Assembly: GCA_950097015.1 (NCBI GenBank)
Contig: CATNEN010000001.1
Location: forward strand, 16,492,001-16,556,000
Direction: 5' to 3'
Length of the DNA stretch: 64,000 nt
From: Macrostomum hystrix
Lineage: Eukaryota; Animalia; Platyhelminthes
The translations under genes and the position numbers were made by a program. Under the pieces are notes generated by a model, which did no database searches, was not told where the DNA came from, and saw only the letters and a program-made list of their open reading frames with translations. Position 1 is the stretch's first letter; each line of letters starts with the position of its first letter. Positions 1-64,000 of this stretch are shown in pieces.

Positions 1-612
1 ATTTCTAATCCATTTTATTAGGCTGGAATGTCACCTTGAAAAGTTGACGAAATACATGCGAAAACAATTCAAGTTAAGTTCTAGCCGATTGCTAGCTACT
101 GTTTCCATACTCTGAGGTAGTATGTTTTCTAAACTATTTTTGGACGGGAAGTTTATTCCAGGTGGTCCGAGCTCGATGTCTTTTGTAAAAAAAGTTATGA
201 CCATTTTCTTACTTTTTAGTAATTTTATCGACTATGAAGACTGTCAGTAGTATATGGCTGTCGTAGGTGTCCCAATAGATTTGAGCACAGTTTATCGAGT
301 CGGATCCAATTGAAAATCAATCTAGAAATGATTTCCTACACGACTGAGTTGGTTTCATGATTTCAAATGATTTCTACTCGAACTTATTAACCTGGAAAGT
401 CACCTAGAAAATTTGACAAAATACATGCGAAAACAATTCAAGTACCTAGCCGATTGCTAGCTACTGCTTCCATACTCTGAGGTAGTATGTTTTCTAAACT
501 ATTTTGGACGGGAAGTTCATTCCAGGTGGTCCGAGCTCGATGTCTTGTAAAAAATTTTATGACCATTTTCTTACTTTTTAGTCATTTTTCGACTCTGGCT
601 GTCAGTAGTATA
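1..612. repeat. ~370-bp AT-rich tandem duplication (third partial copy at ~1975-2175)
   Basis: 'ctggaa..gtcacct..gaaaa.ttgac.aaatacatgcgaaaacaattcaagt...ctgtcagtagtata' occurs at ~23-255 and ~393-612; the following part of the unit recurs at ~1975-2175. Confidence 0.8.
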
Positions 613-1830
613 CTTGGGGCCTGAGGGACTGGCTCCAAAACCCATATACCCGAGCTGGCTCCCAATATAAGCGACTGCACTGCTTGAAACTTCTTTTTCG
701 TGGAATTTTTAACTACCTTTCATTCTACATTTAAATTTACTTTTAACATACGAACCGTACGTTTCTAATCATATTTTCTTTTCAATGGCTGAAATTTCGA
801 GCATCGAGAAATTACTTGATTCTGCTGTCTTGGCTCATGTACAGATCCCTGGGCGCTTCCCTGCCTCCACACCTTTTGCTTTTCATGCATTGGAGGCCTA
901 GAGCACCACCAGCAATTCCTCAACTGCCCTATGTGTAGGCAAGTGCACTACGTGCCTGACAGCAAATTTGCCGAAGAACTTTTTTTGATTTTTTGAGCAA
1001 ATCCGCTTGGCCATAGATAGCGATGACTCTTTTTTAGCGGATATGTTCGAGTTGTGGGAGTAATATCCCCAACAACGTTTTTTCTGTATTTTGCAATGCG
1101 CAGCACCTCCTCAGCGGCTGCCAAGGCAGCTACTGAAGGTGAGTGTATCTGATCTTGGCCACATTGACTTTTCAAGGTTGTATGTAGGCCAATATTCTGA
1201 AGCAGAATCGCAGAATTCTATCGGATGTGAGCCTGGACATTCAAAGCAGTTCAGCAACGGTACTTTTAGTCGACCATGGCATGATCGCTCGAAAGCTGTT
1301 GTCTGAATTGTTTGAGGTTCAGGCCTATGATTCAAATCTGGCTTCCATTATGGAAGCACCAGATCGTGCGATTCGATGCAGGCTGAAAGTGGCTGGCTGA
1401 ATTTCCATCCTATTTCGGCTCGCTCGCTTCAGAAATGATGCGTAAATTGGCATTAGGCTCACAGTCACGCATCGTTATGCGGACTGGCTGGCAGACCTAT
1501 GCCGATGTCTACGCTCCGCAGCCGCCAGCTAGAACTTTGCACCACCCCGTGGACTTGTACAGCTACAACGAAGCCGGCATTACGGTACAAATGGTTGCCG
1601 CTGGGATTTTGAAGCGCGGTTAATGCTCACAGACGCAAGTCTGTCGAGGCGTCCTTCGTCAATGTGCTCAGAACTGGGTTGCCCACAGACGCAAGTCTGT
1701 CGAGGCGTCCAGCTCCAGGCTGATAACAACTGTGATGCCCGCGGAAGAAAATCCGCTGAGGCGTCCAGCTTCAGGCTGAGAATTACTGTGATGCCCGCAG
1801 ACGCAGGTCCGCAGAGGCTCCCAACCTCAG

Positions 1831-1911
1831 GGTTGAACTCCGCCATAGCCGGTCCCAAGCCCGGTTGCGAAAGGAGGGTTAGAATGGGGCTGCCAAACCC
1901 ATCCAGTAAAA
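1831..1911 (+). ncRNA. Degenerate twister-ribozyme motif, typical of RTE-type retrotransposon 5' ends
   Basis: aactccgcc-ata-gccggtcccaagcccgg-ttgcg-aaaggagggtt followed by atggggctgccaaacccatccagtaaaa; the core GCCGGUCCCAAGCCCGG matches the twister consensus; cleavage-site UAA reads GAA and one GAG is missing. Confidence 0.65.
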
Positions 1912-3220
1912 TCCTGTCGCGTTTTCCGTTAATAAAATAGAGTAGAAATCATAAATAGTATGGGCGTTGTAGCTTTTCTATCAATTTTAGTCAATTTTCC
2001 GACCCTGCTACTGTCAGTAAAGTGGATTTAAGCACAGTTTACCCGAGTCGAATTCGATCGGAAATCAATTAAAAAATAATTTCCTACGCTACTGAGTTGG
2101 TTTTACGATTTTAAATGAATTCTACTCGATTTTATTAACCTGGAAAGTTACCTAGAAAAGTTGACGAAATACATAGAAAGATACACTACAATTGGAGGAA
2201 ACAAACATACTGTTATTTGTTACTGTATCACTCAACTTTCGGCTCTCCAGAATAAAATATCAAGCTATCGTATTTCCATAAGTTCTGATTTCAGAACTTC
2301 AGAGTCTGACTCCCCCGAGCAGCTCCTTTGCTCGCCTACCTGAGCTCCATACATGGCTACAAAATGGCTACAAGATTAATAGATTAGACACTGAAACAGC
2401 ACAGCTAGCGCTAGGCTGGGAGACTGAGTCCTATAACAACTTTGAATCACAATATAAAGTTCCATGGCCTCATTTGAGTGCTTTCTTTTTGCCCAATCAA
2501 GACCAACTCTAAAGGCTAAAGTTAAAATGGAATTTTTTTATTTTTTAAAGTAATTATTTTAATTATTAACTAGTTAACTAGTTTTTTGAATAACTTGCCC
2601 AACATTGTCAATATGAATATCAATTAGCTTATAAATTTAATTTTGTATTGTCGACAACTACAATTGGTATCTTAGTATCTATTCACTTCACTGCCAAATA
2701 GCAGTCATGACATCCAATTAGCCCCATTCTTTCAACTTGCATTTTATTTTTACTTTGCATTTATACATTTCTTTTTTAGAGTCAAAGCAGACTGGTGCTG
2801 TTCGTGCATGGGGGGCTCACATGCCAAGCATTGCAGCAAAAGGCAAGTTGGCTGCCTTATCTGCCTCTACCTCTGCTGCAGCCACATCTAATTGGCAACC
2901 TCAGCCTCAGCAAAAAAGCGACCTTCAAAGAAGGACCAGCATTATTGTGTAGTGCCTACAGTCTGGGCTGCCCATAAAGAAGTGCTCTAATAGACGGGCC
3001 TTCAATCACGACATTGAACGACATGTTTCAACATAAGTAGTAGCTTGATTATTTATTTATTATATTGTATCTTTATAGAGATCTTCTAGTGTATATACTG
3101 AATCTCTGGAAGTTAATTACAAATTTGCAAATATATCCTTTCATTCACAGGCATCATAAACATGGCACTAGAACACCGCACTTTGACAGGCCTGACACCC
3201 AAATTGTTAGGCAAATTCTG

Positions 3221-3560
3221 CCCCGGTTGAAAAACTGAGCGGGCCTCAGCGGGCTTTTGAGCGGGCCATTAGCGGGCCGAAGCGAATCGGCCCGTATTAC
3301 AGGCCTTTTCCAACAAATTGGCCCGCTGAAACCCGGACCGCTCAGAAGCCCGCTGATTAGCCCGCTAATGGCCCGCTCGAAACCGACCCGCAGATCGGCC
3401 CGCTGAATAGCCCGCCGGTTGGCCAACTCAGTGGCCCGTTCTACAGCGGCCCGCTGCAAGGCCCACTGGTTGGCCCGCTGGTTGGCCCGCTCTAAACCGG
3501 CCAGCTGCACGGCCCACTAGTTGGCCCGCCAGTTGGCCCGTTCTAAACCGGCCCGGACGA
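3221..3560. repeat. GC-rich array of GGCCCG(C) motifs in both orientations starting with CCCCGGTTGAAAAA; probable subterminal region of a second CMC-type DNA transposon
   Basis: Many ggcccg/cgggcc units; CCC start resembles animal EnSpm termini; partner end not found in the window. Confidence 0.45.
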
Positions 3561-4974
3561 CCACCTCTGGCAATTGCGAAGACCGAGTTGTCGCTCGACG
3601 CCCAAACCATCTTTGACAGAGCCGTGAGCACCGTTACCGAGCACGCCGGATCCGCCGGTGTCACGCCACCGGTGCAAAATCGCGTCAAGGTGCTGAAAAA
3701 GTCAAGGCGACGCGGTCGAGCTGCCCATGAGTACCGTCTGGTGTACTTAGGGCATAAATCGAATGTCCAATAAATGACCTTGGCCGTCGCCATTGTAGGG
3801 ACGTGGGCGGCCTATGGGCCGTGTAAGTAATCAATGTAGGCCACGTTAGTAATTCCGGAACGTGTAGTTAGCCGCAGCTTCAATCACTAGTAGTTTCTGC
3901 CCGCCACAATTAAGAGTGTACAACAGAATATAGCGTGTATAGCATCTGATTAGATTCCGCTTGAACCGTACAAAGACCGCCACGTTTTAGAAAGAGCACG
4001 CCAATTTCACAAGTTTATTTACCACGGGATATGCCATAATGCATGTCTGCTTAATCATATATATAACCTCCCGATGTATTTGCATTATTGTATTTCATTG
4101 TATATACTCATATATTACCGTATATTATTGCGTAAGGACCCAATTTCTCACAATTAATATGGCAAGGTGCCTGTATAAATTTCAGCGAATCCAATTTGCG
4201 TTCTTTTACTAGTAATAGTCACTTAGTTTACCTTTTCATTGCTTATATTGCTTACATTGCTTACATTGCTTATATTGCTTATATATATACAGCATTTGTG
4301 CCGTATACAGGCCAATCAGGTCAATCGTTCGTTCGCTAATCAAGTTTGTCAAGGGTCTCTATTTACTAGTAACGTAATAGTAATATTGTTAATTATTTAC
4401 CTGTGCACAGGGAAGCAGCATGGTAATCTCCAAGCTCAGATGTGTGTCCGACAAACTTGCATGTGCAAAACAGACGACATACACTTGCTTTTCAGAACGA
4501 CCTAAGCCCTAGAGAAGTTAACTTCTCCGCCATCATGGATGACCTCCTTCGAGACGTGGCGCGAACTATGTCGCCGACTCTTGTCGACCTGATCGGTTAC
4601 CGGTCCTCAGCTGATTGGGCAGTCGCAGGATCCTATGTCTGACGCAGGGCCGGCTGGCTCGACTGCGAACGACGCCAAATGACGATCAGCTTCGCTACAA
4701 CGCCGAGACGCAGCTCGGTTCGCCGTCTATGTTTGACGACATTGAGCCGGCTGGTTCGACTGCGAACGACGCCAATGACGATCAGCTTCGCATCTTGGGC
4801 TGGTCGACAGGTGAAAGAAGAGAAAGCGGCTGAGCTGGATAACCCCAAGAAGGCAGCCATAGGGTCCTACCTGGCCAGTAAACTTGTCTCAGAGGAGGAC
4901 AAAAAACTATTAACAGACGCCGAACTCGGCGAGGTCTTCCGCCGTACAGCCAGGACCGTACGGGATCGGGAGAG

Positions 4975-6813
4975 TTCGTCGGTTCATTGGGTAATCGGGG
5001 TGGCCCATCGCCGCTTCGATTCCCCGTTGACAGGCTGGCGCGAATGTGGGTTATTTTGATGGATGACGAGGTTGGCGTGCTGCAAGACTATTTAAGCAAG
5101 CGCGCTGCGCTGCTCCCTCTAGGACCTTCCCGGCGGACCATCTCCGACCTTCCTCTCCCCCGCTGGACTTACCTTTGCCGGGCCGGACTCCCACCGGACT
5201 CAGAGCACTTACTCCGGACCCAGTTCCCCCCATATAGGGCTTAGACCCGAGAGCTATAAGCTCAGATCAGCGCTCACAGGCCCATTGCCTGCTCCCATCG
5301 CTCTTGTAGCGACAGCCACCTCTTTAGGTGAGCCTTCTAATTGAGCCTTTGAGCTCCTGGTGCGTTGGCCCCTGCCAGCATCGCAATAAGCTTATCCCTT
5401 CTCTGCCTTTGCTATTTTTGCCCCACCTCTCCCCGAGAACTACGGGATTGCAGCACGCGGCCGAACAACTCCGGATAAGTAACCCGCGCAGCGGTCTTTA
5501 ATTGCTAACCCTAAGGGACTATTTATTAGGCTAGGCGGCACTTTAGTGAGCAAGGGGCAGGACTTTTGGCTTAATAAACGTTACAATTCTAGCCACTAAT
5601 TACTTAAGGCCAATTTAAGAACAATCTAAATCCTCTCATCCCGTGTTCGCCTCTATTTTTATTTGTTAGACACCTGTTAGACAGCCCTCAGATATGAGTG
5701 GCTAATCTCCTAGGGGTGGGCTCTGGTGATGCCGAGCCGAAGGCTGCGGCAGGAAGACAACTGTACGCGCGCATAAGAGTAACAAGGAGCTAGGGATTCG
5801 CGAGTTAAATGCGGGATGTAGCGTGTACATTGCTGTCTAGTGGCGGGGGATTCCTTGGCCGGCTTTCCTCGCTTACTGGCGGATTCCAGTGTGCGCGTCA
5901 AATTCCTTTGCCAATTGAATTCTCCTACTTTTCCCCGCCTCTCGTGACCGCGGCCATGGGAGCGAGAGGTGTGATCTAATAATGATCGCTCGCATAATCA
6001 CTCAGCCAGTGTTCTGCTTAATCTCTCCAGCCTCTGACTTCCTTAACTCACACAGATTCGGATTTGCTAGTTACTTAATGTGTAGGCTGCAATCTAATGT
6101 AAAGAATGTGTCTGATGTTTCATGAGTAGGATTCCGGCTATGGATTCTCATTCGAGTTCGGAGTACCACCTTTCTAGACCCCTGTAGCGCGAATTCAGGA
6201 ATCCCCTTTTGAGGCGTGTCTCGATCCATTCTGGGGCTCTCACCCCAGTCTAAAACGGAAGTTGCAGAATGCCCTATTTTTCGGCTTGTCTAGATCTGCG
6301 TGATAAAGTAGGAGCTGTGTACTCCGGGGACCCAAGTTCCCAAATGTCTGCGGTGGCAACGTAGGCGCATTGGGTGGTGGCGCTACCCTCGATCAACTAT
6401 CCGCTTTGCCGATAGCCTTTCCGCAGTTCTGTGACAGAGGCCTAGGCCGATTCGACCACCGCTACCAAGGTTAGGAGTCAGTTGCGCACGCACTACTGAC
6501 GACAGAAGACTAGTTAGCCCTGTCCTGTCTGATTCCGAGCAGTCCGACCCTCTCCTTAGACTTTTAGCCGGTTTCGAGCACTGCTTGGGGTAGGCACGGC
6601 TGACATGCCTGTGGCCTATGGGACGAGTGGGACTGGCCAGCCTGAGGCCGATAGGACCACTCCCTGCACCCGCTGAACCTCTCTTAATCTCCTCCCTCTC
6701 TCCGCGAAATCTCGCGTGTAGCTAAGCGGTCATTTAAGTCGACTCTGTCGCCCGCCCTAGGAATCGTCTCCCATGAGTGCAGGTCAGCGCTTGCAAAACA
6801 CCCACCCATTTCA
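4975..6813 (+). mobile_element. 5' LTR (3' portion; true start lies further left, not resolved) of a Gypsy-like element
   Basis: Homologous to the inverted solo LTR 11986-14309 and to 26680-27586; ends ...catttCA directly before the PBS; AATAAA at ~5573. Confidence 0.8.
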
Positions 6814-6815
6814 AA

Positions 6816-6833
6816 TGGTGGCAGCGGTGGGAT
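6816..6833 (+). promoter_or_regulatory. Primer-binding site complementary to tRNA-Leu 3' end
   Basis: TGGTGGCAGCGGTGGGAT, 2 nt after the LTR terminal CA. Confidence 0.85.
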
Positions 6834-7181
6834 CTAGAAAGGGCGCGAAACGAACTTGAAATTTCAATTGTTAGTTTAGCGCTGCAGATTAATGTCCGCG
6901 GCCGCGGCTCCTTCTAGATTTCATTTTTCCGTATGCCGAAATCTTATCTCGAAAGAGTGAATCTCAGTTCTAGTGACTGTCATTTAATTTTCGAACAGTT
7001 GCAAATTGACTCAGAATTTAATGTAAGGCTTTTGTTAGAGTTTCCAAAATTCTGATTAGTGACTTTCGACTATGAGTAGGCTGTGTGAGCGGACTTCATG
7101 CTAGAGTGTCTTCGGGTCATGTGGCTACTGCAGGAGTTGGGGACTGTCTGCGGGGTTTTCCGGCGTGACTGTTCCGGGCAA

Positions 7182-7730
7182 GGGTAGTCTAAACGCAGTA
7201 ACCGGGCTTTAGCCCTACGGACTCCTAACCGAGCGAGATCCCGGGTGTATTCACCCTGGGCTTTCCAGTCTTGTAAATCGCGGAGGTGAGCCCCCGGCCA
7301 ACCCCCCGGGAATTAAGGGCCCTCTGAGCGAATTCGGGGATTAGCTTCTTCTTGGGCGTCACGGAAGGCCTGCTTACATGTACCTGATTCTGAAGGTGCC
7401 ACGTAACTTTGACCAAGTCTAACTTAGGGGCGGAATAGTTAAGGGAGTCGGGACCCTGAGGGAGTCTAACGACACCCGTGCCCGCGCCCTGAAACTGCCG
7501 ACCTTGGGGATAGGCTAGAAATCGGTCGGCACGTCCTTTCTAAGAAGCTCTCTGAAGGGTAGTCTTAACGCAGTATCCGGGCTTTTGCCCTACGGACTCC
7601 TAAGCCGAGGAGAGGCTCCAGATGAGAAATACCTGGTCTTCCCAGCCTTGTAAATCGTGGAGGTGAGCCCCCGGCCAACCCCCCGGGAATTAAGGGCCCT
7701 CTGAGCGAATCGGGAATTAGCCTTCTTTGA
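7182..7730 (+). repeat. Duplicated ~150-170-nt structured module in retroelement leader (~7182-7333 and ~7557-7730)
   Basis: gggtagtct.aacgcagta.ccgggcttt.gccctacggactccta...ggaggtgagcccccggccaaccccc.gggaattaagggccctctgagcgaat is present twice. Confidence 0.8.
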
Positions 7731-8660
7731 GTGACTTATAAAGTCGTGTACTTTCCAAAGTAGGGTGATAGGCTGCTGCAGGCGCTGCCTGCAGTAGTAC
7801 TGGCCCGCCGTACCTGTAGTGTAACAGTTCGCTATAGGGTTGCAGAATGAGTGCTAGTTAAAACTTAGACTCCTATGTCCCAGTTTCGAGTGCGCGCAAG
7901 CAGTTGTCGGAAGCCGAGGCTGGAAGCAAGAGCTAGCCAGGGCCCCAGGCCCTTTCTCTCCCTTCATTGATCCTCTGATCCCTGTTTTACCACTGCAATT
8001 GCAGGATCTCATTCACTAGGAGTCAGGAACTCCCCATATCATTTTTGCGAGGTCAGGTGACGCAAGAGCACCGGGCCTACTCGCTCTCTCTTTCCACGGC
8101 CCCCAGTCGTGCCCTGAGCATTCCGCTCACTCTATTGTCGCATTCCCGGGGAACTTTATTTCCATTTTTTTGTCCATTATCTGTCCGTTTCTGTCCGTTT
8201 TTAGATGGACATGGCACAAAACTGGAACAGCATGTCCGTTTTCTAATTTGTGGACACTGACAGGACAAAAAATGGACATTGGCGGACTTAACACAAAAGT
8301 GGACAAAAATTGGAAATAAAAGCGGATTAAAAAGGACAAGCATTTGTGCCTTGTACATTTCTGTTGTCCATTTTTTTGTCCGTTTATCTGCAAACATCTT
8401 GTGGACAAAAAGTGGAATTAAAAAAGGAAAATACTGGACTTAGCAAACAATCGGACAGAAGCTGGACGTAAATGCAGTCAAAAGTGGACAAATTGTGCTT
8501 CCATGTCCGCTTTTATATCCAAATTGTTGGCCGCTTCGTCGTCCAACGTTCACGGACACAAATCGGACATCTAATCAGACGAATTATGAAATAGTGAAAG
8601 TTTTCAGTAAATTTTGAAATAGTGCAGGCAGCATCTACTGTATATAGAATGAGATGCTTA

Positions 8661-9512
8661 TGTAGTGAGCCGTAGCTTAGGTGGCTCCCTTTTCCCGGCA
8701 CTGAGTGGCTGTCCGGCCCGCTCTCTCTGGCGCTGTCCGGTCTGCCCTCTTTGTCCTCCCTTTCCCACGGCAGCGCTTGCACTTAGTGTGTTGTCTCTCC
8801 CCCAGGGATGAGTCATCACCTCTTTGTCTCGCGCTGGCCAGTCCCTTTCTTTGTGTGCGCGTTTGTCTGCACTCAGTCAGCGCATGATTCTCCTCATGTG
8901 ACTGGCCTCTCTCTTTGTCTCCTAAAGTGCACGTAAACATGTTTACTGCACTTGGGGCTTTGATTATGGGACAGGAGCCTACGTAGGAGTGACGTTTTGG
9001 CGCCACTGACGTCAGTTGCTATTTTTAGAAACCACGTGAGCCCATCACGTGCTTTCTAACGTAGCACTGACCCTATGGGAGGCCCTTGCCTATAAAAGAA
9101 AGGCCCCGCTCCTCTGGTTCTCTATCCCTTGTGCAGCCCTTGTTCAAACCTTCTCTTGATAACCGTCATACTTGTTCTCTGTGCCATCAGTGTCTAAGTT
9201 TCCTACTTCAGTCTCTGCATGTGACTGCTCGTAAGCTCTGTTCTGGCTAAGCCCTGAAACTAACTTAGCCTTCCACCCCACCATCCGAGCTACGCAGGAC
9301 ACTGACAGCCTGTAATTGCAACTGGAACTCTGCACTGTGTGCTTCTCGAGACTTTGTGACTTCGTTTCTTTCGGGCCAAGGATCCTTCACCTCACCGAAG
9401 GCAGAAGTCCTGACGCCCTGGTGGCAGCGCTACTACTACACTACCTGATATTCTTGGACTTCATATTGGAGTCCGCCGGATCCTCATTGTTAGCAGGACG
9501 ACCGGTACAACA
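8661..9512 (+). mobile_element. Solo LTR (852 bp) nested in the CACTA element
   Basis: TG...CA termini (tgtagtg...tacaaca), CTTA 4-bp TSD at 8657-8660 and 9513-9516, TATAAAA at 9091. Confidence 0.75.
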
Positions 9513-9563
9513 CTTAACTCCGCCAAAGCTTGTCCCAAGCCCAGTTGCAAAAGGAGGAGGGTG
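9511..9563 (+). ncRNA. Twister-ribozyme-like motif upstream of the transposase
   Basis: TAACTCCGCC-aaa-GCTTGTCCCAAGCCCAG-ttgc-AAAAGGAGGAGGGT versus twister consensus UAACUCCGCC..GCCGGUCCCAAGCCCGG..AAAGGAGGAGGGU; P4 has one compensatory change and one mismatch. Confidence 0.7.
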
Positions 9564-9804
9564 GAATGAGACAGTGTCATTTCATAAAGCATGTATATAA
9601 CCGTAGTGCTCGGAACTAAGGAGACGTTATTTTATGATAATATAACAAGTCAGAAATAAATTATATGGGGACATATTTGTTCATTTTTTATATGTTGACG
9701 TGCTCATATGTTAATATGAACGAGTTATTTTTGTGTCAGTATATTCATATACTGTATTTCAGTAAAAAGTGTATTAATAATTGCACCTAAATTGCAGCAC
9801 GGCC

Positions 9805-12800
9805 ATGGATGACGAACAAAACCGGCAGAGAAGGCGCGCGGAGAAAAGACGTCTCGCCATGCAACGCAAACGTGCTGATGTAGCGTTGGCAAATGCACTT
9901 ACCGCCATTTCAAATGCCTTTGTCCGTGTGCCTGATGGTGCTTCTAGTAGTTCGGTCGTCCGTTGTTCGAACGTATCCGCCACCAACGCAGAATCAGAGT
10001 CGGATTCTGAGTCGCACGCCAACGCAGGATCAGAATCGGATTCTGAGTCGCACGCCAACGCAGGATCAGAGTCGGATTCTGAGTCGCACGCCAACGCAGG
10101 ATCAGAGTCGGATTCTGAGTCGCACGCCAACGCAGGATCAGAGTCGGATTCTGAGTCGCACGCCAATGCAGGATCAGAGTCGGATTCTGAGTCGCACGCC
10201 AACGCAGGATCAGAGTCGGATTCTGAGTCGCACGCCAATGCAGGATCAGAGTCGGATTCTGAGTCGCACGCCAACGCAGGATCAGAGTCGGATTCTGAGT
10301 CGTACATCAACTCGGACGCAGACATGGAATCCGGTGCAACTGTTGACGGCAATGCAGGTGTCAACCAGGTGACTGACGCCAATTCGGACAGCGAAGCTGG
10401 CGACAATTCTAACGAGGTATATCCTTAAATATCCTCAATAACATATAGATTATTGGGAATTGACTTAACTGTTTCATGAGTCCTTTTTTTACATCTACTT
10501 ACGGCGGTATAACAATGATCCCAAAAAATTCAACAGGAAAACGTCATAAATGACGCGATGCGTCAGCCGTATCACGATGCTCACCCATCGGTCTCGTTGA
10601 GCGCGGCTATCAGTGAAATTATTGTCTGCTGCAAAGACTTAAGGCTTGGAGATTCCGGTACGAGGCGGATTTTATCAATGGTCCATGCTCTTGTGCCCAA
10701 CAGTCGGCTTCCCAGTTCAGTGAAGAAGCTAAAAAGCTGCACCGCAACATCAGCTATTGACTCTTCGAAGTGCTTCATCGTTTGCAACAGCTGTCATGGT
10801 CATTCGGTTGGTCGATGCTACAAAGGCGCAATCTGCGAGCACTGTGACTCAAACGACATTGCCGACTTCTGGATCCTCGACGTGAAGAGGCAACTTCGTG
10901 TGCTTATTGAGTCACGTGGTCTATTGCAAAACGTCACTTTTCCAGCAGACAGTCCGAACGATGCAGGTAAAGGCTTATGCAAAATCATTTCAGTAAGTGC
11001 AATGAGTATAATAATAATAATGAATATAATAGTGCTATTTCTGTGCATGTCGCCTAACCAGGATTTCTAAGCACCACGAACTGCATCCTGTATCGCGAGT
11101 TCAAAGACGTCATTCGACTAGAAGACAGAAGTGACCTGTCGTACACATTTGCATCGGACGGGTTTGCCACGTTTAGGACTAGCCACGTCGAAATGTGTCC
11201 AGTATACCTGAGCATTAACGAGGTACACAGCAGTCTACGGCTCAGATACGTGGTAGTTGTCGGCTTATGGGCCAACAAGCGGAAAGTACACTCGTCTGCC
11301 TTCCTACCACTTGTTGTACGCGAACTGAACGAATTACGCGAAAGCGGCGTCCCGTATGCTCTGGAAGGCGGAGATCTCCGCTGTTTAAGATTGCATCCCT
11401 TACTGGGGTTATTCGATGCGCCAGCGAGAGCGGACGCTTTTGGAATGCGGCGATTCTCGGCCAAGTATTTGCACTTTAGTAGCCAAAATGGAGTCGATAA
11501 TTTAAGTACAACGTCATTTTAAAATGCACATATACCTATCGATCTTTAAGATACGGCTGCGAGAGGTGCTACATTGTAACATCGCCTCAGGAAGGCGGGG
11601 CCGGGCGACTATTTCCCGTCCACGTCTCCACGCAGATGCGCCGTTCTGCCGAGCGACAAGGATGCACACAAACAGCAGTGCGAAATATGGCGGATACTGT
11701 AGCTATTGTGGAGCACCGCCGCATTCATAATGCCGCACCCCAATCTGACACACTCGGTGTCAAGTGTCTGTCGCCACTTTCCAGCCTTGGAGGATTTGAT
11801 TTCCTGCGGTCCTGTCCACCGTGCTATCTTCATCAGCTGCTCTCAGGCCCTCCCAAGAGGATGCTGTTGCAAATGTTTCTGCCTATTTGTGAGAAGCCTG
11901 AAAAGGGCGCATCCAAGTGTCCAAATCGATGTTCGGTTGGGAAATATCGTGCTGCCGCGGTGAGGTCAACGTCAATTAATCGATGTGAAATTGTTGCGGG
12001 TTTGCAAACCGATGGTCTGTCCTCGTGAAGGAAAGGAGTGTGGGGATGGCGATAGAGTCAGAAGTCGTACCGCAAAGTCTCGCGAGTTGCCGCGGAAAGA
12101 GGGATGAAGGGAGAGATGAAGGGAGAGACAGTGGATGCAGGGAGTGGTCCTCTCGGCCTCAGGCTGGCCAGTCCCACTCAACCCATAGGCCACAGGCATG
12201 ACTGCCGTGCCTACCCCAAGCAGTGCTCGAAACCGGCTAAAAGTCTAAACAGATGTCGGACTACCCGCAAGCGGATAGGACAGGGCTATGTAGCCTACTG
12301 TCATCAGTAGCATGTTCATAACTGACCCCTAACCTTGGTAGCAGTGGTCGACTCGGCCTAGCCTCTTGTCTTAGAAATGCGGAAAGGCTATCGGCAAAGC
12401 GGAAAATGATCTAGGGTAGCGCCACCACCCAATGCGCCTACGTTGCCACCGCAGACATTTGGGAACTTGGGTCCCCGGAGCTCGCAGCTCCTAGTTTGTC
12501 ACACAGATCTTAGACAAGCCGAAAAATAGAGCCTTCTGTAACTTCCGTTTTAGACTAGGGTGAAAACCCCAGAATGGATCGAGACACGCCTCACCAGGGG
12601 ATTCCTGAATCTGCGCTACAGTGGTCTAGAAAGGTGGTACTCAGAACCTGAAAGAGAAATCCATAGCCAGAATCCTACTCATGGGACATCAGACACATTC
12701 GGTACATTAGACTGCAGCCTACACATTAGATAACTAGCAATCCGAGTCTGTGTGAGCTGAGGAAAACAGAGGCAGGAGAGATTAAGCTGAACACTGGCTG

Positions 12801-15551
12801 AGTGATTATGCGAGCGTAAGATTAAAAGATCATCACCCCCACTTCCCTGGCGGTGGAAGCGAGAGGGGGAACGGAAGGGAAACTCAATTGGCAGGGGAGC
12901 TTGACACGCGCTCCCAATTCCGCCAGGAAACGAGGAAAACCCGCCAAGGAATTCCCCACCCCTGGGCAGAAAGACAACACGTGCTACACTCCGCATTTTA
13001 CTTGCAAATCCCTAGCTCCATATTGCTCTCATACGCGCTTACAATTGCCTTCCTGCCGCAGCTTTCAGCTCGGCTGTGCCAGAGCCCATTCCCCTAATAG
13101 ATTAGCCACTCATGGTAGAGGGCTGTCTAAGGTGAAAATAAAGAGAAAGTAATAGCATGACGGAAGGATTTAAATTGTTATTAAATTGGCCTAATGTTTG
13201 AATAATTGGCTAGTAATTACTGCTTTTATTAGGCTAGATAAATCCCTCGCCCAAGCCCGTAGCTTCCGCCTAGACTAAAGAAAGGTTCCTTTGGACTAAC
13301 AATGGTAAAACCGCTGCGCGGGTTACTTAGCTGATGTCGCTTCGGCCGCGTGCTGCAATCCCGTTGTTCTCGGGGAAGAGGATGGGGTAAGACAGCAAAG
13401 GCCGGGAAGGGAAAGATGCTGCGAGTCGGCAGGGGCCCACACGCTTGGAGCTCAAGGCTCAATTTCAACGGCTCACCTAAAGAGGTGGCTCGCGCTCAGG
13501 GGGAATGGGGGCAGGCAATGGGCCCGCGCTAACTGTGGAGCTATGAGCTCTAGGGTCTATGCCCTAAGTGGGTCCGGAAAGGTGCTCTGGGTCCGGTGGG
13601 AGTCCGGCCCGGCAAAAGTAAGTCCGGCAGGGAAGAAGGGGAAGAGCCGGTGGGAGAAAAAAGGTCCTAGAGGGAGCAGCGCAGCGCGCTTGCTTAAATA
13701 GGCCTTGCAGCACGCCAACCCCGACATCCATCAAAGCAACCCACATTCGCGCCCGCCTGTCAACGGGGAATCGAAGCGACGACAGGCCGCCCCAATTGCC
13801 CAATGAACCGGCGGCGGGAAACGACAGGTGCTCATCGAGAGCAGCCATCGGCAGACGGCCAACAATTGTTACTCCGCCGGGACAATGGAAGCGCAGGCGC
13901 CGACCTGCCTACAGTGACATTTACGAGTATCTACAAGGGGGAGATCATAAAGTCGAGCTGGGCTCGAATACTGTAAAGAAGAGGGGACTTTAAAGAATTT
14001 AATGATCACTCATAACGCGCGAGTGAGCCCCTATATCTGATCGCGGTTTGGAGGGGAATTATGACCTAAACTAGTTCATACAGTAACATTATGGCCGCGA
14101 TCAGTCATTCCTACGGGGAGTCTAGACAACTCCGGAGAGAGAGGATTCGACAGCTACTTGATTCACCGCCGCCTCAAACCCGGCCCTAAGATTAATGATC
14201 TTGTTTTGTGGCCAGCTGCTATGTGGGTCGCAATTATTAGTTACTTAAAAATTTGAAAAATTATGCTGGCTCACATTCCCGCTCGATTCCCGCAGCACAC
14301 TCCACATCAGATGCATGTTTACAAGTAGATGTATAACTCAATTTGCTCTATACCTTTCATACTGCAGTTCTGTGCAACGTCAAGGGGTCCGACGACTCAA
14401 TGAGTTGCGTCACTTCAGAGGCCACGAATGGGAGATGTGGCTGCTGGCGTATGGGCCCATGGTGTTGCATGGAATCTTAGACGATAGACACTTTCAGCAT
14501 TTCATGCTACTGTCGTCGGCAACCTTTTTTCTGACATTGGAGCGGGTGCCATCCAGTGAACTGCCCCACGTAAAGCAGTCACTGCTGTACTTCCACCGGA
14601 AGTTATGGCGCCTCTACTCAAATCGTGCGCTAACATATAATGTGCACCAGGTATGTGCGGCTCTTGTAATAGTACACACACATAAAGTTCCGTAAGTGTT
14701 GGCTCTGATATCGTTGACTTAATGTGCGTCATCAAACATGCATAGGTCTGTCGCCATATGCTGCAGCATGTAATCCTTGGAGGGCCCCTACACTACCAGT
14801 CCGCTGGTCTATTCGAGACCATGCATTCCCGACTGCGGCGACGTATTCACGGATCTCGCAACGTGGATGTTGAGCTCGTTCGTGCCATTGAGCGAGATGT
14901 TGCTGCCCTCGAGGTATGATTTGTGGCAGAAGAAAAGCACTTTTATAAGTAATATCCTTTCTTTCCTTCTGTGCTTCTACGCTTCATGCTTGACAGGTTG
15001 CGGCCGAATACCAGGGCGTTCTCATCGGCAATAGAGGCGCCCTATATGGCAATGGACGCTCTGAGCTTACCAGCGTGTCGGTTGGGTCGCAGCGCGTAGT
15101 CCTCAGTCGACCAACAAGTATGGTGAACGGTTGGATTGGCGCCTACTTAACGACGGGTCTTTTCATCGAAGTATGGAAACATCGCATCGAAGGGTCCCCG
15201 AGGTCGACGTCTGCATTCGTTGGCCTACGGGATCAGGAGCCATTTAGCTTCCGCTTCGGTCGCGTCGCCGGTATTGACCGTCATGGTTTGAATAAGGTCC
15301 GCATTGATGTCGAACTTCTTCCTGTTGCGCCGGCCGTGAATTATTTGACACAACTGTCAAACGTTCGCTCTGACGCCAATGAACGCGGATGCCCCTGTGC
15401 ACATGTTCGGCGTTTGTTGACCGACCCGTTCGGAGATTTGACAGCCTTTGGACTTTGCGTGCAGGTGAACATTGATGAAGTTGTCGGTGTCTGTGCTGTC
15501 TCTGAATCGTACATTGCTCTGCTGCCTCACTCTCAGTTGTGCTACTCCTGA
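9805..15551 (+). CDS. EnSpm/CACTA-type transposase, spliced (exons ~9805-10416, 10537-10966, 11062-11464, 11551-~11985, ~14314-14650, 14746-14913, 14997-15551), interrupted by a solo LTR
   Basis: GT-AG junctions phase-consistent; motifs CxxC..CxxC, YTFASDG...CPVYLSINE, FDAPARA..YGCERC, GVKCLSPL, RHFRGHEWEMWLLAYGP..FQHF, YNVHQ, GGPLHYQSAGLFE are characteristic of CMC transposases. Confidence 0.9.
9985..10302 (+). repeat. 36-bp coding tandem repeat (ESDSESHANAGS, ~9 copies) in transposase exon 1
   Basis: Direct inspection. Confidence 0.95.
11986..14309 (-). mobile_element. Solo LTR (2.3 kb), inverted, inserted in the transposase gene; same family as the LTR ending at 6813
   Basis: TG...CA termini, GATG 4-bp TSD (11982-11985 and 14310-14313), reverse-complement homology to 4975-6813; removing it restores a continuous frame (SINRC-MFTSRC). 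Confidence 0.88.
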
Positions 15552-15978
15552 ATTTTATTCATCACCCACTCGCTATTACTGGTAATGCAACGGAGAACCT
15601 TCGAGTGCCCGCGTTCGACGCCTATGACTCCCCGTTGTTACGAAGTAGAATATACGCTTTGTACACAGGTACCACTGTGTACTTATTTTTTGCCCGGTAA
15701 TCATCATGTATCACATATATATAGACGACTTCACTTCAAGTGACTTGTACTTTCAGACTGTCATTTCATTTCTATTACGTTCTCGCCATAATTTACGTAG
15801 ATTAACAAAGATTAACAAAGATGAACAAAAACCTCTCTAAAAAGTAGGTAGCTCTTCATATCCCAATTCCAAAAGTAATATAACCCGATCTCGAAATGTG
15901 CGATTACATTTCTTACTCCCTTTTCACAATGACAACTGTTCCAACGTTTGAGTACTTGCACCAACTTGCAGCTAAAGC

Positions 15979-16863
15979 ATGGACCATTGGACACACGCTG
16001 CAAACTGCTCAATTTGCGGTGCGCTTGTGGAAGAAAACCGCATACTACGCGCCGAACTGAACCGTTTACGAACGGGGCGAGCTCCGTCCCCTGTTTTCAG
16101 CACTAGTCGCTCACTTCGTGTTCGGAGAGCAGTCGTGTCATCCGACGAACTGCCCTGCACACAAACTCTGAACAGTGCATGGCCTTTTGCCGAGGATGCC
16201 ACATCCGAGACAGTAGGATCCGCTGGCTGCCTGTCCCAGGACTGGAATGACGAAGGTTCGGAGACAGTAGGACCCGCTGGCTGCCTGTCCCAGGACTGGA
16301 ATGACGAAGGTTCGGAGACAGTAGGACCCGCTGGCTGCCTGTCCCAGGACTGGAATGACGAAGGTTCGGAGACAGTAGGACCCGCTGGCTGCCTGTCCCA
16401 GGACTGGAATGACGAAGGTTCGGAGACAGTAGGACCCTTTGTGGCGTCAACCGAGGCCCATGCACCTTCTGCGTCATCCACAGATGCAGATGCGGACCTG
16501 TATCATCGCTACTGTGCTGATTATAATCAGCTACCGGAGCCCCACAGAATGCAGCATGCTTGCGTCTTCACTGCGCGCAAGCGCGAGGAGCGCATGGAGC
16601 TGGAAGCCCACTGCTGCGTAGAATGCGAGAACTGGTATGCGGACCTCTCACCTAACACCAAACGACAGCGGCTACAACTGGCTGGTCGTCATCGGTCAAA
16701 CCAACCTCGGCCGCGATATGACAAGGACTTCTTCAAGATTGCCATGCCAGAAACGCCTCCAGAGGCGCCGGTGGAAGCCATGCACGTTGGACTGCGACGC
16801 CGTATCCCGCTGAAGGGGGCTACGGGCAGGCAGGAGTTTATGAAACCGAAGGAGTCATCTTAA
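15979..16863 (+). CDS. 294-aa intronless protein with a CtIP/Sae2 (RBBP8)-like C-terminal domain, N-terminal CxxC plus short coiled coil, and 54-bp repeats
   Basis: ARKREERMELEAHCCVECENWYADLSPNTKRQRLQLAGRHRSNQPRPRYDKDFFKIAMPET aligns without gaps to the human CtIP C-terminus ([61 protein letters not shown], recalled from memory); CxxC and RHR are conserved. Confidence 0.85.
   Translation: MDHWTHAANCSICGALVEENRILRAELNRLRTGRAPSPVFSTSRSLRVRRAVVSSDELPCTQTLNSAWPFAEDATSETVGSAGCLSQDWNDEGSETVGPAGCLSQDWNDEGSETVGPAGCLSQDWNDEGSETVGPAGCLSQDWNDEGSETVGPFVASTEAHAPSASSTDADADLYHRYCADYNQLPEPHRMQHACVFTARKREERMELEAHCCVECENWYADLSPNTKRQRLQLAGRHRSNQPRPRYDKDFFKIAMPETPPEAPVEAMHVGLRRRIPLKGATGRQEFMKPKESS
16205..16437 (+). 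repeat. 54-bp coding tandem repeat (SETVGPAGCLSQDWNDEG, ~4.3 copies)
   Basis: Direct inspection. Confidence 0.95.
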
Positions 16864-17502
16864 GACTGCTTTTCACGACTGTCAAGAAACGCTTCTCAGT
16901 GTGGCCAAAATTCCCTTCTCTGTGGTGGTATAAAAAAATCCCGTCGATAGATTGTAACCTTACCCATACCCATAATTATGTGAATAGTGTTGCAAACTGT
17001 CTAGTAGTATTCTATCGACCAGATCGGTTGCGCAATGCAGGGTCAATCATGTTTAGACTTCTAATTGTACATTCATAGTTCTCCAGTGTCCTTCTGATCA
17101 GTCCCTTCGATGTCCTCCATTTCCTTTATTTACCTATCTGGTAAAGCTTGCGCATCCGGAGTTTGCTAGTAACCATGAGGCTCTGAACTACTGTCGCTGG
17201 GAAGAAAAGGTACAAATGGAAGGCGCATGCTGCTGATAAAAGATTCTAGCCTCACGTGTACAATCAGTTCCTAGCTGGGACTCTTTGAATGCATTTTTGT
17301 TAGTGACTACATTCGAACATGTCTTTTCGTCGCTATCTGCGGCGCCAAATTATTTTCTGCCTTTGAGTCACTGAGTCATTAATGATTCACAATTGTTGCT
17401 TTTGTGGTTGTCCACAATTGTGTTATGGTTGTCGTTGTTGTTCTAACCATATTTTTGCAGACCGTCGTCAATTACTAAACTTACGAAGCTAAAGCCTTCA
17501 AG

Positions 17503-19280
17503 ATGCCGGCTAAAGGTCATAAGACGCGACACACTGCGAAGAAGACCAACAAGACTGGAAGTGGCCAAAAGAAAGAAGCAGCTAGTAAGGCCAACAAGGA
17601 CTCTGTAACGAACCCAAACACTGCAGAACAGCCAGAGAACGCTGTCGAAACTTCAACCACGAAGTATCGGCCATACAAGGTTGAACTGACAGCTCGCTGG
17701 TTTGTTTTTGAGTTCGTCGACTCTGGCCACTGGCAGGTGGTTTCGACTGGAGACCATGCCTGTCGTGTAGTGTCTGTGCTGGCGGACGCCCCACAAGCTC
17801 CAGTGGACGTTGGATCAGAGGTCCAGATTGTGCGCACTGCCAGGTAAGCTTGACATAATTTGCCAAACTGAAGACTTATAGATCCAGAATGAGGATAATG
17901 TACTTAACAAATGCTATTATCGAAACTCTATCTACACTGCAGCTCAGGTGCCAAGCGATGGTGCGGCAAGCTCGTCAAAGGCCCAAAAAGCACAAAAGAT
18001 GAGGCCAGGGCAATCGCTCAAATGGCTTTGTTGGAAGTGAACGAGCCAGACCTTCCACGAAACTGCCCTTCGTGCACTAGCCTACTCATTCAGGCCAATC
18101 GTAATCGAGACCTAACGTCAACTCTGCGTATGTACTCACGACACGAGGCGAGGGTCATTTCACAAATTCGTGCATTAATGAATAAAGAAATATCCCATTC
18201 TCCTTCAATTGTTTCTTGCGTTGCCTGTTAATTGCCACTGTATGAACTCTTTGCACAATTCGTGGAATGGCCCTCGAATAATTTTGTATTTCTGCGTTTC
18301 GGACTTATAATTTCTTTAATACTCTTCAATAAAACAGAATTCCTGCATATATCTCATCCATTATAGGCGAAGAGTTGCACCGAGAGCGCGAACGGGTGCA
18401 GGAAAGAGAAGCTGAGATAGCTACTGTGCGACAGCAATGTGCTTTTCTAACCCGTCGCGTCGCAACATTGGAAGCCGATTCACGCCTTCATCAACGCGTT
18501 GTGACAACAATGCAGCACAGACAGCAGGAGGTCAACGCACTTTTGACGAAGGCCTCGTCAAAACTGGTCGAGCCGGTCAGTCATGACCACCAAGACATTG
18601 TAGCCCATGACGTAGACATCGACGCTGCTGCTGCCATGCACGATCCTGCGGCCTCTGATCTAGCTTTTGTTGCCCATGCACCGCTGTCGGTGTCGCAAAC
18701 TCGGGTCTTGGAAGACCAGGTGCAGCATCGATCGACGGCCGACTGCGATAGCTCTGAATTGAAGCCGCTAAGTCCCCAGCAGCTATTCGTGCTGGTGCCT
18801 GCTGCTCGTATAGCCGAAATAAACAGCAGGAGGGCTACGTTGGAGAAGTACCGCAACACCGAAAATTGTCCGGCTTCACTACTATTGCGTGCAAAGTTGG
18901 CGCTGGCCCGCTCACTTATTCGGGCTTTTTTCTCAGACAGAGAGCTAACTGTCTCAAACATCACCGGTCGTAATGTCGCCGGCCGGACAACAGTACCGGC
19001 GAATCCGGCGAAGGTAAAATTAATGGAAGCCTACCTGAAAGACAACGGCGCCACTTTGTCGCCGCGTGAAGCCGGTAAACTGTTTGCAACATGCAAGGAG
19101 ACGGCCTTAAAACGCCTCGGCCTGTATGCTCCAAAAGCGAAGTCGGCTGCTTCGAGTCGAGCCAAACAATCGACCCATTCACGACACCAGCCACAGACTG
19201 AAGTGGTTCGTGAACTGCAGCCGCAGCCGCCCGCCGCCGAGGATCACGTGGATCTATTGAACTCCATGATGGAAGGCTGA
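17503..19280 (+). CDS. Spliced accessory gene (exons 17503-17843, 17943-18127, 18367-19280) with CxxC, coiled coil and C-terminal BEN-like domain
   Basis: Phase-consistent GT-AG introns; LARSLIRAFFSDRELTVSNITGR...ANPAKVKLMEAYL matches the BEN-domain pattern (LL..FF...EL...N.TG...LDP.KV..I..Y). Confidence 0.78.
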
Positions 19281-19476
19281 GTGGGATTGATGAGCAGACA
19301 CGCGACCCAAATTTGGCGAACTCCCGACCCGGAGACTGCGAATCCAATCCCATGATTTAAGTCTCTTACAATCTCGATCCTCAGACTTGAAATCCCGATC
19401 CGAAAACTGAACATCCCGATCCTCAGTCTAGAAATCCCGATTCCCAGGCGGCAAATCCCATATCCCGTCCCTTGAA

Positions 19477-19708
19477 TCATGGAGCTGGAGTCGTTTTTTG
19501 TAGCTTTGGGTCGGAATGACAGTTTTTTGTGTAGGCTCCATTTTTTCACAGTTCCGTTTTGCATATCTTGCAACGTATTTTGCTTTTATTCCCAGGCATT
19601 TACCCATCGTGGCTATAGTCGATATAGCAAAAGTAGAATCATGGAGCTGGAGTCGTTTTTTGTAGCTTTGGGTCGGAATGACAGTTTTTTGTGCAGGCTC
19701 CATTTTTC
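19477..19708. repeat. ~70-bp direct repeat (19477-19546 and 19639-19708)
   Basis: aatcatggagctggagtcgttttttgtagctttgggtcggaatgacagttttttgtg.aggctccatttttt is present twice. Confidence 0.9.
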
Positions 19709-19885
19709 ATGTCAAATTGTATGTTTCAAATTGCATGTCAAATAAATATTCAAGACGACGATTGTAGTCACTTCATAAAATGTTCTTTAATTCTTGCCAC
19801 AGCTTGATGGCTATTAAATGAAATGTTTATACACATGTATTTGAATTGTGTATTCCATGCCTTTCGTCGTTTCTATATTACATGG

Positions 19886-20092
19886 CCGTTTCGATGTCCG
19901 GATCTCAGTCCGTCCCATCCGTGGGTGCCCTGGTCCGCTTCCTCGTCCGTTTCGATGTCCGGATCTCAGTCCGTCCCATTCGTGGGTGCCCTGGTCCGCT
20001 TCCTCGTCCGTTTCGATGTCCGGATCTCAGTCCGTCCCATCCGTGGGTGCCCTGGTCCGCTTCCTCGTCCGTTTCGATGTCCGGATCTCAGT
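19886..20092. repeat. 61-bp tandem repeat (~3.4 copies), GTCC-rich, in the right subterminal region of the CACTA element
   Basis: Direct inspection. Confidence 0.93.
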
Positions 20093-20386
20093 CTGCTGTA
20101 AAAAGAAAACGGAAATATAAACGGAAAAACTTCTGGGCATCATACGGGCCAGGAGTTGGACTTGTAGCTGCCAAATCTTCCAAATCTGCCAAATAAGTCC
20201 GTATACGTGACCTTTGTCCGCTTTTTTTTACACTGCGTAGATAGGCCACTTCCGGAAAATTTGTCCGGCAAAAACGGTAGAGGGCGTGCCATAAACAGGA
20301 CTAAAAAACGGAAATAAAGTTCCCCGGGTTAGCGACAACCCCCTCAATTTTTGCAAAATCCTAATTTCCGGTTGGACTTCGCCACG

Positions 20387-20833
20387 ATGGAGGAGGCTGC
20401 AGCCGAGCTGCGCGCCGCCACTCAGGCGTTTGAGATGGCTGCCGAGCGAGATCCGCGTCGGAGGGTACGCCAGGTTAGGGCAGAGCTGGACGAGGGGCAG
20501 GAGCACCCCAGTGAAATCCAGGCCGTCCGCCGGGAACAACAGCAGCTGGCGCAAGAATTGGACAAAGTCACCCAACAGCTAGCGGAGGTCACGCGGCAGC
20601 TGCGGGAGCCGAAGCCGACCCCGGTCCACCCTCCTTGCCAGCACCCAACTGGGCACCATTGGTACCCCAGGCAGGAGAAGCCGTGGGCACGAAGAAGGTA
20701 CCGCGAGGGCTCTGCCGCGGGAAACGGGAGTGGTGGTGCCGACTGGAGGCAGCTCAATTACCCGGAAGCGCCTCAGGCAGCTCGGGCGATCGAGGCCCCC
20801 CCGTCAGTGCCTCCCTCCTCGAAGTCCGAGTGA
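20387..20833 (+). CDS. Short Gag-like coiled-coil ORF of the LTR element
   Basis: Lies downstream of the PBS/leader and immediately upstream of the protease; coiled coil QQQLAQELDKVTQQLAEVTRQL; no capsid or zinc-knuckle motif recognised. Confidence 0.5.
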   Translation: MEEAAAELRAATQAFEMAAERDPRRRVRQVRAELDEGQEHPSEIQAVRREQQQLAQELDKVTQQLAEVTRQLREPKPTPVHPPCQHPTGHHWYPRQEKPWARRRYREGSAAGNGSGGADWRQLNYPEAPQAARAIEAPPSVPPSSKSE

Positions 20834-20859
20834 ACTCACTCGGCCGAGTCCCCACCTGA

Positions 20860-21264
20860 GTGCGCACCCGCCCCAACCGCTCTGAGAAGCTTAGTGAGGT
20901 GTGGGTCGCCTTGGAGGTGGACGGAGCACCCCATGACCTCCTGATCGACACTGGGTCAATAGTGAATGTGCTCCCGGGCTCGTTGTTATCAATCTTCTCC
21001 TATTACTTATTCGAACCCCCTCAATTTTCTTTAGTTGCTTACAATGGCACCCCTAAAATTGCACAGGCGCAAGTCAAGGTCAAGTTACGGGTTGGCGCCG
21101 AAGCGTTGGACACGCTGTTCTTAGTGGTCGAGGGCGATTGCTCTCCCCTACTCGGCGCCTCCTGGTTGGCTCAACACCATGCCATTCCTTACTTTGACTC
21201 GCGCCAATTAATCATTTACCGCCAGTCCATTCCCTTTTCGCTCAGGCGGAAGCCTGCATTTTAG
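20860..21264 (+). CDS. Retroviral-type aspartic protease (retropepsin), terminating without RT
   Basis: LLIDTGSIVNVL and C-terminal PLLGASWL motifs. Confidence 0.88.
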   Translation: MRTRPNRSEKLSEVWVALEVDGAPHDLLIDTGSIVNVLPGSLLSIFSYYLFEPPQFSLVAYNGTPKIAQAQVKVKLRVGAEALDTLFLVVEGDCSPLLGASWLAQHHAIPYFDSRQLIIYRQSIPFSLRRKPAF

Positions 21265-21588
21265 GTTGGGGTAAGAGGGTAGAGAAAAACCTCCTCACCT
21301 CCCTTCTCTCTCCCTTTCCTCCCTCCCCCTTGCGACTATTTAGACTAGAGGCTAGAGGAGGAGCCGGGGAGTTTAGGAGGAACATAGTCGGTCAGCGCTA
21401 ACGAAAAATAGTTGTTATGGCTGGCTTGAGCATTACTGTGGCCTGGTGGCTAGAAGTAGTCGCCACTGACTATCGGCGAGAACTGGCCGGCAGGAGGACG
21501 TGGATCATGGTCCGCCTGTGGCTGCTCCCCGCATTGGGCCGCGCGGCACAGGCCGGAGTGGACCTCGCCCTGGCATGCCGGCGGGTGG

Positions 21589-21990
21589 ATGGCGCAGGCA
21601 TGGGTCGAAGAACGGGATCCAAGCCCGCCAAGAGGAGAGAACGAGGAAGCTCTGCCTTGGAACCTCCGGTGGCCCGAGTACAGCCCGCCAGAAGACTGGG
21701 GCATGGCAGTGCCCGAAGCCCTTATGTCCTGGCTACAGGCTACTCGGATCCCTAGCAGAGAGGATTTTGAGCATCAGCTAGTGGTATCGCGGATTGGCGA
21801 AGCCGTCCGGAGACGATCCTCCGGACTGGGCTCTGCGCCATGGAGAAGCTGGGCAGCAGAAGTGTCGACCATTGAGGAGCCGCCACCAGGGGACAGTACG
21901 CTCGGCCACATGGTAAGACAAATGGAAGGGGAAGAAGATAGCGAAGATCTAGCAGAGAGTACGCCCATCAAGGAGGAAGTAGAAGAATAG
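21589..21990 (+). CDS. Unknown 133-aa ORF with an acidic C-terminus in the LTR element interior
   Basis: ATG-initiated ORF, W/P/E-rich; no motif recognised. Confidence 0.3.
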   Translation: MAQAWVEERDPSPPRGENEEALPWNLRWPEYSPPEDWGMAVPEALMSWLQATRIPSREDFEHQLVVSRIGEAVRRRSSGLGSAPWRSWAAEVSTIEEPPPGDSTLGHMVRQMEGEEDSEDLAESTPIKEEVEE

Positions 21991-23011
21991 GGAAACTCAG
22001 GTTAGAATTAATGGGGTGGTGGCCGCGGAATAGTTATAATAGGACCCTTATCCACTGGGCCTCCGTTCCCTGTCCCCCCTAGCCTTTTCTTTTTATTCTC
22101 GTCCCTTTTCCGTTCCTTTAGTAACTCTTCGCACCGCGCACTCTCTCTCATATCGTCGTGTTTTTCCTTTTCCAACCAAAAGCCACCTTGGCGCCCAAAG
22201 CTCTCTTAAAAATTATTATAATTTAGCCAAAATCCCAAAAACATACGTAGTGGGGTGAAATTCCCCTTGTGAGATTTTCGCATGAGATGTTTTCAATAAT
22301 TGTAGCAAACTAGGAAGTGCACCTTCTTTTTCTCAACATTCAACTTTTATTCGCACCGTATTATGACTGGCACCTTTATTTATCTTTTTGCTTCAGGTGG
22401 GTCTGTGGAGTTCATCTCGGGACAATTTCTATTTTAGGAAGGGTACCAACCCGCTAAAGTGAGCGGGGTGGTATACATGGGAGTTCTATGTTCATGGAGG
22501 GGGGGCAGTCATAAATCAAGGAACTGAACGGGCATATAGTAGGACTTAAGGGAAACGTTTCCATTGGCTCAGAGGGTGGCAGAGTTCAAATGGTGGCCTC
22601 TTTTCTCAGGGAAGTGTGAGGGGAAGGAAGGGACACTTAGCCAGGGAACATGGATGTTTACAACTAGGATGAGTCAATGGAACTGCGGGCACCTAAGTAA
22701 GGACACTGTTATATGTTCTTCGGGCCAAATTAAAACTTACTATTAGTAAGGGATTGAACTTTAGTGGTCAGAATTGAGGTGGCATGTTATCCTTCAGGGG
22801 TCTCGTAAGGTATGAGCGGCTTCGTTAAAAGAACTTAACTAGGAGATCACGTAAGGATTCACATTACTCAGTTCACTATGGGCTGTATAAATGCACTCAC
22901 TTTTGACAAGAAACTATATTTACATAAAACGAAAAAAGACCCAACGGGTACGCGATCGATGACAATGTTACTGCTATTGGTAGGACAGCGCGTTCATAAC
23001 CTAGGTGGGTC

Positions 23012-23182
23012 TCACTGGCGCCGGTGAGCGACCCAGAATACGGCTGCGGCCGCCAACAGGCCTGCCGCTATGGCGATGGCACTCGTACCAGTCAGAGCCT
23101 TGTTTATCAGCGCACCCAGCGTGGCCTCCTGGCCTGGAGCCAGTTCAATGTCTGCGGAAAGTAGGGTAGTTGTTGTCTTCAT
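23012..23182 (-). CDS. 56-aa small single-pass membrane protein candidate
   Basis: MKTTTTLLSADIELAPGQEATLGALINKALTGTSAIAIAAGLLAAAAVFWVAHRRQ*: hydrophobic stretch followed by HRR. Confidence 0.4.
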   Translation of the reverse strand: MKTTTTLLSADIELAPGQEATLGALINKALTGTSAIAIAAGLLAAAAVFWVAHRRQ

Positions 23183-24102
23183 GAGTGGGAGTTAACTCAT
23201 CGGGGTCAGAATTTACCCTAGACGTAGGTAAGGAATTAGTGGACGAGGGCAACGTTCTCGATTGGGGATCACAAGGGTGGCTGGCTGCAGGGATGGTGGT
23301 TCTGTTCGGGTGAATATTTCAAATAGTGGCTAGATGTGGGTAAGGTTTTAGAAGAAAAGGAAATCAGGTCGTGTCAACTTACGAATGCTAAAGGTCACTC
23401 GCGTGGCCTGTCGCGGGGCATGATCTCTGAAAATTAGGTGGGCAGGAAACTTATGAGTTATTGATAGCGGCGACCGCCAGCAGGTATTAGCTATGAAATT
23501 AAAATCCAATCTAACATTAATTAAAACTGCTAACAGGGTTTCTTTAGTTAACAGTGGGCGAGGGCATCTGGGCCCGGGTAGAAATAGATTATAGACAGGG
23601 ACAAGCGGGGTGTGCCAGGGATCACGATTAATGTTTATTCCAATTACTATTCACCCACTCTCGTAATAATACTTAATAACCGGCCTTGGGGGGCCGAGTA
23701 GAAGCAAAATAACTCGCCTTTCTTTGCCAGGCAGCGGCTGGGCCATGCTCGCAGCATCAACTAGCGGTGCAGACGGCTGGGTGGTAGACTTCATACCGAA
23801 TAGTAATAATGTCGGAAATTGTTGCAAATAGGAAAGATCAGGTTGTCGGAAGTTAGCAGCTTGAGTTTAATGGGGCGTCAAGTGTTTGTTTTTATAGCAC
23901 CTAAGTTAGGGGTAAAGTGGCGGAAGCGCCAGCCAATAGGAAGACAGTTGGGAATGTGGGAAATTCCAGCATAGGGGGACCCTAGTAACAGCTTAGTTGT
24001 TGGGGCCCTGACCTTTACGGTGAGGAGACACCGCGGCCGGCAACCGCATCACAAAGCGGCCTGAGCAGCGGTTTCTCCAGCTGCAACCAGCTGCAGCGCC
24101 GA

Positions 24103-25143
24103 TTGGACCGCGCGCAACGGCTAGGCAACCGGCCCGGCGAGCAAATTCTCGGGCACGGCCAGCCGGAAACACCTGGGCGCGCGGCAAATCACCTGGAGAG
24201 AGCACGGCCGGACCCCTCGGACTCAAGGAAAGACGGCCGGGGCCCCCAGGATTCCTTCGTCTTATCAAAAGGGGTCGATAGCCACGATCGTCTGTTGGCT
24301 CGAGCAATAAACAGCTCTGCGTCCACCGGCCAGGTGCTGCGTGTTTTGTCATCCAGCCAGAACTCTGCGGCCACCGGCCAGGCGCTGCGTGTTTTCTCAT
24401 CCAGCCAGAACTCTGCGGCCACCGGCCAGGCGCTGCGTGTTTTCTCATCTAGCCAGAACTCTGCTGCCACCGGCCAGGCGCTGCGTGTTTTCTCATGCAG
24501 CCAGAACTATGCTGCCACCGGCCAGGCGCTGCATGTTTTGTCATCCAGCCAAAACTCTGCTGCCACCAGCCGAGCTGTTACCGAGCTGCACAAGCTGATT
24601 GAGACATTAATGGAGAAGGCAGCGGAATTAATGGCCACAGAGCCGGATAGTCCAACAATTGCTTTGGCACTAGGAGCAGCATTTTCCTTTTTCGAGTCAG
24701 ATGGCAATGCCAGCCGACCAGACGTTGTGGACAACGCGACAATTGCCGAAGCTAGGTGGTGGCTGGACAATCAGGACGAGGAGTTTTGTGTTAGCAAGCA
24801 CAAAACAGTGCACATCTATGATGCTGTGCGAGTCGGCGTGGAAAGTTTTCGAAGCATCCTTGTGCAATATTGTGAGAAAAGAGTTTAGGAAGCGAAATCT
24901 GACGAGGAGTGCTTGTTTAAAACCAAGAGTTGCTGGACGACAATGTGGATGCGCCAGCGAGCCCTGGTACCTAAAGTGCGTAGAATTACCAACTCGGCTT
25001 ATCGCAAATACATTGAGACTTGGAGCAAGCTACAACTTGACACAGAGGCACAGAAAGCTGTTTCGAAGTGACTCGTGCATCGCGAAAATGTTGCGAGACA
25101 GTCATATCAGGCAACTGTTGCTACCAAATCATTTGCTGCATGA
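24103..25143 (+). pseudogene. Decayed tyrosine recombinase (Crypton/Polinton-associated KHKT type) preceded by 48-bp repeats
   Basis: Reading through stops at 24886 and 25072 in one frame gives NASRPDVVDNATIAE (R), VSKHKTVHIYD (K), ITNSAYRKYIET (xxxR), LVHRENVARQSY (H, Y) in the correct order. Confidence 0.75.
24305..24570 (+). repeat. 48-bp coding tandem repeat (SSSQNSAATGQALRVF, ~5 copies)
   Basis: Direct inspection. Confidence 0.93.
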
Positions 25144-25604
25144 TTTTCCATTTGTGGAATGCTCTCAACTATTGTTGATCCGAATAAAGCCGGTGACCCG
25201 GCTGAGTTTGTAAAGCAAGGTTCTGCGGACAAATCTGCCTTGCCTGGCAAGCGATTATTGTTGCCACTTACTACAAGTTTTAAACACGAGTCGAGTCAGA
25301 GTCAAAAAGGATTAAGATGAGATCAACGAGCAAAGGACCAAAAAGTACCAATGAGCAAAGGAGCAAGACCAAAAGGACAAACAAGGCTGCCAAGAGACCA
25401 ACAAGACGAACAATTGTTACCAACAAGGCTTCAAGGACCACTGACAATGAGAACAAAGAAAATGCCTAAACTTGTGAAACATTTTCTCTGTCCAAAGGAT
25501 GTCACTTTTGTATGATGCAATTGGTGAATGCCTAGAAAAATTGGTTGCTGCCTAAAATGTACTCAAAATTGTATTGTCATCTTATTCGTTACTATTCTTT
25601 TGAG

Positions 25605-25755
25605 GCATAAAGTTACAGGAGGTCATATATTTACACCTTTCTGCTAGGCATTGTAGAACAAAAGAATGCAAAGTTACAGGAGGTCATATATTTACACCTT
25701 TCTGCTAGGCATTGTAGAACAAAAGAATGCATAAAGTTACAGGTCATATATTTTT
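25605..25755. repeat. ~61-bp tandem repeat (2.4 copies)
   Basis: aaagttacaggaggtcatatatttacacctttctgctaggcattgtagaacaaaagaatgc is repeated. Confidence 0.9.
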
Positions 25756-26679
25756 ACTTGTTAATTGCTAGAAAGAAAATGGTCAACATAATTTGTACTT
25801 TTATTAGTTACTCAATGTCCAGTTTGTATGATTGTATCTATGATCATGAGATTTTCATGACTCCATCAATTTATTGTTTTCAGTTTGCTTTCAAGCTGAA
25901 TTTGTCATTTTTACCTATAGTTCAAATTATCTCTTCTTGCTAATAGTTTACTATCAATACAATTAACATAATTGATGTTTGGATGGTTATTATTTGTCGG
26001 GCTGCATTGTTCTGCAAAATTATTCTTATTATTTTTCTCGGCCTAGGTACATGGATGCCAAGGTTGTGTCGGCCCTTACTGTACGTTCTTTCCGCGTGCG
26101 CCAGCCACCCCATTTTTTTTATAGTATATCAAGCGCTGCTGGATGTTCAATAAGATTAAAGGTGTTGTGTTTTTTGTTTGTTTGTTTTTCAATTAAAGAT
26201 TGCCTGCGCGAGATCGCAGCATTGACTGCAGGCTTTACGGAGGCCTGACCTAGTGTTAGAACAAAAAAGTTGATATTTTTGTTTCCTTCCGGTTCTCTTG
26301 TCTTTGACTGAAAAACAATTGATGCCGATCACTAAAAAGTAATCAATTAAATTAATAAAATACACCATTATGGACTCCTTGATAAAACTACATGTAATTT
26401 GCTTTGTTTTGACATAAATTTTAATGGGAATAATCTGTTCATGAGCTTTTTTTCACAGATCCTTACATCAATAGTGTCAATAGAAAATGCTACATTAACT
26501 ATAATACTGGAAACTTCTTGCAAAAACTTCAGTTTACAATTAATTGTTATACAATTTGCATTTTAGCTTGTACTGGAAAGTTTGTTTTTGCTAAAAAAAT
26601 AATATTTTGGATCAGTAACTTTTTATGCCCTATAATTTTATGCAAACCTGTTGCCAAAAAGGCCCCTATCCCTTTCTTG

Positions 26680-27586
26680 CAACTGCGGCCACGGGAGTGA
26701 GAGTGATGATCTAATAATCTTTTGCTTGCGTAATCACTCAGCCAGTGTTCTGCTTAATATTTCCAGCCTCTGATCTTCTTAACTCACACAGATTTGGATT
26801 TGTTGATTACTTAATTTGTGTAGGCTGTAGTCTAATGTATAGAATGTGTCTGATGTCTTATGAGTAGGATTCCAGCTATGGATTCTCATTCAAGTTCTTA
26901 GTACCACCTTTCTAGACTCCTGTAGTGCAAATTCAGGAATCCTCTTTTGAGGTATGTCTTGATCCATTCTGGGGCTCTCACCCCAGTCTAAAACGGAAGT
27001 TGCAGCAATGCCCTATTTTTGGCTTGTCTAGATTTGTGTGATAAACTAGGAGCTATGTACTCTGAGGACCCAAGTTCCCCAATGTCTGCAGTGACAACGT
27101 AGGTGCATTGGGTGGTGGCTCTACCCTAGATCATCTATCTGCTTTACCGATAGCTTTTCCACATTTCTATGACAAGAGCCTAGGCCAAATCGACCACCAC
27201 TACCAAGGTTAGGAGTCAGTTGCACACATACTACTGATGACAGCAGGCTATCTAGCCCTGTCCGGTCCGATTCCGGATAGTCTGACACCTCTCTTTTAGA
27301 CCTTTTGCCGGTTTTGAGCATAGCTAGTAGGCACGGCAGTCATGCCTGTGGCCTATGGGACGAGTGGGACTGGCCAGGCCAGCCTGAGGCAAATAGGACC
27401 ACCCTCTGCAGCCATTGAACCTCCTCATCTCTCCCTTTATCTCCTCACCCCTCCCTTCATCCCTGCTTTCTCTCCGCAACATCCTGCAAGCAGCCAGGTG
27501 GATGGTTCATTGATTCTAACACCCGCCTCTAGGCTTCTATCTCTCATGGGGGCAGTTCAGTGGTTTCAAAACTCCCAACCATTTCA
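26680..27586 (+). mobile_element. 5'-truncated, CpG-depleted third copy of the long LTR family
   Basis: Homologous to ~5948-6813; ends ...ccatttCA. Confidence 0.85.
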
Positions 27587-29329
27587 AGAAGACCCTAGGG
27601 CTATTCATAATAGCCTAAAAATATTACTGATTCTAGGACTATATTTTATATTAACTTCTATATAAATATTACTTTGCATCCTTCTGGTCAAAATAAATGT
27701 GCACAGATGCATCATTTAGGGAGTAAATATAAAATACCAAAAAATTAAACTAAACTTACCATGATGTACTGCAACAGTGCAAGTCATGAGTAAATCTGAT
27801 TCAGCATATGTAGCTTTATTTTTCCCAAAGCAAACAATTGTGACGAATTACTTTGCCTTTACCGATGACTCATTCAAATTATAACTGGAGCTCGTTTATT
27901 AGCAATCCGGGATTAATTATGACAGAATAATAGTAGGCCTATAGCCCCGTCGAGGCTATAAATGGGCTGGCGAACACACTAAAAGCAGTAACTATGGTAC
28001 TGGCGAATGCGTATTGGCCGGTAAAAACAAGTGGGTCAGATATTACGGGCCCGCGGACAGAGGAGCAGACAGTGGAGAAGTAAGAGGGGTGGGCGAGCAA
28101 GGCGCGGGCGAGCAGAGAGAAGGCAGTGGAGGATAATTTAGCACGAGGCGCGCGGCGCAATTGAAAGTTGCGACGGAAAGCACGACAACGATAACGATTG
28201 TCGTTAGACAAAATAATTCCGGCGAGTCATGTTCGCCGGAATTTGATGATGTTCAGAAATGTACGAGTACGTCATACCCGAAATGAGGTATCAAACTTTA
28301 GAGTTTCATTTGAGTGCCATCTTCTGTCGGCCATTTAAAGTTATTCACTCACGACGATCAGTCACGACACAACTCGCGTAATATAAAAAATCTTTAGAAG
28401 TAAATGTATTTAATGTTTTGGTACGCAAAAATATCGCTTAATAGTGCATTATTTTTTCGGCAGCTTGATTTTAAGACAGCCAAAAAAATAATTGCAGATA
28501 TCTAAATTTGAATACTTTGAAAATAATTATACCGTACGAAGTGTAATACCTTCCCGAGTGATATCCAAATCGGCTAAGTATTACCCATGGCCAATGGTTT
28601 ACTATTTGGGGTGAAAAAAAGCTGCTTGGGAGTCGACTGGATTTCTCCCTGAACGGTATTTTAATTTTTTATTCTAACGCTTCAGCATTTTTACTTGCCT
28701 AAATGCGTCTCTGTTTGCTGCATCCAGATTGCGTTTTTCTGAGTTTTTGGCGGCCGCGACAGGTACATCATCTGTTTTGTATGGTCCATTGTATTCTTGG
28801 CTAGCAGCTTCACACAAAAGAAAGAAAACCGATAGATAAGGTGTAAGTGTAACAAACGAAACCAAGCTGAACAAAGAGTTATTTGCTGCTCCAAGCTAAA
28901 GTGACAAATCAAACAGAATAGTCCACACAGATGACAATGAGCCCAAAGCAGACTCTTGAAGATTGGAATAACAATACGTTGTCGGTTATAATTTATAAGG
29001 CCTACTCGTTATCCTTAAAACAGCATCGAAGCCGCTGCACTAGAACGCAGCTCGAGCCATTTATCTTTGTAGAGAGGCGCTGAGTATTCTTCTCACCTTA
29101 GAGCTTCCAGCTGTTACTGCCTTATTAGTTTAACCCCCTACTGGCTTGTTGACAAAATGGGCCTGAAAAGTTTGCACCTTAGTGAGCCGGATTCTGTTCT
29201 GTAACTAGCCCGTATTCTGTTCCAATCAGACAACGGTGGGTTTTTTATCCTTATAATTATCCCTATTTTAACAGCTCATATGAGCTTTGGTACTCTTGCT
29301 GGCTAAATTAGTGCTTTATTGTTAACGAG

Positions 29330-30700
29330 AATTGGACCGAGTCGCTCGCCATGCAGCTGGCCAAGAACTCCCTCTAGTTCGTAAATCGCGCTGACCAGAC
29401 TTGTATCTGAGAAGCCTGTTTACATGCGAGTAGCCTGGCTGCTGTCTTTTGTCACACTGCTAGCCCTGTTTCTGAAAGGATTCAGCGAGTTCGCCCTCAA
29501 ACTGCAGTTGAATCAGCCAACTAGGACGCTGGAAGTCAATAGCGAGACCTTCATTTTTCCCGATGTTTGTATGAGCTTCGAGAATACAATTTCCGGCAGC
29601 TACTCAGCAGATATCGACGTGGCTTCAGTCGAAATGATAACACTGAGTTAAATAAAACATGCAAGGTAATTCGGGCTTACATCAATGGCCTGAACAAGAC
29701 AGGAGCTGCGGCTGAAAAAATCGAGATGGACAACAGCTTCTTGTACCCACAGTCGCTGCACTACAATCTACTGATCGATGCCCTTGCGCACAGACCCGAG
29801 CAGTCGGTTGTCACGAGCCAGCTAAAGTACGTCAGCGACTACGGAACGACAGAGTACGCGGACCTCCAGCCCGAGGTCTTCTACCACCCGGCTCTGCTGC
29901 GCTGCCTGAAATGGTCCCTGAACAGTTACATGCAGCAGCGGATCGTGCAAGCCGGCAAACTTTCTGGAATCATCGCCCGAATTCTAATCGATCAGAACTT
30001 CTCAAAACTTATCCCACGACCAGTCTAATTCAGCAGAAAACGTTTGAACAGGGTGCACCAATACAGGTCTCAGAATGGTCTCTGGACAATGCGCCTGGCC
30101 CCGACCAGAGCTCGGGTGCTCGCGTGTTCTAAACCCCGCCCGGACACTATCCCTCGGACTTCGTGACGTCATTCTCGCTGGGCCCAGGAAAGTACCACTC
30201 GGTTGAGATCGGCATGGCGGAGTACAAAGCTGGCGAGTTCATCTGTGTAAAGGATCCTCCGCCGGTGCAGTTCGTGAACCCTACAGTCAGACCCCCTACA
30301 ATTTCAGCTACAGCTACTCCTACTGCTTCTACTATGAGTATCACAGGCCATTTCAAATGTGCACAAACATGTCCGGCGATATCAAACCACTGCCATGGCC
30401 ACCGAAAGGCTTTAGATATGCAACTAATTTAACAGGACAGCCGAACTTTTTTACACTGATTTCTTCGAATATCTCGTTTGGAGATGACTGGAGAGATCAA
30501 TAAAATTCAGGTGAGCGCGACCAGGGCATGCGAGTCCAAGCAGCTGTGCCGCGATCATGAGTACTATGTGAGCATCTCCAGCACTGACTGGCCATCCCAG
30601 AGCTCGCTTGATCCATTCTTGAGAAGCTTCGTAAACCAGTCCGATGACGGCCAGGAAGTCCCTCAGGGCGAGGCTCCGTCGGGTCCGGAATGAACGAATG
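29330..30700 (+). pseudogene. DEG/ENaC (ASIC-like) channel copy A, intronless, frameshifted and lacking TM2
   Basis: Paralogous to 31152-32776 (TM1 TLLALFLKGFSEF, FPDVC, SFSLGPGKYHSVEIG, EYYVSISSTDWPS). Confidence 0.7.
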
Positions 30701-31151
30701 AAGAATGCGCTCATTTGGGGACCTCCCACTTTCCCTACTCTAAAGTCAACATTTTTCAGCTAGAAAGTTCAGAAATGTTTTCAATAATAGTGAGCATACA
30801 CCTTTATGGATTGGAAAAATTCAACGTGTAGTGTCGTGTTCTATCCAAATTAGAAGATAAAGTTTGCTTAACTTAATCCCCGGGTTAGACTTTCATTCAG
30901 ACATTCATTCGCCCTGAGCAAACAGTCGACATTGGGCTTTTTACTGTTTCAAATGGTCAGAATTTCTGATAATCTAATTGGATGATTAGCTTAGCCGCTG
31001 TAATGAGCCCATGTTTGTCCAGACTGAGTCAACAATGAGCAATCAAGGGCAATGTGCTCTGAGCCGGCTGTGTACTAAGGATTGAATGTAACTCAGTATT
31101 TCAAACTTTATACAAAACCTTAGCAACAATGGGAACATAAATTCAGATAGA

Positions 31152-32776
31152 ATGCAGCTCCTAAAAGCGGCACTGGAATCTACAACCTCCCATGGCCTGC
31201 CCAGAATAGCCACTAGCTCGCCGATTTACGAGCGCAAGTCGAGTCGCCTGGCTTCTCGTCTACTTATTGATGCTGGCTCTTTTCTTGAAAGGCTTCATCG
31301 AGTTTGCTGGGAAACTGCAGTCCAGGCAGGTCACAACGTCTCTGGAGGCCAGCCAGGTCTCCTTCGAACTGCCAGACGTTTATGCGTGCTTGGAGAATCC
31401 TATCTCTGCCAGCTACTCCAGCCAACTTTCATACGAGGCCATCGGAAAAATGAGCTCATTGTTTAATGCTGTAGTCATAAAGTTGTACAAATCAGCAAAA
31501 GCGATTGGCCTTGATGAGGCTGAAAGTTTGCGGATTACAAGTGGTCTAACTGCTCTGCTGCCACAGTCGCTCCCTTACAGGTTGATGCGCTGGCGCACAG
31601 GGCTGAGCAGACTGTCATCGAGAGCGCAGCTGCCTTCGAATCCGACAGCGGCCTGCCCGGCACTCAGGCAGTTTCCTGGACCAACTTCTACGATGCCACA
31701 TTTCTGCGATGCTTGAAATGGAACCTGAGCAGCGACCTGCAGCAGAAGATTTTGCAAGGCGGCTCCGCCTCTCGCCTCGTTTTGACACTTCTGACGGACT
31801 CAACATTCCCTGCTAGCAGCCTGAAAACTGGCCTACTTATTCAAGGTATTCCTATATTTCCGTGTCCGACTGGCCTCTGTCCGTACTCAGCATGTTCAGC
31901 GCCGACAGACGGGCCGGAGTTCGCGTCTTTCTTACTCCGCCAGGAGAATTTCCGACGGATTTTTCGACTTCGTTTTCGCTGGGTCCCGGAAAGTATCACA
32001 CAGTGGAGATCGGCATGGCGCAGAAGGTGTACAAAGCCGGCCAATTCGACTGCTTGAGCGACGCACTGGCTGTTCAGTTCGTGAACCCTTACTAACACCG
32101 TAAACCAGACATACAGCTTCTCCTACTGTTACTACTACGAGTACCATAGGCAGTGCCAGTCTGTAATTAATACTTCTGGCAGCCCAAGCCCACTGCCATG
32201 GCCACTGCGAAGCATGGATTTTTCGTTCAACCTTTCCACTTTGTCAGTTGCCGATCTGTCTCGAAACGATTCCGCTCTTACTAGTACTCCGAAGATAAAT
32301 TCCATTGAGATTGAAGCTCAGAAACTGCAAGCAAAGGCAGCCTTGCAGCGCAATGGAATACTCTGTAAGCATCTCCAGTGCCGACTGGCCAACGCCAAGC
32401 TCACTAATTCCATTTCTGAGCAGCTCAGTCAGCAAAGCTCAGCAGATTGCGCAAGCTCAGAACCTGAGTGTCCCGGCCCTGGACTATCTGCTAAGGAACA
32501 CTTCACCGAACAGAGTATTGTCCACTCCGAAACGTGAGCAAAAACATGTTTAAAGTGCACTTCAAGCCACACAGAGTGCTCTGCGATCGGGTTACATTTT
32601 CGATGGACTATACCTTCTCAAATTTCATTTCCGACATTGGCGGCATCATGGGAATCTACCTGGGCATGTCCCTGCTAACTCTGTGCGAGCTGTTCGAGCT
32701 AATCCATGACATCGTTTTCCCGACTAGCAGCAGGACTAGACAGTCAACGAAAATAGCTGACAAGAGTGACGCCTAG
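31152..32776 (+). pseudogene. DEG/ENaC (ASIC-like) channel copy B, intronless, several frameshifts
   Basis: N-terminal ESTTSHGLPRI (HG motif), TM1, and pre-TM2/TM2 YTFSNFISDIGGIMGIYLGMSLLTLCELFELI. Confidence 0.85.
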
Positions 32777-33499
32777 ATGAAGTTCTGGCAGTTCAGACTG
32801 GCAACTGACTCGAACTTGCTGTGAACACTTCAATTCCAGATGCTTTCGCTATCCAGTTATTTTCTATGCTATGAACAAAACGGTCTGTTTAGTCGAATAC
32901 AATCTACCATCCAAAATTTAGGCGCATCATTTGTTCAAATGATCAACCCGTAGCAAGTGAGGAGGCCATTCCGCTGAGTCCTGCTCACACGCACACAGAT
33001 ACGGTACACAGCCGCAACAGGTGAATGCATGTGGCAGAGTACACTCACACTGTGCCGATGAAGATTCGCTCATATCTCCAAATGAATGTGGGCTCATCGC
33101 GGATTCGAACTCAGGGACCTTTTGTTAGAGTCAGACAGCTTTTACCAGCAATTCATTGCATTATTTGGAGGGACATAAATCGTTTAACTTCGCATAAAAT
33201 ATACGAGCAATTTTAATATCGCCGATTAAAAAATTATAATTCTTCTATTATTTTTCTATCAGTATCGTGTCTCTACAGACTTTTTGTTTACGTTAGTAAG
33301 ACCACTGAGGTGGGGGTATTTCAAATACCATCGGATCCTGAATTTTCATAGCGATTGGTTAAATAGGCTCGTATTTTAGGAGAGACAGGAAAAGGGAAAT
33401 GTGGATATTTGAAATACCCTGTGGTCTCTCTATTGCTCATGCAGATGATTGAGTACGCAATTGACGCATGCTCTTGCCTTCCAACTAAAGGAGAATTCC

Positions 33500-33735
33500 T
33501 CGTCTGCATAGCGGTTAGAGCATCAACTCACGACTTCAAGGTCAGGCATTCGAGTCTCGACTCTACTGGAACAATTTGTGTCCTTTAGCAAGATACTCTA
33601 GATTGCTTCTATTCACCTATCTGTAAAATGGGTACCATCATTAGCTGGGGTAATTAAGGGTGGGTGTGGCTTCCTCCCAGTCCATGGACACGGACTGACC
33701 GCGCAATAGCTGCGGCTTGGCTTTCGACTGTGCAT
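33500..33735 (+). mobile_element. tRNA-derived SINE, diverged copy
   Basis: Similar to 58525-58830. Confidence 0.75.
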
Positions 33736-34105
33736 GTTGTTCAAGTTGTTTCGTTGTAACAAAAAAATTTTTTTTCGTGTTCTTTGAAAAGATAGTAAAT
33801 TGAGTACTATTGCTTACCACTGAGCACACACATTAAGTTGTACATCTGTCCTGACCTTCTAATTGGAAGACAGTGTGAACAGTCGTTTGTGCCACGCGTG
33901 TTGGCCCTCCTTTAAGTGAATAGAAACATTTCCTAATATACCTGTAAGTCCATCTCGCATTCGTTTGCTGGGCTGCGAGAGAATCATTCGATGACCGAAC
34001 TCGTCAGTACTCAACCATCAGCCTTGTAACTACAGTTTCTAAAGTTTTTGCTACTTTTATGAGTAAATGTTCTCTAACTGCATGGCCATGTACTTTATAG
34101 TTGAC

Positions 34106-34307
34106 AACTCTTGTCCGGGAATGAAGGCTGGACTTTTATTAGAATGTAATGAATGTAATTAGGAATAAGGTCACTATGAGCTTTACACAAATGTTTGCAT
34201 TGACACCCTTGTCCGGGAATGAAGGCTGGACTTTTATTAGAATGTAATCAATGTAATTAGGAATGAGGTCACTCTGAGCTTTACACAAATGTTTGCATTG
34301 ACACCCT
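34106..34307. repeat. ~99-bp tandem duplication
   Basis: cttgtccgggaatgaaggctggacttttattagaatg...gcattgacaccct is present twice. Confidence 0.9.
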
Positions 34308-34617
34308 CAAACTTGTAGCTGTATGGTGTCATGGACAAATCAATAGACAAAGCATTGGTCAGATGTTTCTCAGTAGCTATGACACCTAATTGGAGGCGCA
34401 GGTCGAGCTGAAGTTGGGGGCTTCGTGCTTTGACAACCTCGAGATAAATTGTATATAATGCTCGTGGTATTTAAATGTCTTTTGACCCGTCAATGAAGCT
34501 CAAGCGGTGCGTCTAACATTGAAGAAAAAAACAGGACAAAATCTTTTCGATTGACGGAGCAAAAATATCAAATTTGAACTTCAAACTATAATTCTGAAAG
34601 CTCGTAAAATGCGGGAA

Positions 34618-34802
34618 AGGAGGTTGAAGCCTTGTGGTTGGTGCGTCGGAATCACGACTTGGAGGTCGTGGGTTCGATTCCCGACTCCACTCGGTACGAG
34701 CATCAGCGTCCCCCCGAGTACATGGACTGAACCCAGTCCGCAGAAGCGCCGTGCAAAAGCTGCGGCTGTGCTGTCGGCTGCACATCTGGCCCAATTGGGG
34801 CC
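34618..34802 (+). mobile_element. tRNA-derived SINE (internally deleted) interrupted near its 3' end by the Gypsy element
   Basis: B-box GGTTCGATTCC; 3' gctgcggctgtgctgtcggctgcacatctggcccaattgggg. Confidence 0.8.
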
Positions 34803-35218
34803 TGTTAACCGAGACAAGCCAAGGCGAGAGATTGCGAGGTGTCGAAACCCTCAACGAGAGAAACAGGCGATAGCTATGCGATAGCCAATATATTGTAGCT
34901 CAATAACACACTGGAGTTGAGCAGCTCCAACCCCAGGACTAAAACCAGCCATGTACATGCACTAATAGATAAGCAATATAACGACAGCACGCGCACAGCT
35001 GGACTGAGAGTGAAAACACGTACATAGCCAGCCAATAACAACGCAACGCACAGTGAGGCCCGCCTAGCCCAGAGCCACGCAGAGTGAACAGTCTAACACT
35101 GCTCCCCGCAAAAAAACCCATAGACATAAGCGCAAAACACAAATGCAACAAACGTGAAAAGAGGAAATTAAAAGCAACTTAACAGTCCATTAAACAGTCC
35201 ATAGTCACAAAAATCACG

Positions 35219-35990
35219 TCACTTGTAGCAGACTGGCTGCCGAGGACGAAGCCCGTACGGCTCCCGGATCTCCGGGCTCCGGTCCCGGTTGGCACCTATG
35301 GCTGGAGACTCCAGGTCTGGAGGCAGGTCGACCACATCAAGTTTCACCGGAGCAGCACCGGTTTCAGAAGCCTCTGGTGGCCTCGGAGTCTCTGGCCGGC
35401 CGCTCCATTGGTTCGCGTGCGCCAGCCGCAAGCCACCGTCGGGCAGGTCAGCAGGAGCAACCAGCGCCGTGTTCAGGCCGTGCTGCACCACGAACTTGGC
35501 CGGAATCGGCGGGGTTCCGGGACGCATTCTCAGCCAGATCGAATCGCCCGCCTGCTCAGTCATCGTTAGTGGGTGGCGAAGCCGCCGGCCCCACATGAGG
35601 ACATCCGGGGACGCGGTGCGATTCCCGCTCGGCCTGCTGGTCCTGATCGTCAACAGCAGCTTCTGCAGGAAGTGGTCAAACGGCACCACCTTCGTCCACG
35701 CCTTGAGCCCGTCCTTGAGGATCCTCACCAGCCTTTCTGCCTGACCGTTGGAGGCGGGGTGATACGGCGGAGTGTGCAGCTCCCGGCATCCGATGCTCTC
35801 CAGCCACCGAGAAACTTTCTCCGACTTGAACTCGGGTGCGTTGTCAGACACCAGAGTTCGGGGCACTCCGTTCCTAGCGAAGACCGCTCTCAGAACACGC
35901 AGAACGCTGTCAGCCGATCGGTCCGGCACCTGAATCGCCTCAGGCCAGCCTGAGTAGGAGTCAGACAGCAGCAGGAGCAATCCAACACCA
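35219..35990 (-). CDS. Integrase catalytic core and C-terminus, frameshifted from the upstream polyprotein
   Basis: DSYSGWPEA, LVSDNAPEF, PYHPASNGQAERLV. Confidence 0.93.
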
Positions 35991-38900
35991 ATCCAACACC
36001 AGAAATGTCGCAGTGGTCCATGTGGACTCGAGACCATGGCTCACTTTCAGCTGGCCAAACATCAATCTTCCTCGGCAGCACTGGTCGAGTTTCTGAGCAC
36101 TGCTGGCACCGCTGCACAAAATCTCGGACATCTCGATCCAGGCCAGGCCACCAGAACTCCTTGGCAATGTGCGCCTTGGTGTTGTCCGCGCTCGGGTGCA
36201 CTTCATCATGGGCAGCCTCTAGAATCCGCCTGCGGAGAATGGGTGGCGGCACAATTCTGGTTCCATGGATCACCAAACCGTCTTCCACTGACAATGCTTC
36301 CCGGCACGCCTTGTACGGCCTTTCAACCTGCGACACCTGGCCCCATCTGCCTGATCTGATTCTCTGCTGCAGCCGTCTCAGCAGCGAGCACATCTTGGTC
36401 CCTTCTCGTAGCTCCTGAAGAGTCACCAGCGTCCCTTCCGAGATGAACTCTGACTCCAGCTGATGGACCGACTCATTCAGCAGGTCTTTGTTGACAAAGC
36501 TCAGGCGAGACAAAGCATCAGCATCCACCATCAGCCTTCCAGGCACGTACTCCACCTCATAGTCAAAAGCCGATAGCCGCAGGGCCCAGCGCGTTAATCT
36601 TGCCGACACAGTTTTAGGCAGGTTTTTACTCGGATTGAAGATGTACTTCAGAGGCTCATGGTCCGTCTGAAGCGTGAACCTCTTGCCCAGCAGCATCTTG
36701 CGAGCTCTTTCCACCGCCCACACAATGGCCAGCGCCTCTCTCTCAATGTTCGAATAGTTCGCTTCAGCTTTTGTCAAGGCACGAGACAGGTACATGACAG
36801 GATGGCCGGACTGAACTAAGACAGCTCCTAACGACTGCTCGCTAGCATCGACTCGCAGGCACACTGGGGCGCTGACGTCAAACGGTTTCACGCACGGATT
36901 CGAACTCAGGCACTCCTTCACTTGGGCGAAAGCTGCTTCAGCTGCCGGACTCCAGTCAAACACACGATCCAATTGGAGAAGTTCCTGCAGCGGCCGGCAC
37001 TTCTCGGCAAAATTGGGGACCAGCCGACCATAAAACTGGGCCAGCCCCAGAAAGCGCTCCAAATCTTTCTTGTTCCTCGGAGCTTCAACTTGCTGAATTC
37101 TCAGAACCATTCCGGGATCTGGTTTAATTCCCTCGACATCAATGATATGGCCCAGGAACTTAAGACTGCTAGCCTCCATGATGCACTTAGCCTCATTGAT
37201 TTTCACATTCGCTGCTCGCAGCTTGCCTAGCACCACTTCCCGGATGTTCTCCAGCTCTGCATGGGACACCGCTCCCATGAGGACGTCATCCTGGTACACA
37301 ATCACGCTCGGGTGCTCACCCAGCAGCTTCTCCATCTCACGCTGAAACACCGAAGGAGAGACCTTAATGCCGTACGGCAGGCGGTTGAATCGGTAGCAGC
37401 CGAACGGCGTGTTGATGGTGGTGATGTCCTTGGACTCGTCCTCCAGCGGAATCTGATAGTAGGCGTCAGACAGGTCCAGTCGGCAGAACAGCTTTTTGTT
37501 GGCCATCTTGGAGAATGCGGTCTCAATTGATGGGGTCAGGTACGTTTGATCCTGCACCCACTGATTGACCGCCGTATAGTCTCCACAGATCCGCACCGAC
37601 ACCTTGTCCGACTTCACGGTCACCACGATCGGGCTGCCCCACTCAGACGACGCTACCTTCTTGACTATTCCCGCCTTCTCCATCAGGTCCAGCTCCTTCT
37701 TCACTAACGGCCGCAAAGCTAACGGCAGCTCGCGGGCTGGTTGAAAAATCGGCCGAGCTCCTGCCTTTAACCGAATCTCTCCTAAGGCTCCCTTGATGCC
37801 CAACAGACTCTCATACCTGTTGTTGCTGGCTGGCCCCGCCTCGTTCGAATGGTGCGCTGGCAGCGAGCTCAACAGGTCCCTGCCGAGCAGTCCGAACTTC
37901 TGCTGGCAGTCAATGACAGGCAGCTCCGCCGCGATGAAACAGCCGTCAGAGCCATCAGTCTCTAGAAGGCACTCCAGGATGCCGAGCTGCTTCATCACAT
38001 GGCCGTCATAAGCCAGCATTCGTGATTTCACTGACTTTAGTGCCGGCCTTCCAAGATCCTCCCAGATCCTTTTCGAGATTAACGAGCACGAGGCGCCGCT
38101 GTCCTTCTCCATCTTCACCTGCTTGCTGTTGATTCGCACCATGCAGAAGGCGGCCGGGCTGCCCTCGCCGCAGTAGAACACCGGATCGTCGCGGGTCACT
38201 ACTGAGACGGCACCCTTGGCTTCGGTCGGTGTGGCGAAGTGAGTCCTGGCGCTCCGACAGACCTTGGCGAAGTGGCCGTGTTTCCCGCACTGATTGCAGG
38301 TGGCCTTCAGAGCCCAGCAGTCAGTAGGCCGGCGATGTGACATTCGGCCGCAGCGCTGGCAGCTTTGAGCCTCATTCGGCTGCCTCTGCTTCCACTTCTG
38401 AACTGCATTCACGCTATCCACTTCTAGCTCCTTTGCTGGCATCTCAGGTGTCATGCTATCCATCTGGTGCACCGTGGTGTCCAGCGCAGCTGAGGCCCCT
38501 GACGAGAAAGTGCTCACCATCTGAAGCTGCTGAACATAGTCGGTGATCTGGTCGACGGATAACGCAGCCGTGACCTCGCGCTCGAGAACCTTGCTCCTGA
38601 CCTCCTGATTGTTGAGGCCGGCGATGAGTCGCATCTTGACCAGCTGCTCTGCTGGGTCAACGTCCTTGTCCTTCAGCTTTTCAAACTCGCACGCCACAGC
38701 CTGTTCTCGAAGACGGGCGGCAAATCCTGCTATGGTCTCGCCCTCGCCCTGGCGCAGGGACATAAAGGCCGCTCTCTCTGCGATCAGCAGCCTCTTCTGC
38801 GGTTCCAGAAACTTTACTAGACTCGACTTGATGTCGTTCCATTTCATCTTTGAAAGCTGACTAGGTGCAACCAGCTGCTTCACCTTGATGAGCTGGGCTA

Positions 38901-39054
38901 CTCCGAGGCAGCCCAGGAAAGCGTCAGTCAGTGCCAGGTTGCCATCGGTGTCCTGAATTCCTTTTGATCGCGCCTGTGCGTCAAAAACTTCAACCCATGC
39001 TCGCAGCTCATCTATACTGCCGAGGGGCAATGGGTCCCGCAGCTTGATTGACAT
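35890..39054 (-). CDS. Gag-Pol polyprotein (two CCHC knuckles, protease DSG, RT YQDD, RNase H, integrase HHCC)
   Basis: CQRCGRMSH..C, CNQCGKHGHFAKVC, KDSGASCS, RLPYG, YQDDVL, VDAS, TDHEPL, ADALSR, H..H..CQQC; domain order PR-RT-RH-IN. Confidence 0.95.
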   Translation of the reverse strand: MSIKLRDPLPLGSIDELRAWVEVFDAQARSKGIQDTDGNLALTDAFLGCLGVAQLIKVKQLVAPSQLSKMKWNDIKSSLVKFLEPQKRLLIAERAAFMSLRQGEGETIAGFAARLREQAVACEFEKLKDKDVDPAEQLVKMRLIAGLNNQEVRSKVLEREVTAALSVDQITDYVQQLQMVSTFSSGASAALDTTVHQMDSMTPEMPAKELEVDSVNAVQKWKQRQPNEAQSCQRCGRMSHRRPTDCWALKATCNQCGKHGHFAKVCRSARTHFATPTEAKGAVSVVTRDDPVFYCGEGSPAAFCMVRINSKQVKMEKDSGASCSLISKRIWEDLGRPALKSVKSRMLAYDGHVMKQLGILECLLETDGSDGCFIAAELPVIDCQQKFGLLGRDLLSSLPAHHSNEAGPASNNRYESLLGIKGALGEIRLKAGARPIFQPARELPLALRPLVKKELDLMEKAGIVKKVASSEWGSPIVVTVKSDKVSVRICGDYTAVNQWVQDQTYLTPSIETAFSKMANKKLFCRLDLSDAYYQIPLEDESKDITTINTPFGCYRFNRLPYGIKVSPSVFQREMEKLLGEHPSVIVYQDDVLMGAVSHAELENIREVVLGKLRAANVKINEAKCIMEASSLKFLGHIIDVEGIKPDPGMVLRIQQVEAPRNKKDLERFLGLAQFYGRLVPNFAEKCRPLQELLQLDRVFDWSPAAEAAFAQVKECLSSNPCVKPFDVSAPVCLRVDASEQSLGAVLVQSGHPVMYLSRALTKAEANYSNIEREALAIVWAVERARKMLLGKRFTLQTDHEPLKYIFNPSKNLPKTVSARLTRWALRLSAFDYEVEYVPGRLMVDADALSRLSFVNKDLLNESVHQLESEFISEGTLVTLQELREGTKMCSLLRRLQQRIRSGRWGQVSQVERPYKACREALSVEDGLVIHGTRIVPPPILRRRILEAAHDEVHPSADNTKAHIAKEFWWPGLDRDVRDFVQRCQQCSETRPVLPRKIDVWPAESEPWSRVHMDHCDISGVGLVLDCSCCCLTPTQAGLRRFRCRTDRLTAFCVF

Positions 39055-40766
39055 CCAACAATCCTGCTTGCGACGCCAAAATGTTAACCGAGACAAGCCA
39101 AGGCGAGAGATTGCGAGGTGTCGAAACCCTCAACGAGAGAAACAGGCGATAGCTATGCGATAGCCAATATATTGTAGCTCAATAACACACTGGAGTTGAG
39201 CAGCTCCAACCCCAGGACTAAAACCAGCCATGTACATGCACTAATAGATAAGCAATATAACGACAGCACGCGCACAGCTGGACTGAGTGAAAACACGTAC
39301 ATAGCCAGCCAATAACAACGCAACGCACAGTGAGGCCCGCCTAGCCCAGAGCCACGCAGAGTGAACAGTCTAACAGGGCCCTATTGGTGGAATAAATTCT
39401 TATAATTATTATGAAATACGCTAGTCTGATACTGCTCTGTCTGGTGCAATTTCTAGAGAGTTTTGTTGCCCGGCAACAAGCGCTGACGCTTGTTTGTAGT
39501 TAAAAATAGACAGCCAGGCTGGCTAATGAGAGTGGAGTTGCACTTTGGGCATTTATCCCCAAATTTATTACTGCTCAGCATTTTGTCTACTCAAGCATTT
39601 CTCTTGCCGCCGATTGCAGTAGAGCGAGTCCCGAGACAAGCTGACGCCATTTTTGGGATAGGGCGTACAGGCCCGGTACATAATTCAATTGCACTTAGTT
39701 TGCGCTCGATATTTCCCAAAATCGCGATCTTTAAGCTGTTTGTTGGCCTGGCTATCGCTGACGTAGGAGTCACGCTGCGACTGTAAAATAAACAATTTTG
39801 TGGGCCTGTAATGACTTATCTTCTAGAAAGTTTAACCTTCAAAGTTTAACCTATAGACTGTTAAACCTGGCCCCATTCGATCGGCAGTACAGATGCTTCC
39901 AAGGGCAGAGAACAACCGTTGTCTTTGTCTTCATGGGCTGAGATTCGAACTACTGACGTCTAGCTTCAGAAGTTTGAAGCTCTACAGAATAACTGCGGCC
40001 CATTTATGCTGCATGTTTAGTTCTTTCGCTCTTAGTGATTCTACTAATCATATTCAGTTAGCAACAATTTGCTGCAGGGCTGATATTAATGCTTTGCTTT
40101 CACATGCTTTATAATCAGTTTTTTCAGCTGCAAATCGTTTTCACCCACCGGGTCAGTTTAAAGCCAGGCCATTTAATAAATGCAGTATCGCCACAACGCT
40201 GACCACACAATGGGAAGGCGAATGAAGCAGGATTTATTGGATAGGGAGGGTTTTTTTAAGGCGAGAGGTGAGTCAACAGTGCTCACCCGGGTGCAAGTTG
40301 GGGGTGAATCTTGAAAACAGACCGATCGGGCTGAGTGCCAGGGCTGGGGTGGTGGGGAGAATTCTCCCCAATCAGCACGGCGAACCTTCGCATTCCATTC
40401 CGTCCGTTCTACTCAGTTCGCTTTTTTCTCCCGAGGCAAGTCCCGTGCAGAGTGCTGTAGGGCAATATAAAGAACCGCGTCCTCTTGACTTGACTGTAGA
40501 ATTTTTTTCTCAGTTTTACAGCCAAAAATCTGAGCGGACTTGCAGGCAAAAAAAGCTGAGGAAAGGGAGTTTTTTGAGCGTGAAAAGAAACACCTGCAGA
40601 TTCTGCGGCGGATTCACCCGGAAACGACCGGAATTTTGATTGGCAACCAGACAGCATTAGAGTAAAGCAGCAAGTGGTTTGCACGCGTAGCATTTTCTGC
40701 TTTCTCTGCTAGTAGCTTAGCCTACTCTGGCTGACCAGCTCAGTTGGTAGTAAAGAAAGCCCAGCA

Positions 40767-41582
40767 ATGGGTGTGATCATGAAGCAGGTGTGGATTAGCA
40801 GCGAGTGCCGCAAGCTCGTGTCCCACAAGCTGCAGCGCCGCCTCGTCATCATCTCCGTGGTGCTCGGCGTCGCTTTATTTCTTTTGTTTCTCGGCGGCCT
40901 GATGTGGGCCCTTATAGCGGCCAATCGCGATCCTTCAGTAAACCTCGCAGCTCTCAAGTACGTCTCCTATGCCTTTTTCGGCATCGGTGGCTTCGGCCTG
41001 GTGGCCTTCTCTGTAATGTGGCTGCTGTTCGTTCGAGACGCCAAGTTCGAGATTCATCAGCAGGAGCTGCGGCACGCGCCCGACCTGTTCCGCTTCCCAC
41101 CGCCAGAGCCAGAAGATGAGTCGGCACCGCCGTCTGTCTCCGTGGCCGGTGCTGAGGAGAGCACCCAGATGACTGACTTGCACGGCGCCAGCCATCCGGA
41201 CCTGGTCGTGGCGGTCGCGGTTGAAGTCACTGCGCCGCGCGAACGGCCTGGAGTCGTCTCCTCGGACGGTACTCGACACCCCAGCGAGTCGTCCTGGACC
41301 ACCGGGAGTGTCTACGACCCGGCCAGCCCGTCCGGCGGAATCGCGTCGACTTCTTCAGAGAGGCCATTGACTGCGGCGCTCCCGGGTCGATATCACCGGG
41401 GCGCTCGCCTGCACAGCGACATGCCTCGGCCTCGGGCTGTGAGCCAGACCGATTCGCTCTACGAAGTGTCGGCAATGCCCGCGTCGCCGTCTGCTGCAGT
41501 CATCCTAGAGCCGACAAGCCTGTACTTGTCCCGTCCCAGCTCTGTGACCACCAGCAGCAGTAAGGAGCGATTTATTGTTTGA
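40767..41582 (+). CDS. 271-aa intronless two-transmembrane protein with S/P-rich tail, unknown family
   Basis: ATG ORF with coding-like composition; two hydrophobic helices (~aa 27-50, ~65-89). Confidence 0.7.
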   Translation: MGVIMKQVWISSECRKLVSHKLQRRLVIISVVLGVALFLLFLGGLMWALIAANRDPSVNLAALKYVSYAFFGIGGFGLVAFSVMWLLFVRDAKFEIHQQELRHAPDLFRFPPPEPEDESAPPSVSVAGAEESTQMTDLHGASHPDLVVAVAVEVTAPRERPGVVSSDGTRHPSESSWTTGSVYDPASPSGGIASTSSERPLTAALPGRYHRGARLHSDMPRPRAVSQTDSLYEVSAMPASPSAAVILEPTSLYLSRPSSVTTSSSKERFIV

Positions 41583-42349
41583 TATTCCATGTACAGCGAG
41601 GCGGAGGGACTCCACTGCTTCACAATAACCAGAGATGGGGCCCAGTCCATGGACTGAACAGCTGTAAGCTTGCGGTGCAACTGCCAGTACATGCGCCTCA
41701 ACTGGGTAAGGTGCGTTATCAATCAACCATCTATGGACGGATGGTGTCTCTCTCTCTCAAATGCGTCAATCTATTGATATTGATAAACAAGTTTTCATAA
41801 TCTCGTTACACTGCAATGCCTGCAACCCTTTGCACCTCAAATCCATTGCCTATCGTTTGACAAAGCAAAAATGGTTTATTACTCAGAATTGTGGATAATT
41901 GTGTTGATTGCAAACCGAAATTCTTTCATGGCATCCAAATTCAAGCATTCGCTCTTCCTGTTACCGGTAAAGCAACTACTAAAAAAAATAATGGCTTATA
42001 CTCGAAATTGTTGCTTAAAGTGCATTCATGAGACACTGTTTATTCTGTGCTGCTTTTTTACTCTTTAAGATGTTCCTATAGGACTGAAGAAAATTCATCG
42101 CCCCATAAATAAATAATATTGTAATGCCGGAAAAATGACTACTCAAATATATACACCTCTATATTCGTAATGGCAAAATTTCTAGTAATTCCGTGTATTA
42201 TCAGTTCTTAAGTATAGAATCGTTTGTTATTACTCTAATAACAGAAGTTAAAAAAGTCTTTGATTTGCACCGACGCATCAATAAGCCAGCGAGGACCAAA
42301 GATCTCAGTGCCTTCAGTAAATCAGAAAATACTCGTAATAATAATCATA

Positions 42350-42620
42350 TTTAATAATTGATTACACCTGCACCGATTGGGCCAGATGTGCAGCCGACAG
42401 CACAGCCGCAGATGTTGCGCGGCGCATCTGAAGGTTGCGTACTCAGTTACCCCAGCTAATGCTGGTACCCATTTAACAGCTGGGTGAACTGATGCAATGT
42501 AGTGTTAAGTGTCCTGCTAGAGGACAATGGACACAAATTGTTCCAGTGGAGTCGGGAATCGAACCCCCGACCTTCAAGTCGTGACTCCGGCGCTCTAGTC
42601 ACTAGGCTACAATACCTCAA
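42350..42620 (-). mobile_element. tRNA-derived SINE
   Basis: Reverse complement of the 58525-58830 family. Confidence 0.85.
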
Positions 42621-43958
42621 CAGGATAGCGATAGCGAAACAGGATATAAAGTCTGTTTTTTAGTTGGTCACATGTGGACAATGTGAAACAACTGCAGTGT
42701 TAGTATTTGAGTATGATTGATTTGTTCACTTTATATTTTGTAGCATTTTTTATAACGCACGCACTGTATTAGGCCTCTTAAAATGATTCGAATAAAATGA
42801 TTTTGTAGTACGAGTGCATTAAAAAAATTATTGAAATGGCTATTTTGCTCTGCTGTTGCACAATGCAGTATTGCTTTTAAAATGACAGACAATGATAATC
42901 TTTGAGATCAGTGCAATATTTTCCAGTCACTGGTAAATAACTACATTTTCTCCCCATACCAGAGCAGTACAAAAATGAGTCGAAAAGGACTTTATGAGCC
43001 GTTGAGTCAGAGTATAGACAAGCAGTACTCTCATTAGAACTACCGTTGACTGCTACCCCAGTTTAAGAGGCAACACTAGAGACAATCAGAAAGAAAAGTG
43101 CTCAGCTGAGAAAACGATTCAGCAATGGGAAAATTCCCTATTAGCTCCAGGCCCTGCCAGCTCTGAATCAACTGACAAGTCTCACTTGCTTCCGGGAACA
43201 CAAAACGTTTCTAGACAATTGGAAGTAAAAAAGAAGAAATGGTCAGGCATTAATGGGTTAGACCCTTTTGAAGCACTAATGTACTGTAATGTTTTAAGTC
43301 CACAATGTTTTTACTATTTCCAATAAATTCGCCTTCTTTCTAACAACAAGAGCTATTCTGTTTCTAGTGCTGTACACAAGATTGACGCAAGCTGTTTTGC
43401 TGACATTATGACTAATAAAAGCTTTGCAGAGAATGAGATGCAGTCAGCTGTTCCGTTTGATAGCACACCAAATTAGCGAATTCAAGCGCAATTATTTTCG
43501 GAACACAAAAAAGCAGCGACAAACACTCTCTGAGTAGCGAAGTGTATTTACTAGCTTAATAAAAAAGAGAAAAAATAGAGTTTACACTGAGTTTGACGTC
43601 ACAATACACAAATTATTGCGGTGCATCAAAGCTTAACAGGCTTAGAGAGAAAGCTGGTGTCATTGGTGTGTGAGAAGCACTTTACAGGAAAAACAGTTTG
43701 TACAGATTTTTTGCTGAAAATAAGAGCTTGCTTGTTATTTATCGTCATGAAGGGATGAGTAAATGTGAGTTGTTCTTATTTCAAAGCCTAAGAAGAGCAC
43801 AAGGTATACAGACAAGCCCAAAAGGAAGAATGTAGGTGTCACAGAAACTGCGATTTAAATCAAAATATTTTCACTGTCTGATGCTGGACAGAACCTTAAA
43901 AACACAAAACACCTCCGATATGGACATTGTGTTAGCCGTTTGTCAATCTGCGGGCGCA

Positions 43959-51725
<7,767 letters not shown>

Positions 51726-53923
51726 TGTAGCGCCTATGTATTACCAGCCCCTTCCTGTAATTACGAGTATCAAAGGCGGCTAATCACTGAGTGCTATGTG
51801 AATGCTGTGTGTTGCAGAAACAGAAACTGTTTTACAGCTGAACACTCAAGACCGTCTGCTGGGAGTGTCGTCTTTGTGTTGAATTGCCGAATCGGATGCT
51901 AAATTCTTACAGTTTAGTACGAGAGTTGCCAAGCATCAAACCCGAAGTCAAAGTTTGCTTCCTCACCGTTTCAGCGAGCCGAGTCTCGGATTCTTTCTAG
52001 CAGCTGCCGACTCCTCCTCCGTCGGGTAAGTCGGCGCCGTGGCCAACCTCGGCAGTTGCTGCTGCTGCTGCCGCTGCTGATGCCTCTGCAGCTGCTGAGC
52101 AGTCAGAGCTGCCGGCCTGAGCGGTGGCTTCGGCTGCTGCTGTTGCTGTTTCAAGGATGGCGCTGAAGCGGCGACAAAGTAGGGCGATTGAGGAGAGGAC
52201 TTTTGAATTTGAAGCTCCTGCTGAGGCTGCTGCTGCTGCTGCTGCTGCTGTTGCGCGGACTTGTCAGTGCCACCGCTGCCGAAGCTCCCGCCACCGACGC
52301 TGCCGCTGCCGACGCTGCTGCTGCTGCAGCTGCTGCCTATCGTGGTGTCATGCGAAATCAGAGAATCGAATTAACGACGAGGGCTCGAAATTGCTCCAGG
52401 CCAAAGAGGGCACGTGACTATAGGAAGCCGAATGAGGCTGTTGTTGGGAATGCAAAAGCGAACGACCTCTCTACTAACTCAAGTTCCTGCTGCTGCAAAC
52501 GGGCCCCCTTTGTGCCCCGCAGCCAGTCTATATAGCCCCTCCATGCCTGTTTTTTGCGAATCTGACAGGGCGTCGGGTTCTGAGGTGCTCCGTGCATTCC
52601 CCTCACCCAGACCGAGGGAGGCGGTCTTGTGAAAGCCGAGAAGGCGAGACAGACAGCGAAAAGAAGAAGATGAGAAAAATAGACACAGAGAAGGGGGAAG
52701 GGCGGAGAAGGGCAGGAGGATTATGCGAAGTCTGAGTAGCCACGGCAGAGCAGGAAGTGACGCTGGCAAGTTTGAGAGCAACGCATCGGGGTGGGCACTC
52801 GACGACTCACCTTTCAAACTGCCCATTACGTAGGAGAAAAATAGGGGAAAAATAGGGGGAAGCAGTGATTTCTTAGTCTCAAATTTAGTCTCTTTCATCT
52901 CGTATTTTTCTAGCTAGGCCTCCCTCTGAAGCGGTTTTAACGAGATCATGTCCCCTGCGCCTCAGACGGGGTCACGGGACAGGAAGGCGATGCTGGAGAA
53001 GCGGGAAGAGCTCGAGGCGCTTGGCTCGGAACTGACCCCGAGATGCGTGAGGATGCAGCGAGTGACTGAGGCGGAGGGGAGATGGGGGAAGGAAGCGAGG
53101 GTTACTGGGGCGAGTGTGTCACATAGAAACTAATATAACACATAAGGCTCGGAAGCAATATTTCTCTCGGATAGGAGCTCGAGTCGAAGAAGACTTGGCC
53201 CAGCACAGCATACTGTTCGTGTCAGTTTTCCCAATCTGCGTGCAAGATAAGGGGATAATCTCCGTGGCCGACTTAGCCGACTCAGACGAGCATAGGCGGT
53301 AATACGAGGAGGACCCTAGCCTCATCGTCTGGAGTCAGTTTGCAGACTAAAAGCTAATGCGGATTCGTTAATTTATCCCACCTATTTATTCATGCGGCCA
53401 GTGCAACGCACATTGCGTCTGAGACTTGCATTAATAAACCACACATGCCAATCGCCAGCAAGGCAGAGGACAAGATGTGAGCACAGTTGTTAGAATTCCT
53501 CAGGGTGTGGCCTCAGATGTCTTTGTCAAGACGGCGCATGTCTCAGCACACAAAGAATCTAGGGTTTGCCGGATCGAACGGAAATGATGCTGTAAAAATA
53601 TATCTGCACAACTGAAGTCGAGCTGCGTGGCCACTCCCACTGACTTCACAAAATCGACATTAGTGTAATAAATTAGGTCCGTGAGCTTGCGGCCGGGTAT
53701 TAGCCCAAACATAGGAATCAATAGGTCCAATCAATGCCTTAGAAGCTTAGTTCAGGGACACGGACACACAGGTATAGATCTGCTAGTCAACTTCTTCAGC
53801 GCAGGCTGTGATCAGTGAAGGCAAACAAACACTGAAAACAGTCCAAAATCCCCATTGCTTCAGCGCTATACCTGCCTTTACCTAGCTCTGATTTCCTCTC
53901 TCCCCTGCATTACTTCCTCCCCC

Positions 53924-53924
<1 letters not shown>

Positions 53925-53964
<40 letters not shown>
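53925..53964. repeat. (GT)n microsatellite
   Basis: Direct inspection. Confidence 0.97.
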
Positions 53965-53966
<2 letters not shown>

Positions 53967-54589
53967 TGTGCGTGCGATTCTGCACTACAAAGATGGAGCT
54001 GCCGCAACGCTGGACTCATTCATTGTCACCGCAAGGAAGCAAGTTAGGGCTAGGAGAAGCAGAGAGAACCGGGAGTAGGTCGGGTAGAGAAATGCACTTG
54101 GACTACCAATTCAGCAGTCGGGATAATGACAATCTGCGCTCCCCTGCCCCAGTCTCATTGTGCTCCCTTCGTCTCAATTAAGCGATCGGCAGGCCGAGAA
54201 TTTGGCCTGAGGGGCGGCCTCGCGTCCTTCTGGATGCAGCCTCCTTCTGCTTCTTGTTGGCCAGAGGCGGATTGGAGGAGCCCGTCATGGAGGAAAAAAC
54301 TGCTGCATCTCGAGGCCTCTTCTATCCCCCTGCTCCACTTTCTCCCTCTCCACTGTATCCGGGAGTGTTTATAGTGTTGCCAAATGCTGCCTGTTTCCCT
54401 GCTGAGCCGCGTAGAGGATTGCTCACTTGAGTTCGCTGAGCTGGGACAGTGCTTTGTACCTTTGCGCGGCTACGCACGATACTAATAAACGTTTGTGCCG
54501 CCCCCAACATTTTCTTTTCTGTGACTTCTCACAGCCTCCTCGTCTTTACTGCTCGTGTAGCACCAGAATCTAAGCCAACTTAACTGCTC

Positions 54590-54890
54590 ATCGATTCAGA
54601 TCACCCAGCTGTAAAATCGGTTCCAGCATCAGCTGTGGTAATTCAGGGAGGGTGTGTGGCGTCCCATTGGGAGTTGTAATGTGTTCTCATAGTATTAATA
54701 ATAATAATTGAGCACAGCTGCCCCAATTGGGCCGGATGTGCAGCCGACAGCACAGCCGCAGCTATTGCGCGGCGCATCTGAAGGCTGCGTACAACTGTAC
54801 AGTCCATGGACTGGAGCGACGCTACACCCAACCTTAATTACTAATTAAACAGCTGAAGCAGCACAAAGTCTTGCTAAAGGACACAAATCG
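54590..54890 (-). mobile_element. Rearranged SINE fragments
   Basis: Same family as 58525-58830; a short plus-strand piece abuts a minus-strand copy. Confidence 0.7.
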
Positions 54891-55502
54891 GGCTGTAACC
54901 CGTAGCTACAAACGACCTGTTCTAAGCAGCTTTTAAATGTGCTGTAAGACAATGTGCTAAACAGTAGCAAAGGCTTCTCCCAGGCCATTTCTCTAATATT
55001 CTTTAGTGATTCCTTCAATTTATTTCTTGGACTTTAATCACTTACACAGGTGCACATTCACCGCTTGAAGCGATAGATGACCTTAATTTATCAAGGATTA
55101 GAATTAGACAAATTCAGTTCTGACAGCAATCGTGCGCGAGGAAAGGATGCGAGAGAAATCAGTAGGAAAATTCTTGTCTGACTGACGAAATTATTAATTT
55201 TAATTAATTCTCGGGTTCAGTTTAAAAAATCTCACGTTTTTTTTTAAAAAAATCATCTCTAATTAATTGTCGCCAAATACTACAGCTAACGGCGGTTTCT
55301 GAATTTTAGTGCAGTTGCTTACAGGCAGTTCAAACTGAGGACACCCGCTTCTTATTCTCAACCTCCCTCTGCCTTCGCCTTCGCCTCTGCTTTCGCCTCT
55401 CACTCTTCTAATGCCAACTCACTCTGTGTTTATTCATCTCTCCATCCACATTATTAGCTTTTTCCTCCTCTCCTACTTACTACACTTATCTCCCCCTATA
55501 AC

Positions 55503-56432
55503 TCCCCATTCTCCCCATTCTACCCTTCTCTCCCTATTCTATCCTTCTCTCCCCATTCTATCCTTCTCTCCCCATTCTACCCTTCTCTCCCCATTCTACC
55601 CTTCTCTCCCCATTCTACCTTTCTCTCCCCATTCTACCCTTCTCTCCCCATTCTATCCTTCTCTCCCCATTCTACCCTTCTCTCCCCATTCTACCCTTCT
55701 CTCCCCATTCTACCCTTCTCTCCCCATTCTACCCTTCTCTCCCCATTCTACCCTTCTCTCCCCATTCTACCCTTCTCTCCCCATTCTACCCTTCTCTCCC
55801 CATTCTACCCTTCTCTCCCCATTCTACCCTTCTCTCCCCATTCTACCTTTCTCTCCCCATTCTACCTTTCTCTCCCCATTCTACCCTTCTCTCCCCATTC
55901 TACCCTTCTCTCCCCATTCTACCTTTCTCTCCCCATTCTACCCTTCTCTCCCCATTCTACCCTTCTCTCCCCATTCTACCCTTCTCTCCCCATTCTACCC
56001 TTCTCTCCCCATTCTACCCTTCTCTCCCCATTCTACCTTTCTCTCCCCATTCTACCCTTCTCTCCCCATTCTACCCTTCTCTCCCCATTCTACCCTTCTC
56101 TCCCCATTCTACCCTTCTCTCCCCATTCTACCCTTCTCTCCCCATTCTACCTTTCTCTCCCCATTCTACCCTTCTCTCCCCATTCTACCCTTCTCTCCCC
56201 ATTCTACCTTTCTCTCCCATTCAACCCTTCTCTCCCCATTCTACCCTTCTCTCCCCATTCTACCCTTCTCTCCCCATTCTACCTTTCTCTCCCCATTCTA
56301 CCCTTCTCTCCCCATTCAACCCTTCTCTCCCCATTCTACCCTTCTCTCCCCATTCTACCCTTCTCTCCCCATTCTACCTTTCTCTCCCCATTCTACCCTT
56401 CTCTCCCCATTCTACCCTTCTCTCCCCATTCT
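55503..56432. repeat. 19-bp polypyrimidine minisatellite (CCCCATTCTACCCTTCTCT)
   Basis: Direct inspection. Confidence 0.97.
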
Positions 56433-58524
56433 GCACCTAGAGTCTTCACCTCCCCATTCTTCTCTCGAAGTTCGAGTTGATAATCGCCAGATGATCTTGA
56501 CATTGTTAACAACAGAATTCGAGGTCGCTTACCAACGAGTAGAAAATTCACTCGCAAACAGGTTGTCATTCTAGTTGCAAGCGAAATCTTACCTAATTCC
56601 TGCCACCAAAATTTAATTTCTCAAGAGAAGAAATACCCTTTCTTGAATTAGTTTCATACACTCTCAGTACAATCTCTAAGTTGATGCGAATTTCTGTCTC
56701 TCTAAGCAGAGCTCGTGCACCCACCTCAGTTGATGGCAATTTTTGTAACCAGACAGCATCAGAAACGACACGCTGAGAGAGACTATTGGACAGGCTTGGC
56801 AAATAAAACAAAACTGAGGCTATGATAACTGTGAGCATAGGGACTGAGTATGAGAATGAAAATTACAGTGTGGGCTCACCGCAGCCCATTCTAGTCAGGA
56901 AGGTCTCAATTGCATTCTTCAGGCAGCCATCTGGCAGCGAGTTCATTTGGCACTGCAGCCAAGCAGCCTAGGAGACTCTGGTCTTGACTCGGCCGTCTCT
57001 CCTGAGGCGACTCCACCAGACTCGGAGCAAAGCGAACTCCAACTGTAAAGGCCTCAGTCAACAAGGAAGGATTTACGAAGAATGCTATATTAGGGACATT
57101 GGCGAGGGCTCTTATACCTGTGTCCAGTCCTTCCCATCCCCCTTGTGAGCCGTTGGCCAATCAGTGCTGGCTACTGGGATTTTGCTGCTCAGATCTACTC
57201 CAGTGCGCCTATGTGGTGTCTGGCAGCAGTGTATGCCTCTCGTTTCATTTTCCCAAACGATTCAACAATTTTCTTAAGCGTTTAGGCGATTATGAAATAT
57301 TCAGGAAGTCAACTAAAAGGTAATTCTATCCGAGAGTTTAAGCTTCACCTTCAATTTTCTTCATTACCGTGCTCATGTATCGTTGAACTGTGTCGGATAA
57401 ACACAAGGTGACTTTGTCTTTGACACACGTATGCCAAATAAGCTGAGTAACAAAAACTCACTGAGTCGCTACAAATTAGCCTTATTAAATGACTCAGATT
57501 GAAATCGAAAACTCGACTGAGTGGCACAGCAGCATGAGCTTTCTAAAGTGTTCTCAAACTTTGTGCTCAGGATACAGTCGATGCAGCCTTGTTGATTTGT
57601 ACTTTTGATGGACTCAAGTCTTAAATCTCAAATCTTACCCGTGAATTATCATGTACCTTTTTTGATGTTTGTTTACTTGTTTTGCAGTTGTTGATCATTT
57701 TTGTTCTTAGATTTGTATAGGTGATTTACTTGTTGAAGAAACATCACCAGATCGTCTCAGCCAGGCAGTCGATATGATTACATCTGAAAATGTGCCCGTG
57801 AGGTACAAATCAGAAAGTTTCAGATAGAATTTATTGCCTAACTCTCATTGCATCCAGATTTACATCTAAATCCTCTGGCTCTAGCTCCTCGCTACAAGCA
57901 TTGAAGTGTCATGGCAATGGCTACTTACGCAGCTTCTCAGTCGTGCGAGTGTTTTTAAGCTGGATTTAAACGAAAAAAGCATTCAGGAGATGGATAATGT
58001 CATCCGACTTTCACTCTTTGAGGGCATCATAGAGATATTCTCATACAAGAACTCGTTCGTCCCTAGATGCAAGCAGCTTCAATAAAAGACTGCAGCCTTG
58101 GCTGACACTCTTCAATCTTGATTCCGCGTTACCTCGGACTGCCCTGGATAGTACTGTGCTTCGGGGCGCAAAAATAATTGAGATTGCTCAGGCTGGGAGA
58201 TTGACAGAGATCGATACACCCAACCAGTTGAGCAATTTACTAAAAACTCGCGGACAGCCACGCTAAAACTATCGCTGAGAAGCTAGCAGAATAATTGGCC
58301 GCTCTCTTGAGCAGCTGTGCTCAACCTGTGAAAATGTAGCAGCACCAGCAATTTCAAGGGGGAATGATTTGCTTGGGTTTCTGTGTGTGTGTGGGTGTGT
58401 AGCAATGCTCAGGAAAATCCTAATTAGTGGAATTCGTCTCTTTCGTTTCAGAGCAATTCCATTCCCGATTTAATCTTCGACACTGCTTTGCGAGGCCAAT
58501 GTGGGCATGTTTTATGCAATCGAA

Positions 58525-58830
58525 GAGGTTGTAGCCTAGTAGTTAGAGTGTCTGACTCACGACTTGAAGGTCGGGGGTTCGATTCCCGACTCCACTGGAA
58601 CAATTTGTGTCCTTTAGCAAGACACTCAACTCTGCCTTGCTTCAGTTCACCCAGCTGTTAAATGGGTACCAGCATCAGCTGGGATAATTGAAGGTGGGTG
58701 TGGCGTCCCCCCAGTCCATGGACTGAACAGCGGTACGCAGCCTTCAGATGCGCCGCGCATTAGCTGCGGCTGTGCTGTCGGCTGCATATATGATCCAATT
58801 GGGGCAGGTGTAATCAATTATTATTATTAA
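58525..58830 (+). mobile_element. Full-length tRNA-derived SINE with conserved central domain and (ATT)n tail
   Basis: A-box-like gtagcctagtag, B-box GGTTCGATTCC, central tcagttcacccagctgttaaatgggtacc, attattatta tail; at least six relatives in the window. Confidence 0.9.
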
Positions 58831-59794
58831 TTATTTATGCAATCGGATATGCTAAAATACCCCCTAGCAGTTTATTGATTCCCTGAGTTGGTTTTAATCT
58901 TTCATTATCCTACCAATCAGTCGGAGTAGAATGCGGTGTTCATTAAAAATCGAAACATGATGGCTAAGAACGTAATTTCAAGCGGATCGCTTCAAATATC
59001 AGCAGCGCGATTGCGAGGCTGTCAGAAATAATTGCGATCCAAAACCTTTGTGACTGGTCAAAGCTAGCTCTGTTGCCTGCGCAAAATCACGCCCGCAGTT
59101 CTGGCACGCAGAACAAAAGCCGAGATGAGAAGCTGACGTGGTGTGCCACCGGTGATCTTGACACCGGAAGACGGAAGGCGCAGATGATGCAGATACAAAC
59201 AAGCTCATTAAAATTGAGGCGCACTGCTGATTTGCTAAAGAGGTGCATTGTATGCACTTGCAGAGCTGTCAGAATCATTGAATATCTTGACGTCCTGTAG
59301 ATTTGGCAACATCATTCATGTTTAAGAGGTTGCGCAAAGTTTTGAGCTCAACCGGAGCACGACCTCGAGCGGAAAATTTGACTGAAATTCTGCTTGCCAA
59401 CACGTGTGCGAAGGAAGGTTTTGGTACTTTTATTTCGTGCTTAAAACTTATAGGAAGCTCAGAAAGTCAAGCTTGTTTTTGCAAAGCTGGTTGTAACAAA
59501 AAATCAACAGAACTTTTGAACTTGCTTGCGACTAAGCTTAGTTTAATTACCGTTGGCACTGAAATGAAGTAGAAATTAAAGCGAAATGGAGATAAATACT
59601 AACAGCCTAAGTTTTTTAGAACCGATGAAAAAGGCTTGGTTTCAACTCAAAACCGCTTTCGGCTTAACAAGCTACTCATGCTGTCTACTGTCTTATATCC
59701 TCACTATTACTAAGTATATAATGGTGAGAAACGGGCATTAAATGTACTTTTAGTCCTTCATGAGACCAGTCCCAGTTGCTGAAACTTGTGCATT

Positions 59795-60919
59795 CTATCG
59801 CAGCGGAAAGCCATGCACGTCGACTAGATTCTGAGCGAACTGCAACTGCTGCTGCAGAGCCGCCACATCCTGACGGTTGGCTAGAGAGGCTGCCGACTTC
59901 TCAAGCAGGGCCATCCAGTACATGTGGTACTCGTTCTCCCTAGACGACCACCGACGAAGCAGGTCGGCAGAGAGCGAGTCGCTTCGAAGGCCCACCGCCG
60001 CCGCCACCTGGTTCGCGCGCCTACCGGTGGAGTACAGCTGCTTGGTGAGGTCGATGCGGCGGACTGAGTCCGTGAGCTGGCGGAGCTGCCTGAGGGCGAG
60101 CAGCTTCTGCTGGGCAAGGACTGGGTCGTCAGTCTGCTGCAGATCGCGCATCCGCTGGCTCAAGCAGTTGATGCAGTTTGCAATCACAAACTGTTTGCTG
60201 ACGTGCCACTGCTTGGCTAGAGCCTTACCGGTCAATGCCTCCTCTCTGGAGCTGGGGCGGAAGTTGTCTCCAGCTAATGAAAACTCAGTCGACTCATCCC
60301 GACATTGGGAGGAGGACCTCCAACTGGCTGTTGTGAGCAACGGCTGGCCCTGAGCAGTATAATCGACCTCAAGCAGCTGCTTGCATGGCTGCTGCTTGCG
60401 AGAGCGTCGCTGCAAATAGGCAACAACAGCTGCAGCTTTGAGGGGGGTCTGCGCCTGCGGAGACTTTGAGTTGCTGCAGTTTATCAAAAGCTGATCGATA
60501 AGTGAAGACTGCAGCGGGACAGCTCCCGAGGCCGGGGCTACTGACGGGCCGTTGGATTCAGACAAGCTGAATCTGGCACTGGGGATTGCTTTGGCGTTTG
60601 CGTTAATGTCACATTGGCTATTGTCACTGTCATGATTCAAGTCATGATTGTTCCCTTTTGGCGTTTGGTGATGTTGACGCGAATGAGACTGATGTCGGCT
60701 GCAGCTCGATTCGCTGTGATGCTGACTGCCGTGCTGGTGGTGATGGTGGTGGCTCGAGCGCCGAGCGGATGACCGCCTTGTCTGATTTTCGCCTGTAGCA
60801 CTAGAGCCTGACTGTTCTTGCGCCAAGGGTTTCTGCTGCTGCCCGTGCTGATGATGCTGACTATTCCGGTGCTGATGTGGACGAGCTGGCTGGCTTTCTG
60901 CCTGAGTCAGCATCTTCAA
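59795..60919 (-). CDS. 374-aa ORF, H/Q/S-rich N-terminus and helical C-terminal region, unknown family
   Basis: Long ORF with coding-like composition; ATG at the third codon. Confidence 0.6.
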   Translation of the reverse strand: MKMLTQAESQPARPHQHRNSQHHQHGQQQKPLAQEQSGSSATGENQTRRSSARRSSHHHHHQHGSQHHSESSCSRHQSHSRQHHQTPKGNNHDLNHDSDNSQCDINANAKAIPSARFSLSESNGPSVAPASGAVPLQSSLIDQLLINCSNSKSPQAQTPLKAAAVVAYLQRRSRKQQPCKQLLEVDYTAQGQPLLTTASWRSSSQCRDESTEFSLAGDNFRPSSREEALTGKALAKQWHVSKQFVIANCINCLSQRMRDLQQTDDPVLAQQKLLALRQLRQLTDSVRRIDLTKQLYSTGRRANQVAAAVGLRSDSLSADLLRRWSSRENEYHMYWMALLEKSAASLANRQDVAALQQQLQFAQNLVDVHGFPLR

Positions 60920-61744
60920 TCAGATGGGCTTTCGATCGGGGCCAACTCTGCAATTTCTGTGCTACATGAGAAGTGTAGCTGTGGTCATCAATCGTTGTTT
61001 CGTGTTTGTAATTGAAACGATGAGTGCAGAGCTGTCTAAGCCATAGACACTGCACTCATTTGAGCAAGCCCCATGGCTCACTGGCCACAGATACTAAAAC
61101 ATGCTAGCTATAGAAGCCCATGTTTTATAGAATCCCAAATTTGATGAAGCTTTGCATTTTTGCCAAACAAGGCTTTGCACTATTTGTAATTCTTGGTTAT
61201 TGAGAACATTGAAATCTTAGCGTCAAATGAAGCCATCGTGTTTTTAGGAGCATATAAAAATATAGACAATATCTAACCCAATTAGGCCAAACGTTTGTGA
61301 ATCTGTCCTGACTTTCTCATCGTCAGGCAGTGTACACTCTCACTGTGCTATCCCTCGTGGGATAAAATGCGCGAAAAATTAATGAAGCCTCGCTGTGGAA
61401 TCGAGCTCAGGCCAGCAAGTGTGGAAAATTAACAACGTGGCCACGACTGCACGCCAATCAGCCGCCAGTTAACAGGTGGGAAAACAGGTGCACAAAAAAA
61501 TTGCATTTACGATTCCGGACAGATATTGCTCCTCATTAGCCCCTCATAGTGTAACGATTTAGGCGAATGTATCAATATGCGTGCAGACAGACATTGATTT
61601 TATTAGTCAGAATCATGCGGCAGAGTCAGTTGTAAACAAAAAGCAGTGCCAGGTGTTCTCACACTCTCTGGAGATGCTAACGATCCTTTCGAAAATATCA
61701 GAGCAACTCAAGTAGTCGACAAAATCTAACAACCCTGGGTAGCA

Positions 61745-62482
61745 AATATATCTGTTGGATAATCTCACCCCAGCTTGGTAAATATCTCAGTTGGATAATC
61801 TCACCCCAGCATGGGAAATATCTCAGTTGGATAATCTCACCCCAGCATGGTGAATATCTCAGTTGGATAATCTCACCTCAGCATGGGAAATATCTCAGTT
61901 GGATAATCTCACCCCAGCATGGGAAATATCTCAGTTGGATAATCTCACCCCAGCATGGGAAATATCCTAGTTGGATAATCTCACCCCAGCATGGGAAATA
62001 TCTCAGTTGGATAATCTCACCCCAGCATGGGAAAAATCTCAGTTGGATAATCTCACTTCAGCATGGTGAATATCTCAGTTGGATAATCTCACTTTAGCAT
62101 GGGAAATATCTCAGTTGGATAATCTCACCCCAGCATGGGAAATATCTCAGTTGGATAATCTCACCCCAGCATGGGAAATATCTCAGTTGGATAATCTCAC
62201 TTCAGCATGGTGAATATCTCAGTTGGATAATCTCACTTCAGCATGGTGAATATCTCAGTTGGATAATCTCACCTCAGCATGGTGAATATCTCAGTTGGAT
62301 AATCTCACCTCAGCATGGGAAATATCTCAGTTGAATAATCTCTCCCCAGCATGGAATATATCTCAGTTGGATAATCTCACCCCAGCATGGAATATATCTC
62401 AGTTGGATAATCTCACCCCAGCTTGGAATATATCTCAGTTGGATAATCTCACCCCAGCATGGAATATATCTCAGTTGGATTA
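61745..62482. repeat. 36-bp minisatellite (GTTGGATAATCTCACCCCAGCATGGGAAATATCTCA, ~20 copies)
   Basis: Direct inspection. Confidence 0.97.
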
Positions 62483-63396
62483 TCTAACCGATTTTAGTGC
62501 CAGAAATAGAGAATAAGGTAAAGTCCCGAGATATATATCTCAAAAATTTGTCTCAGACGAGTTACATACAGCTGGCAGTGAAACATCTCTAGGTCATTAG
62601 AAAATCCACACTTATAATTAATTTCTAGACAAACTTTTGATACGTTTCACAAGTATCAGCATGAGAAGAATGATCAGCAATATTTTACAATATTCTTGGG
62701 ATGCAAAGCACAATTTAAAGATAACACAGTGCTAAATTTAAAACCTAATAAGTGACATATTTGGCAAAAATTAACAACAACAACTAATGAAAAGGTAAAT
62801 TCGCGCTCGTCATACTACTTAAAGTAAAGTGAATATATACCAGTGAAGGAAATCTATAATATTGGTAAAGCTAATGTCATAGATAACTGTTCAATCGATA
62901 GCTTAATAATAGTACAAGTGTAAGCTAGCGTCGTAACAAAGGTATAAAAAAACTGCGTTAATATGTTTAATCAGCTAATAAAATAAACTTTAAAGGGCAC
63001 ATTTCGCACACTTTACTCGTATATGTAGTGTACAGCTGAAACATCACTTTAAGAAGAAAAAAGTAAGCTAATTGTGTAAGCCTCACGTACAAAGTTTATA
63101 AATTCTTTCAATAAAGTTGTTTATTAACAGAAAAATTTTTTTTCCTTAGTCACTGCTATTCGAAGGATGACGACGATAGGCAAGCTTCACGGGAATGTAG
63201 ATTGAGCACAAAATGTGTCTGAAGATAGATAGCTATTGTGGTGTCCTTCTAAAGACTGAGTACAAGACTTGTCCAGTCCGTGGACTGGTATTGGGCAGGA
63301 CGCCACATCCGCCCGAATTTCTAACCCAACTAATGCTAGTTACTGAAGCAATTGGGAATTAAGTATTTATTAGGATTCGAACTCCCGACCTCTCTC

Positions 63397-63879
63397 TCAA
63401 TTCGGATTGGCTTCGAACTCGCACAGAACCCGCAGGCCGTCGAGACAGCCGCAGGCAGTCAGGGCCTCGCCGAGTTGCCTGACAGTCAGCCGGTGCTTGT
63501 GAATGAAATTTAGCAGACCCTGCATCAGTACGTCTGCTGGATGCGAGTTCGATCGTAGCAGCTGGGCCAGTTCCACCTGGGAGATGCCCAGATTCATCAG
63601 GATGGGAGTGCTCTTGACGACCGCATCGGGAATGCGGCACAGACGGTTCGCCAGCTCTGAGGTGGCAGCAATTTCTGCGTATTTCCAGGTGAGGAGTTGA
63701 ACAGCATCAGGTGGCATCGGATTGACTCTTTGCGTGACTCGAACTGTGGACTGCAAGCTGGACTCGCCACTCGATGAGGAACCCGGAGCTTTGAAGACAG
63801 TCACATTACCAACTGTGGCAATGTTCACCATGAAAACTGGCTTGGGCTGTGGAGGATGGGACAAAACAGTTGACAGCAT
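63397..63879 (-). CDS. Death-domain-like small protein or terminal exon
   Basis: Helical pattern LGISQVELAQL...VLMQGLLNF...TVRQLGEALTACGCLD resembles death-domain helices 3-6. Confidence 0.6.
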   Translation of the reverse strand: MLSTVLSHPPQPKPVFMVNIATVGNVTVFKAPGSSSSGESSLQSTVRVTQRVNPMPPDAVQLLTWKYAEIAATSELANRLCRIPDAVVKSTPILMNLGISQVELAQLLRSNSHPADVLMQGLLNFIHKHRLTVRQLGEALTACGCLDGLRVLCEFEANPN

Positions 63880-64000
63880 GCTAAGTATTCATGCTTACTT
63901 CTCATTTAACTTTTTGTGCTAGCTAGCCCTGAGCCTTTGAAAAGCTATCAATTCTGGCTCTGGTTCTTTTGAAGGAAGAACCCGCAGGCCGTCGGGTTAG

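What the first reader, a model, noticed from the sequence alone, without database searches (positions are those of the whole stretch)
8145..20328. CACTA/EnSpm transposon that encodes its own CtIP/Sae2-like DNA end-processing protein
Seen: between perfect TIRs with a TT TSD lie three co-oriented genes, namely the transposase, an intact intronless 294-aa ORF (15979-16863) and a BEN-domain gene. The ORF's residues at ~16576-16758 align without gaps to the conserved Sae2/CtIP C-terminal domain (RKxEER, H-x-CxxC, YAD, RHR, F-F/W..P-x-T). It also has an N-terminal CxxC plus coiled coil, like a miniature CtIP. Known: this domain stimulates the Mre11-Rad50 nuclease to open hairpins, clear protein-blocked ends and start resection. 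Inference: the element carries a captured repair factor to process the break left at excision or to steer repair toward homologous gap repair, which would restore the donor copy and raise copy number. It could instead be a dominant-negative decoy. I am not aware of this cargo being described for CMC transposons.
Basis: partly seen in the sequence, partly recalled or inferred. Interest (0 to 1): 0.92.

Follow-up and report, generated by a model that had tools for sequence, protein, structure and literature searches.

The report
Flatworm transposon carrying a mini-CtIP gene
A 12-kb cut-and-paste transposon in a Macrostomum-type flatworm genome carries, beside its transposase, an intact small gene descended from the host's DNA-break-processing factor CtIP/Sae2; selection has kept this gene across the whole transposon family, so the element probably brings its own helper for the breaks it makes, but that function is untested.

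Summary
Window 8145-20328 is a DNA transposon with perfect 19-nt inverted ends. Its TT target duplication is proven by a paralogous empty site.

It holds three co-oriented genes:
- a 7-exon transposase with an open 954-codon frame;
- the intronless 294-aa ORF at 15979-16863;
- a multi-exon gene with a probable BEN domain.

The ORF's C-terminus is a true CtIP/Sae2 domain. Pfam alone is sub-threshold for this copy (12.5-16.6 bits). A profile of the family, however, finds 313 proteins. All 40 top hits tested are Pfam SAE2, and 13 also carry CtIP_N (hhalign 99.7%, E 4e-26).

At least 33 related copies exist in this genome. The gene order transposase, mini-CtIP, BEN-like gene is kept between elements only 40-60% identical. 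Between subfamilies, synonymous sites are saturated and pN is 0.17-0.40.

The nearest relative is the host's own 3-exon CtIP gene, so the gene was most likely captured within the Macrostomum lineage.

The "CACTA" label is loose. The ends are CCCGG and no Pfam transposase model matches. Embedding similarity, 2-3-bp duplications and subterminal repeats point to the CMC superfamily.

Function is inferred, not shown. No RNA data could be obtained. I found no paper describing such cargo. This scan had already noted the same family at other loci of this genome.

The parts
8143..8144 (.). Left copy of the 2-bp target-site duplication (TT)
   Evidence: The paralogous empty site has a single TT at ...GCATT^AGCG....
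8145..8163 (+). Left terminal inverted repeat, CCCGGGGAACTTTATTTCC
   Evidence: Perfect 19/19 reverse complement of 20310-20328. The flank's homology to its paralog stops exactly at 8144.
8164..8420 (+). Left subterminal repeat region (GTCCGTTT / AAAYGGAC-type motifs in both orientations)
   Evidence: All 7 exact GTCCGTTT matches in the 64-kb window lie in the two element ends (expected 1.5). Short inverted repeats appear.
9805..15551 (+). Transposase gene with 7 exons: 9805-10416, 10537-10966, 11062-11464, 11551-11964, 14368-14650, 14746-14913, 14997-15551. Exon 1 holds a 36-bp x 8.9 acidic repeat.
   Evidence: tblastn of the intact 751-aa relative L028:7355-9607 covers residues 3-750 in six pieces. 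All introns are GT-AG and the frame is open for 954 codons. Atlas scores 0.98 to Transposase_21/DUF1258 clusters for the relative. No Pfam model matches.
12000..14310 (.). Nested, unrelated 2.3-kb repeat inside transposase intron 4 (intron 11965-14367)
   Evidence: At least 40 genomic copies at 80-99% identity. The left edge lies between 11965 and 12000 and was not resolved.
15979..16863 (+). Mini-CtIP gene, an intronless 294-aa ORF
   Evidence: Intact ORF. At least 33-38 relatives in the genome. Conserved synteny. Purifying selection between subfamilies.
15979..16098 (+). Conserved N-terminal module: MDHW.HA, CxxC (C10, C13), helix to about residue 31, then SPVF (residues 37-40)
   Evidence: Conserved in 5 diverged copies. 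AF2 predicts helix 3-31 with pLDDT 80-92. Similarity to host CtIP exon 1 is only E 0.11.
16207..16437 (+). 54-bp x 4.3 tandem repeat encoding the ...DEGSETVGP... motif. Other copies carry GSETQGP, 1-6 times.
   Evidence: TRF, 99% matches. Motif seen in other copies and as a single DDEGSET in the host gene.
16507..16824 (+). CtIP/Sae2 C-terminal domain (ORF residues 177-282): RKREER, HCCVEC, YAD, RHR, FF, MPET, basic RRR.PL tail
   Evidence: hhalign against the CtIP alignment gives 99.7%, E 4.1e-26 over 106 columns. Pfam SAE2 is the top and only real hit at 16.6 bits. Profile search. AF2 pLDDT is 82-95 here.
17503..19280 (+). Third gene, multi-exon: 17503-17844, about 17911-18231, and the BEN-like exon 18367-19280
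   Evidence: The first two pieces are one contiguous 294-aa ORF in the C7 copy, followed by a BEN-like ORF. Donor GTAAGC at 17845 and acceptor ...TATAG at 18366. BEN: Pfam E 0.058, Atlas 0.90.
19886..20093 (+). Right subterminal tandem array (61 bp x 3.4), holding three GTCCGTTT motifs
   Evidence: TRF; motif positions.
20310..20328 (-). Right terminal inverted repeat
20329..20330 (.). Right copy of the TT target-site duplication

Best explanation
Window 8145-20328 is a structurally intact member of a diverse, low-copy family of cut-and-paste DNA transposons (CMC-like) in a Macrostomum-type flatworm.

The family's standard gene set is a transposase, a 'mini-CtIP' and a probable BEN-domain DNA-binding protein. 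The mini-CtIP descends from the host's CtIP/RBBP8 gene. It keeps that protein's MRN-contacting C-terminal domain: CxxC, RHR, the conserved threonine that aligns with human T859, and the basic tail. It adds a short N-terminal helix with a CxxC and repeated GSET(Q/V)GP motifs.

Shown: the element's boundaries, the homology, the family-wide retention and the purifying selection.

Inferred: the protein engages the host Mre11-Rad50 complex at the breaks the transposase makes. There it promotes clipping of blocked or hairpin ends and resection, so that the donor gap is repaired from the sister or homologue. That restores the element and gives a net gain in copies.
For: Boundaries: perfect TIRs, TT TSD and an empty site.

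Transposase: open 7-exon frame. CMC affinity from Atlas 0.98 to Transposase_21/DUF1258 clusters, 2-3-bp TSDs and subterminal repeats.

Homology of the ORF's C-terminus:
- Pfam SAE2 is the top hit in 8 of 8 family members, best E 2e-5.
- A genome-wide PF08573 search hits only this family, four loci reaching the cut-off: 25.7 bits, and 27.7-28.7 when neighbouring matches in the frame are added.
- The profile search finds 313 proteins, the top ones named RBBP8.
- 40 of 40 tested hits carry SAE2 and 13 carry CtIP_N.
- hhalign gives 99.7%.

Family-wide retention: the order transposase, mini-CtIP, third gene recurs in at least 9 loci whose proteins are 35-60% identical.

Selection: pS 0.7-0.9 against pN 0.17-0.40 between subfamilies.

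Mobility: non-autonomous derivatives with their own TIRs (CCCGGTTGCCAAA) still carry the gene. One has a 3-bp TSD, and three copies are about 97% alike.

Origin: the TE copies and the Macrostomum host CtIP form one clade, support 99/95. The host gene has 3 exons and an N-terminal coiled coil.

Host partner: Mre11 is present in the genome.

Known biology: Sae2/CtIP activates MRX/MRN to cleave hairpin-capped or protein-blocked ends, and the Sae2 C-terminus contacts Rad50 (PMC11662671). No revertants of Ac/Ds excision, which leaves hairpins, were recovered in yeast lacking Mre11 or Sae2 (PMC3299998).
Against: - No expression data: no RNA run was listed.
- This copy alone is below Pfam's SAE2 cut-off (12.5-16.6 against 19.8 bits).
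- The CDK site that activates CtIP/Sae2 (human T847, yeast S267) has no S/T-P counterpart in any copy. The host protein lacks it too, so this does not discriminate.
- Self-association of the N-terminal module got no verdict, and its similarity to CtIP N-termini is not significant.
- This subfamily is single-copy at the DNA level.
- How CMC transposases cut is not established here; the hairpin idea rests on general knowledge of related superfamilies.
- The host keeps its own CtIP, so the need for a second one is unexplained.
Confidence: 0.55

Rival explanations
1. Decoy or inhibitor. The mini-CtIP binds Rad50/Mre11, or the host CtIP, without activating. This blocks resection at transposon-made breaks, so that the excised element's ends are not degraded or the donor site is rejoined quickly by end joining.
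For: The protein lacks most of CtIP's middle region and has no S/T-P at the activating CDK position. Mobile elements are known to inhibit Mre11-Rad50; phage N15 TelN is an example (PMC12624138, listed). The domain's conservation fits a binder as well as an activator.
Against: The host CtIP lacks the same CDK site, so its absence is not specific to the TE copy. The threonine aligned with T859 and the basic C-terminal tail are both conserved. In Sae2 the equivalents are needed for activation rather than for binding (PMC11662671).
Confidence: 0.2
2. Checkpoint damper. Like Sae2, the protein limits MRN/ATM persistence at ends. This keeps stem or germ cells that undergo transposition from arresting or dying. 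The repeated GSETQGP motifs would act as kinase target or sink sites.
For: Sae2 down-regulates Rad53 activation independently of its extreme C-terminus (PMC11662671). GSET(Q)GP motifs, which contain the S/T-Q kinase consensus, are conserved across subfamilies and vary from 1 to 6 copies.
Against: In the window's own copy the motif is TV, not TQ. No data bear on signalling. The part conserved most strongly is the MRN-contacting C-terminus.
Confidence: 0.1
3. Neutral passenger. A captured host gene fragment with no role for the element, as in Pack-type gene captures.
For: Gene capture by DNA transposons is common (general knowledge). The subfamily in the window has one copy only.
Against: Open frames persist in elements whose synonymous sites are saturated, with pN 0.17-0.40. 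There are 34 invariant columns in the domain across 8 sequences. The position between the transposase and the third gene is fixed. Deletion derivatives retain the gene.
Confidence: 0.05
4. Reverse direction. The 'host' CtIP of Macrostomum took its last exon from a transposon copy (domestication or replacement) rather than the transposon capturing the host gene.
For: Monophyly of the TE copies against the host gene is unresolved, support 71/52. A quick tree nested the host inside TE diversity, SH-aLRT 89.
Against: CtIP is universal in eukaryotes. The host gene has introns and an N-terminal coiled coil, and it is conserved at 73-91% between two Macrostomum species. The next outgroup, P0002, is a normal short CtIP sharing the same lineage-specific motifs.
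Confidence: 0.05

Closest known systems
CtIP/RBBP8, Sae2, Ctp1, COM1 (Pfam SAE2, PF08573), the host cofactor of Mre11-Rad50-Nbs1
   Same: The C-terminal domain is homologous over about 106 columns, with CxxC, RHR, F-W/F, P-x-T and the basic tail. The layout is an N-terminal helix, a disordered middle and a C-terminal domain. An SPVF motif is shared with the Macrostomum host protein. From my own knowledge, SPVF is the BRCA1-BRCT binding motif of human CtIP.
   Different: It has 294 aa against 481 or more in the flatworm host and about 900 in vertebrates. It is intronless, lies inside a transposon and is multi-copy. It has no CtIP_N match. There is no S/T-P at the T847/S267 position, and all TE copies have Asp one residue later where the host has Ala. 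Its N-terminal MDHW...CxxC module is not found in CtIPs.
CMC superfamily DNA transposons (CACTA/En-Spm, Mirage, Chapaev); the En/Spm two-protein system TnpD plus TnpA
   Same: Short TIRs, 2-3-bp TSDs, subterminal repeat arrays and a large DDE transposase. The transposase shows D...D-A-P-A...C-x-x-C...F-E spacing (read; the comparison is from my knowledge). Atlas scores 0.98 to Transposase_21/DUF1258 clusters. A second, probably DNA-binding, protein (BEN-like) could play the TnpA role of binding the subterminal motifs (inference).
   Different: The termini are CCCGG, not CACTA or CAC. No Pfam transposase model matches even at E 10. The only sequence relative found outside the genome is one unnamed 863-aa ENA protein. 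The element carries a third, repair-factor-derived gene.
DNA transposons that carry host-type enzymes as stable cargo, such as fungal transposon lineages encoding TET/JBP dioxygenases (PMC12730594). From my own knowledge also Helitrons with RPA-like genes, Academ with XPG-like nuclease, and plant CACTA/MULE elements with ULP1 protease.
   Same: A non-transposase gene of cellular origin is kept across a transposon lineage and presumably serves the element.
   Different: Here the cargo is a cofactor that starts double-strand-break resection. I found no report of that in 8.4 million papers searched by words.
Mobile-element proteins that target Mre11-Rad50, such as phage N15 TelN, which inhibits bacterial MR (PMC12624138)
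   Same: A mobile element encodes a protein aimed at the host's end-processing nuclease.
   Different: Those proteins are unrelated in sequence and are inhibitors in bacteria. This one is a homologue of the eukaryotic activator.

Membership tests
SAE2/CtIP C-terminal domain (Pfam PF08573) | This copy scores above Pfam's gathering cut-off (19.8 bits) | tested here: not met
   12.5 bits for the whole ORF and 16.6 bits for the domain alone. SAE2 is nevertheless the only family hit.
SAE2/CtIP C-terminal domain (Pfam PF08573) | Family-level homology: relatives pass the cut-off, and a profile of the family finds true CtIPs reciprocally | tested here: met
   Four genomic relatives reach the cut-off (25.7 bits; 27.7-28.7 with neighbouring matches in the frame added). 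8 of 8 members hit SAE2. 313 profile hits, with 40 of 40 tested carrying SAE2 and 13 carrying CtIP_N. hhalign 99.7%, E 4e-26.
SAE2/CtIP C-terminal domain (Pfam PF08573) | Conserved CxxC and RHR motifs, an aromatic pair and P-x-T (the threonine aligned with human T859 / yeast T279) | tested here: met
   H38, C39, C40, C43, H65, R66, F78, P84 and T86 are invariant in alignment A3 and align to the CtIP consensus.
SAE2/CtIP C-terminal domain (Pfam PF08573) | CDK phospho-site S/T-P at the position of human T847 / yeast S267, needed to activate MRN/MRX | tested here: not met
   The position is Y, V, G, R or H in TE copies and Q in the host. None is followed by P. An S-P in the conserved LSPxx(K/R) stretch upstream exists in all copies and might substitute (inference).
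Full-length CtIP | N-terminal oligomerisation domain (CtIP_N or coiled coil) | tested here: inconclusive
   A confident helix 3-31 is predicted. There is no CtIP_N hit. An HMM of the TE N-termini scores 8 bits or less on 153 CtIPs. The best match to host exon 1 has E 0.11. The dimer prediction gave no verdict.
Full-length CtIP | Stimulates Mre11-Rad50 endonuclease | not testable with these tools
   This needs biochemistry or genetics.
CMC (CACTA/Mirage/Chapaev) transposon superfamily | Transposase homologous to Transposase_21 / DUF1258 | tested here: inconclusive
   No Pfam hit at E up to 10. Atlas scores 0.98, with 221 of 256 features shared and all ten best hits in that family set. Sequence searches found only one unnamed relative.
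CMC (CACTA/Mirage/Chapaev) transposon superfamily | 2-3-bp target-site duplication | tested here: met
   TT in the window, verified by the empty site. CAT in the C3 copy of another subfamily.
CMC (CACTA/Mirage/Chapaev) transposon superfamily | Termini 5'-CACTA or CAC... | tested here: not met
   The termini are CCCGGGGAAC... here and CCCGGTTGCC... in another subfamily.
CMC (CACTA/Mirage/Chapaev) transposon superfamily | Subterminal repeat arrays | tested here: met
   GTCCGTTT occurs 7 times, only in the element's ends. A 61-bp array lies at the right end. GGCCCA arrays lie at both ends of the C3-type element.
BEN domain (PF10523), third gene | HMM match above the cut-off (23.2 bits) | tested here: inconclusive
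   14 bits, E 0.058. The C7 homologue gives no hit. Atlas scores 0.90, with 24 of 30 hits being BEN clusters.

The most novel reading that the evidence does not exclude
A eukaryotic cut-and-paste transposon encodes its own activator of the Mre11-Rad50 nuclease. This mini-CtIP has lost the cell-cycle (CDK) switch and is made by the element itself. It opens or clips the ends left by the transposase and forces resection, so that the donor gap is copied back from the sister or homologue. A conservative transposon would thereby become an effectively replicative one.
Probability: 0.3. Interest if true: 0.9.

Novelty: new variant of a known kind. Interest (0 to 1): 0.8.

Why it matters
How a cell repairs the break left by a cut-and-paste transposon decides whether the element gains copies, and so far that choice has been seen as the host's. 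A transposon family that carries a selected homologue of CtIP, the protein that commits a break to resection, suggests the element takes part in that choice itself.

The protein is a natural, compact (294-aa) variant of the CtIP C-terminal module that has diverged freely for a long time. This makes it useful for mapping what the MRN-activating domain really needs. The finding also gives a directly testable system in a regenerating flatworm whose stem cells tolerate heavy DNA damage.

If the protein is a portable resection activator or inhibitor, it would also interest genome-editing work, where CtIP fusions are already used to favour homology-directed repair.

Tried and rejected
- **Self-association.** Complex prediction on two copies of residues 1-75 plus zinc gave no verdict (score 0.12). 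It is not evidence either way.
- **RNA evidence.** The look-up of sequencing runs listed no run.
- **More genome sequence.** For most other copies only one half of the element is in hand, and about a dozen further copies could not be read.
- **Transposase by sequence.** Pfam on every transposase piece and on the intact 751-aa relative found no family. Two word-indexed homology searches found only one unnamed ENA protein, P0164.
- **N-terminus.** An HMM of the TE N-termini against 153 CtIPs gave nothing significant.
- **Other TIRs.** A TIR search for the C24/C31 copies turned up only simple repeats.
- **Structures.** The PDB sequence search and Foldseek found no relative; the CtIP C-terminus has no solved structure.
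- **Rad50.** The zinc-hook HMM found nothing in the genome. The model is short, and this is not evidence of absence.

Rejected readings:
- That the apparent extension of the inverted repeat beyond 8145 (TTGTCGC...) belongs to the element. It is a palindrome in the target sequence and is present at the empty site.
- That scallop and oyster 'RBBP8-like' short proteins are TE-borne. They are fragments of normal long CtIPs.
- That the 2.4-kb gap in the transposase is a deletion or break. It is an intron holding a nested repeat.
Full report
**What is in the sequence**

The stretch 8145-20328 is bounded by perfect 19-nt inverted repeats, CCCGGGGAACTTTATTTCC at 8145-8163 and its reverse complement at 20310-20328. 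Each is flanked by TT.

The flanks belong to a repeated sequence. Window 8004-8144 and 20369-20480 both match C1:10103254-10104133, among other loci. In that paralog the site reads ...CTATTGTCGCATT^AGCGACACCCCCTCAA... with a single TT. The window has ...GTCGCATT[element]TTAGCGACAACCCCCTCAA.... This is an empty site. It proves the insertion, its exact ends and a 2-bp duplication.

The apparent extension of the inverted repeat outward (TTGTCGC) is a palindrome of the target, not part of the element.

The octamer GTCCGTTT occurs seven times in the 64-kb window against 1.5 expected. All seven are in the two subterminal regions. The right end also holds a 61-bp x 3.4 tandem array.

**The transposase**

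No Pfam model matches any piece. A related element on contig C24 has an intact, intronless 751-aa ORF (L028:7355-9607). Another on C1 has a 704-aa ORF.

The C24 protein aligns to the window over its residues 3-750 in six collinear pieces that change frame. Every junction has GT...AG.

With exons 9805-10416, 10537-10966, 11062-11464, 11551-11964, 14368-14650, 14746-14913 and 14997-15551, the frame is open for 954 codons and ends at a stop. I only counted the frame in a script.

Five introns are 83-120 nt. The fourth is 2403 nt because it holds a nested 2.3-kb repeat with at least 40 copies elsewhere in the genome.

The intact relative gets no Pfam hit either. The protein atlas puts it at 0.98 next to clusters carrying Transposase_21 and DUF1258, the CACTA and Mirage transposase families.

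The 2-3-bp duplications, short TIRs, subterminal repeats and the D...DAPA...CxxC...FE layout are visible; the comparison to the superfamily is from my own knowledge. Together these make it CMC-like. The termini are CCCGG, however, not CACTA. Sequence searches found only one unnamed outside relative, P0164, at 44% identity. I treat superfamily membership as probable, not proven.

**The ORF and its homology**

15979-16863 is an intact 294-aa ORF. On its own it scores 12.5 bits on Pfam SAE2, or 16.6 bits for the domain alone, against a cut-off of 19.8. A single-sequence test therefore fails.

The family-level test passes clearly:
- The genome holds at least 33-38 relatives.
- A genome-wide PF08573 search hits only members of this family, four of them at or above the cut-off.
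- All 8 aligned members have SAE2 as their top family.
- A 117-position profile of the domain found 313 proteins at E <= 1e-3 in 1.84 billion, and the match sits at the C-terminus of proteins of 400-1500 aa.
- All 40 top hits tested carry Pfam SAE2 and 13 also carry CtIP_N.
- The named hits are 'DNA endonuclease RBBP8' of oyster, scallop and catfish.
- Profile against profile gives 99.7% probability, E 4e-26, over 106 columns.

AF2 with a 33-row alignment predicts a confident N-terminal helix (3-31, pLDDT 80-92), a disordered middle and a confident C-terminal domain (pLDDT 82-95). No solved structure is related.

**It is a transposon gene, not a stray host gene**

tblastn with the window's gene pieces shows the same order in loci whose proteins are only 35-60% identical to the window's: transposase, mini-CtIP, then the third gene. 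This holds on C24, C31, C7, C34, C25, C38, C1 and C30.

Between subfamilies, synonymous sites are saturated (pS 0.7-0.9) while pN is 0.17-0.40. Closely related copies give dN/dS of 0.14-0.72 on very few changes. The domain has 34 invariant columns across 8 sequences.

A second subfamily has ends CCCGGTTGCCAAA and GGCCCA subterminal arrays. Its C3 copy has a 3-bp duplication (CAT). Three copies about 97% alike are deletion derivatives without a transposase, yet they still carry the CtIP-type frame. At C38:3367xxxx a left end lies 140 bp before a full-length copy.

The window's own subfamily is single-copy at the DNA level.

**Where the gene came from**

The closest outside protein is Macrostomum lignano Mlig004387 (P0001, 395 aa; P0151, 481 aa partial). 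Its ortholog in this genome lies on C39, on the minus strand. It has three exons within L038, an N-terminal coiled coil and canonical introns, and no transposase beside it. That is the host's CtIP. It also suggests that the genome is a Macrostomum species or a close relative (inference).

In a careful tree the seven TE copies and the two host sequences form one clade, support 99/95. The next branch is a short metagenomic CtIP, P0002. Whether the TE copies are monophyletic against the host is unresolved, at 71/52.

Capture of the host gene in this lineage is the simplest reading. The reverse direction is not excluded.

Besides the domain, TE and host proteins share a DDEGSET motif and an SPVF motif. 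In human CtIP, SPVF is the BRCA1-BRCT binding site (my own knowledge).

The TE N-terminal module is MDHW.HA..C..C.AL.EEN..LRAEL.RLR. It is strongly conserved among TE copies. It resembles the host's '...SLTAENQRLRSEL' only at E 0.11.

**What it probably does**

Sae2/CtIP activates Mre11-Rad50 to cleave hairpin-capped or protein-blocked ends, through contacts of its C-terminal region with Rad50 (PMC11662671). In yeast, no revertants of Ac/Ds excision, which leaves hairpins, were recovered without Mre11 or Sae2. The authors of that study caution that end joining is also affected (PMC3299998).

The TE protein keeps the conserved core, the threonine aligned with T859 and the basic tail. Mre11 is present in the genome.

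I therefore favour an MRN-engaging helper that processes transposase-made ends and promotes resection and homologous gap repair. This part is inference.

The activating CDK site (T847/S267) has no counterpart, but the host protein lacks it as well. All TE copies have Asp at the next position where the host has Ala. This could mimic phosphorylation (speculation).

The alternatives are a decoy, a checkpoint damper and a neutral passenger. They are weighed in the Rival explanations section.

The third gene is probably a BEN-type DNA binder. It may bind the subterminal motifs as TnpA does in En/Spm (inference).

**Novelty and limits**

Word searches of the paper library found no report of a transposon carrying CtIP/Sae2/RBBP8. 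The nearest analogue is fungal transposons carrying TET/JBP dioxygenases (PMC12730594).

This scan had already noted the same family at other loci of this genome: 17 notes held the search words and eight were shown. Those notes agree with my reading. I tested their main claims again here on this copy.

New for this copy are the empty site, the 7-exon open transposase, the nested repeat, the host gene's exon structure, the missing CDK site and the motif comparison.

Not done:
- Expression, because no run was listed.

Noticed in passing
window 12000-14310 (inside transposase intron 4): A 2.3-kb repeat with at least 40 copies in the genome at 80-99% identity, one of them 99% identical. The same repeat also sits inside another member of this transposon family, at C1:11072856-11075180, between its transposase and its mini-CtIP gene.
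   Followed up: partly
window 8004-8144 and 20369-21264: The transposon is inserted into a repeated retroelement-like sequence. The flanks match more than 10 other loci at 78-89%, and a gag-type aspartyl protease ORF lies at 20860-21264 (Pfam E 9e-5). Relative to its paralog, the window's copy also lacks about 590 bp just right of the insertion site.
   Followed up: partly
window 35222-39096, minus strand: An LTR-retrotransposon pol region with protease, RT, RNase H, integrase zinc finger and integrase core. There is a 1068-aa open frame followed by an overlapping 272-aa frame. The window is TE-rich.
   Followed up: no
window 9983-10302 and L028:6748-7230: The transposase's first exon encodes an acidic tandem repeat (36 bp x 8.9, SESDSESHANAG). 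The C24 relative has a different acidic repeat (DEGDSDASPADADRHSDTS) in the same place, so the repeat turns over while the property is kept.
   Followed up: no
L028:7355-9607 against window 9805-15551: Related elements differ in gene structure. The C24 and C1 (L033) transposase genes are intronless single ORFs, whereas the window's copy has six GT-AG introns.
   Followed up: partly
L035:7809-8669: In the C30/C1 subfamily an extra 286-aa ORF with cysteine-rich motifs lies between the transposase and the mini-CtIP gene. It is absent from the window's element.
   Followed up: no
P0002 (315 aa, JGI metagenome contig of 1.6 kb): A short complete CtIP with an N-terminal coiled coil. It shares the lineage-specific motifs (FNRIPEP, RHRANQP, LPPTP, KRRRRPL, DVPTQVV) with the Macrostomum host and TE proteins. 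It is probably from another flatworm and would be a useful outgroup.
   Followed up: partly
L009:979-1830 (C24) and L011 (C31): In the otherwise intact C24 and C31 elements the mini-CtIP frame is open, but the conserved start Met of MDHW is Lys (KDHW). Either another start is used or these copies have just lost the gene.
   Followed up: no
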